A stretch of DNA of 64,000 nucleotides, taken from Heterodontus francisci (Eukaryota). The notes below the pieces were generated by a model that was given only the letters and a program-made list of their open reading frames with translations, ran no database searches and had not been told where the DNA came from. The DNA lies in NCBI RefSeq assembly GCF_036365525.1, contig NC_090416.1:15100945-15164944 (forward strand), written 5' to 3'. Below are positions 1 through 64,000 of the stretch, in pieces (the first letter of the stretch is position 1; each line of letters opens with the position of its first letter). The position numbers and the translations under genes are program-made.

Positions 1-1250
1 TCATTAATCATCACACCGACCATCTCAAGCTCAACTTTGTAATGTTTGTGAAATTGAAGGTGTAACGGAAATATATCACACCACCTCAGTGAAACATTGT
101 TTGAATTTTACTCTTACATTTGAATTGTGTTTTTAGTGTGAGGAGTGGATTGTGTTACTGATGCAAATAATTCACATCACCAGCAAACCGATTTCAGGCA
201 CTGCCCGTGTGATCTGCTTTACAAAGTTAAAAATTATTTACAGCACAGAAAACAGGCCATTTGGCCCATATGCTCCGTGCTCGTGCTTCAGCTCCTCACG
301 AGCCTCCTCCCATTGCCTTCTTCATCTCACCCCATCAACATATCCTTCCATTCCTTTCTCCCTCATGTGTTTATCCAGATTCTCCTTAAATGTATCTCTG
401 CTATTCACCTCAACCACTCCCTGTGGTAGCAAGTTCCACATTCTCACCACTCTCTGGGGAAAGAAATTTTTCCAGAATTCCCCATTGGATTTATTAGTGA
501 TTGTCTTATATTGATGGCCTCTAGTTCCAATCGCGCCAGTGGAAACCTCTTCCCTACGTCTACACTATTAAATCATTTCATAATTTTAAAGACCTCTATC
601 AGGTCGCCCCTCAGCCTTCTCCTTCTTGTGGTAAAGACTCCCATTCTGTTCAATATTTCCTGACAGTTATAACCTCGCTGTTCTGGTCTTATTCTGATCG
701 GCATATCCCCAACTTTGGAACCTCAGGTATTTGCTCTAGAAAGGTGTAGTGTAAATTGGCTGAAGGGAGACACTGATCACATCTGACCTGAACGATTAAA
801 AAGCTGGAATCCCAAACGCGCTACTCAGGATTCAAAACCTGTTTTATTGTATTGGTAACTTGGACACTAATGGATTATAAATATTATTTGAGTTATATCC
901 TACTCACGTGCAAGACAAAGATGCACAATGAACTTTAAAATGCTAACACGAGCAAGAAGAAACATGTTGAGATTGAACTGAAAGCTTAAATTTCCGTTTC
1001 CGGAAGTGCGCTGCTTCTGTCAGCCGTTCAGACCCTCCAGTGTGATGTATTAGTCCTGTATTGCTCAATCTATCATCTGACTGATTATTATAGCTTCAAT
1101 GCTTTAAACCGGTAACAGAACTTGAGATCGCAGTCTCTTGCAAGGGTTCACACTTCCTGGCTGTAATCGAAATGAGGGAAAAACAGAGCAAACTTTCTTC
1201 AACACGTCATATCCGGGAAGCAGACTGTGAGCGCTCAGTTTCCCGTCCAA

Positions 1251-2338
1251 TCAGAGTGTGGGATCAGCATGAAATGCCAGGCCAGCATAAAGAGTCTATG
1301 AGAGAAAACAGAAACCACTAACATGATCCACACCATCATCAGAGGTATAGGGGGCTGCCATTCAGCCGCGCAAACATATTTCACCATTCATTTAGATCAT
1401 GCCTGATCTGTATCTTAACTCCATCTACCCACCTTAGTCAAGTAACCCTTCATCCCCTTACCAACAAAAATCTATCAATCTGAATGTTGACATTTTCAAT
1501 TGAGTTCCTAGCCGCAACAGCTTTTTGGGGGGAGAGAGTTCCAGATTTTCGCTCCACTTTGTAAATGTTCCCAGTGCTGCTGTTTATACCAGTCAACCGC
1601 TACACCTGCTAACCAACCCGGCTGACAATGCACTGTAAAGGTACTTCCATGTGAGACGGTCTGAACGGCCAGAGTCTGGGATACTGCCTGAGAGACAGTA
1701 ACTGAGAGAACTAAATAATCACAAGAGGGTCTCTTATGGCAGAAAAAATACTGTTTGATATGTGGAAACTGCTACAACAGTAAACTATAAACTGGGCCAT
1801 CGTGTCATTAATGATCAGCAAACATAATTGGGTCAAACGCTGAGGTTAAACTTGAGGCAATAACGCGAGAAAGAGACAGAGACACTTTACAGCCATTGAA
1901 ATCATCTTTGAAGTGTAGTCGCTGTTGCAATGTAGGAAACACCGCAGACAAATTTGCACACAGCAAGATCCCACAAACAGCAATGTGATAATGACCAGAT
2001 CATGTATATAAGTGATGTTTGTTGAGGGATAAATATTGGCCCCAGGACACCGGGGAGAACACCCCCCACCCACCCCTTCCCTCTTTTCTTCCAATAGAGG
2101 CCGTGGGACCTTTTACATCCACCTGAGAGGGGAAGACGAGGCATCGGTTTAACCTCACTTCGTAAAGATTGGAGAATGCTGACACTTGGTGTGCTTTAAT
2201 CAGCCTGAGATAATGCAGCCCTTCAACAGGACACCAATAGTATAAAATACAGGTAGGGGAGCAATCTTCTACCTTGCTGACTGTCTCAGTCATCTTACGC
2301 TGGAATTCCGCCATGAATGAGAAGTGAAGAGGACAAAT
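1251..2338 (-). pseudogene. Internally deleted paralog of the VJ-C1 receptor: leader remnant (~2338-2299), 5' half of V (1701-~1556), terminal exon (1295-1251)
   Basis: V remnant TVSQAVSQTLAVQTVSHGSTFTVHCQPGWLAGVAVDWYKQQHW aligns to the V at 7525-7863. Last exon reads TLYAGLAFHADPTL*. The 3' flank (1-~1550) matches ~4630-5790. Confidence 0.78.
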
Positions 2339-2553
2339 TTAGGAAAAGATGGAACAGCACACAGGGAATTCCGAAGCTCAACTTCTGCTAACGGGGCAGG
2401 TTGCTGTGAGATTGTAAGATTTACATTGTCTCTTTGCTCGGGTATCTCTGTGCTCGACCCAACTCGGAAGACATGTGAAATACATATATGCACAAATTAG
2501 GTGCTGCGTTTAAAAATAGCAGGCTGGAAAATACAGCGCGGTGTTAATTCTCG

Positions 2554-2570
2554 CTGTGGGTTTCCTGTTT
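2554..2570. promoter_or_regulatory. Same RUNX-like/ETS motif upstream of the paralog
   Basis: 17/17 identity to 8915-8931 in otherwise diverged flanks. Confidence 0.5.
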
Positions 2571-2924
2571 ACAGGTTAAGCACCCACGCATAGATCTGCC
2601 TGCAAAGGCCAATACCTTACAGTTCGTGTTAAACACGGGTGAAGGGCGGCGTGCAGTTCAGACTGTTTAAACTGTAGACAAAGGGCAGATCGTGCTGAAT
2701 TCAACACACTGAACTCCTTTGTATCATTCACCTGGGCACGGGGAAATGGTCCTAATTCCGAGTGTTTTATTCACCCAGAACACATTAATTTATACACCCT
2801 TACTTATTCTAATAAAAAATATACCCGATTGAAGAAAGGTGGGATCATATGTGATTATTTCAGTAACTGTATCACCCAGTATCTGTATCCCGACAGTCTC
2901 TTTATGTAGGGCACCTCTCTGTCT

Positions 2925-3385
2925 CACGCTGTGGCCCAGTGGGTGGCGCTCTCGGGTGTGATCAATGCATCAGAGATTCAAGTTCCAATCCAGAGACTTG
3001 AGCACAAAAATCCAGGACACTCCCAGTGCCAGTGCTGAGGGAGCGCTGCAATGCTGGAGAATACGCCTTTCGGGTGAGACGTTAAACGGAGGCCCCCGTC
3101 TGCCTCTCAGGCGGATGTGAAGCATCCCACAGCCGCTATTGGAAGAAAAGCAGGCGGAAAACACACCCTATTTATTTTTGGCCCTCAACCAACATCAGTA
3201 ATAGAGGTGTCCTGATTATTATCATATTCTTATTTGTTGGATCTTGCTCTGTAAATCTTGGCTGCCGCATTTTCTACATTACAACAGTGACCACACTTCA
3301 CTTCAAGAATACTTCATTGACTGTAAAGCGATTTACAACCTCCTGAGGACGTGAAAGGCGCTATAGAAATGCATCTTCTTTCTTA
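2925..3385 (+). mobile_element. tRNA-derived SINE with L2-type tail (DeuSINE/SacSINE-like)
   Basis: tRNA-like head, core GGCCCCCGTCTGCCTCTCAGG, tail ...GTGAAAGGCGCTATAGAAATGCA. Partial copies at ~1880-2150, ~10200-10560 and ~30960-31260. Confidence 0.55.
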
Positions 3386-5479
3386 TCTCATTCCGCGTTT
3401 TACTCGCATTTGTCATTAACTACAGATCAAAAGGTCGCCGCCGACTGATCATCATTTATGGGCACTGGGTGTAATTTTAATGCGCTCCTGTTCTTATTGA
3501 ATAGAAGTGTACAAGATTATGACAGGCTGCAATAAGTTAGACATGGAAAAGCTGTTCCCATTAACAAATGGTAAAAGTATTAGAGGGCACAGATTGAAAG
3601 TTTTTGTCAAAAGATGTGAGATATTATGAGGAAGCACTTTTTTACACAGCGGGTGGTAATGACCTGGAACTCGCTCCCCTCAAGGGGGTGGAAGCGAAGA
3701 CAATCGATGACTTCAAGAGGAAGTTGGATGGTCACCTGAGAGAAGTAGACTTGCAGGACTCCGGGGATCGAACCGGGAGTGGGACTGGCAGCATAGCTCT
3801 GTGGAGAGCCGGCATGGACCTGATGGGCCGAATGGACTTTTTTGTTGCGTAAATTACTCTATCAGTCTATCAATGCGGGCAGGGTCATTCCCTTTGATCC
3901 CTACACGTGTGCATCAAGTGATCTGAGCATTCAGGAGCTTTATACTGATAGTGAATGGACTGTGTGTAATTACATTAGAGCCAGGCAGTTCATGGCTGAC
4001 GTCAGGAAGCACTTCTTCACATAAAAGGGAGTGGAAATCTGGAACTCTCTCTCCCACAACGCTGGGAGGTGTCAAATGACAATTGGAAATGGACATTTCT
4101 TTGTGGGATGGGGGTAAGGGGATTAAGGGGTACCGAACCAAGGTAAGGAGATGGAATTAAAAGTCAAATCAACCATGATCTAATTGAATAGGGAGAAAAC
4201 TCGAGGGGCTGAATGGCCTCCTCCAGTTCCTATGTACCTGCTGCCAGTAGGATTAGCCGATCAAATATTAATAGGAAAATTGAGGACTGATGTCAGCAGG
4301 TTCATCACACAGAGAGTGATCAGCACTGGGAATGGTCCTCTGGGTTGGGCGGGGTGTGTGAACTCCCCTGGAGTCATTTCAGAAACAGTTCACTGTCCTG
4401 AGGGGTGGGGAGGACTGACCCTTTCTGGGTGGATGAGCCATGTTGAGCAGAATGACCTTTTCCAATTGCATCATCCAACAAGTGTCTCCAAATCCTCTTT
4501 ACAATATCTGTACAGAATGTATTTTACAGCAGAATAAGCCGTTGTGAATTTGGGAATGTTTTCTATCCGCTCGGGACATGAATCACAAGAGGTTGCCGAT
4601 TTGATCAGAGTTTAATAACCAACTCAATTACCCAGTAATCATCACACCAATGGTCTTAAGCCCAACTTTTTAATGTATATGAAATTAAAGATGGACCCGG
4701 AATATATCACCCCATCTCAGTGAACCATTGAATCTTACTGTCATATTTGACTGATTTTCTAATGTGAAGAGCGAATTGTGTTAACATTTGTGATTATTCA
4801 CATCGCCAGCAAACCGTTTTACTGCCTAAATCACTGAACTACAATATCAAAGAGCAGATTTATTTAAACTAGTGTGTTTGAAGAGTAACTGTAACAGTGT
4901 TCACTCCCAGGACACAATCAGAGAAAGCTCGGCTTCACTAACACTGCAGCTTGAACATTAATGCAGCTTAAATCCCGAGTCAGTGTCTGAACCCTCCTGT
5001 CAGTCCTTCTCCCCACTTTTAACCCGCGCTCATTTACTCTCTAAATGTCTTTGTCAATTGATTTGGGAGATATCCTTAGCGAATCTAGATTGAACCATTT
5101 AACAACTGGAATCACAAACTTATCATTGGTTTACAAATCCCTTTGTATTTGTAACTCGGACATTGAAACATTGTAAAGATTGTTTGAATTATATCCCGCT
5201 CATATGCTATCTAAAGATGCACAATGCAATTAAAAATCACCAATCCAGGAAAGTGGAAACATGTCGAGACTGAAGTGAAACTGCAGGCGATTTATCATCG
5301 TTAGAATAGCGGATATTCAGAGGGAATTCACAGATTCCGTTTTGGGTGCAATCGGAAAATTGCGGCAAACTTTGGCTGAAATTCCGCCTGTTCGACTTAA
5401 TCACTCTCCGGTCAAACAGAGGAAACTTTCTGCAACATGTCATATCCCGGAAGCAGGGTGTGAGCGCTTCCTTTTGCCA

Positions 5480-5524
5480 TCAGAGTGTGGGATTCTCGTT
5501 AAACGCCAGGCGAGCGTAAAGTGT
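5480..5524 (-). CDS. Terminal cytoplasmic exon with ITIM/ITSM-like motif (TLYARLAFNENPTL*)
   Basis: Acceptor ttttctctcacag|, phase 0. The paralogous exon at 1251-1295 keeps the same length, Tyr motif and stop. Confidence 0.75.
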   Translation of the reverse strand, partial: TLYARLAFNENPTL

Positions 5525-8500
5525 CTGTGAGAGAAAACAGAAACTATTACCGGAACTCAGACGATCATCATAGGAACAGGAGGAGGCCATTCAGCCCCTC
5601 CAGTCTGTTCCGCCATTCAATTAGATAATGGCTTCTCTATATCTTAACTCCATCTACCCGGCTGTTCTGTAACTCCTAATCCCTTACCCAACAAAATCGA
5701 TCACGCTCAGGTTTGACATTTTCCATTTGACTCCCAGCCTCAACAGCTTTTTGGAGGAGAGAGTTTTAAATTTCCACTCCCCTTTGTGTGAAAAAGTGCT
5801 TCCTGACATCACCCCTGAACAGCCTTACTCTAATTTTAACATTCTGCCGCTTCTTATGCGAGCTTTCTAGACTCATATGAGAATAACTATGAATCTTCAA
5901 ATTGGATTAAAAATCAATGAAATATAATAGTAACAATTTCATTCATATTTACCTCCTTTTCTTGTGCACGTGGTCTGGAATCCGGCAGTTCCTCATCACT
6001 GTTCATGTTGCCTGATAGAAAGAGAAACTTAAACTAAGTATAAATGTCCACATTTCACACTGAACCAGTCCTCTAACGTATAAAGAGCAAATAACACAAT
6101 AATAAATGGATGGATTGAGAGCGCCGCGGAGTTGCAGCGCCTCCCGACAATTGGTACCTGACTGCCGCTTCCTGCAGCTTCTTCCCGCGGTGAAAACAAC
6201 CATCCCGAGAAGGAGAAGCGCCGCCGCCGACAAACTCCCGTAAATCGGTAAAGTGCAGGAGGTGTGTCGCGGTGAGTCTGCAAAAAAAAAACTTTCATTA
6301 ATAAAGTTTATGAAAAATAATTAAACAAGTGAAGAAATGTTGGAAAACTGAATGTGTAATTTCACACGCAAATCGGAAATTGGTTTTACATCTTCAATTA
6401 TCCTTAAATGGAACAGATATCTGACAGCANNNNNNNNNNNNNNNNNNNNNNNNNNNNNNNNNNNNNNNNNNNNNNNNNNNNNNNNNNNNNNNNNNNNNNN
6501 NNNNNNNNNNNNNNNNNNNNNNNNNNNNNNNNNNNNNNNNNNNNNNNNNNNNNNNNNNNNNNNCAGAGCAAGTATCTTACACCACACTGTTTAACTAGGG
6601 CAGATAGAAATTTTGACAGACAGATTAATAGATAATTATATCGGCAGACTGGAAATACAATCGCATCTTCCAACTTTACGAAAAGACCAATCAGACACTG
6701 ATCTCCAACCATGGAAGAATGCCCAGCTGGACATTAGAACTCTTAAGAGATGCGAACAGGGGTGGTCCATTCGGCCCCTCGAGGCTGCTGCCCCATTCAA
6801 TAAATTCAAGGTTAATCTTCTGCCTCAATGCGGTTATCCCGTCGAATCCCCATATTCCTTAATTCCCTATCAGTCTCTGTCATGAATGTACTCAATGTCT
6901 GAGCACCCACAGCTTTCTTGGGCAGAGAAGACAGATGGACTTAAGCACTCAGAAAGATAAACACTGAATATTGATATGCGAAATGTCGATGATGAGATCA
7001 TTATGTATGGACACGTGGAAAGACAGAGGCTTGTAATGTACAAAGTTTTCCAGTTATAAAATGAGCCTCACATCAGCATTAAATACATTAGTAAAGGGTC
7101 ACTGTTAATAGTTACCTCTCTGAGATGATAGATTTTCACTGATAAATTTCTCTGCAGAGTTGATTTGAACAGTGCAAGTACAGACAACGCCGCTGCTCCA
7201 AGTTTCCACCGAGACGTTGATGTGACTCCTGAAACTATATGTCCCGTCCTCGTCTATTGCCCCGGAATCGGTCTGTCCCTCGCTAATCTCACCGGAAACA
7301 TTCCAGCGGATGGGAAGGGAATGGGGAGACAGGCCTCTTACCAAACACATCAATGGGACCCTTTCCATGGAGGAAATTTCAGCCGGCGGTGGAGTTAAGA
7401 GAAACACGGCCGGGGGACCCTCTAAAGTGGGGAAATAAAACGGAACTCGGATTAAAAATTTTAAAAGACACATTTTAATTGATATGTTAATGTCCAACTG
7501 AATGAAATAGTCAGCAAGATTTACCTGTAACCACCAGCGTGGAGCCATTTCCAAATATTCGGGCCATGTTCTGGTGACTGCGGCTTGCACAGTAATACAT
7601 CCCAGAATAATTTCTCTCTACATTTGAAATCACCAGAGCATAATTACCCGATTTACCATCAACCTCACTGGAAAACCTTCCATCTGCAGGCTGTTGTTTG
7701 CTCACTTTGTAAAGGAGCTGCATGTCCCTCCGATGCTGCTGTCTGTACCAGAAGACATAGCTATCTACTAACCTTGTGGTGTAGCAATTCAGTTGAACAC
7801 GGCTTCCCACAGGGACTGTTTGAATCGGCGGAGACTGGGACAAGACGGTCTGAGAGACAACAACTGAACAGGAGACAAAACATATTCACGTCAGGTTATG
7901 GACCCCCGAACACAACCTTCGGCCAAGAGACCGAAAAATCTATAACTGCGTAGAAATTCGCATTGGCAGCACATGTCGGAAAATCGGACTATTAAAATCC
8001 TGGGTACCTATGCGCCCGCCGTGTTGGCTGCGCCGTTTCTACCCTCACTTTCAAGAGGCCCAGACCGAGTCCATTCACCGCCAAATCTAGTTTTCTCACT
8101 AGGGAGGAACATGGAAACTGTCTGAAGTTGAGATTTAAAGAGCCTGTTTCAAAGCTACATTTTCCAGCTATGATTTTCCTCATCTACCAGGAGGAAATTC
8201 AGTTTCGGATAAATTCCATTCACGGAAGTTAGTGATCCAATTTCATGTCGCTGTATTGTCATTGACTGGAGAACATATTTTTCAAATTAACTGAATACAT
8301 TCGTTTTTCTTATTAAAATGTGCGCTTATTTACATGTTATCGAATCCCACAGTGCAGAAATAGACCATTCTGCCCATCATGCCTATGTCGGTTGTTTGAA
8401 AGAGCTATCCAATTAGTCCTACTCCCCGCTGTTCTTTCCCCCATCGCCCTGCAAAATTTCCCCCTTCCAGTATTTATCCAATTCCCTTTTGAAAGTTACT

Positions 8501-8741
8501 TTTGAATCTGCTTCCACCGCCCTTTCAGGCAGCGCATTCCAGAACCCAGCTCACTGCGTGAAAAATTAAAACTGCACAGTCGGAGGCCATTTGGCCCATT
8601 GTGTCTGTGCCGGCTCTTTGAAAGAGCTATCCAAACCTTTCTTATTTATTCTATCCAAACTCTTCTCCACTCTAACAGAATATGTCAGGATATCTCACCC
8701 TGGATGAGATGGGACAATGCACAGACATCGAGGAAGCTCAT
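5480..8741 (-). CDS. Non-rearranging antigen-receptor-like IgSF gene (L-VJ-C1-TM-cyt-cyt), 303 aa; exons 8741-8699, 7863-7525, 7421-7116, 6277-6158, 6011-5953, 5524-5480
   Basis: All introns are GT..AG with compatible phases (1,1,1,1,0). The exons total 912 nt = 303 aa + TGA with no internal stop. A 133-N gap lies in the C1-TM intron. Confidence 0.82.
5953..6011 (-). CDS. Cytoplasmic exon 1 (GNMNSDEELPDSRPRAQEKE)
   Basis: Acceptor ctttctatcag|, donor GAG|GTAAAT, 59 nt, phase 1-0. Confidence 0.68.
6158..6277 (-). CDS. Stalk/transmembrane exon (DSPRHTSCTLPIYGSLSAAALLLLGMVVFTAGRSCRKRQS)
   Basis: Poly-T acceptor tttttgcag|, uncharged hydrophobic run, basic stop-transfer residues, 120 nt, phase 1-1. 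Confidence 0.8.
6430..6562. other. Assembly gap (133 N)
   Basis: Run of N. Confidence 1.
7116..7421 (-). CDS. C1-set Ig constant domain exon
   Basis: PAVFLLTPP, LMCLVRGLSP, IRW, DGTYS, ETWSSGVVCTCTV. Ends in a phase-1 donor AGA G|GTAAC rather than a stop. The VJ-C intron is only 103 bp. Confidence 0.92.
7525..7863 (-). CDS. Germline-joined VJ exon (V-set domain with J motif)
   Basis: QLNC, WYRQ, SGMYYC, then ASRSHQNMARI-FGNGSTLVVT in one exon with no RSS. Acceptor ctgttcag|, donor ACA G|GTAAAT. Confidence 0.93.
8699..8741 (-). CDS. Leader exon of the VJ-C1 receptor (MSFLDVCALSHLIQ)
   Basis: ATG at 8741 and phase-1 donor CAG G|GTGAG. Splicing gives MSFLDVCALSHLIQVVVS-QTVLSQSP. Confidence 0.7.
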
Positions 8742-8914
8742 TGTCCGTGACCCCGCCGATGATCTCTGAGCTACCGGTCGTAACTCACTGAGAAATCGCT
8801 TTGGTTAGATTGGCGCTGAAGGAGGTGTGAAATGAAGAGCAGATGGCGGAAATTGGGCTCCGTGTTTATTAATAAATGCACGACTGGACTGATAGTGCCG
8901 AGGTGGAGAGCTCT

Positions 8915-8931
8915 CTGTGGGTTTCCTGTTT
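8915..8931. promoter_or_regulatory. RUNX-like/ETS composite motif upstream of the VJ-C1 gene
   Basis: CTGTGGGTTTCCTGTTT, identical at 2554-2570 upstream of the paralog leader. Confidence 0.5.
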
Positions 8932-9739
8932 TTACAAGGTCGAGGGCTGACACGCACACATACAGTATTTGTTTTACAAAAAGCCCCATGTTTCTACTCA
9001 TATTAGTTAGACCACACTTGTAGTTACAATTCACAGTTCTAGTCTCCATAATATAGAAAGCATGCCGAAGCACTGCAGAAGTTGCAATAAAAATTCACGA
9101 AGATGATACCAGAACTGAGAGCTTTCTCCAGATAAGAGAAGGCAGAGGGGTGACCTGATAGAGGTCTTCAAAAATTATGAAAGAGTTTGATAGATAGATG
9201 CAAGAAGATGTTTCCACTTGTGTGAGAGGCCAGAACTAGGGGGCCATCAATATAAGATAATCCAATGGGGAATTCAGGAGAAACTTCTTTCCCCAGAGAG
9301 TGGTGAGAATGTAGAACTCGCTACAACAGGGAGTGGTTGAGGGGAATAGCAGAGATGCATTTAAGGGGAAGCTGGATAAACACATGAGGGAGAAAGGAAT
9401 AGAAGGATATGTTAATCGGGTGAGATGAAGAGAGGGGGTGGGAGTAAGCTCATGTGGGGCATAAACATAAGCACGGAGCAGATGGGCCGAATGGCCTGTT
9501 TCTGTTCTGTACTCTCTTTGCAATTCTATTTTTTAAAAACATAATTGAAATTCTGTGCACAGTCCAGTTTGTCAAGGGCAGATATTTAAGGTGTTGGGGT
9601 TAGTGCAACCTTTTGGCTTTATGTAGTGTACATATGCTACTCTGAATGGCAGGTGGCACCTTGGGGCGATGCGTGCAGCAGGGGCAGAATTATACCCGCC
9701 TCCTTTAATGGCTGGCAAATAGGAACCTGAATGTTGCGG

Positions 9740-10140
9740 GGAGACGGTGGTGTAGTGATAATGTCATTGAACTACTAATCCAGAGGCCCCGGATAATGTG
9801 CTGGAGGCAGAGGTTAAAATTCGACCACAGCAGCTGGTCGAATTTCAATTCAATTCATTAATAATGAAACAATCCGGAATTGAAAGCTAGTCTCAGCAAT
9901 GAAGCCACGAAACTGTCATCGATTGTTGCAAAAACCCATGTGGTTTACTAATGGCCTTTAGGGAAGGAAATCTGCCACCCTTACCCGGTCTGGCCTACAT
10001 GTGACACCTGACCCACAGCAATGTGATTGACTCTTAACTTCCCTTTTAAAAAGTCACTCAGTTGTCAAGAGCAATCAGGGATGGGCAAACAAATGCTGGC
10101 CTTGCCAGCGATGCCGGCCTTCCTTGAAGGAATGAAAAAA
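9740..10140 (+). mobile_element. tRNA-derived shark SINE
   Basis: A-box-like head GGTGGTGTAGTG. Antisense copies at ~17310-17645, ~34010-34370, ~46650-47000 and ~63570-63920. Confidence 0.5.
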
Positions 10141-13100
10141 AGTAATGAATTCAATGCATCAAAGGGCTTGGATTTCAAAAACACCTGACCCGACCCCCAG
10201 GTTTTCCGGAGCTCTTTACCGCCAATTGAAGTACTTTTTCGAAATGTTGCAATTCAGGAAAAACAGCAGTAAATTTGTGCACTGCAAGATCCCACAGACA
10301 GAAATTTAATAATGGCAGCTATTTTAGTGATGTTGGTTGAGGGATAAATAATGGCACCAGGACACTGGGGAGAGCGTCACGTGCTCTTCTTGCAATTATG
10401 TCTATGGGATCTTTTATGTCCACCTGAGAAGGCAGACAGGGACCTCGGTTTAATCTCTCCCTTGAAAGATGGCACCTCTGACACTGTGGCGCTCCTTCAG
10501 TACTGCATCGGCAGCATCAGTCAAGATTATGGGCCAAGGTTTCTGGAGTGGGACTGAGGCAAGCTGCCCCTGTTTAGCACTCCAGGCTACACTGCCCACA
10601 AGAGGGAGGAGCCTTGTGTCAGATAGGAAGTGACAACCATCTTTCGCCCTGTAGAGAGCTCCTGCAATAAGTGGGAGCATTTGTGACAGGTGGGAGAATA
10701 TTTGAAGGAAGCTGCCAAGGTAAGACTATGTTAACACATTATCATAAAGTGAAATTTCAAGTAAGACTCGGGAAATGAGACTGAGGGTCATTAGCACACT
10801 AATAGTACATAAGTGACAAAGCGTTTTCAAACATGGCCTTTGTACGTACAAAGGGGGTTCACATCGAGGTACAGAGAAATGACCGAACCATACATTTAGT
10901 CACAATGTACAATGTTTATGGAAGAGGGATCTCACAGCACATGATGCACTCGCACGTTCCTCTCCTATGCAACATGTTGAGGCTGAATCAAGCAGTTCAC
11001 AAACTTGGTGTCATATTTGAACCCGTTCTTGGCTCAGCCTATTTGTTTTTGGTAACATTCATTCGTGGCTTTGTTAAACCTGAATATTCGAAAACACTCC
11101 CACCTTCTACCCTCAGCAAACTTACGGTCAGCGAACACTCTGCTGTTCTTGTCCTAATTTGTACTAAATCCTGTTTGCCCACCAACCCTATGCTCCCTGA
11201 CCTGGTTAAGCAGCTCTCCATTTGCCCCCTCCCAATCTCAATATCCTCCTCCAGCTCTAGAGCCCCACGACATCTCTGTGCTCCTTTAATTCGGACTTCT
11301 TAAGCATACCTGATTTCAATCGCTCCACCAGTGGCAGCCATGCCTTCGGTTGCCTGTGTCCTAAGCTTTGGAATTTTCCCCTCTCACTAGCTCTGAAGAA
11401 ATGTCACTGACCTGAAACGGTAACACCGCTGCTCTCTACACAGATGCGGCTACACACGCTGAGTATTTCCAGGATTTCTTATTTTTAATTCAGATTTCCA
11501 GCATCCGCGGTATTTTGCTTTTATATATGTGGCCTGAGCACTGATCTACACAAGGTTAAGAAAGTTTAAGAAGCTTTAGAAACCAAACACTCTCGTGATG
11601 TGCTGTGCTCAGGATAGTCCTCATCTTTCACTTTAATGTAGTTAGTGGTCACACGAGAGCCATTAATAATTTTTACTCACCAATACACTTAAATAACCCA
11701 GTGCACGCAGTGCTTTGAGAATAACCTCCATTATACTCACAGGCAAACCTATTTAATTAGCAGGTTAAGCCTGGTGCCGCTGCGACAGTGCATTCGTAGG
11801 GACACAAGCGTAATACGTCATGACACAAGGTTAATATGTAAATACGCTCGTGGTCACGCACACTAATCGACTCCACCCACCATCCGTGCACATGCTCAGT
11901 GGCGACACTCTGCGTCTTTTGTTCTGTGGACATTTCACAGACATGATTAAACATGTTCAGAATCCTGACTTCCTTATCCAGGAGCAGGGGAACAGGAGTA
12001 GATCCAAAGTGGATTCTCCCACAATTCCCACATTGAGCGGCTGCTGTCACATTTCAGTTCACTCACAAACTGGATAGACCCGCTTGGTGCTTTCTGCTCC
12101 CATTCTACACACGTTACTGTGTCTCCTAACATAACACCGCCTACCAACCTGGATATAAAACGCCCTATTTCTTCATCAGAGTTACTAACAAATATGATGG
12201 AAGGATTGAGGCCCCAGCGCCGATCCACAGATCACTTGCCACAACTTGCCAACCTGAGACCTCCTTTTTATCCCCACTTCCTGTCTCCTGCCTCTCAACC
12301 AAATTCCAACCCAAATCGAAAGGCTGCCTCCAATTCCATGCAATGTCAATTTTGACACTAAACCTTTGTGTAGGACCTGATTAATGCCTTCTGGGAGACC
12401 ATCCAGATAACATTCATGGACACTCCTTTGCCGATGGATAGTGACAGCCGCAAGAGATGGAACTATATTAATCAGACATGATTTAACTTTAACAAAGCCA
12501 TGTTGGCCCCTCTGCTCAATTTATATTTCCTTAAGTGTTCACTCAATCTATCCCTGATGACAGAGCTTCCCCACAACTGATGTTACACTGACAGGTCAGC
12601 TGTTACCTGGTTCCCCTCTCCCATCCTTCGTAAATTATCCAATATATGAAGTACTGTGTACAGTTATGGAGGGCGTATCGCAGAAAGTGAATTTTGGATG
12701 ATGTGGATACTCACCAGAATGTTACTGGTAATCCAGGGATTACATGATGAGGAACGATTACATAATCTAGGCATGTATTGCTGGAATATGGAATGTTAAA
12801 GGCCGATTTGACTGAGATTTGTAGGATTTTGAAAAGGATTGATAGGGTACATTGAGAGAAACGATTCCTCTAGTAAGGGGCTATGTCCTGAACAAGGAGA
12901 CATGTTTTTTAAAATTAATAAATCCAATGGGGAATTCAAGAAAAACCTCTTTTCCCAGAGAGTGGTGAGAATATGGAACTCACTACCAGAAGGAGTGGTT
13001 GAGGGGAATAGCAGAGATTAGTGTTTCTGTACTGTAATTACATTAAATGTTGTCTGGGCTGTAAATTATACTCTCAGTCCCCTCAATGTCACTTTAAGTG

Positions 13101-13455
13101 TTGAATAAAGTTGGACCATATTAATTTCAGGTCAGCATTTCATCTTTATTAAGAGCTGTATGACACAAGTTCCCAAACACAAAACGGTCACCGACTAAAG
13201 GGGAATCCGTTCCCATTTTACACACAGAGAAAGTTAACACACAGGAAATTGGGGACAATTCTACAGGAAATTTCATGTCACAAAGTCAGAAAATCATTTC
13301 ACCCGCTTCTGATATTATTCAACATTCGGGTTGTCCGCCAAAAACTGACATTGCTACAGTGATTACATTGCAAAACAACAAAGAAAAGAAGATTCCACAT
13401 ATTGAATAATATTTCATCAGCAATAAATCAAACTCTAAGCCCCAGTTGCCCCCTC

Positions 13456-13784
13456 TCAGTCGGAACAAGCGGTGGAGCTGATGGTTTTGAGGAGAGGTGA
13501 GCTCAGAGAGCCGTGGTCCACACTGCAGGTATAGCTGGAGCCCTTATTCCAGGCAGTGGCGGGGACTCTCAGGTAACTGCTCAGGCTGCAGGTTTGATCA
13601 CTGTCCGTGGACACGGTGCCTGTGGTCACCCCGCTGTCTGTCTCTTTATCATCCACTCTCCAGAGAACCCGCATGAAACCTGGCTTAAAGCGGCACACCA
13701 GGCAGGTCAGAGTAGCCCATCCGGAGTCTACTTCTTCCGAGGAAGGAAGGAGCAGGAGAACCGATGGTTTCCGATCCTCACTAC
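13456..13784 (-). CDS. IgL constant exon C1
   Basis: SEDRKPSVLLLLPSSEEVDSGWATLTCLVCRFKPG...YTCSVDHGSL...STACSD*. Open, 329 nt, phase-1 acceptor. Confidence 0.93.
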
Positions 13785-15939
13785 CTGTTTGTGAGGGAAA
13801 AGAAAATTCATTAATATATAACCCATTAGCAGTGGGACAGATTGACCTGAAACCTGATTGGATGCTGCATTAACTCTCCTGATCCACATTAGCTTCAAAA
13901 TGAATTACTGATCCACTCAGGAGTTCCAATAAATTCTTAGATCTCTAGCTCCTGAGCTAATCTGTCAATTCCTTTTCCTACATTACAACAGTGACTACAC
14001 TTCAAAAATACTTCCATTGCCTGGAAAGCGCTTTGGATCCCGAGGACCTTAAAACTGCTTTACAAATGAGAGAATCGCAGACAGGGAGGGAGCAGCGGGA
14101 GACCATTCGGCCCATCGTGTATGTGCTGGCTTTTTGAAAGAGGTACCCAATTAGTCCCCACTCCACCCACTCTTTCTCCATAGCTGAGCCAATTTCTCCC
14201 CTTCACGTATTTATCCAATTCCCCTTTTGAAAGTTACTATTGAATCTGCTTCCACCGCCCTTTCAGGCAGCGCGTTCCAGATCACAACAACTCGCTGCGT
14301 TAAAAAAAAATTCTCCTCATCTCCCCCTCTGGTTCTTTTGCCAATTATCTTCAATCTGTGTCCCTCTGGTTACCGACCCTCCTGTCAGTGGAAACAGTTT
14401 CTCCTCATTTCCTCTGTCAAAACCCTTCATGATTTTGAACGCTCTGATTAAATCTCCCCTTAACCTTCTCTGCTCTAATGAGAACAATCCCAGATTCTCC
14501 CAGTCTCTCCACATTAACTGAAGTCCCTCATCCCTGGTCCCATTCTGGTAAGTCTCCCTCCGCACCTTCTCCCAAGACCTTGACAGTGTGACGTCCAGAA
14601 TTAGACCCAACACTCCAGCCGGGGCCTATCCAGTGATTTATAAAGGATTAATATATCCTCTTTGTTTTGTACGATCTGCCTCTATTAATAAAGTCCAGGA
14701 TCCCATCAGCTTTTCAAACAGATTTCTCATCGTGTGCTGCTGCCGTCAAAGATTAGCACACACTCAGCCCGGGGTCTCTCTTTTCCTGCACCCCCTTTAA
14801 AATTGTATCATGAACAAGGCAACCGTTCTTTCTGGTAAAATGTTAAGGTTAAAGAGGTGAATTCACGGAGCTGTGACCTGCTTTTCACGGAGTGTCATTT
14901 TTTCTCACATCACAAACAGCACAGATTCAACACAAAGATACCAGGGATAAAAGTGTTCAATTGTAAGGAATGGTAGCATAGACTAGACTAGTGTTCCCTG
15001 ACAACAGAAAATTGAGGGCCATTTGTTTGAACTCTTTCAGATGAATGTACTCAATGACTGAGCATTCACAGCGCCCTGTGAAGGCAGAACCTTCAAATTC
15101 GAGCCAGGCCTTTCAGGGATGATATCAGGGAGCATTTCCTCACACAAAGGGGAGTGGAAATCTGGAACTCTCTCCCCCCAAAGTGCTGTTGAGACTCGGA
15201 GAGGGATCAATTAGAAAATTCAAAACTGAGATTGATAGATTTTTGCTGGGGAAGGAGATTAAGGGTTACAGAACCAAGGGGTTAATATACAGATCAGCCA
15301 TGATTTAACTGAATGGTGGTTTAGACTGGAGGGGCTCAATGAGTTCAACCAAGGCCACTTAAAAAAAAAGAGTTATCTGGCCATTGCTGTTAGTGGGATC
15401 TTGCTGTGCGTAGATTGGCTTTCAGGGTCCTGAAAGGCATTAAGCCTTGCATTTCTAAAGAGCCTTTTACAACCTCAAGACTTCCCACAGCGCCTTAGAG
15501 CCAATTAAATACTTTTTGAAGTGTGCTCACTGTTGTAACGTAGAAACGCGGCAGCCAATTTAAGCACAGCAAGATCCCACAAGCAGCCAGACGATGAATA
15601 CCAGTTGCTCTGTTTTTACTGATATTGAGTGAGGGATAAATATTGTTCTCAGGAGATCTCCCTCTGCTCGATCAAAAGACAGCGCAGAGGCGAGAATGTT
15701 GTGGTTGACACAGGGATTGTTGGAAATGGAGAATGAAGAATAGTCTTAAACTAATTTTTGGACCAGTTCCTTTCCCCCAAAGCGGATTAATTCCATTCTG
15801 ACCTGTTTAACATTTCTGGGTATAAACATCAACATCAAAATTCGCTAAATGGAAATTCATCTGCCGCTCGGCAATAAAATCGGACATAAATGAATAATAA
15901 CTGAAACAATATGAATGCTCGGATGAGGGAATAACTTAC

Positions 15940-15976
15940 TCCGTATAATCAGGGCGGTCCCAGGTCCGAAGATCCA
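15940..15976 (-). CDS. IgL J segment 1 (WIFGPGTALIIR)
   Basis: FGxG motif and donor A|GTAAGT. Confidence 0.92.
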
Positions 15977-16015
15977 CACAGTGCAGCGTTTTAATGGGGC
16001 GTGTCACCTGAAACC
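15977..16015 (-). other. J1 recombination signal, 23-bp spacer
   Basis: Plus strand CACAGTG-23 bp-CCTGAAACC. Confidence 0.88.
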
Positions 16016-17654
16016 GAGGCTGGGAAGAAAGAGGTTTAAAATCTATTTGCGTTTGATTAAATTTTTGTTAAAATCTTAACCTTTGCTTTGCCAATGTTTA
16101 ATCGCTAATTGGAGTTTGCGTTGCGGGAAGGTTCCAATATCCAAAGATTTCTTGCGTTGAGTACATACTTAGTCTGTCCCAACCCCAGAATCAGGAGTGC
16201 GGGTTGTGGAGATACAGATTAACGGATTGACTTTGCCCTCAAACACGGGGGGGAACGCGCTGTTAAACTCTAATAAAAACAGAAAGTGCAATTTCACATT
16301 TCCAGCATCTGGAATATTTTGCTTTTATTTTAGTGTTAAACTCTGAAATCCTGCTTCACATTTTAAAATGTTCCCTTCCCCTAAAATACCCATTTCAGAA
16401 CAGCTGACACCCATTTCTCTCAGTCAGCAGCAAGACAAACCTGCATTTATCCATCACTTTTTAACATTTCACCTCACATGGGATTTGTTCTACAGTCTGT
16501 AAATAAATCTTGGATGAAAATACTCCTGAGGTGGAGGAAATGACTCATTAGATAAACGGGAAAGGGTGAGGATGATGAGGGACATTATAGACCCTGCTCC
16601 AGTTCACAGTGAAGTTGTTATATTACAGCCTGAGTCACTCCTTCTAAAACACAGCAGGGCAAATAAAACTTGCCACAGTATTATTAAATGATACTTTGCC
16701 TTTAAGTTGTTTCTGGTCCGATTATGTTTCCCTTTTAAACCTTGTTACAGTTGGATTAGCGGCAGGGTCAGACGTTTCCGGGATCTGTGATGTTGAAAAC
16801 TTTAAATCTGTTTGTTGTAAATCCTTTACTCCCCACATTGAGTCTCGGTCCGTGTTTTTTAAAAGTCAGAGCGAGTCTCGTTTGTATCAGTTACTTGAGA
16901 GCGAAGGGAAAATGCATTCAATGGTTGATAAGTGGGTTGGCTGGAGATATGAACTTGAAAGGAAAAATTATTTTTGTTAAATAATGATGTAACTATGAAG
17001 TGAGTTATTAGTGTAGTTAGAAAATCACTGAGAGCGGCGGGAAGAATTGACGCTCCCGGGAGCATCCCAGTGAATTTAGACAGAGATAGGTTCCCACATG
17101 GACAAGGAGCTTTTCGGTGAAGCTCAGACGCTTGTTTCTACGCTTGAACTGATCTGTTAACATTATTTAAGGGGCTGAGGTGCTCAGACTGAAGCGTCTC
17201 TCTCAGCCTTGGACTGGGGATCGAGTGCTTTCTTCCTGTTGATACCGACACTTCCTGACTGGACAACCAATCACGGCAGAGCACAGCTCACACCGGGCAC
17301 TGCACCTCGGGCAGCATTTGTTGCCTTTCCCTAATTGCCCTTGACAATTCAATGTCTTGTTGGGCCATTTCAGCGGGTAGTTAATAGTCAACCACATTGC
17401 TGTGGGTCTGGAGTCACATGTAGGCCAGATCGAGTCAGGCCATTAGTGAACCAGATGGTATTTTACAACAATGAATGATACTTTCATGGCACCATTACTG
17501 AGACTAGCTTTCAATTCCAGATTTTTATTTAGTGAATGCAAACTCCACCAGAAGCTGTGGTGAAATTTGAACCCATGCCCCAATGCATTAGCCTGGGTCA
17601 CTGGATGATTAGTTTTGTGACATTAGCATTTACGCCACCGCCTCCTCTGGCTGC

Positions 17655-18955
17655 AAAGGCACTTAAAAGGTTGGCAGTCCTCAAAGTGGAAAAGTCACCA
17701 GCTCCAGATGGGATGCATCCTCAATTGCTGAGGGAAGTAAGGGTGAACGTGGCGGAGGCTTTGGTCACAATCTTCCAATCGCCCTTGAAAATTACTGGAG
17801 GCAAACGTTTCACCGCTGTTTAAAAAGAGAGAGATAAATCCAACAACTACAGGCCAGTGACCCTAATGTCGGTGCTGGGGGAACGTTTAGAGAAAATTAT
17901 AATCTGGGACAAAATTAATTGGCATTTGGAAATGTACGGGCTAGTAGATAAAAGTCAGCACGGATTTTATGTTTGAGTAACTTGATCGAGTTCTTTGATG
18001 AAGAAAGAGAGAGGATTGATGAGGGCAGAGTGTATGGTGTTGTGTATGAGAACTTTCAAAAGGCATTTAACAAAGTATCACATAATAGACTTAATGGTAA
18101 ATTAAAGGATTAAAGGGTCAGTGACAGCATGGTTAGAAAGTCAGAAAGGAACAGAAAGCAGAGAGTGGTGGTGTATCAAAAACAAAATGGTTGTTTCTTA
18201 GCCTGAAGAGTGGTGTTCCCCAGGAATCGGTATGTTTCATCTATATTAATGACCTAGAACTGGAGACACAGGGAATAACTTTTCAGATGATATCAAACTT
18301 GGAAATATAGTCAATGATGAGACAGACAGTAATAAACTTCAGGAAGACAGAGACAGACTGGTGAAATTGACACATGGCAGATGAAATCCAACAAGTTGAG
18401 ATCCTTGCCTTTATTGTCAGAGAAGTAGAGTACAAAGGGAAGGAAGTTATGCGAAACCTTAATAAAACACCGTTTAGGCCTCAACTGGAGTTCCCTGTTC
18501 AATTTTGGGGACGGCAATTTCGGAAGGGCGTGAAGGCCTTCGAGTGAGTGTTGAGGGGATTTACCAGAGATGAGGGACTTCAGTTAATGTGAAGCGACTG
18601 GAGACGCTGGGATTGTTCTCTTTGGAGCAGAGAAGATTAAGGGGAGTTAGAATAGAGAGCTTCAAATCATGACGGGCTTTGTCAGATAATGACAAACTGG
18701 CAGCAGTAGCAGACGACTGGTATCCAGAGAACTGGATTTAAGGTGATTGACAAAAGAAACAGAGGTGGAGGATTTTTTTTCACTCACTGAGTTGTTGTGA
18801 TCTGGAATGTACAACCTGAAAGGGAGGTGGAGACGGATTCAACAGCAACATTGAAAAGGGAATTGGATAAATAATTGAAGAGAAAATAGTACACGGCTAC
18901 GGGGGAGAGCAGGGGCAGGAGATTAGTTGATAAATCTACCAAAGAGCCGTCAGTC
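17655..18955 (+). mobile_element. Decayed CR1 LINE ORF2 fragment
   Basis: KSPAPDGMHPQLLREV and NYRPV motifs with many frameshifts. Homologous copies at ~34390 and ~47020. Confidence 0.8.
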
Positions 18956-20198
18956 ATAGAGTTATATAGCACAGAAACAAGCCCTTCTGCCCATCGTGTC
19001 CATGCCCACCATCAAGCACCTAAATATGTTAATTCAATTTTCTGGCACTTGGCCCGTAGCCTTGTATGTTCTGCCGTTTCAAGTGCTCATCCAAATACTT
19101 CTTAAATGTTGTGAGAATTCATGGCACTACCATCACCTCAGGCAGTGCGTTCTAGATTCCAACCACCCTCTGGATGAAAGATTTGTTTCCTCAAATCCCC
19201 TCTAAACCACCTGCCCTTACCTTAAATCGATGCCCCCTGGCTATTGACCCCCCCCCCCCACTAAAGGAAAACGTTTGTTCCTACCTAACCTATCAATGCC
19301 CCTCATAATATATATACCTCAATCATATCCCCTCTCAGCCTTCTCTGCTCTAAGGAAAACAACCCTAGCCTTTTCAGTCTCTCTTCATAGCTGAAATGCT
19401 CCAGCCCACGCACCATCCTGGTGAATCTCCTCTGCACCCGTTCCAGAGCAATCACATCCTTCCTATAGTGTGGTGCCCAGAACTGTATACAGTACACCTG
19501 CTGTGGCCTAACTAGCAATTTTTGCAGCTCCTCCATAACCTCCCTGCTCTTATATTCTATGCCTCGGCTGATAAAGGCAAGTATCCCATGTGCCTTCCTA
19601 ACCACCTTATCTACCTGTGCTGCTGCCTTCAGTGATCTATGTACAAGTACACCAAGGTCCCTCTCACCTTCTGTATGTCCTATGGTCTGACCATCCACTG
19701 TCTTTTCCTTTGCCTTAATAGTCCTCCCAAAATGCATCTCTTCACACTTCTCAGGATTAAATTCCATTTGCCACTGCTCCGCCCATCGAGATCGTCCTGT
19801 AATCGAAGGCGTCCCTCCTCACTATTTACGATACCACCAATTTTCATGTCATCTGCGAACTTACTTATCATACCTCCCATCTTCACGTCTAAATCATTAA
19901 TGTAAGCAGCAAACAGCAAGAGTCCCAACAACGATCCCTGCGCTTCACCATTGGTCAAAGGCTTCCACTCGCAAAAGCAACCCTTGACCATCATCCTCTG
20001 CCTCCGGCCACGAAGCCAATTATGGATCCACTTTGCCAAATTGCCCCGCATCCCATGGGCTCTTGCCTTCTTTACCAAACTACCATGGTGGCCCTTTTCA
20101 AAAGCCTTACTGAAGTCCATGTAGACTACAACAACTGCTTTACCCTCATCTACACATCTAGTCACCGCCTCGAAATATTCAGTCAAATTAGTTAGACC
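18955..20198 (-). mobile_element. CR1 LINE 3' fragment (reverse transcriptase)
   Basis: ORFs contain YMDFSKAF, QGSLLG, KFADD and LERVQRRFTRM. Confidence 0.9.
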
Positions 20199-20386
20199 TC
20201 GGGCACCGTCCTCATTCTGTGTCGTATCATTCTATGAGCCTAAGCTTCTATAACATCAATCCCAGTCACGATAAGCAGTGTGTCTTCCTGGTGTAATTTG
20301 TGGGATAAATAAACAGTCTGGCTGCGTGTACTGGCGTCACCATAGCCACCCCAATAACTATCAGAATTCCTTGTCATATGTTACAC

Positions 20387-20610
20387 GGGTAACAGCGCCA
20401 CCTACTGTAGAGGCAGCACCTGGGAACAGTGCCACCTACTGTAGTGGGAGTACATGGGAACACTGCCACCTACTGTTGAGGGAACAACTGGGAACCGTGC
20501 CACCGAATGCAGTGGGAGGACAGGGGAACAGTGCCACCTAATGTACAGACAGCACTTGGGAACAGTGCCACCTACTGCTGAGGGAGCACCTGGGAGACAG
20601 CGCCAACTAC
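20387..20610. repeat. Minisatellite, ~6.5 copies of a 34-bp unit (GGGAACAGTGCCACCTACTG...)
   Basis: Direct tandem units visible in the sequence. Confidence 0.9.
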
Positions 20611-21164
20611 TCGTTTTATTTGTCAGGGCTCTGCTGGGTTCGCAGGAGGCTATTCAACCGCTACGTGCCGCACGATAACAGTTATGTTAATTAGAGCATC
20701 AATTCCTCTTCCTGTATCTCCCACACTCTGCTACAGAGATCGATGTCATCACTGATAGGCCCCAGACGTATCCAGGCATGACGTCCACACTCAGTTCCTG
20801 GCTTTTGACTGGAGATGTTGCACGAGATGATACGTGGGTTTTACAGTGAATGTGGCACCATCATTGCAACCTGCAGCTAATGACGGCCTGAGCCATTCGG
20901 CCCATTTACCCCGTACCATCTCTCTGAAGGAGCTCGCCTCTTAGTCCCCATTCACCAACCTTTTCAAATTTTCATCCTCCAGATATTTACCCATTTCCTT
21001 TTTCAAACCTATTCTGATTATGCTTCTACTGAGACAGTGCATGACCATTAACCTTCTGTGTAAACGATATTCGCCTGGCCTCTCCCTCAGTTCCTGTAGG
21101 GATGATGTTAAATTGATAGTGACTCACCAATCGCTGCAAAGATCTCTGAAGAGAGAGAGTGATG

Positions 21165-22055
21165 ATACAAAGCTCGGAGGAAAGGTAAGCTGTGAGGAGG
21201 AGATAGAGAGGCTGAAAAGGGGCATAGACTGGTTACATGAGTGGGTAGGAAAGTCGCAGATGGAGTATAAAGCGGAAAAGATTGAAATTATCCACTTTGA
21301 TAGGAAGAATAGAAAAGTAGAATCTTTTTTAAAAGGTGTGGGACTTGTAAATCTTGGTGTTCAAAGGGATTTGGTGTCATTGTACCCAAATCACAGACAG
21401 CTAACATGCAGGTACAACAAGCAATTAGGGAAGCAAATGGTATTGTTAGCCTTTAATGCAAGGGAGGTGGAGTATAAGAGGGTGGAAGTCATTCTGCAAT
21501 TGTACAGAGCTTTGGTGAGACCACACCTGGAGAACTGAGTGCAGGTTTGGTATCCCTACCTAAGGAAGGACACACTTGCCTTAGAGGCAGTAGAATGAAG
21601 GTTCACCAGATTGATTCCTGGGGTGAGAGGGTTGTCCTATGAGGAGAGATTGAGTAGAATGGGCCAATATTCTCGAGAGTTTGGAAGAATGAGAGATGAT
21701 CACATTGAAACATATAACATTAACAGGGTAGATGTTGAGAGGCTGTTTCCCCCTGGCTGCAGAGTCTGGAACTAGGGGGTCACAGTATCAGGATAAGGGC
21801 TCGGCCGTTTAGGGCTGAGATGAGAAGATATTTCTTTACTCAGAGGGTTGTCAATCTTTGGAATTCTCTACCCCAGAGAGCTGTGGGATGCTCAGTCATT
21901 GAGTATATTCAACACAAAGATCGATATATTATTGGGTGCTGAGGGAATCAAGGGATATGGGGAACGGGACGGAAAGTAGAATTGAGGTAGAAGATCTGAC
22001 ATGATTTGGTTAAATGACAGAACAGGCTCGAGGGGCCGAATGTCCTATTACTTAC
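21165..22055 (+). mobile_element. CR1 LINE 3' end
   Basis: DDTKLGG...LYRALVRPHLE and a CR1-type 3' UTR. Homologous copy at ~48165-49055. Confidence 0.85.
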
Positions 22056-22334
22056 TTCTTTGTTTAAAGGTCAAGAGGTGAGTGTACAATCCACAAAAAA
22101 ATGCATTATTGATTTAAAAGCTACTGTAGGCCATCAAACATTTATCTGCCCAGTTATATTCATAATGTTGATGATTCACATGGCTGAACAGCCAGGTTCC
22201 AGTCTGTATCTGTGATTGGTACTGATAGCATATCAGGCCAGGCCCTCGTCATCTGTCTATAGGGGACCTGGGCGGTGTTCTGAAAGCCTTATTTTAGCTC
22301 CTGATACCCAAATCGATGCTGTTTTTGCTTTGTT

Positions 22335-22500
22335 TGTGATGTGGTGCAGGTGGTGTGGTCACTCGCTGCAGGGGGTGGGAGAGGAGCCCCGGGGAGGAAC
22401 CGAAACCTCCCTGTTCACTGTCTGATAAGCAGCAGCGAGCAGCAGCATCTGGCCCCAGATCCCCAGATCTGAAACACCGCAGAGCCGACTGTGGTTTCAC
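22335..22500. promoter_or_regulatory. Candidate B-cell enhancer, copy 1 (EICE, E-boxes, RUNX, EBF-like)
   Basis: GGAACCGAAA 22396-22405, CAGGTG 22347, CATCTG 22446, TGTGGT at 22340, 22354 and 22490. Confidence 0.5.
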
Positions 22501-22827
22501 ACACAAATAGGACGGAAATCTCAGAAACACCGTTAAACCTTCACATTCTTGGCCACGTTGCACATTTACAACGAAACATCCCATTATATGGACTGGGCCC
22601 CTCTGGAGAACTGAACTGAACTCCTGCTTTAAAACACCCCTTTAAACGGAAATCTTTCACCGAACTTTTGGTCACCGGTCCCAATATCTCCTTATCTGGC
22701 TCAGTGGCAAATGTTGCCCTGTGAAGCGCCTTGGGACGTTTTACTAAGTTAAAGGTGCTATGTAAATGCAAGGGTGACACATGTGCTCTCAGCACTGAGC
22801 CACACAAGGTTAAGAAAGTTTAAGAAG

Positions 22828-25800
22828 TCCTTGCAATTGAACAACAAGTTTGATGTTCTTGCAGCTTGTATGGACAAGAGTGAGGCCTGTAGTGTGGATG
22901 AGCAGACTGACCATGGCACCATGGTACAGGAAGCCTTTCAAACGGGGGAGCAAAAAGGGACAATAGTGGTAGTGGGGAACATTATGTTGAGGGGGATTGA
23001 CACTCTTCCCTGCAGCAATGAACGAGAGTCCCGAAGGCTGTGTGGCCTGCCCAGAGCCAGGGTTTAGGACATCTGCTCAGGGCTGGAGAGGAACTTACAA
23101 TGGCAGGGGTAGGATCCAGTTGTCGTGGTTCATGTAGGTACCAATGACATAGGCAGGACCAGCAAAGACGTTCTGCAAAGTCAGTATGAGGAGATTGGCA
23201 CCAAATTAAGAAGCAGAACCTCAAAGGTAATAATTTCTGGATTATTACCTGAACCACATACAAATTGGTGTAGGGCAAATCGGATTAGAGAAATGAATAT
23301 GTGTGGTAGAAGTAGGTTCTGGTTCATTGGACACAGGCAACAGTACTGGGGAAAGTGGTGGCTGTGTCGTTGGGATGGTTTACACCTGAACCGTGCTGGG
23401 ATCGGTGTTTAAGTGAGTCTCATAACTGGGGAAGTAGAGAGGGTTTTAAACTAAATAGTGGGAGAAAGGCATCAAATTTGGGAAGATGTGGCAAATCAAA
23501 GAGTAGAGACAAGGCAATAGAGAAAGGCAAAAATATGAGTTAAGATAAACAGACTGCGACAGGAAGTGACAGTGAGCACACATCTAAGAGTCAATCAGCA
23601 GACAAGGCCAGAGGTAACAAAAATAATGAAAGAAAAAAAAATGGTTCTGCATCTGAATGCACGGAGCATTCAATCAATACAGATGAACTGATAAAGCATA
23701 TAAAAATAAATAAGTAGGATCTGATAGCAATAACAGAGACACGGCTGCGGGATGACATAAATTGGAATCTGAATATTGAAGGGTTCATGGCATTTAAGAA
23801 GGGCAGGAAGCGAGAAAATGGTGGAGGGGTGGCTCTGTTAATTAATAATGATATTAGCACAATACAGAGGGATGACCTGTGTTCAGGAAATCAGGATGTA
23901 GAAACGGTTTGGATTGAGATAAGAAATGATAAAGGCAAGAAGTTCACTTGTGGGAGTGGTGTGCAGGCTCACTAACGGAACTCACATGGTAGGACTGAGT
24001 ATAAAGGAAAAAATATTGGGAGCTTGTCATAAAGGTACAGCAATAATCATGGACGATTTTTAATCAATATATAGACTGGAAAAATCAGATGAGCAAAGGT
24101 AGCCTCGATGAGGAGTTCATAGAATGCCTTCGGGATAGTTTCTTACAACAGCACGTTCTGGAGCTAACCAAATAGCCGGCTATACTAGACTTGGTATTGT
24201 GCAACGTGATAGGATTAATTCATGACCTCACAGTGAAGGCATACCTAGGCAGCACTGATCATAATAGGATTTAATTTTCCATTTAATTTGAGGGAGAGAA
24301 GAGTGGGTCACAGTCTAGCATTATGAACTGAAATAAGGGCAATTATGAGGTCATGAAAGCAGAGTTCGCAGAAGTGAACTGGTAGGTGAAGGGATGGGCC
24401 AATAGAGATGCACTGGCAGATTTTTGAGGGGATGTTTCAGAATACACAGCTTAGATCCATTCCAACAAGAGACAAAAATTCCAATAACCATTCGTGATTA
24501 ACTAAAAAAGTTCAAGATAGTACCAAATTTAAAGCCAAAGCATATGGTTGTGCAAAGATGGGAGGCAGTTCAGACGATTGGACACAATATAAACAGTAAA
24601 GAACGAAGGAGAAATTTGAGTACGAAAAAAAGCTGTCTGGAAATATAAAAACAGATAGTAAGAGTTTCTGTAGATGTTTTGAAAAGGAAACGGTTAACAA
24701 AGTGAGCGTTGGTTCTATAGCAAGTGTGTCTGGGGAATCAGTAATGGAAAATAAGGAGCTGGCAGATGAATTGAACAGGTATTTTGCATCGGTCTTCACC
24801 ATAGAGGATACAAGTGGCATCCCAGAAATAGCTGTAAATCCGGAAATGGAAATGAGAGAGGAACTCAAGAAAATTACAATCACCAGGGAATTGTTACTGA
24901 GCCAATTGTTGGAGCTGCAGGCTGACAAGTCTCTGGGTCCTGATGGACTTCATCCTAGGGTCTTAAAAAATGTGGCTAGTGAGATAGTTGATGCGTTGGT
25001 TTTAATTTTCCAAAATTCCCTAGATTTGGGCAAGGTTTGATTGTGAAATGGCCAATGTAACTGCTTTATTCAAAAAGGGAGAGAGACAGAAAGCAGAAAA
25101 CCCCAGATCAGTTAGCTTAACATCTGTCATAGAGAAAATGGGAGAAGCGATTATTCAAGATGTTATAGCAGGGCATTTAGAAAAATTCAAGTTAATCAGG
25201 CAGAGTCAACATAGTTTTGCGAAAGGGAAATCATATTTAACCAGTTTATTGGAGTCAATTCTTTGAGGGAGTCACATGTGCTGTGGATAAAGGGGAACCG
25301 GTGGATGTATTGTTCATAGATCTCCTGAAGGCATTTGATAAGGAGCCACATCAAAGGTTATTGCAGAAAATAAATGCTCATAGTGGAAGGGGTAACATTT
25401 TGTCATGGATAGAAGATTGGCTATCTAACAGGAAACTGAGAGGAGGCAAAATAGGTCATTATCTGGTTGGCAGGATGTAATGATTGGAGTGCCACAAGAA
25501 TCAGTTCTGGAGCCCCAAATTTTTACAATTTATATAAATTCCTTGGATGAAGGGGCCGAAGGTATGGTTGCTAAATTTGCTGAAGCCACAAAGATAGGTA
25601 GGAACATAAGTTGTGAAGAGGACATTTCTTTTTCTTTTGGTCCTCCTTATCTCGAGAGACAATGGATACGCGCCTGGAGGTGGTCAGTGGTTTGTGAAGC
25701 AGCGCCTGGAGTGGCTATAAAGGCCAATTCTGGAGTGACAGGCTCTTCCACAGGTGCTGCAGAGAAATTTGTTTGTCGGGGCTGTTGCACAGTTGACTCT

Positions 25801-27675
25801 CCCCTTGCGCCTCTGTCTTTTTTCCTGCCAACTACTAAGTCTCTTCGACTTGCCACATTTTAGCCCTGTCTTTATGGCTGCCCGCCAGCTCTGGTGAACG
25901 CTGGCAACTGACTCCCACGACTTGTGATCAATGTCACAGGATTTCATGTCGCATTTACAGACATCTTTAAAGCGGAGACATGGACGGCCGGTGGGTCTGA
26001 TACCAGTGGAGAGCTCGCTGTACACTGTGTCTTTGGGGATCCTGCCATCTTCCATGCAGCTCACATGGCCAAGCCATCTCAAGCGCCGCTGACTCAGTAG
26101 TGTGTACAAGCTGAGGATGTTGGCCGCCTCGAGGACTTCTGTGTTGGAGATACGGTCCTGCCACCTGATGCCAAGTATTCTCCGGAGGCAGCGAAGATGG
26201 AATGAATTGAGATGTCGCTCTTGGCTGGCATACGTTGTCCAGGCCTCGCTGCCATAGAGCAAGGTACTGAGGACACAGGCCTGATACACTCGGACTTTTG
26301 TGTTCCGTGTCAGTGCGCCATTTTCCCACACTCTCTTGGCCAGTCTGGACATAGCAGTGGAAGCCTTCCCCATGTGCTTGTTGATTTCTGCATCTAGAGA
26401 CAGATTACTGGTGATAGTTGAGCCTAGGTAGGTGAACTCTTGAACCACTTCCAGAGCGTGGTCGCCAATATTGATGGATGGAGCATTTCTGACGTCCTGC
26501 CCCATGATGTTCGTTTTCTTGAGGCTGATGGTTAGGCCAAATTCATTGCAGGCAGCCGCAAACCTGTCGATGAGACTCTGCAGGCACACTTCAGTGTGAG
26601 ATGTTAAAGCAGCATCGTCAGCAAAGAGGAGTTCCCTGATGAGGACTTTCCGTACTTTGGACTTCGCTCTTAGAGGGGCAAGGTTGAACAACCTACCACC
26701 TGATCTTGTGTGGTGGAAAATTCCTTCTTCAGAGGACTTGAACGCATGTGAAAGCAGCAGGGAGAAGAAAATCCCAAAAAGTGTGGGTGCGAGAACACAG
26801 CCCTGTTTCACGCCACTCAGGTAAGGAAAGGGCTCTGATGAGGAGCCACCATGGTGAATTGTGCGTTTCATATTGTTATGGAATGAGGTGATGATACTTA
26901 GTAGCTTTGGTGGACATCCAATCTATTCTAGACATAAGGAGCTACAAAGGGATATAGATAGGATAAGTGAGTGGGCAAAACTCTGGCAAATGGAGCATAA
27001 TGTGGGAAAATGGGAAATTGTTCATTTTAGCAGGAAGAATAAAAAAGCATATTATCGATATGGTGAGAGGTTGCAAAAGGTTAGTATGCAGGTACAGCAA
27101 GCAATGAGGAAAGCTTATAAAATGTTGTTGTTTATTGCAAGTTGAATTGAATAAAAAGTAGGGAGTTTATGCTGCAGTTATATCGGGCATTGTTGAGACC
27201 ACATCTTAAGTACTGTGTATAGTTAAGGTCTCCTCATTGAAGGAGATTGTGGACAGCCTCGGCTTGAATCCACTGGAGTTTATAAGAGTAAGTGGTGACT
27301 TGATTGAAACATATGATACTGAGGCGTCTTGCGAAGGTGGATGTGGAAATGATGTTTCCCCTTTTGGGAGAATCTAGAACTAGTGGTCACTGTTTAAAAA
27401 TAAGGGCTCTCCCATTTAGGACAGAGATGAGGAGAATGTTTTGTCTCTCAGAGGGTCGTGAGTCATTGGAATTCTCTTCCTCAAAAGGCGGTGGAAGAAG
27501 AGTCATTGAATGATTTTAAGGCAGAGATAGATAGATTCTTGACAGGCAAGGGGGTGAAAGGTTTTCAGGAGGAGGTGGGAATGTAGAGAATGTACAAATA
27601 GATTAACAACCGCCTTTTTGAATGACCAGCAGGCTTGAGGGGCTGAATGGCTGAATCCTGTTCCTAATTGCTATA
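22828..27675 (+). mobile_element. 5'-truncated CR1 LINE (ORF1 SGNH-esterase part + ORF2 APE/RT), decayed, containing a nested RTE
   Basis: VVVGNIMLRGID, VHVGTNDI and DGLHLN (ORF1); GGGVAL, GPDGLHPRVLK and KFAEATKI (ORF2). The empty site is visible at 11574/11575. Confidence 0.9.
25626..26930 (-). mobile_element. RTE-clade LINE, 5'-truncated, inserted into CR1
   Basis: 395-aa ORF with GVKQGCVLAP, LFADD and a C-terminal CSTC...HSRRC finger. A-rich tail. GACAT repeated at 25621-25625 and 26931-26935. Confidence 0.92.
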
Positions 27676-29438
27676 TTTAGAAATTCACGTGATGTGCTGA
27701 GCTCAGGATAATCCTCATCTTTCACTACAATAGATACTCACCAAAATACTTAAACAATTCAGTGCACCCAGTGCTTTGGGAATAACCTCCATTATTCTCA
27801 CAGGCAACCCTATTTAATTGGCAGATTGAGCATGGTTTCCCAGACGTCAGTGCGTTCATGCGATACAGGTTTGAACATCACGACGCACGGTTAAAATGTA
27901 AATACGCTCGAGGTCACGCACACTAATCGCCCCACCCACCATCCCTGCCCATGCTCAGTGGCGACACTCTGTCTCTCTTGCTCTAAGGGCATTTCACAGA
28001 CATTATTAAACATATTCAGAATCAACACTTCCATATCCAGGAGCATGGGAACAGGAGAAGATCCAAAGAGGATTATCCCACACTCCCCCACACTGAGCGG
28101 CCGCTGTCACATTTCAGATCCATTCACAACCTGGATAGACCCGCTTGGTACTTATTGCTCCCATCCTACACACATTACTGTGTCTCCTATCACAACACCG
28201 ACTGCAAACCTGGATATAAAACATTGTATTCTTTCACCTGAGTCACTAATAAATATGATGGCAGGATTGAGCCCCAACTTCCAATCCAACCCAAATTGAA
28301 GGCTGCCTCCAATTGCATGCAGTGTCAATTGTGACAATAATCTTTTGCGTCAATCCTGATTAATCCCTTCTGGGAGACCATCCAGACAACATTTATGGAG
28401 AGTCTTTTGCCTAAGAATAGTGACAGCCTCAAAAGATGTAACTATATTTATCGGATATTATTTAACTTTAACAAAACCATGTTGGCCCCTCTGTTCAGTT
28501 TACATTTGATAGTGTTCACTCACTCGATCCCTAATGTCAGAGTATAATAGCATCCCTACAACTGATATTACACTGACAGACCGGTAGTTACCTGGTTCCC
28601 CTCTCCCACCCTTCTTAAATTATCCAATATCTGAAGTATTGTGTACAGTTCTGGACAGACTATCCCAGAAAGTGAATATTGGATGATGTGGAGACACACC
28701 AGAATGTTATCAGGAATGCACGCATTAAATTATGAGGAACGATTACATAATCTAGGCTTGTATTGCTGGAATATAGAATGTTAAAAGTCGATTTGATTGA
28801 GATTTGTAGGATTTTGAAAAGGATTGATCGGGTACATTGAGAGAAACTATTCCTCTAGTCGGGGGCAATGTCCTGAACAAGGAGACATGTGTTTCAAATT
28901 CATAAATCCAGTGAGGAATTCAGGAGAAACCTCTTTACCCAGAGAGTGGTGAGAATGTGGAACTTGCTAACACAGGGAGTGGTTGAGGGGAATAGCAGAG
29001 ATAAGTGTTTCTGTCCTGTACTTTCATATAATGTTGTCTGGGCTGTAAATTATACTGTCAGTTCCCTCAATGTCCCTTTACGTGTTGAATAAAGTTGGAC
29101 CATATTAATTTCAGGTCAGCATTTCATCTTTATTAGGAGCTGTATGACACAAGTTCCCAAACACAACACGGTCACCGACTAAAGGGGAATCCGTTCCCAT
29201 TTTACACACAGAGAAAGTTTACACACAGGAAATTGGGGACAATTCTACAGGAAATTCCATGTCACAAAGTCAGACAATCATTTCACCCGCTTCTGATATT
29301 ATTCAACATTCGGGTTGCCCGCCAAAAACTGACATTGCTACAGTGATTACATTGCAAAATAACAAAAAAAGAGGATTCCACATATTGAATAATATTTCAT
29401 CAGCAATAAATCAAACTCTAAACCCCAGTTGCTCCCTC

Positions 29439-29767
29439 TCAGTCGGAACAAGTGGTGGAGCTGATGGTTTTGAGGAGAGGTGAGCTCAGAGAGCCGTGGT
29501 CCACACTGCATGTATAGCTGGAGCCCTTATTCCAGGCAGTGGCGGGGACTCTCAGGTAACTGCTCAGGCTGTAGGTTTGATCACTGTCCGTGGACACGGT
29601 GCCTGTGGTCACCCCGCTGTCTGTCTCTTTATCATCCACTCTCCAGAGAACCCGCACGAAACCCGGCTTAAAGCGGCTCACCAGGCAGGACAGAGTAGCC
29701 CATCCGGAGTCTATTTCTTCCGAGGAAGGAGGGAGCAGGAGAACTGATGGTTTCCGATCCTCACTAC
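29439..29767 (-). CDS. IgL constant exon C2
   Basis: SEDRKPSVLLLPPSSEEIDSGWATLSCLVS...YTCSV...TTCSD*. PolyA signal (plus-strand TTTATT) at 29129-29134. Confidence 0.95.
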
Positions 29768-31773
29768 CTGTTTGTGAGGGAAAAGAAAATTCATTAATAT
29801 CTAACCCATTCGCAGTGGGACACCCGGACCTGAAATCTGATTGGACGCTGTATAAACCCTCCTGATCCACATTAACTTTAAAATGAATTACTGATCCACT
29901 CAGGAGTTCCAATAAATTCTCAGATCTGTCGTTGCTGAGCTAATCTGCCAATTCATTTTCCTACATTACAACAGTGACTACACTGCAAAAATACTTCATT
30001 TGCTGGAAAGCTCTTTGGATCCCGAGGACCTTAAAAGTGCTGTATAAATGAAAGAAGCACAGACTGGGAGGGAGCAGCGGGAGACGATTCGGCCCGTCGT
30101 GCCTGTGCTTGTTCTTTGAAAGAGCGATCCAATTAGTCCCCACTCCCCCCGCTCTGTCCCCCACATCCCTGCACATTGCTCCCCTTCCAGTATTTATCCA
30201 ATTCCCCTTTTGAAAGTTACTATTGAATCTGCTTCCACCGCCCTTTCAGGCAGCGCGATCCAGATCACAACAACTCGCTGTGTAAAAAAAATTCTCCTCA
30301 TCTCCCCCTCTGATTCTTTTACCAATTATCTTCAATCTGTGTCCCTCTGGTTACCGACCCTCCTGCCACTGGAAACAGTTTCTCCTTATTTACTCTAACA
30401 AAACCCTTCCTGACTTCGAACGCCCAGATTAAATCTCCCCCTTAACCTTCGCTGCTCTAAGGAGAACAATCCCAGCTTCTCCCAGTCTCTCCACATTAAC
30501 TGAAGTCCCTCATCCCTGGTCCCATTCAGGTAAATCTATCTCCACACTGTCTCCGAGGCCTCGACATCCTTCCTAAAGTGGAGTGCCCAGAATTGGACCC
30601 AATACTCCAGCTGAGGCGTAACCAGAGATTTAGAAAGGTTTAATACTCCGCTTTGTTTTGTCGGCTTTATTCATAAAGCCGAGGATTCCATCTGCTTTTT
30701 AAACAGCGTTTTGGAACTCTCTCCCCAAAAAAGGTGTCGAGGCTGCAGATGGGGGATGGCGGATGGTGTCAATTAGAAAATTCAAAACTAATATTGATAG
30801 ATTTTTTGGGGGGGATGGGGATAGAGGGCTCCAGAACCAAATAGTTCAGATAGAGATCTAACTGAATTGTGGAACAGACTCGAGGGGCGAAATGGCCTCC
30901 ACCTGTCTATCTAGTCTTTAATCTCGGATGGCGTACTTTTGAGCGGACATTCTGCCGAGGCCTCATCTGCCCCTCTCAGGTGGGTGTGAAAGATCCCACA
31001 GCCGCTCTTGGAAGACGAGTGTGTGGGGGGCGGGGGTTGGGAGGAGTTCTCCTGAGGACAATATTTACCCGTCACTCAATATCACAAAAAACAGAGTAAC
31101 TGGTGTTCATCGTAGGGCTGCTTGTGGGATCTTGCTGTGCTTAAAGTGGCTGCTGATTTTCCCAGATTGCAACAGAGGCCACACTTCAAAATGTATTTCA
31201 CTGGCGGTAAGGCGATTCGGGACCTCCTGAGGTTGTGAAAGGCGCTATAGAAATGCAAGTCTAGTGCCTTTCAGGACTCCGACAGCCAATCTACGCACAG
31301 CAAGATCCCAAAGAGAGCAATGAGATAATGACCAGATAATTCATTTTTTTAAAGTGGTCTTGGTTAAGGGATAAATATTGTTCCCAGGACACTGGGTAGA
31401 ACTCCGCCCACCCCCGCCCCTCAGCCGCTCTTCAAATAGAGGCCATGGCACATGTGACATCCACTTGAGAGGGGCAGACGGGGCCTGGGTTTAACGTCTC
31501 CATCAAAAGCCAGCACAGAGATGAGAATGTTGTGGTTGACCAGGGATTGTTGGAAATGGAGAATGAAGAATAGTCTTAAACTAATTTTTAGAACAGTTCC
31601 TTTCCCCAGAAGCAGATTAATTCCAATTCTGACCTGTTTAACATTTCTGGGTGTAAATAGATCCACCACCAAATTTCACGAAATCGAAATTCATCTGCCG
31701 CTCGGCAATAAAATCGACCATAAATGAATAATATTTGAAGCAATATGAATGATAGGATGAGGAAATCACTTAC

Positions 31774-31811
31774 TCCGTATATTCAGGGCGGTCCCAGGTC
31801 CGAAGGTCCAC
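31774..31811 (-). CDS. IgL J segment 2 (WTFGPGTALNIR)
   Basis: FGxG motif and donor GTAAGT. Confidence 0.93.
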
Positions 31812-31850
31812 CACAGTGCAGCGTTTTAATGGGACGGGTCACCTAAAACC
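31812..31850 (-). other. J2 RSS, 23-bp spacer
   Basis: Plus strand CACAGTG-23-CCTAAAACC. Confidence 0.9.
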
Positions 31851-32165
31851 AAGGCTGGGAAGAAAGAGGGGAAAATATTAATAATCTGTCCTTTATCTCA
31901 TTCCCTTTCACATTCTGTCTTTCACAGGGGCCGGAATGCTGAGAGGCTGGAGAAAGATTTTCACATCTCAGTGAGGAAACCCTGAGAATATCAGTGTTTA
32001 CCTACCCAGCTAATAGCCCAAATAACGGGGAAAATCCAAATAAACCCATGGAATTCCAGTGAGATTTTCCTCAAGTTACATAAGGAATATTTCTGAAACT
32101 CATCCCACAGTCTCAGGCAGGAATATTTCAGTAGCTGTTGGAATTCTGAGTGGTTCTGTTGGTGC

Positions 32166-32193
32166 AGTTTTTGTATTGCCCTGTCTCACTGTG
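32166..32193 (-). other. V2 RSS, 12-bp spacer
   Basis: CACAGTG AGACAGGGCAAT ACAAAAACT. Confidence 0.95.
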
Positions 32194-32521
32194 TATGTAG
32201 CTGCTGAGCCATCCCCGGCAGCACAGTAATAGACGGCGGAGTCTCCCGGTTCCAAGCTGCTGATGGTCAGAATGTGACTGTTACTGGAGGTGTCTCTGGA
32301 AGGTTGAAAACGGTCCGTGAAGCCGGTGCCTCGATAGATGCTACCATCTGGATCATGCCTTATCACCCACACCGGAGCCTCCCTGGGTCGCTGTCGGTAC
32401 CAGTACATGTAGTAACTGCCCACATTGCCGTTCTGCATCACACACTTTAACCGGGAGGTCTCACCGGCGGAGACTGGGTCAGAAGTTGGGGTCTGATTGA
32501 GGACAGGAACCGCCAGGACAC
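32194..32521 (-). CDS. IgL V segment 2 (type I/NS5/sigma-cart-like)
   Basis: VPVLNQTP...LKC...WYRQ...DSAVYYCAAGDGSAAT, open and followed by RSS12. Confidence 0.95.
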
Positions 32522-32665
32522 CTTCAACACAAAACACAAGAGAGAGAGAAAAACACATTCAGTATATTGGAGTAAATAGGTCATTCATACATCAATAAAC
32601 GTGGCTGCAAAACCGGCCCATTCTCGGTATTTAACAGATAATCTGTGCCGAAAACAATCTCTCAC

Positions 32666-32714
32666 CTGTTAAGTGGAGCAGCAGGGCCCACAGGAGATGC
32701 ATCACTGCAGCCAT
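32666..32714 (-). CDS. IgL leader exon 2 (MAAVMHLLWALLLHLT)
   Basis: Hydrophobic signal peptide and phase-1 donor G|GTGAG. Confidence 0.9.
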
Positions 32715-35309
32715 TCCACCGGAAAAAGCGACAACAGCAACCGCCCAAATGTCCGCCTGAACCTGTTGCTGTAAACTGGGAGAGCGGCTCCGCTTTTCCA
32801 ATGTTTAACCGCCAATTGCAGTTTGCGTTGCGGGAAGGTTCCAATATCCGAAGATATTTTGCATTTAATAACTATTTAGTCTGTCCCTCCCACAGAATCA
32901 GGTGGTGCGGGTTGTGGAGATACCGATTAACGGATTGACTTTGCCCTCAATCACGGGGGTAACGCGCTGTTAAACTCTAATAAAAACAGAAAGTGCAATT
33001 TCTGATTTCCAGCATCTGCAGTACTTTGTTTTTATTTAAGTGTTAAACTCTGAAATCCTGCTTCACATTTTAAAATGTTTCATTCCCCTAAGATACCCAT
33101 TTCAGAACTGGCTGACATCGTTTCTCTCAGTCAGCAGTAAGACAAACCTACATTTATCTATCCCTTTTTAACATTTGACCTCACATGGGATTTGGTCTTC
33201 AGCCTGTAAATAAATCTCGGATGAAAATACTCCTGAGGTGGAGGAAAGGACTCATTAGATAAACGGGAAAGGGTGAGGACATTATAGACCCTGCTCCAGT
33301 TCACAGAGAAGTTGTTATATTACAGCCTGAGTCACTCCTTCTAAAACACAGCAGGACAAATAAAACTTGCCACAGTATTATTAAATGACACTTTGCCTTT
33401 AAGTTGCTTCTGGTCCGATTAAGATGCCCTTTTAAACCCTGTTGGATTAGCGACAGGGTCAGGATCTGTGATGTTGGAAACTTTAAATCTGTTTAGTGTA
33501 ATTCCCTTACTCCCCACATTGAGTCTCGGTCCGCGTTTTTTAACAGACAGAGCGAATCAGGTTTGTATCAGTTACTTGAGATCGAAGGGAAAATGCATTA
33601 AATTGTTGATAAGTGGGTTGGCCGGAGGTATGAACTTGAAAGGAAAAATTATTTTTGTTAAATAATGACGTAACTATGAAGTGAGTTATCAGTGTAGTTA
33701 GAAAATCAATCCGAGCGGCGGGAAGAATTGTCACTCCCGGGAGCATCCCAGTGAATTTAGACAGAGATAGGTTCCCACATGGACAAGGAACTTTTCGGTG
33801 AAGATCAGACGCTTGTTTCTATGCTTGAACTGATCAGTGATTGCCCTGATCTGTTAACATTATTTAAGGGGCTGAGGTGCTCAGACTGAAGCTTCTCTCT
33901 CAGCCTTGGACAAAGACCGGGGGCTTTCTTACTGCTGACACCGACACTTCCTGACTGGACAACCAATCACAGCAGAGCACAGCTCACACCGGTAACTGCA
34001 CCTCGGGCAGCATTTGTTGCCTATCCCTAATTGCCCTTGACAATTGGATGTCTTGTTGGGCTATTTCAGCGGGTAGTTAATAGTCAACCACATTGCTGCG
34101 GGTCTGGAGTCACATGTAGGCCAGACCGAGTAAGGATGGTTGATTTCTTTCCCTAAAGGACATCAGTGAACCAGATGGTGTTTTGCAACAATAAATGATA
34201 CTTTCATGGCACCATTACTGAGACTAGCTTTCAATTCCAGATTTTTATTTAGTAAATGTAAACTCCGCCACAAGCTGTGGTGAAATTTGAACCCATGCCC
34301 CAATGCATTAGCCTGGGCCATTGGATTATTAGTCCATTGACATTACCAATTTTGCCACCGCCTCCTCTAACTGCAAAGCCACTTATAAGGTTGGCAGTCC
34401 TCAAAGTGGAAAAATCACCAGCTCAGGATGGGATTCATCTTTAATTGCTGAGGGAAGTAAGGGAGGACATGACGGATGCTCTGGTCACAATCTTCCAATC
34501 GCTCTTGAAAATAACTGGAGGCAAATGATACACCGTTGTTTAAAAAGTTAGAGATAAACCCAGCAACTACAGGCCAGTGACCATAATGTCGGTGCTGGGG
34601 AAAGGTTTCAAAACTATATTAATCTGGGACAAAATTCATTGCATTTGGAAATGTACGGGTTAGTTGCTGAAAGTCAATACGGATTTTATGTTTGAGTAAC
34701 TTGATCGAGTTCTCTGACGAGGTAAGTGAGAGGATTGATGAGGGCAGTGTATGGTGTTGTGTATGAGGACTTTCAAAAAGCATTTGACAAAGTATCACAT
34801 AATAGACTTAATGGTAAATTAAAGGATTAAAGGGACAGTAACAGCATGGTTAGAAAGTCAGAAAGGAACAGAAAGCAGAGAGTATTCAACACAGAGATCG
34901 ATATATTATTGGATGTTGAGGGAATCAGGGGATATGGGGAACGGCCGGGAAAGTGGAATTGAGGTAGAAGATCAGCCATGATTGTATTAAATGGCAGAAC
35001 AGGCTGGAGGGGCCGAATGCCCTATTACTTATTCTTATGTGTGAAAGTCAAGAACTGGGTGTGAAATCCGAAAAAGAGCTTTATTGAGTTAAAAGCTACT
35101 GTAGGTCATCAAACATTTATCCGTCCAGTTAAATCCACAATCTTGATGATTCACATGGCTAAATAGCCAGGTTCCAGACTGTGTCTGAGAATGGCACTGA
35201 ATGCAGCTCAGCTCAGGCCCTCGTCATCAACCACAGGGGACCTGGGCGGTGTTTTGAAAGCCTTATTTTAGATCCTGATACCCAAATCGATGCTGTTTTT
35301 GTCTTGTTT

Positions 35310-35475
35310 GTGAGGTGGCGCAGGTGGTTTGGTCACTCGCTGCAGGGGGTGGGAGAGGAGTCCCGGGGAGGATCCGAAACCTCCCTGTTCACTGTCTGAT
35401 AAGCAGCAGAGAGCAGCAGCATCTGGGCCCAGTTCCCCTGCTCTGAAACACCGCAGGACCGACTGTGGACACAAA
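35310..35475. promoter_or_regulatory. Candidate enhancer, copy 2 (degenerate)
   Basis: EICE changed to GGATCCGAAA (35370-35379) and the TGTGGT sites are altered. The E-boxes are kept. Confidence 0.35.
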
Positions 35476-35794
35476 CAGGACGGAAATCTCAGAAACACCG
35501 TTAAACGGTCACATTCTTGGACACGTCACACATTTACAACAAAACAACCCATTATCTGTACTGGGCCTCTCAGGAGAACTGAACTGAACTCCTGCTTCAA
35601 AACACTCCTCAAAACCTACCTCTTTAACCGAGCTTTTGGTCAGCTTTCCTAACACCTCCTTATCTGGCTCAGTGGCACATTTTGTCCTGTGAAATGCCTT
35701 GGGACGTTTTACTAAGTTAAAGGTGCCTTGTAAATGCAAGGGTGACGCCTGTGGTCTCAGCACTGACCCACACAAGGTTAAGAAAGTTTCAGAT

Positions 35795-38700
35795 GCCATT
35801 GCAATTGAGCAAAAAGGTTGATGATCTTGCAGCTTGTATGAGCCTGTAGTGTGGATAAGCAGACTGACCATGGTACAGGAAGCCTTTCAAGCGGGGAGCA
35901 AAAAGGGACAATAGTGGCAGCAGGGAACAGTATAGTGAGGTGGATTGACACTCCTCCCTCAGCAAAGAGCGGGAGTCCAGAAGGCTGTGTTGCCTGCCCG
36001 GTGCCAGAGTTTTGGTCATCTACTCAGGGCTGGAGAGGAACGTACAGTGGGAGGGGGAGGATCCAGTTGTCGTGGTCCAAGTAGGTACCAACGACATAGG
36101 CAGGACAGGCAAAGAGGTTCTTCAAAGTCAGTATGAGGAGCTAGGCATCAAATTAAGAAGCAGAATCTCAAAGATAATAATCTCTCGATTATTACCTGAG
36201 CCACATGCAAATTGGAGTAGGGCAAATCAGATTAGAGAATTGAATGCATGTGGTAGAAGTAGGTTCTGATTGGTTAGACACAGGCAACAGTATTGGGGAA
36301 AGTGGTTGGCTGTACCGTTGGGACGGTCTACACCTGAACCATGCTGGGACCAGTGTTCTAGCGAGTCTTATAACTGGGGAAGTAGAGAGGGATTTCAACT
36401 AAATTGTGGGGGAAAGACATCAAATTCGGGAAGGTGTGGTCAATAAAAGAGTAGAGACAAGGCAAGAGAGAAAGACATAAATATGGGATAAGATAAACAG
36501 ACTGTGACAGGAAGGGACAGTGAGTACAAATCTAAGAGTAAATCAGCAGACAAGGCCAGAGGTAACAAAAATAACAAAAGAAAAAAATGTTCTGCATCTG
36601 AATGCACGGAGCATTCAAACAAAACAGATGAACTGATGACGCAAATACAAATAAATACATAGGATCTGATAGACATTACAGAGACATGGCTACAACATGA
36701 CATGGATTGGGATCTGAATATTGAAGGGTACCTGACATTTAAGAAGAGCAGGAAGCTAGGAAAAGGTGGAGGGGTGGCTCTGTTAATTAATGATGATATT
36801 AGCACAATAGATAGCACAATAGTACTTTGTTCAGGAAATCAAGATGTAGAAGCGGTTTGGATCGAGATGAGAAATGATAAAGGCAAGAAGTTTACTTGTG
36901 GAAGTGGTGTGCAGGCTCCCTAACAGAACCCCCATGCTAGGCCGGAGTATAAAGTAAAAAATAATGGGAGCTTGTCAGAAAGGTACAGCAATCATCATGG
37001 GGTTTTTAATCAATATATAAACTGGGAAAATCAGATGGGCAAAGGTCGCCTCGATGAGGAGTTCATGGAATGTTTTCGGGATAGTTTTGTACAACAGCAC
37101 ATTCTGGAGCCAACCAGAGAGCCGGCTAAATTTGATCTGCTATTGTGTAACGTGATAGGATTAATCCATGATCTCACAGTGACGGCATGCCTCGGCAGCA
37201 GTGATCATAATAGGCATAAGGTTTACATTTAATTTGAGGGAGAGAAGAGTGAGTCTAAGACTAGCATTTTAAACTTCAATAAGGGACATTATGAGGGCAT
37301 GAAAGCAGAGTTAGCAAAATTTAACTGGAAAAGTAGGTTAAGGGATGGGTCAATAGAGGTACAGTGGCAGATATTTGAGGGGATATTTCAGAATACACAG
37401 CTTAGAAACATTCCAACAAGATAGAAAAAATCCAATAACCATTCGTGGTTAACTAAAAAAAGTTCAAGATAGTACCAAACTCAAAGAAAGCCCAATTAAT
37501 TGTGCAAAGATGGGTGGCAGTTCAAATGATTGGACATAATATAAAAACACAGCAAAGAACGACTAAAAGATTAATAAGGAGGGAGAAATTCGACTACGAA
37601 AACAGCTGGCAAGACACGTTCTATAGCAAGTGAGTCTGGTGAATTAATAATGGAAAATAAGGAGATGGCAGATGAATTGAACAGGTATTTTGCATCAATC
37701 TCCACCATAGAGGATGCAAGTGGCATCCCAGAAATGGCTGTAAATCAGGAAATGGAAGGGAGAGACGAACTCAAGAAAATTACAATCACCAGGGAAGTGG
37801 TACTGAGCAAATTGTTGGAGCTGCAGGCTGACAAGTCTCTGGGTCCTGACGGACTTCTTCCGAGGGTCTCAAAAGAAGTGTCTGGTGAGATAGTTGTTGC
37901 GTTGGATTTAATTTTCCAAAACTCCCTAGATTTGGGCCGAGTTCCATCTGATTGTAAAATGGCCAATGTAACTGCTTTATTCAAAAAGGGAGGGAGACAG
38001 AAAGCAGAAAACAACAGGTCTGTTAGCTTAACATCTGTCATAGAGAAAATGTAGGAAGCCATTATTAAAGAAGTTATAGCAGCGCAATAAGAAAAATTCA
38101 AGGTAATGAGGCATAATAGTTTTGCGAAAGGGAAACCATGTTGAACCAGTTTATTGGAGTCAATTCTTTGAGGGAGCTACATGTGCTGCGGATAAAGGGG
38201 ATGTATTGTTCTTAGATTTCCTGAAGCTATTTGATAAGGTGCCATTTCAAAGGTTATTGCAGAAAATAAAAGCTCATCGTGTAAGGGGTAACATTTTGTC
38301 ATGGATAGAAGTGTAGTTAGCTAACACGGAACTGAGAGTAGGCAAAATGGGTCATTTTCTGATTGGCAGGATGTAATGAATGGTAAGCCACAAGAATCAG
38401 TTCTGGGGCCCTAAATTTTAGCAATTTATACAATTAAGTTGGCTAAAGGGGCCGAAGGCATTGATGCTCAATTTGCTGATGACACAAAGATAGGTGGGAG
38501 CATAAGCTGTGAAGTGATAGAAGGAACTACAAAGGGAGTGGGCAAAAATCTGGAAAATCGGTATGATGTGGGAAAATGGAAAATTGTCCATTTTGGCAGG
38601 AAAAATAAAAAAAAAATAAGCATATTATCTAAATGGTGAGAGATTGCAGAACTCTGAGATGCAGAGGAATCTCTGTGTCCTCGTGCATGAATCACAGAAG

Positions 38701-39710
38701 GTCAGTATGCAGGTACAGCAAGCAATTTGGAAAGCTATTAGAATTTTGTTGTTTGTTTAGTTCAGAGATACAGCACTGAAACACGCCTTTCAGCCCACTG
38801 AGTCTGTGCCGACCATCAACCACCTATACTAATCCTACACTAATTCCATGTTCCTACCACATCCCCACCCGTCTCTAAATCTCCCGACCACCTACCTATA
38901 CTAGGGGAAATTTATAATTGTCAATTTATCTATCAACCTGCAAGTCTTTGGCATGTGGGATTTATTTACAGAGCACCCAGAGAAAACCCACGCAGACACA
39001 GAGAGACCTTGCAAACTCCACACCGGAATTGAACGCGGGTCGCTGGGTTGTGAAGCTGCGTTGCTAACCACTGCGCCACTGTGCCGCCCTCAGGGGAATG
39101 CAATAAAAAGTAGGGAGGTTATGCTGCAGTTATACAAGGCATTGTTGAGACCAGATCTGACGTACTGTGTAGTTTTGGTCTCCTTATATAAGGAAGGGTA
39201 CAATTGCATTGGAAGCAGTTCAGCGTCGGTTTACTAGTTTAATACCTGGAATGGACAGGTTGTCTTATGAGGAGATTTTGGACAGCCGAGGTTTGTATCC
39301 ACTGGAGTTTAGAAGAGTAAGAGGTGTCTTGATTGAAACATGTAAGATTCTGAACTGTCCAGAAAGGGTGGATTTGGAAAGGATGCTTCCCCTTGTGGGA
39401 CAATCTCGAACTAGGGGTCACTGATTGTAGATAAGGGGTCCCCCATTTCAGACAGAGATGAGGAGAATTTTTTTCTCTCAGAGGGTCGTGAGTCTTTGGA
39501 ATTCTCTTCCTCAAAAGGCGGTGGAAGTAGAGTCTTTGAATATTTTGAAGGTAGAGGTAGATAGATTCTTGATAAGCAAGGTGTTGAAAGGTGATCGGGA
39601 GGAGGCCGGAATGTCGAGTTCAGGTTACAATCAGATCATCCATGACCTTCTTGAAAGACGCAGCAGGCTCGAGGGGCCGAGTGGCCAACTCCTGCTCCTA
39701 AATCCTATAT
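35795..39710 (+). mobile_element. CR1 LINE, duplicated copy of 22828-27675
   Basis: Same flanks and ORF1/ORF2 motifs, without the RTE insertion. Confidence 0.88.
38755..39090 (-). mobile_element. V-SINE-like (HE1-type) element nested in CR1
   Basis: Core AGAAAACCCACGCAGACAC...TGCAAACTCCACAC. It interrupts the CR1 and is absent from the other two copies. Confidence 0.65.
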
Positions 39711-41609
39711 TTAGAAATCAAACATTCAGGTGATGAGCTGAGCTCAGAATAATCCTCATCTTTCACCATCATGGAGGCAGTAGCCACAAGAGAACGATTA
39801 ATAATCCTTACTCACCAATACACTTAAATAACCCAGTGCACACAGTGCTTAGGGAATAACCTCCATTATACTCACAGGCAAACCAATGTAATTAGCAGGT
39901 TGAGCATTGCGCCCCTGCTTCAGTGCGTTCATGGTACACAGGATTGTTATGTCATGACGCCGGGTTAAAATGTAAATACGCTCGTGGTCACTCACACTAA
40001 TCACCTCCCAACACCATCCCTGCACATGCTCAGTGGCGACACTCCATGTCTCCAGTTCTGAGGTCATTTCGCAGACATGTTTAAACATATTCAGAATCCT
40101 CACCTCCTTATCCAGGAGCGGGGGAACAGGAGTAGATCCAAAGTGGATTATCCCACGGTCCCCCACATTGAGTGACACCTGTCACATTTCAGTCCACTCA
40201 CAACCTGGATCGACCCGCTTGGTACTTACTGCTCACATCCAACACACGTTACTGTGTCTCCTAACACAACAACGTCTACAAACCTGGATATAAAACACCC
40301 GATTCCTTCACCTGAGTCACTAATAAATATGATGGAAGGATTGAGGCCCCAGCACAGATCCCTGGAGAACCCCACGTGCCACATCCTGACAACCTGAGAC
40401 CTCCTCTTTATCCCCACTCCCTGTCTCCTGCCTCTCAACCAATTTCCAACCCAAATCGAAAGGCTGCCTCCAATTCAATGCAGTGTCAAATTTGACAATA
40501 ATCTTTAGTGTAAAATCTGATTTATGCCTTATCCAGAGACCATCCGGATAACATTTATGGACACTCCTTTGCCTAAGAATAGCGACGGCCTCAAGAGATG
40601 GAACTATATTAATCAGACATTATTTAACTTTAACAAAGCCATGTTGGCCCCTCTCGTTAGTTTACATTAAATAGTGTTCACACACACTATCCCCAATGAC
40701 AGAGTGTAATAGATTCACTACAACTGATGTTGCACAGACAGGCCGGTAGTTACCTGGTTCCACTCTCCCACCCTTCTTAAAATATCCAATGTCTGAAGTA
40801 CTGTGTACAGTTCTGGACAGACTATCGCAGAAAGTGAATATTGGATGATGTGGAGACACACCAGAATGTAACCAGGGATCCAAGGGTTAAATTATGAGGA
40901 ACGATTATATAATCTCATAATCTAGGCTTGTATTGCTGGAATATGGAATGTTAAAGGCCGATTTGATTGAGATTTGTAGGATTTTGAAAAGGATTGATAG
41001 GGTACATTGAGAGAAACGATTCCTCTAGTAAGGGGCTATGTCCTGAACAAGGAAACATGTTTTTTTAAATTAATAAATGCAATGGGGAATTCAGGAGAAA
41101 CTTCTTTTCCCAGAGAGTGGTGAGAATGTGGAACTCACTACCACAGGGAGTGGTTGGGGCAAATAGCAGAGATTAGTGTTTCTGTCCTGTACTTTCATAT
41201 AAGGTTGTCTGGGCTGTAAATTATGCTCTCAGTTCCCTCAATGTCACTTTAAGTGTTGAATAAAGTTGGACCATATTAATTTCAGGTCAACATTTCATCT
41301 TTATTAAGAGCTGTATGACACAAGTTCCCAAACACAACACGGTCACCGACTAAAGGGGAATCCGTTCCCATTTTACAAACAGCGAAAGTTAACACACAGG
41401 AAATTGGGGACAATTCTACAGGAAATTCCATGTCACAAAGTCAGACAATCATTTCACCCGCTTCTGATATTATTCAACATTCGGGTTGTCCGCCAAAAAC
41501 TGACATTGCTACAGTGATTACATTGCAATATAACAAAAAAAGAGGATTCCACATATTGAATAATATTTCATCAGCAATAAATCAAACTCTAAACCCCAGT
41601 TGCCCCCTC

Positions 41610-41938
41610 TCAGTCGGAACAAGCGGTGGAGCTGATGGTTTTGAGGAGAGGTGAGCTCAGAGAGCCGTGGTCCACACTGCAGGTATAGCTGGAGCCCTTA
41701 TTCCAGGCAGTGGCGGGGACTCTCAGGTAACTGCTCAGGCTGTAGGTTTGATCACTGTCCGTGGACACGGTGCCTGTGGTCACCCCGCTGTCTGTCTCTT
41801 TATCATCCACTCTCCAGAGAACCCGCACGAAACCCGGCTTAAAGCGGCTCACCAGGCAGGACAGTGTAGCCCATCCCGAGTCTATTTCTTCCGAGGAAGG
41901 AGGGAGCAGGAGAACTGATGGTTTCCGATCCTCACTAC
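41610..41938 (-). CDS. IgL constant exon C3
   Basis: Open 329-nt C exon ending STACSD*. Confidence 0.95.
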
Positions 41939-44267
41939 CTGTTTGTGTGGGAATAGAAAATTCATTAATATATAACCCATTAGCAGTGGGACAGACTGAC
42001 CTGAAATCTGATTGGATGCTGCATTAACTCTCCTGATCCACATTAACTTTAAACTGAATTACTGATCCATTCAGTAGTTCCAATAAATTCTTAGGTCTCT
42101 CGTTCCTGAGCTCATCTGCCAATTCATTTTCCTCGAGTACAACAGTGACGATAGTTCAAAATTACTTCATTTGGATCCGAGGACCTTAAAACTGCTGCAT
42201 AAATGACCGAATCACAGACTGGGAGGGAGCAGCGGGAGTCCATTTTGCCCATCGTGTTGGCTCTTTGAAAGAGCTATCCAATTAGTTCCCGCTCCCCCCA
42301 CTCTTTCCCCATATCCTTGCAAAATTTCTCAATTTCATGTATTTGTCCAATTCCCCTATTAAAAGTTACTATTGAATCTGTTTCCATCGTCCTTTCAGGC
42401 AGCGTGTTCCAGATCGCAACAACTCGGTACGTTAAAAAAAACTCTCCTCATCTCCCCCTCTGGTTCTTTTACTAATTATCTTCAACCTGTGTCCTTCTGG
42501 TTACCGACCCTCCTGTCAGTGGAAACAGTTTCTCCTCATTTCCTCTGTCGAAACCCTTCCTGATTTTGAACGCCTCAGTTAAGTCTCCCCTTAACCTTCT
42601 CTGCTCCAAGCAGAACAATCCCAGCTTCTCCCAGTCTCTCCACATTAAGTGAAGTCCCTCATCCCTGGTCCCATTCTGGGAAATCTCCCTCCACACTCTC
42701 TCCAACACCTTGACAGTGTGATGCCCAGAATTAGACCCTATACTCCAGCCGGGGCCTATCCAGTGCTTTATAAAGCATTAATGCATCCACTTTGTTTTGT
42801 CCGCTTTGCCTCTATTAATAAAGTCCAGGATACCATCAGCTTTTCAAACAGATTCCTCAACGAGTGCTGCTTCCGACAAAGATTAGCGTACACACAGCCC
42901 CAGGTCTCTCTGTTCCTGCACCCTCTTTGAAATTGTATCATGAGCAAGACAACCTTTCTTTCGGATAAAATAAGAACAAGGAAAGCTGCAACTGCAGACT
43001 GGCTCAGTCAGTAAGTGTGAAGATTAGCAATTGGCCGCTTCAGATACAGTTCACAGCCCCGAACCCGCACTCAGCTGTCTGTACCCGATATAAACACTGA
43101 GCAACCGGCTGCATTTTCCAGCATTTCCACTTTATATTTACATATACATTTCCAATATTTGCTGGTTCTTTTTTGTTACCATTTGTATATAATGCCGCGT
43201 TTGCTTGTCTTAAAATGCAGTCAGTGTTAACGTGAAAGATGTGAATTCATGAAGCTGTGACCTGCTTTTAACTGAGTGTCCATATATTTTCTGACATCAC
43301 AAACAGCGCAGATTCAACACAAAGATACCGGGGATAAAAGGGTTCAATTGAAGTCTTGAAGATGAATGTACTCAATGACTGAGTATTCAAAGCGCCCTGT
43401 TAAAGCAGAACCTTCAAACTCGAGCCAGGCCGTTCAGGGATGATGTCAGGGAGCATTTCCTCACCCAAAGGGGAGTGGAAATCTGGAACTCTCTCCCCAA
43501 AAGTGCTGTTGAGACTCGGAGAGGGATCAATTAGCAAATTCAAAGCTGAGATTGCTAGATTTTTGCTGGAGAAGGCGATTAAGGGTTACAGAACCAAGGG
43601 GTTAATATACAGATCAGCCATCGTCTAACTGAATGGTGGATTAGACTGGAGGCCGCAATGATTTCAACCAAGTCCACTCTAAAATAAATTATCTGGTCAT
43701 TATCTCATTGCTGTTAGTGGGATCTTGCTGTGCGCAGATTGGCTGTCTGTGTCCTGAAAGGCACTAAGACTGGCATTTCTATAGCGCCATTCACAACCTC
43801 ATGACTTCCCAAAGCGCCTTAGAGACAATGAAATACTTTCTGAAGTGTGCTCACTGTTGCAATGTAGAAATGCGGCCGCCAATATTAGCACAGCACAATC
43901 CCAACATCAGCCCGACGATAAATACCAGTTACACTGTTTTTAGTGATACTGAGAGAGGGATAAATATTGTTCACAGGAGATCTCTCTCTGCTCGATCAAA
44001 AGACAGCGCAGAGACGAGAATGTTGTGGTTGACACAGGGATTGTTGGAAATGGAGAATGAAGAATACTCTTAAACTAATTTTTGGAACAGTTCCTTTCCC
44101 CCCGATGCGGAGTAATGCCAATTCTAACCTGTTTAACGTTTCTGGGTGTAAATAAATCCAACATCAAATTCGCGAAATCGAAATTCATCTGCCGCTCGGC
44201 AATAAAATTGGCCATAAATGAATAATAACTGAAACAATATGAATGATAGGATGAGGGAATTACTTAC

Positions 44268-44304
44268 TCCGTAAACTCAGGGCGGTCCCAGGTCCGAAGG
44301 TAAA
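44268..44304 (-). CDS. IgL J segment 3 (FTFGPGTALSLR)
   Basis: FGxG motif and donor GTAAGT. RSS23 at 44305-44343 (CACAGTG-23-CTTAAAACC). Confidence 0.93.
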
Positions 44305-44686
44305 CACAGTGCAGTGTTTTAATGGGACGGGTCACTTAAAACCCAGGCTGGGAAGAAAGAGGGGAAAATATTAATAATCTGTCCTTTATCACATTCCCTT
44401 TCACATTCTGCCTTTCACAGGGGCCGGAATGCTGAGAGTCTGGAGAAAGATTTTCACATATCAGTGAGAAAACCCTGAGAATATCAGTGTTTACCTACCC
44501 AGCTAATAGTCCAAATATTGGGGAAAATCCAAATAAACCCATGGAATTCCAGTGACATTTTCCTCAAGTTACATAAGGAATATTTCTGAAACTCATTCCA
44601 CAGTCTCAGGCAGGAATATTTCAGTAGCTGTTGGAATTCTGAGTGGTTCAGTTGGTGCAGTTTTTGTATTGCCCTGTCTCACTGTG

Positions 44687-45015
44687 TATGTAGCCTGCTG
44701 AGCTATCCCAGGCAGCACAGTAATAGACGGCGGAGTCTCCCGGTTCCAAGCTGCCGATGGTCAGAATGTGACTGTTACTGGAGGTGTCTCTGGAAGGTTT
44801 AAAACGGTCCGTGAAGCCGGTGCCTCGATAGATGTCATCATCTGGTTGGTGCTCTAACACCCACACCGGAGCCTCCCCGGGTCTCTGTCGGTACCAGTAC
44901 ATGTAGTAACTGCCCACATTGCCGTTCTGCATCGCACACTTTAACTCGGAGGTCTCACCGGTGGAGACTGGGTCGGAAATTGGGGTCTGATTGAGGACAG
45001 GAACCGCCAGGACAC
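44687..45015 (-). CDS. IgL V segment 3
   Basis: Open V ending CAAWDSSAGYI. RSS12 at 44659-44686. Confidence 0.95.
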
Positions 45016-45157
45016 CTTCAACACAAAACACAAGAGAGAGAAAAACACATTCAGTTTATTGGAGTAAATAGGTCATTCATACATCAATAAACATGGCTGT
45101 AAAACCGGCCCATTCTCGGTATTTAACGGCTAATCTGTGCCTAAAACAATCTCTCAC

Positions 45158-45206
45158 CTGTTAAGTGGAGCAGCAGGGCCCACAGGAGATGCATCACTGC
45201 AGCCAT
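45158..45206 (-). CDS. IgL leader exon 3
   Basis: MAAVMHLLWALLLHLT G|GTGAG. Confidence 0.9.
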
Positions 45207-45317
45207 TCCACCGGAAAAAGCGACAACAGCAACTGCCCAAATGTCTGCCTGAACCTGTTGGTGTAAACTGGGAGAGCGGCTCCGCTTCCAGTGTCTGTAA
45301 ACCAGAGACTCCGGGTC

Positions 45318-45340
45318 TATTTATTGCCCGGTATGCAAAT
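45318..45340 (-). promoter_or_regulatory. IgL promoter: octamer + TATA-like box
   Basis: ATTTGCAT on the coding strand (45333-45340, light-chain orientation), followed by AATAAATA. Confidence 0.85.
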
Positions 45341-48015
45341 GAGTGGGAGGGGCCAGAAAAACCTTGGCGGCAGATTCATCTTTCAAGATTGGGTTTAAAA
45401 TCTATTTGTGTTTGATTACATATTTGTTAAAATCTTAACCTTTGCTTTGCCAATGTTTAATCGCCAATTGCAGTTTGCGTTGCGGGAAGGTTCCAATATC
45501 CGAAGATTTTTTGCGTTTAATAAATATTTCGTCTGTCCCTCCCCCAGAATCAGGAGGTGCGGGTTGTTGAGATACGAATTTATGGATTGACTTTGCCCTC
45601 AATCACGGGGGTAACGCGCTGTTAAGCTCTAATCAAAACAGAAAGTGCAATTTCAGATTTCCAGCATCTGTAGTATTTTGCTTTTATTTTAGTGTTAAAC
45701 TCTGAAATCCTGCTTCACATTTTAAAATGTTCCATTCCCCTAAAATACCCATGTCACAAGAGGCTGACACCCGTTTCTCTCAGTCAGCAGCAAGAGAAAC
45801 CTACATTTATCCATCCCTTTTTAACATTTGACCTCACATGGGATTTGGTCTTCAGCCTGTAAATAAATCTCGGGTGAAAATATTCCTGAGGTGGAGGAAA
45901 GGACTCATTAGATAAACGGGAAAGGGTGAGGATGATGAGGGACATTATAGTCCCTGCTCCAGTTCACAGAGAAGTTGTTATATTACAGCCTGAGTCACTC
46001 CTTCTAAAACACAGCAGGACAAATAAAACTTACCACAGTATTATTAAATGACACTTTGCCTTTAAGTTGCTTCTGGTCCGATTAAGATGCCCTTTTAAAC
46101 CCTGTTGGATTAGCGACAGGGTCAGGATCTGTGATGTTGGAAACTTTAAATCTGTTTCGTGTAAATCCCTTACTCCCCACATTGAGTCTCGGTCCGCGTT
46201 TTTTAACAGACTGAGCGAATCAGGTTTGCATCAGTTACTTGAGATCGAATGGTAAATGCATTAAATTGTTGATAAGTGGGTTGGTGGAGATATGAACTTG
46301 AAAGGGGAAATATTTTTGTTAAGTAATGACGTAACTATGAAGTGAGTTATTAGTGTTGTTGGAAAATCACTCCGAGCGGCGGGAAGAATTGACGCTCCCG
46401 GGAGCATCCCAGTGAATTTAGACAGAGATAGGTTCCAACATGGACAAGGAACTTTTCGGTGAAGATCAGACGCTTGTTTCTACGCTTGAACTGATCTGTT
46501 AACATTATTTAAGGGGCTGAGGTGCTCAGACTGAAGCTTCTCTCTCAGCCTTGGACTGGGACCGAGTGCTTTCTTACTGCTGACACCGACACTTCCTGAC
46601 TGGACAACCAATCACGGCAGAACACAGCTCACACCGGGCACTGAACCTCGGGCAGCATTTGTTGCCTATCCCTAATTGCCCTTGACAATTGAATGTCTTG
46701 TTGGGTATTTCAGAGTGCAGTTAAGAGTCAACCACATTGCTGTGGGTCTGGAGCCACATGTGGGCCAGATCGAGTCAAGATGGTAGATTTCCACCCCTAA
46801 ATGTCATTAGTGAACCAGATGATATTTTAGAACAATAAATGATGCTTTCATGACACCATTACTGAGACAAGCTTTCAATTCCAGATTATTATTTAGTAAA
46901 TGTAAACTCCACCACGAGCTGTGGTGCAATTTGAACCCATGCCCCAATGCTTTGGACGTTTGCAATTCGTCCAGTGACATTACCACTTATGCCACCGCCT
47001 CCTCTAACAGCAAAGCCACTGATAAGGTTGGCAGTCCTCAAAGTTGAAAAGTCACCAGCTCCAGATGGGATTCATCCTCATTTGCTGAGGGAAGTAAGGG
47101 TGGACATGACGGAGGCTCTGGTCACAATCTTCCAATTGCCCTTGAAAATAACTGGAGGCAAATCTTACACCGCGGTTTAAAAAAAGAGATAAACCCAGCA
47201 ACTACAGGCCAGTGACCCTAATGTCGTTTCGTGGGGAAACGTTTCGAAAAAATAACAATCTAGGACAAAATGTATTGGCATTTGGAAATGTACGGGCTAG
47301 TAGATGAAAGTCAGCACGGATTTTATGTTTGAGTAACTTGATCGACTTCTTCGATGAAGACAGAGGATGATGTGGGCAGTGTATGGTGTTGTGTATGAGG
47401 ACTTTTAAAAGACATTTGACAAGGTATCACATTATAGACTTAATGGTAAATTAAAGGATTAAAGGGACAGTGACAGCATGGTTAGAAAGTCAGAAAGGAA
47501 CAGAAAGCAGAGAATGGTGGTGAATGGTTGCTTCCTCGCCTGAAGGGAGGTATACAGTGGTGTTCCCCAGGGATTGATATGTTTCATCTACATTAATGAC
47601 CTTGAATTGGATACACAGGGAATAACTTTTTAGATGACATAAAACTTGGAAATATTGTCAATAGCGAGACAGACAGTAATAAACATCAGGAAGATAGAGA
47701 CACACTGGTGAAATAGACACATGGCAGATGAAAATTAACAAGTTGAGATCCGTGCCTTTATTGTCAGAAATGTGAAGTACAAAATGAAAGAAGTTGTGCT
47801 AAACCTTTATAAAACACTGTTTAGGCCTCAACTGGAGTTCTGTGTTCAATTCTGGGGATGGCAATTTCGGAAGGACGTGAAGGTCTTGGAGGGCGTGTGG
47901 AGGAGATTTACTGGAATGGTCCCAGGGATGAGGGATTTCAGTTAATGTGGAGAGACTGGAGAAGCTGGGATTGTTCTCATCACAGCAGAAAAGGTTAAGG
48001 GAAGATAGAATTGAG

Positions 48016-48034
48016 GGGTTAGGGTTAGGGTTAG
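48016..48034 (+). repeat. Short interstitial telomeric repeat GGG(TTAGGG)2TTAG
   Basis: Perfect vertebrate telomere units at a deletion junction. Confidence 0.7.
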
Positions 48035-49334
48035 AGAGTGCATGTCCATTAACCCTCTTTGTAAATGATATTCGCCTGGCCTCTCCCTCAGTTCTTGTGG
48101 GTATGATTTTAAATTCATAGTGACTCACCAATCGCTGCAAACATCTCTGAAGAGAGAGAGAGTGATGATACAAAGCTCGGTGGAAAAATAAGCTTTGAGG
48201 AGGAGATAGAGAGGCTGTAAAGGACATGGACCGGCTAAGTGAGTGGGTAGGAAAGTCGCATATGGAGTATAAAGTGGGAAAATGTGAAATTATCCACATT
48301 GATAGGAAGAACAAAAAAGTAGATTTTTTTTTAAAAGTTGAGGGACTGGAAAATGTTGGTATTCAAAGGGATTTGGGTGTCATTGTACTCAAATCACAGA
48401 CAGTTAACATGCAGGTACAACAAGCAATTAGGAAAGCAAATTGTTTTGATAGCCTTTATTGCACGAGTGGTGGAGTATAAGAGGAAGGAAGCCTTTCAGC
48501 AATTGTACTGAGCTTTGGTGAGACCACACCTGGAGACATGCGCGCAGGATTGGTCTCCTACCTAAGGAAGGACACACTTGCCTTGGAGGGAATAGAATGA
48601 AGTTTCACGAGATTGCTTCCTTTGGTGACAGGGTTGTCCTATGAGAAGAGATTGAGTAGAATGGGCCAATACCCTATCGAGTTTAGCAGAATGAGAGATG
48701 ATAACAATTAAACATAACATTAACAGGGTAGATGTTGAGAGGCTGTTTCCCCCTGGCTGCAGAGTCTAGAACTAGGGAGTCACAGTCTCAGGATAAGGGC
48801 TTGGCCATTTCGGGCTGAGATGAGAAGACATTTCTTCACTCAGAGGGTTGTCAATCTTTGGAATTCTCTACCCCAGAAAGCTGTGGAGGCTCAGTCCTTG
48901 ATTATATTCAACACAGAGATCGATATATTATTGGGTGCTGAGGGAATCAGGGAATATGGGGAACAGGCGGGGAAGTGGAATTGAGGTAGAAGATCTGACA
49001 TGATTTGGTTAAATGGCAGAACAGGCTCGAGGGGCCGAATGTACTATTACTTATTTCTTTGTTTAAAGGTCAAGAGGTGAGTGTACAATCCACAAAAAAT
49101 TCATTATTGATTTAAAAGCTACTGTAGGCGATCAAACATTTATCCGTCCAGTTAAATCCAGAATGTTGATGATTCACATGGCCGAACAGCCAGGTTCCAG
49201 ACTGGGTCTGAGAATGGCACTGAATGCAGCTCAGCTCAGGCCCTCGTCATCAACCACAGGGGACCTGGGCGGTGTTCTGAAAGCCTTATTTTAGATCCTG
49301 ATACCCAAATTGAAGCTGTTTTTGGCTTGTTTGT

Positions 49335-49450
49335 GATGTGGTGCAGGTGTTGTGGTCACTCGCTGCAGGGAGTGGGAGAGGAACCCCGGGGAGGAACTGA
49401 AACCTCCCTGTTCACTTTCTGATAAGCAGCAGAGAGAAGCAGCATCTGGG
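49335..49450. promoter_or_regulatory. Candidate enhancer, copy 3
   Basis: GAGGAACTGAAAC 49391-49403, CAGGTG 49344, CATCTG 49443, TGTGGT at 49337 and 49351. Confidence 0.55.
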
Positions 49451-49800
49451 CCCAGTTCCCCTGCTCTGAAACACACAGAAACAGGACGGAAATCTCAGAA
49501 ACACCGTTAAACGGTTACATTCTTGGACACGTCACACATTTACAACAAAACAACCCATTATCTGGACTGGGCCCCTCAGGAGAACTGAACTGAACTCCTG
49601 CTTTAAAACACTCGTTAAAACCTACCTCTTTCACCGAGCTTTTGGTCATTTCTCCGAATGCCACCTTATCTGGCTCAGTGCAATTTTTATCCTCTGAAGC
49701 GCCTTGGGACGTTTTACTAAGATAACGGTGCGATGTAAATGCAAGGGTGACACATGTGCTCTCAGCATTGACCCACACAAGGTTAAGAAAGTTTCAGAAG

Positions 49801-52800
49801 CCCTTGTAGGGAACAGTATAGAGAGGGGGATTGACACATCTTCCCTGCAGCAAAGAGCGAGAATCCCAAAGGCTGTGTGGCCTGCCCGGTGCCAGCGTTC
49901 AGGACATCTGCTCAGGGCTGGAGAGGAACTTACAGTGGGAGGAGGAGGATCCAGTTGTCGTGGTCCATGTAGGCACCAATGACATAGGCAGGACCAAGAC
50001 GTTCTGCAAAGTCAGTATGAGGAGCTCGGCACCAAATTAAGAAGCAGAATCTCAAAGGTAATAATCTCTGGATTATTACCTGAGACACATACAAATTGGA
50101 GTAGGGCAAATCAGATTGGAGAAATGAATGTGTGTGGTCGAAGTAGGTTCTGATTCATTGGACACGGGCTAGGGAAAGTGGTGGCTGTCCCGTTGGGACA
50201 GTCCACTCCTGAACCATTTCCGGGACCAGTGTTCTAGCGAGTCTTATAACTGGGGAAGTAGAGAGGGGTTTAAAATAAATAGTGGGGTAAAGACATCAAA
50301 TTCGGAATTGTGTGGTCAATAAAAGAGTAGAGACAAGGCAAGAAAGAAAGACATAAATATGGGATAAGATAAACTGACTGTGACAGGAAGGGACAGTGAG
50401 TACAAATCTAAGAGTAAATCAGCAGACAAGGCCAGAGGTAACAAAAATAACAAAAGAAAACAAAATTCTGCATCTGAATGCAGGTAGCATTCAAACAAAA
50501 CAGATGAACTGATGACGCAAATACAAATAAATACGGAGGATCTGATAGCCATTACAGAGACATGGCTGCAACATGACATAGATTGGGATCTGAATATTGA
50601 AGGGTACCTGACATTCTAAGAAGGGCAGGAAGCTCGGAAAAGGTGGAGGGGTGGCCCTGTTAATTAATGATGATATTAGCAGAACAGAGAGGAATGATCT
50701 GTGTTCAGGAATTCGGGATGTAGAAGCGGTTTGGATCGAGATGAGAAATAATAAAGGCAAGAAGTTTACTTGTGGAAGTGGTGTGCAGGCTCCCTAACAG
50801 AACCTACTTGGTAGGATTGAATATAAGGGGAAAAAAATGGGAGCTTGTCAGAAAGGTACAGCAATCATCATGGGGGATTCTAATCAATATATAGACTGGG
50901 AGAATCAGATGGGCAAAGGTAGCCTCGATGAGGAGTTCATGGAATGTTTTCAGGATAGTTTCTGACAACAGCACGTTCTGGAGCCAACCAGAGAGCCAGC
51001 TACACTGGATCTGCGATTGTGTAACGTGATCGGATCAATTTATGACCTCATAGTGAAGGCATGACTAGGCAGCAGTAATCATAATAGGTGTATGTTTTAC
51101 ATTTAATTTGAGGGAGAGAAGAGTGGGTCTAAGACGAGCACTTTAAACTTCAATAAGGGCATGAAAGCAGAGTTAGCAAAAGTGAACTGAGAAAGTAGGT
51201 TAAGGGATGGGTCAATAGAGATGCAGTGGCAGATATTTGAGGGGATATTTCAGAATACACAGCTTAGATACATTCCAACAAGAAAGAAAAATTCCAATAA
51301 CCATTCGTGGTTAACTAAAAAAGTTCAAGATAGTACCAAACTTAAAGAAAAGCCATATAATTGTGAAAAGATGGGTGGCAGTTCAGAAGATTGGACACAA
51401 TATAAAAACACAGCAAAGAATTACTAAAAGATTAATAAGGAGGGAGAAATTCGACTGCGAAAACAGCTGGCTAGAAATATTCTATAGCAAGTAAGTCTGG
51501 TGATTAATAATGGAAAAATAAGGAGATGGCAGATGAATTGAACAGGAATTTTGCATCAATATCCACCTTAGAGGATTCAAGTGGCATCCCACAAATAGCT
51601 GTAAATCAGGAAATGGAAGGGAGAGAGGAACTCAAGAAAATTACAATCACCAGAGAAGTGGTACTGAGCAAATTGTTGGAGCTGCAGACTGACAAGTCTC
51701 TGGGTCTTGATGGACTTCATCCTAGAGTCTTAAAAGAAGTGGCTAGTGAGATAGTTGATGCGTTGGATTTAATTTTCCAAAACTCCCTAGATTTGGACTG
51801 GGTTCCATTTGATTGTAAAATGGCCAATGTAACTGCTTTATTCAAAAAGGGAGGGAGACAGAAAGCAGAAAACTACAGGTCCGTTAGCTTAACATCTGTC
51901 ATAGAGAAAATGTTAGAAGCGATTATTAAAGACGTTATAGTAGGGCATTTAGTAAATTCAAGGTAATCAGGCATAATAGCTTTGCGAAAGGGAAATCATG
52001 TTTAACCAGTTTATTGGAGTCAATTCTTTGCGGGAGTTGCATGTGCTGCGGATAAAGGGGATGTATTGTTCTTAGATTTCCTGAAGGCGTCTGATAAGGT
52101 GCCATTTCAAAGGTTATTGCAGAAAATAAAAGCTCATCGTGTAAGGGGTAACATTTTGTCATGGATAGAAGTGTAGTTGAAGAAGTGTAGTTAGCTAAAA
52201 CGGAACTGAGAGTAAGCAAAATGGGTCATTTTCTGATTGGCAAGATGTAATGAATGGTGGACCACAAGAATCAGTTCTGGGGCCCTAAATTTTTGCAATT
52301 TATACAATTAAGTTGGATAAAGGGGCTGAAGGTATTGTTGATAAATTTGCTGATGACACAAAGATAGGTGGGAACATAAGCTGTGAAGTGGGAAGAAGGA
52401 ACTACTAAGGGATATAGATAGGTTACGTGAGTGGGCAAAAATCTGGAAAATCGGGTATGATGTGGGAAAATGGAAAATTGTCCATTTTGGCAGGAAAAAT
52501 AAAAAAATAAGCATATTATCTAAATGGTGAGAGATTGCAGAGGGATCTGTGTGTCCTCGTGCATGAATCACAAATGGTTAGTATGCAGGTACAGCAAGCA
52601 ATTTGGAAAGCTATTCGAATTTTGTTGTTTATTGCAAAGGAAATTGAATAAAAAGTAGGGAGTTCATGCCGCAGTTATACAAGGCATTGTTGAGACCAGA
52701 TCTGACGTACTGTGTATAGTTTTAGTTTCCTTATATAAGGGAGGGTGTAACTGCATTGGAAGCAGTTCAGCGAAGGTTTACTAGTCTAATACCCGGAATG

Positions 52801-53250
52801 GACAGGTTGTCTTATGAGGAGATTTTGGACAGCCTAGGTTTGTATCCACTGGAGTTTAGAAGAGTAAGAGGTGTCTTGATTGAAACATATAAGATTCTGA
52901 GCTGTCTAGAAAGGGTGGATTTGGAAAGGATGATTCCCCTTGTGGGACAATCTAGAACTAGGGGTAACTGTTTGTAGATAAGGGGTCGCCTTGTGGAGAT
53001 GTGGAGAATTCTTTTCACTCAGAGGGTTGTGAGACTTTGGAATTCTCTTCCTCAAAAGGCGGTGGAAGCAGAGTCTTTGAATATTTTTAAGGTAGAGGGA
53101 GATAGATTCTTGATAAGCAAGGGGTTGAAAGGTGATCGGGAGGAGGCCGGAATGTAGAGTTGAGGTTACAATCAGATCATCCATGACCTTCTTGAAAGAC
53201 GTAGCAGGCTCGAGGGGCCGAGTGGCCAACTCCTGTTCCTAATTCGTATA
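49801..53250 (+). mobile_element. CR1 LINE, third duplicated copy
   Basis: Same insertion flanks. VHVGTNDI and DGLHPRVLKEV motifs. Confidence 0.88.
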
Positions 53251-55064
53251 TTTGGAAATCAAACATTCAGGTGATGAGCTGAGCTCAGGATAATCCTCAA
53301 CTTTCACTTTTTGGTTTGGGAATAACCTCCATTATACTCACAAGCAAACCTATGTAATTAGCAGGTTGCGCATTGCGCCCCTGCTTCAGTGCATTCATGG
53401 TACACAGGATTATTACGTCATGACGCAGGGTTAAAATGTAAATACGCTCGTGGTCACTCACACTAATCGCCTCCCACCACCATCCCTGCACATGCTCAGT
53501 GGTGACACTCAGTGTCTCTTGTTCTGAGGTCATTTCGCAGACATGATTAAACATATTCAGATTCCTCACTTCCTTATCCAGCAGCAGGGGAACAGGAGTA
53601 GATCCAAAGTGGATTATCTCACACTCCCCCACATTGAGCGACACCTGTCACATTTCAGTCCACTCACAACCTGGATAGACCCGCTTGGTACTTACTGCTC
53701 ACATCCTACACACGTTACTGTGTCTCCTAACATAACACCGCCTACCAACCTGGATATAAAACACCCGACTCCTTCACCTGAGTCACTAATAAATATGATG
53801 GAAGGATTGAGGCCCCAGCACTAATCCCTGGAGAACCGTCCGTGCCACATACGGAGAACCTGAGACCTCCTATTTATCCCCACTCCCTGTCTCCTGCCTC
53901 TCAACCAATTTCCAACCCAAATCGAAAGGCTGCCTCCAATTCCATGTACGTCAATTGTGACAATAATCTTTAGTGTAGAACCTGATTTATGCCTTATCCA
54001 GAGACCATCCGGATAACATTTATGGACACTCCTTTGTCTAAGAATAGCAACGGCCTCAAGAGATGGAACTATATTAATCAGACATTATTTAACTTTAACA
54101 AAGCCATGTTGGTCCCTCTGTTCAGTTTACATTAAATAGTGTTCACTCTCACTATCCCCAATGACAGAGTGTAATAGCTTCCCTACAACTGATGTGACAC
54201 AGACAGGCCGGTAGTTACCTGGTTCCACTCTCCCACCCTTCTTAAATTATCCAATGTCTGAAGTACTGTGTACAGTTCTGGAAAGACTATCGCAGAAAGT
54301 GAATAATGGATGATGTGGAGACACACCAGAATGTAACCAGGGATCCAAGTGTTAAATTATGTGGAACGATTACATAATCTAGGCTTGTATTGCTGGAATA
54401 TGGAATGTTAAAGGCCGATTTGACTGAGATTTGTAGGATTTTGAAAAGGATTGATAGGGTACATTGAGAGAAACTACTCCTCCAGTAGGGAGCGATGTCC
54501 TGAACAAGGAGACATGTTTTAAAATTATTAAATCCAATGGGGAATTCAGGAGAAACTTATTTTCCCAGAGAGTGGTGAGAATGTGGAACTCACTACCACA
54601 GGGAGTGGTTGGGGCAAATAGCAGAGATAAGTGTTTCTGTCCTGTACTTTCATATAATGTTGTCTGGGCTGTAAACTATGCTCTCAGTTCCCTCAATGTC
54701 ACTTTAAGTGTTGAATAAAGTTGAACCATATTAATTTCAGGTCAGCATTTCATCTTTATTAAGAGCTGTATGACACAAGTTCCCAAACACAACACGGTCA
54801 CCGACTAAAGGGGAATCCGTTCCCATTTTACACACAGCGGAAGTTTACACACAGGAAATTGGGGACAATTCTACAGGAAATTCCATGTCACAAAGTCAGA
54901 CAATCATTTCACCCGCCTCTGATATTATTCAACATTCGGGTTGTCCGCCAAAAACTGACATTGCTACAGTGATTACATTGCAAAACAACAAAAAAAGAGG
55001 ATTCCACATATTGAATAATATTTCATCAGCAATAAATCAAACTCTAAACCCCAGTTGCCTCCTC

Positions 55065-55393
55065 TCAGTCGGAACAAGCGGTGGAGCTGATGGTTTTGAG
55101 GAGAGGTGAGCTCAGAGAGCCGTGGTCCACACTGCAGGTATAGCTGGAGCCCTTATTCCAGGCAGTGGCGGGGACTCTCAGGTAACTGCTCAGGCTGTAG
55201 GTTTGATCACTGTCCGTGGACACGGTGCCTGTGGTCACCCCGCTGTCTGTCTCTTTATCATCCACTCTCCAGAGAACCCGCACGAAACCCGGCTTAAAGT
55301 GGCTCACCAGGCAGGACAGAGTAGCCCATCCGGAGTCTATTTCTTCTGAGGAAGGAGGGAGCAGAAGAACTGATGGTTTCCGATCCTCACTAC
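55065..55393 (-). CDS. IgL constant exon C4
   Basis: Open 329-nt C exon ending STACSD*. Confidence 0.95.
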
Positions 55394-57723
55394 CTGTTTT
55401 TGAGGGAAAAGAAAATTCATTAATATATAACCCATTCGCAGTGGGACACTCTGAGCTGAAATCTGATTGGATGCTGCATTAACTCTCCTTATTCACATTA
55501 ACTTTAAACTGAATTACTGATCCATTCTGTAGTTCCAATAAATTCTTAGGTCTCTCGTTCCTGAGCTCATCTGCCAATTCATTTTCCTCGAGTACAACAG
55601 TGACGATAGTTCAAAATTACTTCATTTGGATCCGAGGACCTTAAAACTGCTGCATAAATGACCGAATCACAGACTGGGAGGGAGCAGCGGGAGTCCATTT
55701 TGCCCATCGTGTTGGCTCTTTGAAAGAGCTATCCAATTAGTTCCCGCTCCCCCCACTCTTTCCCCATATCCTTGCAAAATTTCTCAATTTCATGTATTTG
55801 TCCAATTCCCCTATTGAAAGTTACTATTGAATCTGTTTCCACCGTCCTTTCAGGCAGTGCGTTCCAGATTGCAACAACTCGGTACGTTAAAAAAAACTCT
55901 CCTCATCTCCCCCTCTGGTTCTTTTACTAATTATCTTCAACCTGTGTCCTTCTGGTTACCGACCCTCCTGTCAGTGGAAACAGTTTCTCCTCATTTCCTC
56001 TGTCGAAACCCTTCCTGATTTTGAACGCCTCAGTTAAGTCTCCCCTTAACCTTCTCTGCTCCAAGCAGAACAATCCCAGCTTCTCCCAGTCTCTCCACAT
56101 TAAGTGAAGTCCCTCATCCCTGGTCCCATTCTGGGAAATCTCCCTCCACACTCTCTCCAACACCTTGACAGTGTGATGCCCAGAATTAGACCCTATACTC
56201 CAGCCGGGGCCTATCCAGTGCTTTATAAAGCATTAATGCATCCACTTTGTTTTGTCCGCTCTGCCTCTATTAATAAAGTCCAGGATACCATCAGCTTTTC
56301 AAACAGATTCCTCAATGAGTGCTGCTTCCGACAAAGATTAGCGTACACACAGCCCCAGGTCTCTCTGTTCCTGCACCCTCTTTGAAATTGTATCATGAAC
56401 AAGACAACCTTTCTTTCGGATAAAATAAGAACAAGGAAAGCTGCAACTGCAGACTGGCTCAGTCAGTAAGTGTGAAGATTAGCAATTGGCCGCTTCAGAT
56501 ACAGTTTACAGCCCCGAACCCGCACTCAGCTGTCTGTACCCGATATAAACACTGAGCAACCGGCTGCATTTTCCAGTATTTCCACTTTATATTTACATAT
56601 ACATTTCCAATATTTGCTGGTTCTTTTTTGTTACCATTTGTATATAATGCCGCGTTTGCTTGTCTTAAAATGCAGTCAGTGTTAACGTTAAAGATGTGAA
56701 TTCATGGAGCTGTGACCTGCTTTTAACTGAGTGTCCATATATTTTCTGACATCACAAACAGCGCAGATTCAACACAAAGATACCGGGGATAAAAGGGTTC
56801 AATTGAAGTCTTGAAGATGAATGTACTCAATGACTGAGTATTCAAAGCGCCCTGTTAAAGCAGAACCTTCAAACTCGAGCCAGGCCGTTCAGGGATGATG
56901 TCAGGGAGCATTTCCTCACACAAAGGGGAGTGGAAATCTGGAACTCTCTCCCCCAAAGTGCTGTTGAAACTCGGAGAGGGATCAATTAGCAAATTCAAAG
57001 CTGAGGTTGCTAGATTTTTGCTGGAGAAGGCGATTAAGGGTTACAGAACCAAGGGGTTAATATACAGATCAGCCATCGTCTAACTGAATGGTGGATTAGA
57101 CTGGAGGCCGCAATGATTTCAACCAAGTCCACTCTAAAATAAATTATCTGGTCATTATCTCATTGCTGTTAGTGGGATCTTGCTGTGCGCAGATTGGCTG
57201 TCTGTGTCCTGAAAGGCACTAAGACTGGCATTTCTATAGCGCCTTTCACAACCTCATGACTTCCCAAAGCGCCTTAGAGACAATGAAATACTTTCTGAAG
57301 TGTGCTCACTGTTGCAATGTAGAAATGCGGCCGCCAATATTAGCACAGCACAATCCCAACATCAGCCCGACGATAAATACCAGTTACACTGTTTTTAGTG
57401 ATACTGAGAGAGGGATAAATATTGTTCACAGGAGATCTCTCTCTGCTCGATCAAAAGACAGCGCAGAGACGAGAATGTTGTGGTTGACACAGGGATTGTT
57501 GGAAATGGAGAATGAAGAATACTCTTAAACTAATTTTTGGAACAGTTCCTTTCCCCCTGATGCGGAGTAATGCCAATTCTAACCTGTTTAACGTTTCTGG
57601 GTGTAAATATATCCAACATCAAATTCGCGAAATCGAAATTCATCTGCCGCTCGGCAATAAAATTGGCCATAAATGAATAAATAATTGAAACAATATGAAT
57701 GATAGGATGAGGGAATTACTTAC

Positions 57724-57760
57724 TCCGCAAACTCAGGGCGGTCCCAGGTCCGAAGATCCA
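57724..57760 (-). CDS. IgL J segment 4 (WIFGPGTALSLR)
   Basis: FGxG motif. RSS23 at 57761-57799. Confidence 0.93.
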
Positions 57761-58142
57761 CACAGTGCAGCATTTTAATGGGACGGGTCACCTAAAACCC
57801 AGGCTGGGAAGAAAGAGGGGAAAATATTAATAATCTGTCCTTTATCACATTCCCTTTCACATTCTGTCTTTCACAGGGGCCGGAATGCTGACAGCCTGCA
57901 GAAAGATTTTCACATATCAGTGAGGAAACCCTGAGAATATCAGTGTTTACCTACCCAGCTAATAGTCCAAATATTGGGGAAAATCCAAATAAACCCATGG
58001 AATTCCAGTGACATTTTCCTCAAGTTACATAAGGAATATTTCTGAAACTCATTCCACAGTCTCAGGCAGGAATATTTCAGTAGCTGTTGAAATTCTGAGT
58101 GGTTCTGTTGATACAGTTTTTGTATTGCCCTGTCTCACTGTG

Positions 58143-58470
58143 TATGTCGCTGCTGAGCTATCGTAGGCAGCACAGTAATAGACGGCGGAGTCTTCCGGTT
58201 CCAAGCTGCTGATGGTCAGAATGTGACTGTTACTGGAGGTGTCTCTGGAAGGTTTAAAACGGTCCGTGAAGCCGGTGCCTCGATAGATGTCATCATCTGG
58301 TTGGTGCTCTAACACCCACACCGGAGCCTCCCCGGGTCTCTGTCGGTACCAGTACATGTAGTAACTGCCCACATTGCCGTTCTGCATCGCACACTTTAAC
58401 TCGGAGGTCTCACCGGTGGAGACTGGGTCGGAAATTGGGGTCTGATTGAGGACAGGAACCGCCAGGACAC
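58143..58470 (-). CDS. IgL V segment 4
   Basis: Open V ending CAAYDSSAAT. RSS12 at 58115-58142. Confidence 0.95.
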
Positions 58471-58612
58471 CTTCAACACAAAACACAAGAGAGAGAAAAA
58501 CACATTCAGTTTATTGGAGTAAATAGGTCATTCATACATCAATAAACATGGCTGTAAAACCGGCCCATTCTCGGTATTTAACGGCTAATCTGTGCCTAAA
58601 ACAATCTCTCAC

Positions 58613-58661
58613 CTGTTAAGTGGAGCAGCAGGGCCCACAGGAGATGCATCACTGCAGCCAT
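58613..58661 (-). CDS. IgL leader exon 4
   Basis: MAAVMHLLWALLLHLT. Octamer at 58788-58795. Confidence 0.9.
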
Positions 58662-59476
58662 TCCACCGGAAAAAGCGACAACAGCAACTGCCCAAATGTC
58701 TGCCTGAACCTGTTGGTGTAAACTGGGAGAGCGGCTCCGCTTCCAGTGTCTGTAAACCAGAGACTCCGGGTCTATTTATTGCCCGGTATGCAAATGAGTG
58801 GGAGGGGCCAGAAAAACCTTGGCGGCAGATTCATCTTTCAAGATTGGGTTTAAAATCTATTTGTGTTTGATTACATATTTGTTAAAATCTTAACCTTTGC
58901 TTTGCCAATGTTTAATCGCCAATTGCAGTTTGCGTTGCGGGAAGGTTCCAATATCCGAAGATTTTTTGCGTTTAATAAATATTTCGTCTGTCCCTCCCCC
59001 AGAATCAGGAGGTGCGGGTTGTTGAGATACGAATTTATGGATTGACTTTGCCCTCAATCACGGGGGTAACGCGCTGTTAAGCTCTAATCAAAACAGAAAG
59101 TGCAATTTCAGATTTCCAGCATCTGTAGTATTTTGCTTTTATTTTAGTGTTAAACTCTGAAATCCTGCTTCACATTTTAAAATGTTCCATTCCCCTAAAA
59201 TACCCATGTCACAAGAGGCTGACACCCGTTTCTCTCAGTCAGCAGCAAGAGAAACCTACATTTATCCATCCCTTTTTAACATTTGACCTCACATGGGATT
59301 TGGTCTTCAGCCTGTAAATAAATCTCGGGTGAAAATATTCCTGAGGTGGAGGAAAGGACTCATTAGATAAACGGGAAAGGGTGAGGATGATGAGGGACAT
59401 TATAGTCCCTGCTCCAGTTCACAGAGAAGTTGTTATATTACAGCCTGAGTCACTCCTTCTAAAACACAGCAGGACA

Positions 59477-59676
59477 NNNNNNNNNNNNNNNNNNNNNNNN
59501 NNNNNNNNNNNNNNNNNNNNNNNNNNNNNNNNNNNNNNNNNNNNNNNNNNNNNNNNNNNNNNNNNNNNNNNNNNNNNNNNNNNNNNNNNNNNNNNNNNNN
59601 NNNNNNNNNNNNNNNNNNNNNNNNNNNNNNNNNNNNNNNNNNNNNNNNNNNNNNNNNNNNNNNNNNNNNNNNNNNN
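59477..59676. other. Assembly gap (200 N, round placeholder size)
   Basis: Run of N flanked by a direct duplication. Confidence 1.
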
Positions 59677-62600
59677 GTGCTTTATAAAGCATTAATGCAT
59701 CCACTTTGTTTTGTCCGCTCTGCCTCTATTAATAAAGTCCAGGATACCATCAGCTTTTCAAACAGATTCCTCAATGAGTGCTGCTTCCGACAAAGATTAG
59801 CGTACACACAGCCCCAGGTCTCTCTGTTCCTGCACCCTCTTTGAAATTGTATCATGAACAAGACAACCTTTCTTTCGGATAAAATAAGAACAAGGAAAGC
59901 TGCAACTGCAGACTGGCTCAGTCAGTAAGTGTGAAGATTAGCAATTGGCCGCTTCAGATACAGTTTACAGCCCCGAACCCGCACTCAGCTGTCTGTACCC
60001 GATATAAACACTGAGCAACCGGCTGCATTTTCCAGTATTTCCACTTTATATTTACATATACATTTCCAATATTTGCTGGTTCTTTTTTGTTACCATTTGT
60101 ATATAATGCCGCGTTTGCTTGTCTTAAAATGCAGTCAGTGTTAACGTTAAAGATGTGAATTCATGGAGCTGTGACCTGCTTTTAACTGAGTGTCCATATA
60201 TTTTCTGACATCACAAACAGCGCAGATTCAACACAAAGATACCGGGGATAAAAGGGTTCAATTGAAGTCTTGAAGATGAATGTACTCAATGACTGAGTAT
60301 TCAAAGCGCCCTGTTAAAGCAGAACCTTCAAACTCGAGCCAGGCCGTTCAGGGATGATGTCAGGGAGCATTTCCTCACACAAAGGGGAGTGGAAATCTGG
60401 AACTCTCTCCCCCAAAGTGCTGTTGAAACTCGGAGAGGGATCAATTAGCAAATTCAAAGCTGAGGTTGCTAGATTTTTGCTGGAGAAGGCGATTAAGGGT
60501 TACAGAACCAAGGGGTTAATATACAGATCAGCCATCGTCTAACTGAATGGTGGATTAGACTGGAGGCCGCAATGATTTCAACCAAGTCCACTCTAAAATA
60601 AATTATCTGGTCATTATCTCATTGCTGTTAGTGGGATCTTGCTGTGCGCAGATTGGCTGTCTGTGTCCTGAAAGGCACTAAGACTGGCATTTCTATAGCG
60701 CCTTTCACAACCTCATGACTTCCCAAAGCGCCTTAGAGACAATGAAATACTTTCTGAAGTGTGCTCACTGTTGCAATGTAGAAATGCGGCCGCCAATATT
60801 AGCACAGCACAATCCCAACATCAGCCCGACGATAAATACCAGTTACACTGTTTTTAGTGATACTGAGAGAGGGATAAATATTGTTCACAGGAGATCTCTC
60901 TCTGCTCGATCAAAAGACAGCGCAGAGACGAGAATGTTGTGGTTGACACAGGGATTGTTGGAAATGGAGAATGAAGAATACTCTTAAACTAATTTTTGGA
61001 ACAGTTCCTTTCCCCCTGATGCGGAGTAATGCCAATTCTAACCTGTTTAACGTTTCTGGGTGTAAATATATCCAACATCAAATTCGCGAAATCGAAATTC
61101 ATCTGCCGCTCGGCAATAAAATTGGCCATAAATGAATAAATAATTGAAACAATATGAATGATAGGATGAGGGAATTACTTACTCCGCAAACTCAGGGCGG
61201 TCCCAGGTCCGAAGATCCACACAGTGCAGCATTTTAATGGGACGGGTCACCTAAAACCCAGGCTGGGAAGAAAGAGGGGAAAATATTAATAATCTGTCCT
61301 TTATCACATTCCCTTTCACATTCTGTCTTTCACAGGGGCCGGAATGCTGACAGCCTGCAGAAAGATTTTCACATATCAGTGAGGAAACCCTGAGAATATC
61401 AGTGTTTACCTACCCAGCTAATAGTCCAAATATTGGGGAAAATCCAAATAAACCCATGGAATTCCAGTGACATTTTCCTCAAGTTACATAAGGAATATTT
61501 CTGAAACTCATTCCACAGTCTCAGGCAGGAATATTTCAGTAGCTGTTGAAATTCTGAGTGGTTCTGTTGATACAGTTTTTGTATTGCCCTGTCTCACTGT
61601 GTATGTCGCTGCTGAGCTATCGTAGGCAGCACAGTAATAGACGGCGGAGTCTTCCGGTTCCAAGCTGCTGATGGTCAGAATGTGACTGTTACTGGAGGTG
61701 TCTCTGGAAGGTTTAAAACGGTCCGTGAAGCCGGTGCCTCGATAGATGTCATCATCTGGTTGGTGCTCTAACACCCACACCGGAGCCTCCCCGGGTCTCT
61801 GTCGGTACCAGTACATGTAGTAACTGCCCACATTGCCGTTCTGCATCGCACACTTTAACTCGGAGGTCTCACCGGTGGAGACTGGGTCGGAAATTGGGGT
61901 CTGATTGAGGACAGGAACCGCCAGGACACCTTCAACACAAAACACAAGAGAGAGAAAAACACATTCAGTTTATTGGAGTAAATAGGTCATTCATACATCA
62001 ATAAACATGGCTGTAAAACCGGCCCATTCTCGGTATTTAACGGCTAATCTGTGCCTAAAACAATCTCTCACCTGTTAAGTGGAGCAGCAGGGCCCACAGG
62101 AGATGCATCACTGCAGCCATTCCACCGGAAAAAGCGACAACAGCAACTGCCCAAATGTCTGCCTGAACCTGTTGGTGTAAACTGGGAGAGCGGCTCCGCT
62201 TCCAGTGTCTGTAAACCAGAGACTCCGGGTCTATTTATTGCCCGGTATGCAAATGAGTGGGAGGGGCCAGAAAAACCTTGGCGGCAGATTCATCTTTCAA
62301 GATTGGGTTTAAAATCTATTTGTGTTTGATTACATATTTGTTAAAATCTTAACCTTTGCTTTGCCAATGTTTAATCGCCAATTGCAGTTTGCGTTGCGGG
62401 AAGGTTCCAATATCCGAAGATTTTTTGCGTTTAATAAATATTTCGTCTGTCCCTCCCCCAGAATCAGGAGGTGCGGGTTGTTGAGATACGAATTTATGGA
62501 TTGACTTTGCCCTCAATCACGGGGGTAACGCGCTGTTAAGCTCTAATCAAAACAGAAAGTGCAATTTCAGATTTCCAGCATCTGTAGTATTTTGCTTTTA

Positions 62601-62935
62601 TTTTAGTGTTAAACTCTGAAATCCTGCTTCACATTTTAAAATGTTCCATTCCCCTAAAATACCCATGTCACAAGAGGCTGACACCCGTTTCTCTCAGTCA
62701 GCAGCAAGAGAAACCTACATTTATCCATCCCTTTTTAACATTTGACCTCACATGGGATTTGGTCTTCAGCCTGTAAATAAATCTCGGGTGAAAATATTCC
62801 TGAGGTGGAGGAAAGGACTCATTAGATAAACGGGAAAGGGTGAGGATGATGAGGGACATTATAGTCCCTGCTCCAGTTCACAGAGAAGTTGTTATATTAC
62901 AGCCTGAGTCACTCCTTCTAAAACACAGCAGGACA
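59677..62935. repeat. Direct duplicate of 56218-59476 (J 61183-61219, V 61602-61929, leader 62072-62120, octamer 62247-62254); probably a contig-overlap artifact
   Basis: Constant offset of 3459 bp and identical ORF translations. One copy ends at the gap and the other begins at it. Confidence 0.85.
61602..61929 (-). CDS. IgL V segment, copy identical to V4
   Basis: Same translation as 58143-58470. RSS12 at 61574-61601. Confidence 0.75.
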
Positions 62936-64000
62936 AATAAAACTTGCCACAGTATTATTAAATGACACTTTGCCTTTAAGTTGCTTCTGGTCCGATTAAG
63001 ATGCCCTTTTAAACCCTGTTGGATTAGCGACAGGGTCAGGATCTGTGATGTTGGAAACTTTAAATCTGTTTCGTGTAAATCCCTTACTCCCCACATTGAG
63101 TCTCAGTCCGCGTTTTTTAACAGACTGAGCGAATCAGGTTTGCATCAGTTACTTGAGATCGAATGGTAAATGCATTAAATTGTTGATAAGTGGGTTGGTG
63201 GAGATATGAACTTGAAAGGGGAAATATTTTTGTTAAGTAATGACGTAACTATGAAGTGAGTTATTAGTGTTGTTGGAAAATCACTCCGAGCGGCGGGAAG
63301 AATTGACGCTCCCGGGAGCATCCCAGTGAATTTAGACAGAGATAGGTTCCCACATGGACAAGGAACTTTTCGGTGAAGATCAGACGCTTGTTTCTACGCT
63401 TGAACTGATCTGTTAACATTATTTAAGGGGCTGAGGTGCTCAGACTGAAGCTTCTCTCTCAGCCTTGGACTGGGACCGAGTGCTTTCTTACTGCTGACAC
63501 CGACACTTCCTGACTGGACAACCAATCACGGCAGAACACAGCTCACACCGGGCACTGCACCTCGGGCAGCATTTGTTGCCTATCCCTAATTGCCCTTGAC
63601 AATTGAATGTCTTGTTGGGTATTTCAGAGTGCAGTTAAGAGTCAACCACATTGCTGTGGGTCTGGAGCCACATGTGGGCCAGATCGAGTCAAGATGGTAG
63701 ATTTCCACCCCTAAATGTCATTAGTGAACCAGATGATATTTTAGAACAATAAATGATGCTTTCATGACACCATTACTGAGACAAGCTTTCAATTCCAGAT
63801 TATTATTTAGTAAATGTAAACTCCACCACGAGCTGTGGTGCAATTTGAACCCATGCCCCAATGCTTTGGACGTTTGCAATTCGTCCAGTGACATTACCAC
63901 TTATGCCACCGCCTCCTCTAACAGCAAAGGCACTGATAATGTTGGCAGTCCTCAAAGTGGAAAAGTCACCAGCTCCAGATGGGATTCATCCTCATTTGCT

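What the first reader, a model, noticed from the sequence alone, without database searches (positions are those of the whole stretch)
22335..22500. Candidate shark equivalent of the light-chain 3' enhancer (PU.1/IRF EICE + E-boxes + RUNX + EBF-like), one per unit
Seen: within ~160 bp of non-repeat-looking DNA lie GGAAnnGAAA, an adjacent CCCnnGGGA, CAGGTG, CATCTG, TGATAA and 2-3 TGTGGT. The copy at 49391 reads GAGGAACTGAAAC. Known: the mammalian kappa 3' enhancer core is a PU.1/IRF4 site (GAGGAACTGAAAA) with a nearby CATCTG E-box. Without the CR1 insertion the block would sit ~2.1 kb 3' of the C stop. Inference: deep conservation or convergence of IgL enhancer logic.
Basis: partly seen in the sequence, partly recalled or inferred. 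Interest (0 to 1): 0.7.

Follow-up and report, generated by a model that had tools for sequence, protein, structure and literature searches.

The report
Candidate per-cluster shark light-chain enhancer
A 500-base non-coding stretch carrying B-cell factor motifs is repeated about once per antibody light-chain gene cluster in this shark and was kept, though flipped, when the clusters diverged, so it is likely an enhancer (activity untested), but it is not a counterpart by descent of the mammalian kappa 3' enhancer on present evidence.

Summary
The motifs are real and belong to a larger, sharply bounded, non-repeat island (window 22128-22628). The genome search found 46 copies, all at this type I light-chain locus, against 45 C exons plus one broken one. 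Between the two cluster subfamilies, only three segments stay about 95% identical: V-J, C and this island, which is inverted. Both E-boxes are kept in 46 of 46 copies and the Ets-IRF word in 42 of 46. The '3 prime' label is only half right: in the 37-cluster array the island lies about 2.7 kb 3' of C, but in this window's group it lies 5' of V on the opposite strand, and the outermost and isolated clusters have no 3' copy. The flagged copy sits between two damaged clusters. Motif spacing resembles Ig-lambda enhancers at least as much as kappa 3'; no NF-kB site. Against: motif bases are no better conserved than their neighbours, gene conversion explains the high identity, no distant shark was testable, and one copy is also a spliced non-coding exon. 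Best reading: a per-cluster B-cell enhancer, probability about 0.65, activity untested.

The parts
22128..22628 (.). Conserved non-repeat island, copy B1 (the whole candidate enhancer)
   Evidence: Boundaries from alignment with array copies
22330..22470 (.). Motif-dense core of the island
   Evidence: 92-96.5% identical to 6 other copies; variable columns 21 of 141 against 54 of 219 in the left flank, p=0.03
22394..22406 (+). Ets-IRF composite-like word GAGGAACCGAAAC
   Evidence: GGAAnnGAAA kept in 42 of 46 copies
22347..22352 (+). E-box CAGGTG, flanked by RUNX-like TGTGGT at 22340 and 22354
   Evidence: 46 of 46 copies
22446..22451 (+). E-box CATCTG, 50 bp after GGAA
   Evidence: 46 of 46 copies
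22423..22428 (+). GATA-like TGATAA
   Evidence: 44 of 46 copies
22512..22519 (+).
   Evidence: 46 of 46 copies
22288..22297 (-). MEF2-like AT-rich 10-mer (one mismatch to a recalled consensus; found post hoc)
   Evidence: 36 of 36 copies examined; the same 10-mer follows the octamer in the IgH enhancer alignment
22176..22182 (+). Third E-box-like word TCACATG (post hoc)
   Evidence: 45 of 46 copies
22465..22500 (-). Splice-acceptor-like site; the equivalent site is used in copy B7 outside the window
   Evidence: not shown used in this copy
35103..35596 (.). Island copy B2: Ets core and both RUNX words broken
49126..49602 (.). Island copy B3: GAGGAACTGAAAC version
13459..16015 (-). Cluster 1: J and C only; V and promoter absent; no island 3' of it
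29442..32800 (-). Cluster 2: open V, J, C; promoter lacks the octamer (about 157 bp missing)
41613..45340 (-). Cluster 3: octamer promoter, V, J, C intact
55068..58795 (-). Cluster 4: octamer promoter, V, J, C intact
20950..22060 (+). LINE (CR1-like) 3' fragment bounding the island region on the left
   Evidence: Reverse-transcriptase-like frame, repeat depth; family name recalled
22630..22770 (+). SINE/L2-like tail bounding the island on the right
   Evidence: Repeat depth; family name recalled

Best explanation
The flagged block is the core of a 500-bp non-coding island present about once per type I light-chain cluster, and it is likely the B-cell enhancer of its cluster (activity untested). 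Shown: copy number tracks the C exons; the island is the only non-repeat segment outside V-J, C and a weakly alignable promoter that two diverged cluster subfamilies share; it has flipped and changed side between them. Inferred: PU.1/Spi-B with IRF4/8 would bind the composite word, E2A-family and RUNX proteins the flanking words, and the complex would contact the octamer promoter of the nearest V (2.5-4.3 kb away in this window's group; across the 3-kb gene in the array) to open the cluster for V-J joining and drive transcription. By analogy with Ig-lambda enhancers it may also target hypermutation. Inferred: selection kept the island alignable and gene conversion then kept it near-identical, as for the exons. 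The flagged copy itself may be idle, because both neighbouring clusters are damaged.
For: 46 copies against 45 C exons plus one broken C, all on one contig; by my comparison of those coordinate lists 37 of 37 array C exons have a copy 3' of them. Array unit against small-group unit: only V-J (856 bp, 94.6%), C (447 bp, 96.4%) and the island (477 bp, 95.8%, inverted) exceed 80% over 80 bp or more; a 939-bp non-repeat run upstream of the promoter is not retained at all. Motif cluster 0 of 5000 shuffles, 0 of 770 tiles; among 74 Ets-IRF words in 664 kb, scores of 5 or more occur only in island copies. Core less variable than left flank in 6 small-group copies (p=0.03); in 23 array copies diversity 0.0125 against 0.0276 in the distal flank (p=0.0005). 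Clusters rearrange and splice in RNA-like contigs. Ig enhancers use E-box, PU.1-IRF4, MEF2 and NF-kB words and work in either orientation, upstream or downstream (PMC3972084, passages). One array copy carries the small-group (B4/B5) version of the core, as conversion predicts.
Against: No activity, binding or chromatin data. Motif columns are no better conserved than other core columns (6 of 41 against 15 of 100, p=1). Core against rest of island not significant (p=0.2). In the array the island is not less diverse than the C-proximal flank (0.0125 against 0.0161, p=0.6). Comparisons among converting paralogues are not independent. The E-box/Ets-IRF/E-box triad occurs 226 times in the genome, about 184 outside the island, largely in unrelated repeats. 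No NF-kB word. No homologue in 200 kb around other Ig-like C exons. The spliced RNA comes from a copy whose IRF half-site is broken, and one array cluster with intact V, octamer and RSS has a 3' copy with a broken IRF half-site.
Confidence: 0.65

Rival explanations
1. Neutral passenger: a piece of unique DNA carried along in cluster duplications, moved by a chance inversion and kept similar by gene conversion alone.
For: Conversion is evident (sharp 95% tracts including the V-J spacer); motif bases not specially conserved; proximal flank as invariant as the island in the array.
Against: Other non-repeat runs of the unit were lost or diverged while this one was kept whole; 45 of 46 copies are full length; the kept piece is the one with a rare B-cell motif cluster.
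Confidence: 0.13
2. The island is kept as part of a non-coding transcript (splice acceptor plus terminal exon) rather than as an enhancer.
For: One RNA-like contig (run X6) joins a 267-nt upstream exon to 340 nt of copy B7 across a 618-nt GT..AG intron; run X5 contigs break at the same two places. Acceptor-like site present in 35 of 36 copies by a loose pattern.
Against: The upstream exon is unique to B7 in the DNA fetched and its donor lies in a repeat tail; the nearby poly(A)-like word is outside the shared island; all three frames have stops; the exon would be sense to the Ig gene in one subfamily and antisense in the other; no Rfam match near threshold. One sample, one study. Enhancers often give such RNAs (general knowledge).
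Confidence: 0.1
3. The island is an insulator or loop anchor (CTCF-type) separating neighbouring clusters.
For: One per cluster, between clusters; a CTCF-like 13-mer at 22365 by a recalled consensus.
Against: That word is the less conserved one (40 of 46) and mismatches the consensus start; the dominant words are B-cell activator sites.
Confidence: 0.06
4. True descendant of the same ancestral element as the mammalian kappa 3' (or lambda) enhancer.
For: Copies B3-B5 match 12 bp of the mouse kappa 3' PU.1-IRF4 site and 12 bp of the mouse lambda 3-1 site; a second E-box about 50 bp downstream as in lambda enhancers; 3' of C in the array.
Against: Different isotype; 42 of 46 copies do not include more than the short word, and most read CC not CT in the spacer; no NF-kB; E-box spacing differs from kappa; no homologue at other Ig loci of this genome.
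Confidence: 0.06

Closest known systems
Ig-lambda enhancers / DIVAC elements (human, mouse, chicken; PMC3972084)
   Same: PU.1-IRF4 word ending GAAAC; E-box upstream and E-box about 50 bp downstream; a MEF2-like AT-rich word; compact size; 3' of C in the array.
   Different: No NF-kB word; upstream E-box 49 bp away; RUNX, GATA and second Ets words added; 46 copies, one per cluster; 5' and antisense in one subfamily; activity untested.
Mammalian Ig-kappa 3' enhancer
   Same: GAGGAACTGAAA matches copies B3-B5; CATCTG E-box downstream.
   Different: E-box 25 bp after GGAA in mouse against 50 bp here; NF-kB word absent; locus is type I, not kappa; most copies read GGAACCGAAAC.
Teleost Ig enhancers (catfish IgH, cod light chain; recalled, not read)
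   Same: Fish Ig loci with E-box-rich enhancers in positions that differ from mammals.
   Different: Recalled as octamer/E-box based; no sequence comparison made.
Type I / NS5 (sigma-cart) light-chain clusters of sharks and skates
   Same: V-J-C cluster with 12- and 23-spacer RSS; C exon 98-100% identical to proteins labelled Heterodontus francisci and 69% to skate 'type I'.
   Different: About 45 clusters here against four NS5 genes in nurse shark (PMC2435157, passage). The type I = NS5 = sigma-cart equation is recalled.

Membership tests
Ig-kappa 3' enhancer | Belongs to a kappa locus | tested here: not met
   C exon matches type I / lambda-like labelled chains
Ig-kappa 3' enhancer | PU.1-IRF4 composite word | tested here: met
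   42 of 46 copies; reference sequence
Ig-kappa 3' enhancer | CATCTG E-box about 25 bp after the Ets core | tested here: not met
   Present but at 50 bp
Ig-kappa 3' enhancer | Lies 3' of the C exon it serves | tested here: inconclusive
   True for 37 array clusters (2.2-3.8 kb in the 17 measured); not for the window's group, whose outermost and isolated clusters have only a 5' copy
Ig-kappa 3' enhancer | Alignable sequence outside the motifs | not tested
   No mammalian sequence was available to the alignment tools; by eye only the 12-bp word matches
Ig-lambda enhancer / DIVAC | PU.1-IRF4 word with E-box about 50 bp downstream and an upstream E-box | tested here: met
Ig-lambda enhancer / DIVAC | NF-kB site | tested here: not met
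   No consensus match within 100 bp of the Ets-IRF word in any copy listed
Ig-lambda enhancer / DIVAC | MEF2 site | tested here: inconclusive
   No full consensus match; a 9-of-10 word in 36 of 36 copies
Ig enhancer (functional class) | Position- and orientation-independent, B-cell-specific activation; hypermutation targeting | not testable with these tools
   Natural inversion and change of side are consistent but are not an assay
Transposable element / dispersed repeat | Many dispersed copies or similarity to neighbouring repeats | tested here: not met
   the genome search skips very common words, and no repeat library was available
Structured or coding RNA family | Rfam match or conserved reading frame | tested here: not met
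   Best Rfam E 0.12, far below gathering score; 23-bp indel among copies and stops in all frames

The most novel reading that the evidence does not exclude
Every rearranging type I light-chain cluster of this shark carries its own portable enhancer and hypermutation-targeting module, which evolves like a third exon (kept and homogenised by gene conversion), works from either side and orientation, and is the element whose chance activation picks one cluster among about 45 in a B cell. It would be the first defined Ig enhancer of a cartilaginous fish.
Probability: 0.3. Interest if true: 0.72.

Novelty: new member of a known kind. Interest (0 to 1): 0.5.

Why it matters
Sharks keep Ig genes as many small clusters, and how one cluster is chosen per B cell is open; PMC2435157 proposes rare formation of a promoter-enhancer complex but, in the passages read, names no shark enhancer. 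A 477-bp element with defined ends, natural variants that break single motifs, and two natural orientations makes that idea directly testable with reporter and hypermutation assays. It would also date the PU.1/IRF plus E-box logic of light-chain control to before the split of cartilaginous and bony fish, whether by descent or convergence.

Tried and rejected
No holder on record as RNA was listed by the run search. Run X8 shows no contig over the island in either lay; contigs show presence only, so this is not used as evidence of tissue specificity, and contig depths were not used to rank expression. Organism B (one run, small share, laid): contigs cover the island at 90-95% and C at 97%, so it is a close relative with no neutral baseline; its contig passes the array-type boundary by only 24 letters, too few to count as bridging. 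Island profile against 200 kb around nine other Ig-like C loci: best E 0.41; only 10-20 kb around each was examined, so farther elements are not excluded. Similarity to repeats carrying the same motif triad: none. Within-array statistic (right flank 0.42 variable) was inflated by one locus with an insertion; one search drops it (L023; L018 was left out of both because it is truncated) and replaces it. Pairing test by decay: 2 of 4 copies 5' of damaged clusters have a broken composite word against 0 of 4 beside intact ones, too few to count. Association with the neighbouring joined VJ-C1 genes rejected: 8 genes, no one-to-one copy. Earlier-findings look-ups by place and sequence were empty. Literature searches that found no shark Ig enhancer paper; the library lacks most subscription papers, and PMC2736800 on kappa enhancers was not held.

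Full report
Setting. The window is G000:C46:15100945-15164944. It holds light-chain V-J-C clusters on the minus strand with 12- and 23-spacer RSS. The C exon is 98-100% identical to proteins that the database labels Heterodontus francisci and 69% identical to skate 'type I' light chain; equating type I with nurse shark NS5 and sigma-cart is recalled.

Observation. The window has three copies for four C exons; the copy at 35103-35596 has GGAT for GGAA and has lost both RUNX words. With a fixed list of eight motif types the block scores 6; 0 of 5000 dinucleotide shuffles and 0 of 770 background tiles of 501 bp exceed 4. The list was partly chosen after seeing the block; with E-box and RUNX words only, the score 4 was again reached by 0 of 5000 shuffles. 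A pattern tuned to the block (E-box, Ets-IRF, E-box) has 226 matches in 6.0 Gb, about 184 outside the island and largely in unrelated repeats, so the words alone do not prove function.

Copy number and place. Two DNA searches each gave 46 candidates (40 scored each), all scored ones on C46; I recovered 46 distinct copies. A protein search found 45 near-identical C exons and one frameshifted one. Eight copies belong to a small group (15.04-15.25 Mb, including the window) and 38 to a tandem array of 37 clusters (16.27-16.88 Mb). In the array the island is on the gene's strand, 2.2-3.8 kb (mostly 2.7) 3' of the C stop in the 17 units measured and 10-12 kb from the next V in the 8 measured; both array ends carry a copy. 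In the small group it is on the opposite strand and nearer the V promoter; the order is island-V-J-C, the outermost cluster has no 3' copy, and an isolated inverted duplicate has one copy 5' of V and none 3'. These last two facts are not independent, since the duplicate is a copy of cluster 1. The flagged copy lies between cluster 1, which lacks V and promoter, and cluster 2, whose promoter lacks the octamer.

Retention. Comparing one array unit with one small-group unit, three segments are about 95% identical: V to J (856 bp), C (447 bp) and the inverted island (477 bp); all other hits of 80 bp or more are 57-74% and almost all repeat-masked; the promoter and leader intron align only weakly, and a 939-bp non-repeat run is not retained. 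The sharp tract edges and near-identical V-J spacer indicate old divergence with gene conversion (inference); one array copy carries the B4/B5 version of the core. The island's ends are sharp (window 22128 and 22628) and abut different repeats in each subfamily; 45 of 46 copies are full length. Over 46 copies: CAGGTG 46, CATCTG 46, ACGGAAAT 46, GATA 44, Ets core 44, Ets-IRF 42, EBF-like 20 (the RUNX patterns there were looser, and the strict count was 34 of 36 for each of two words).

Constraint tests are mixed. In six small-group copies the core has 21 of 141 variable columns against 54 of 219 in the left flank (p=0.03), but against the rest of the island p=0.2, and motif columns vary as much as other core columns (6 of 41, 15 of 100). 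In 23 of the 38 array copies diversity is 0.0125 in the island, 0.0276 in the distal flank (p=0.0005) and 0.0161 in the C-proximal flank (p=0.6, which replaces). Paralogues that convert are not independent samples.

Sequencing runs. Runs X5, X6 and X8 (RNA by guess; one sample, one study, the same sample label as the best DNA holders) contain leader-V and J-C splice joints and V-J joints with added letters, so these clusters rearrange; the leader ends listed are of the array type. X5 has a 375-nt contig identical to copy B7, and X6 a 629-nt contig that joins a 267-nt upstream exon to 340 nt of the island across a 618-nt GT..AG intron; its far end carries array-type letters, so it may be a mosaic of paralogues. 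The RNA is non-coding. B7 lies 49 kb from the nearest, truncated C and has a broken IRF half-site. RNA from the flagged copy was not tested. One run of a second, closely related organism holds the island.

Mechanism. Shown: position, copy number, inversion, retention, motif content. Inferred: binding by PU.1/Spi-B with IRF4/8, E-proteins and RUNX; contact with the octamer promoter; control of rearrangement, transcription and possibly hypermutation. Basis: PMC3972084 (passages and supplementary figures S4 and S5 read) shows that Ig enhancers and DIVACs need E-box, PU.1-IRF4, MEF2 and NF-kB words and act in either orientation and position; PMC5142813 (passages) reports E2A and PU.1 at kappa enhancers. 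I put the enhancer reading at 0.65, neutral passenger 0.13, non-coding exon 0.10, insulator 0.06, true kappa or lambda orthologue 0.06.

Comparison. The mouse kappa 3' site GAGGAACTGAAAAC has CATCTG 25 bp after GGAA; lambda enhancers have an E-box about 50 bp downstream and the mouse 3-1 site reads AGGAACTGAAAC. The shark island has its E-box at 50 bp and no NF-kB word. It works like, at most, an Ig light-chain enhancer; membership of the kappa 3' family fails on isotype and spacing. No homologue was found in 200 kb around other Ig-like C exons of this genome.

Novelty. Six searches (listings seen) found no paper describing a shark Ig enhancer; PMC2435157, PMC3308330 and PMC3014032 were read as passages only and name none. 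Subscription literature is mostly outside the library, so absence from print is not established. Two unchecked scan notes on other shark genomes report similar words near light-chain clusters; they are leads only. Verdict: a real, well-bounded candidate enhancer, new member of a known kind, interest 0.5.

Noticed in passing
window 7108-7860 (minus); seven more at C46:15009906-15095916: A family of eight genes with a germline-joined V-J-like exon and a C1 exon about 100 bp apart, interleaved with the light-chain clusters; about 30% identical to the light chain; resembles non-rearranging VJ-C1 receptor genes (recalled). Not named by any search.
   Followed up: partly
window 16033: Cluster 1 has lost its V exon and promoter (about 1 kb); J with RSS and C remain.
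   Followed up: yes
window 32792; C46:15040236: Cluster 2 and the isolated inverted cluster have open V frames but promoters without the octamer.
   Followed up: yes
window 56218-62935: A 3259-bp 100% identical duplicate (J, V, promoter) on both sides of the 200-N stretch; possibly an assembly artefact.
   Followed up: no
L066, C46:16884780-16885190 (minus): Divergent V-like frame (about 53% identity) that appears joined to a J-like end, at the upstream end of the array.
   Followed up: partly
C46:16.27-16.88 Mb: A homogeneous tandem array of 37 type I clusters with a period of about 16.5 kb; nurse shark has only four NS5 genes by PMC2435157.
   Followed up: partly
L050:5518-6776 and on to about 9700: Spliced non-coding RNA through island copy B7, with a donor inside a repeat tail and an end 16 nt past a poly(A)-like word.
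   Followed up: partly
C46:15001008-15001325: Frameshifted C exon without V, J or island nearby.
   Followed up: no
window 22760: The repeat tail beside the island contains ATGTAAAT, a one-mismatch octamer (recalled as functional in a catfish enhancer); absent from array copies.
   Followed up: no
L072/L073, C34:15414337: An unrelated Ets-IRF word with two E-boxes and several GATA words about 15 kb from another light-chain-like C exon.
   Followed up: no
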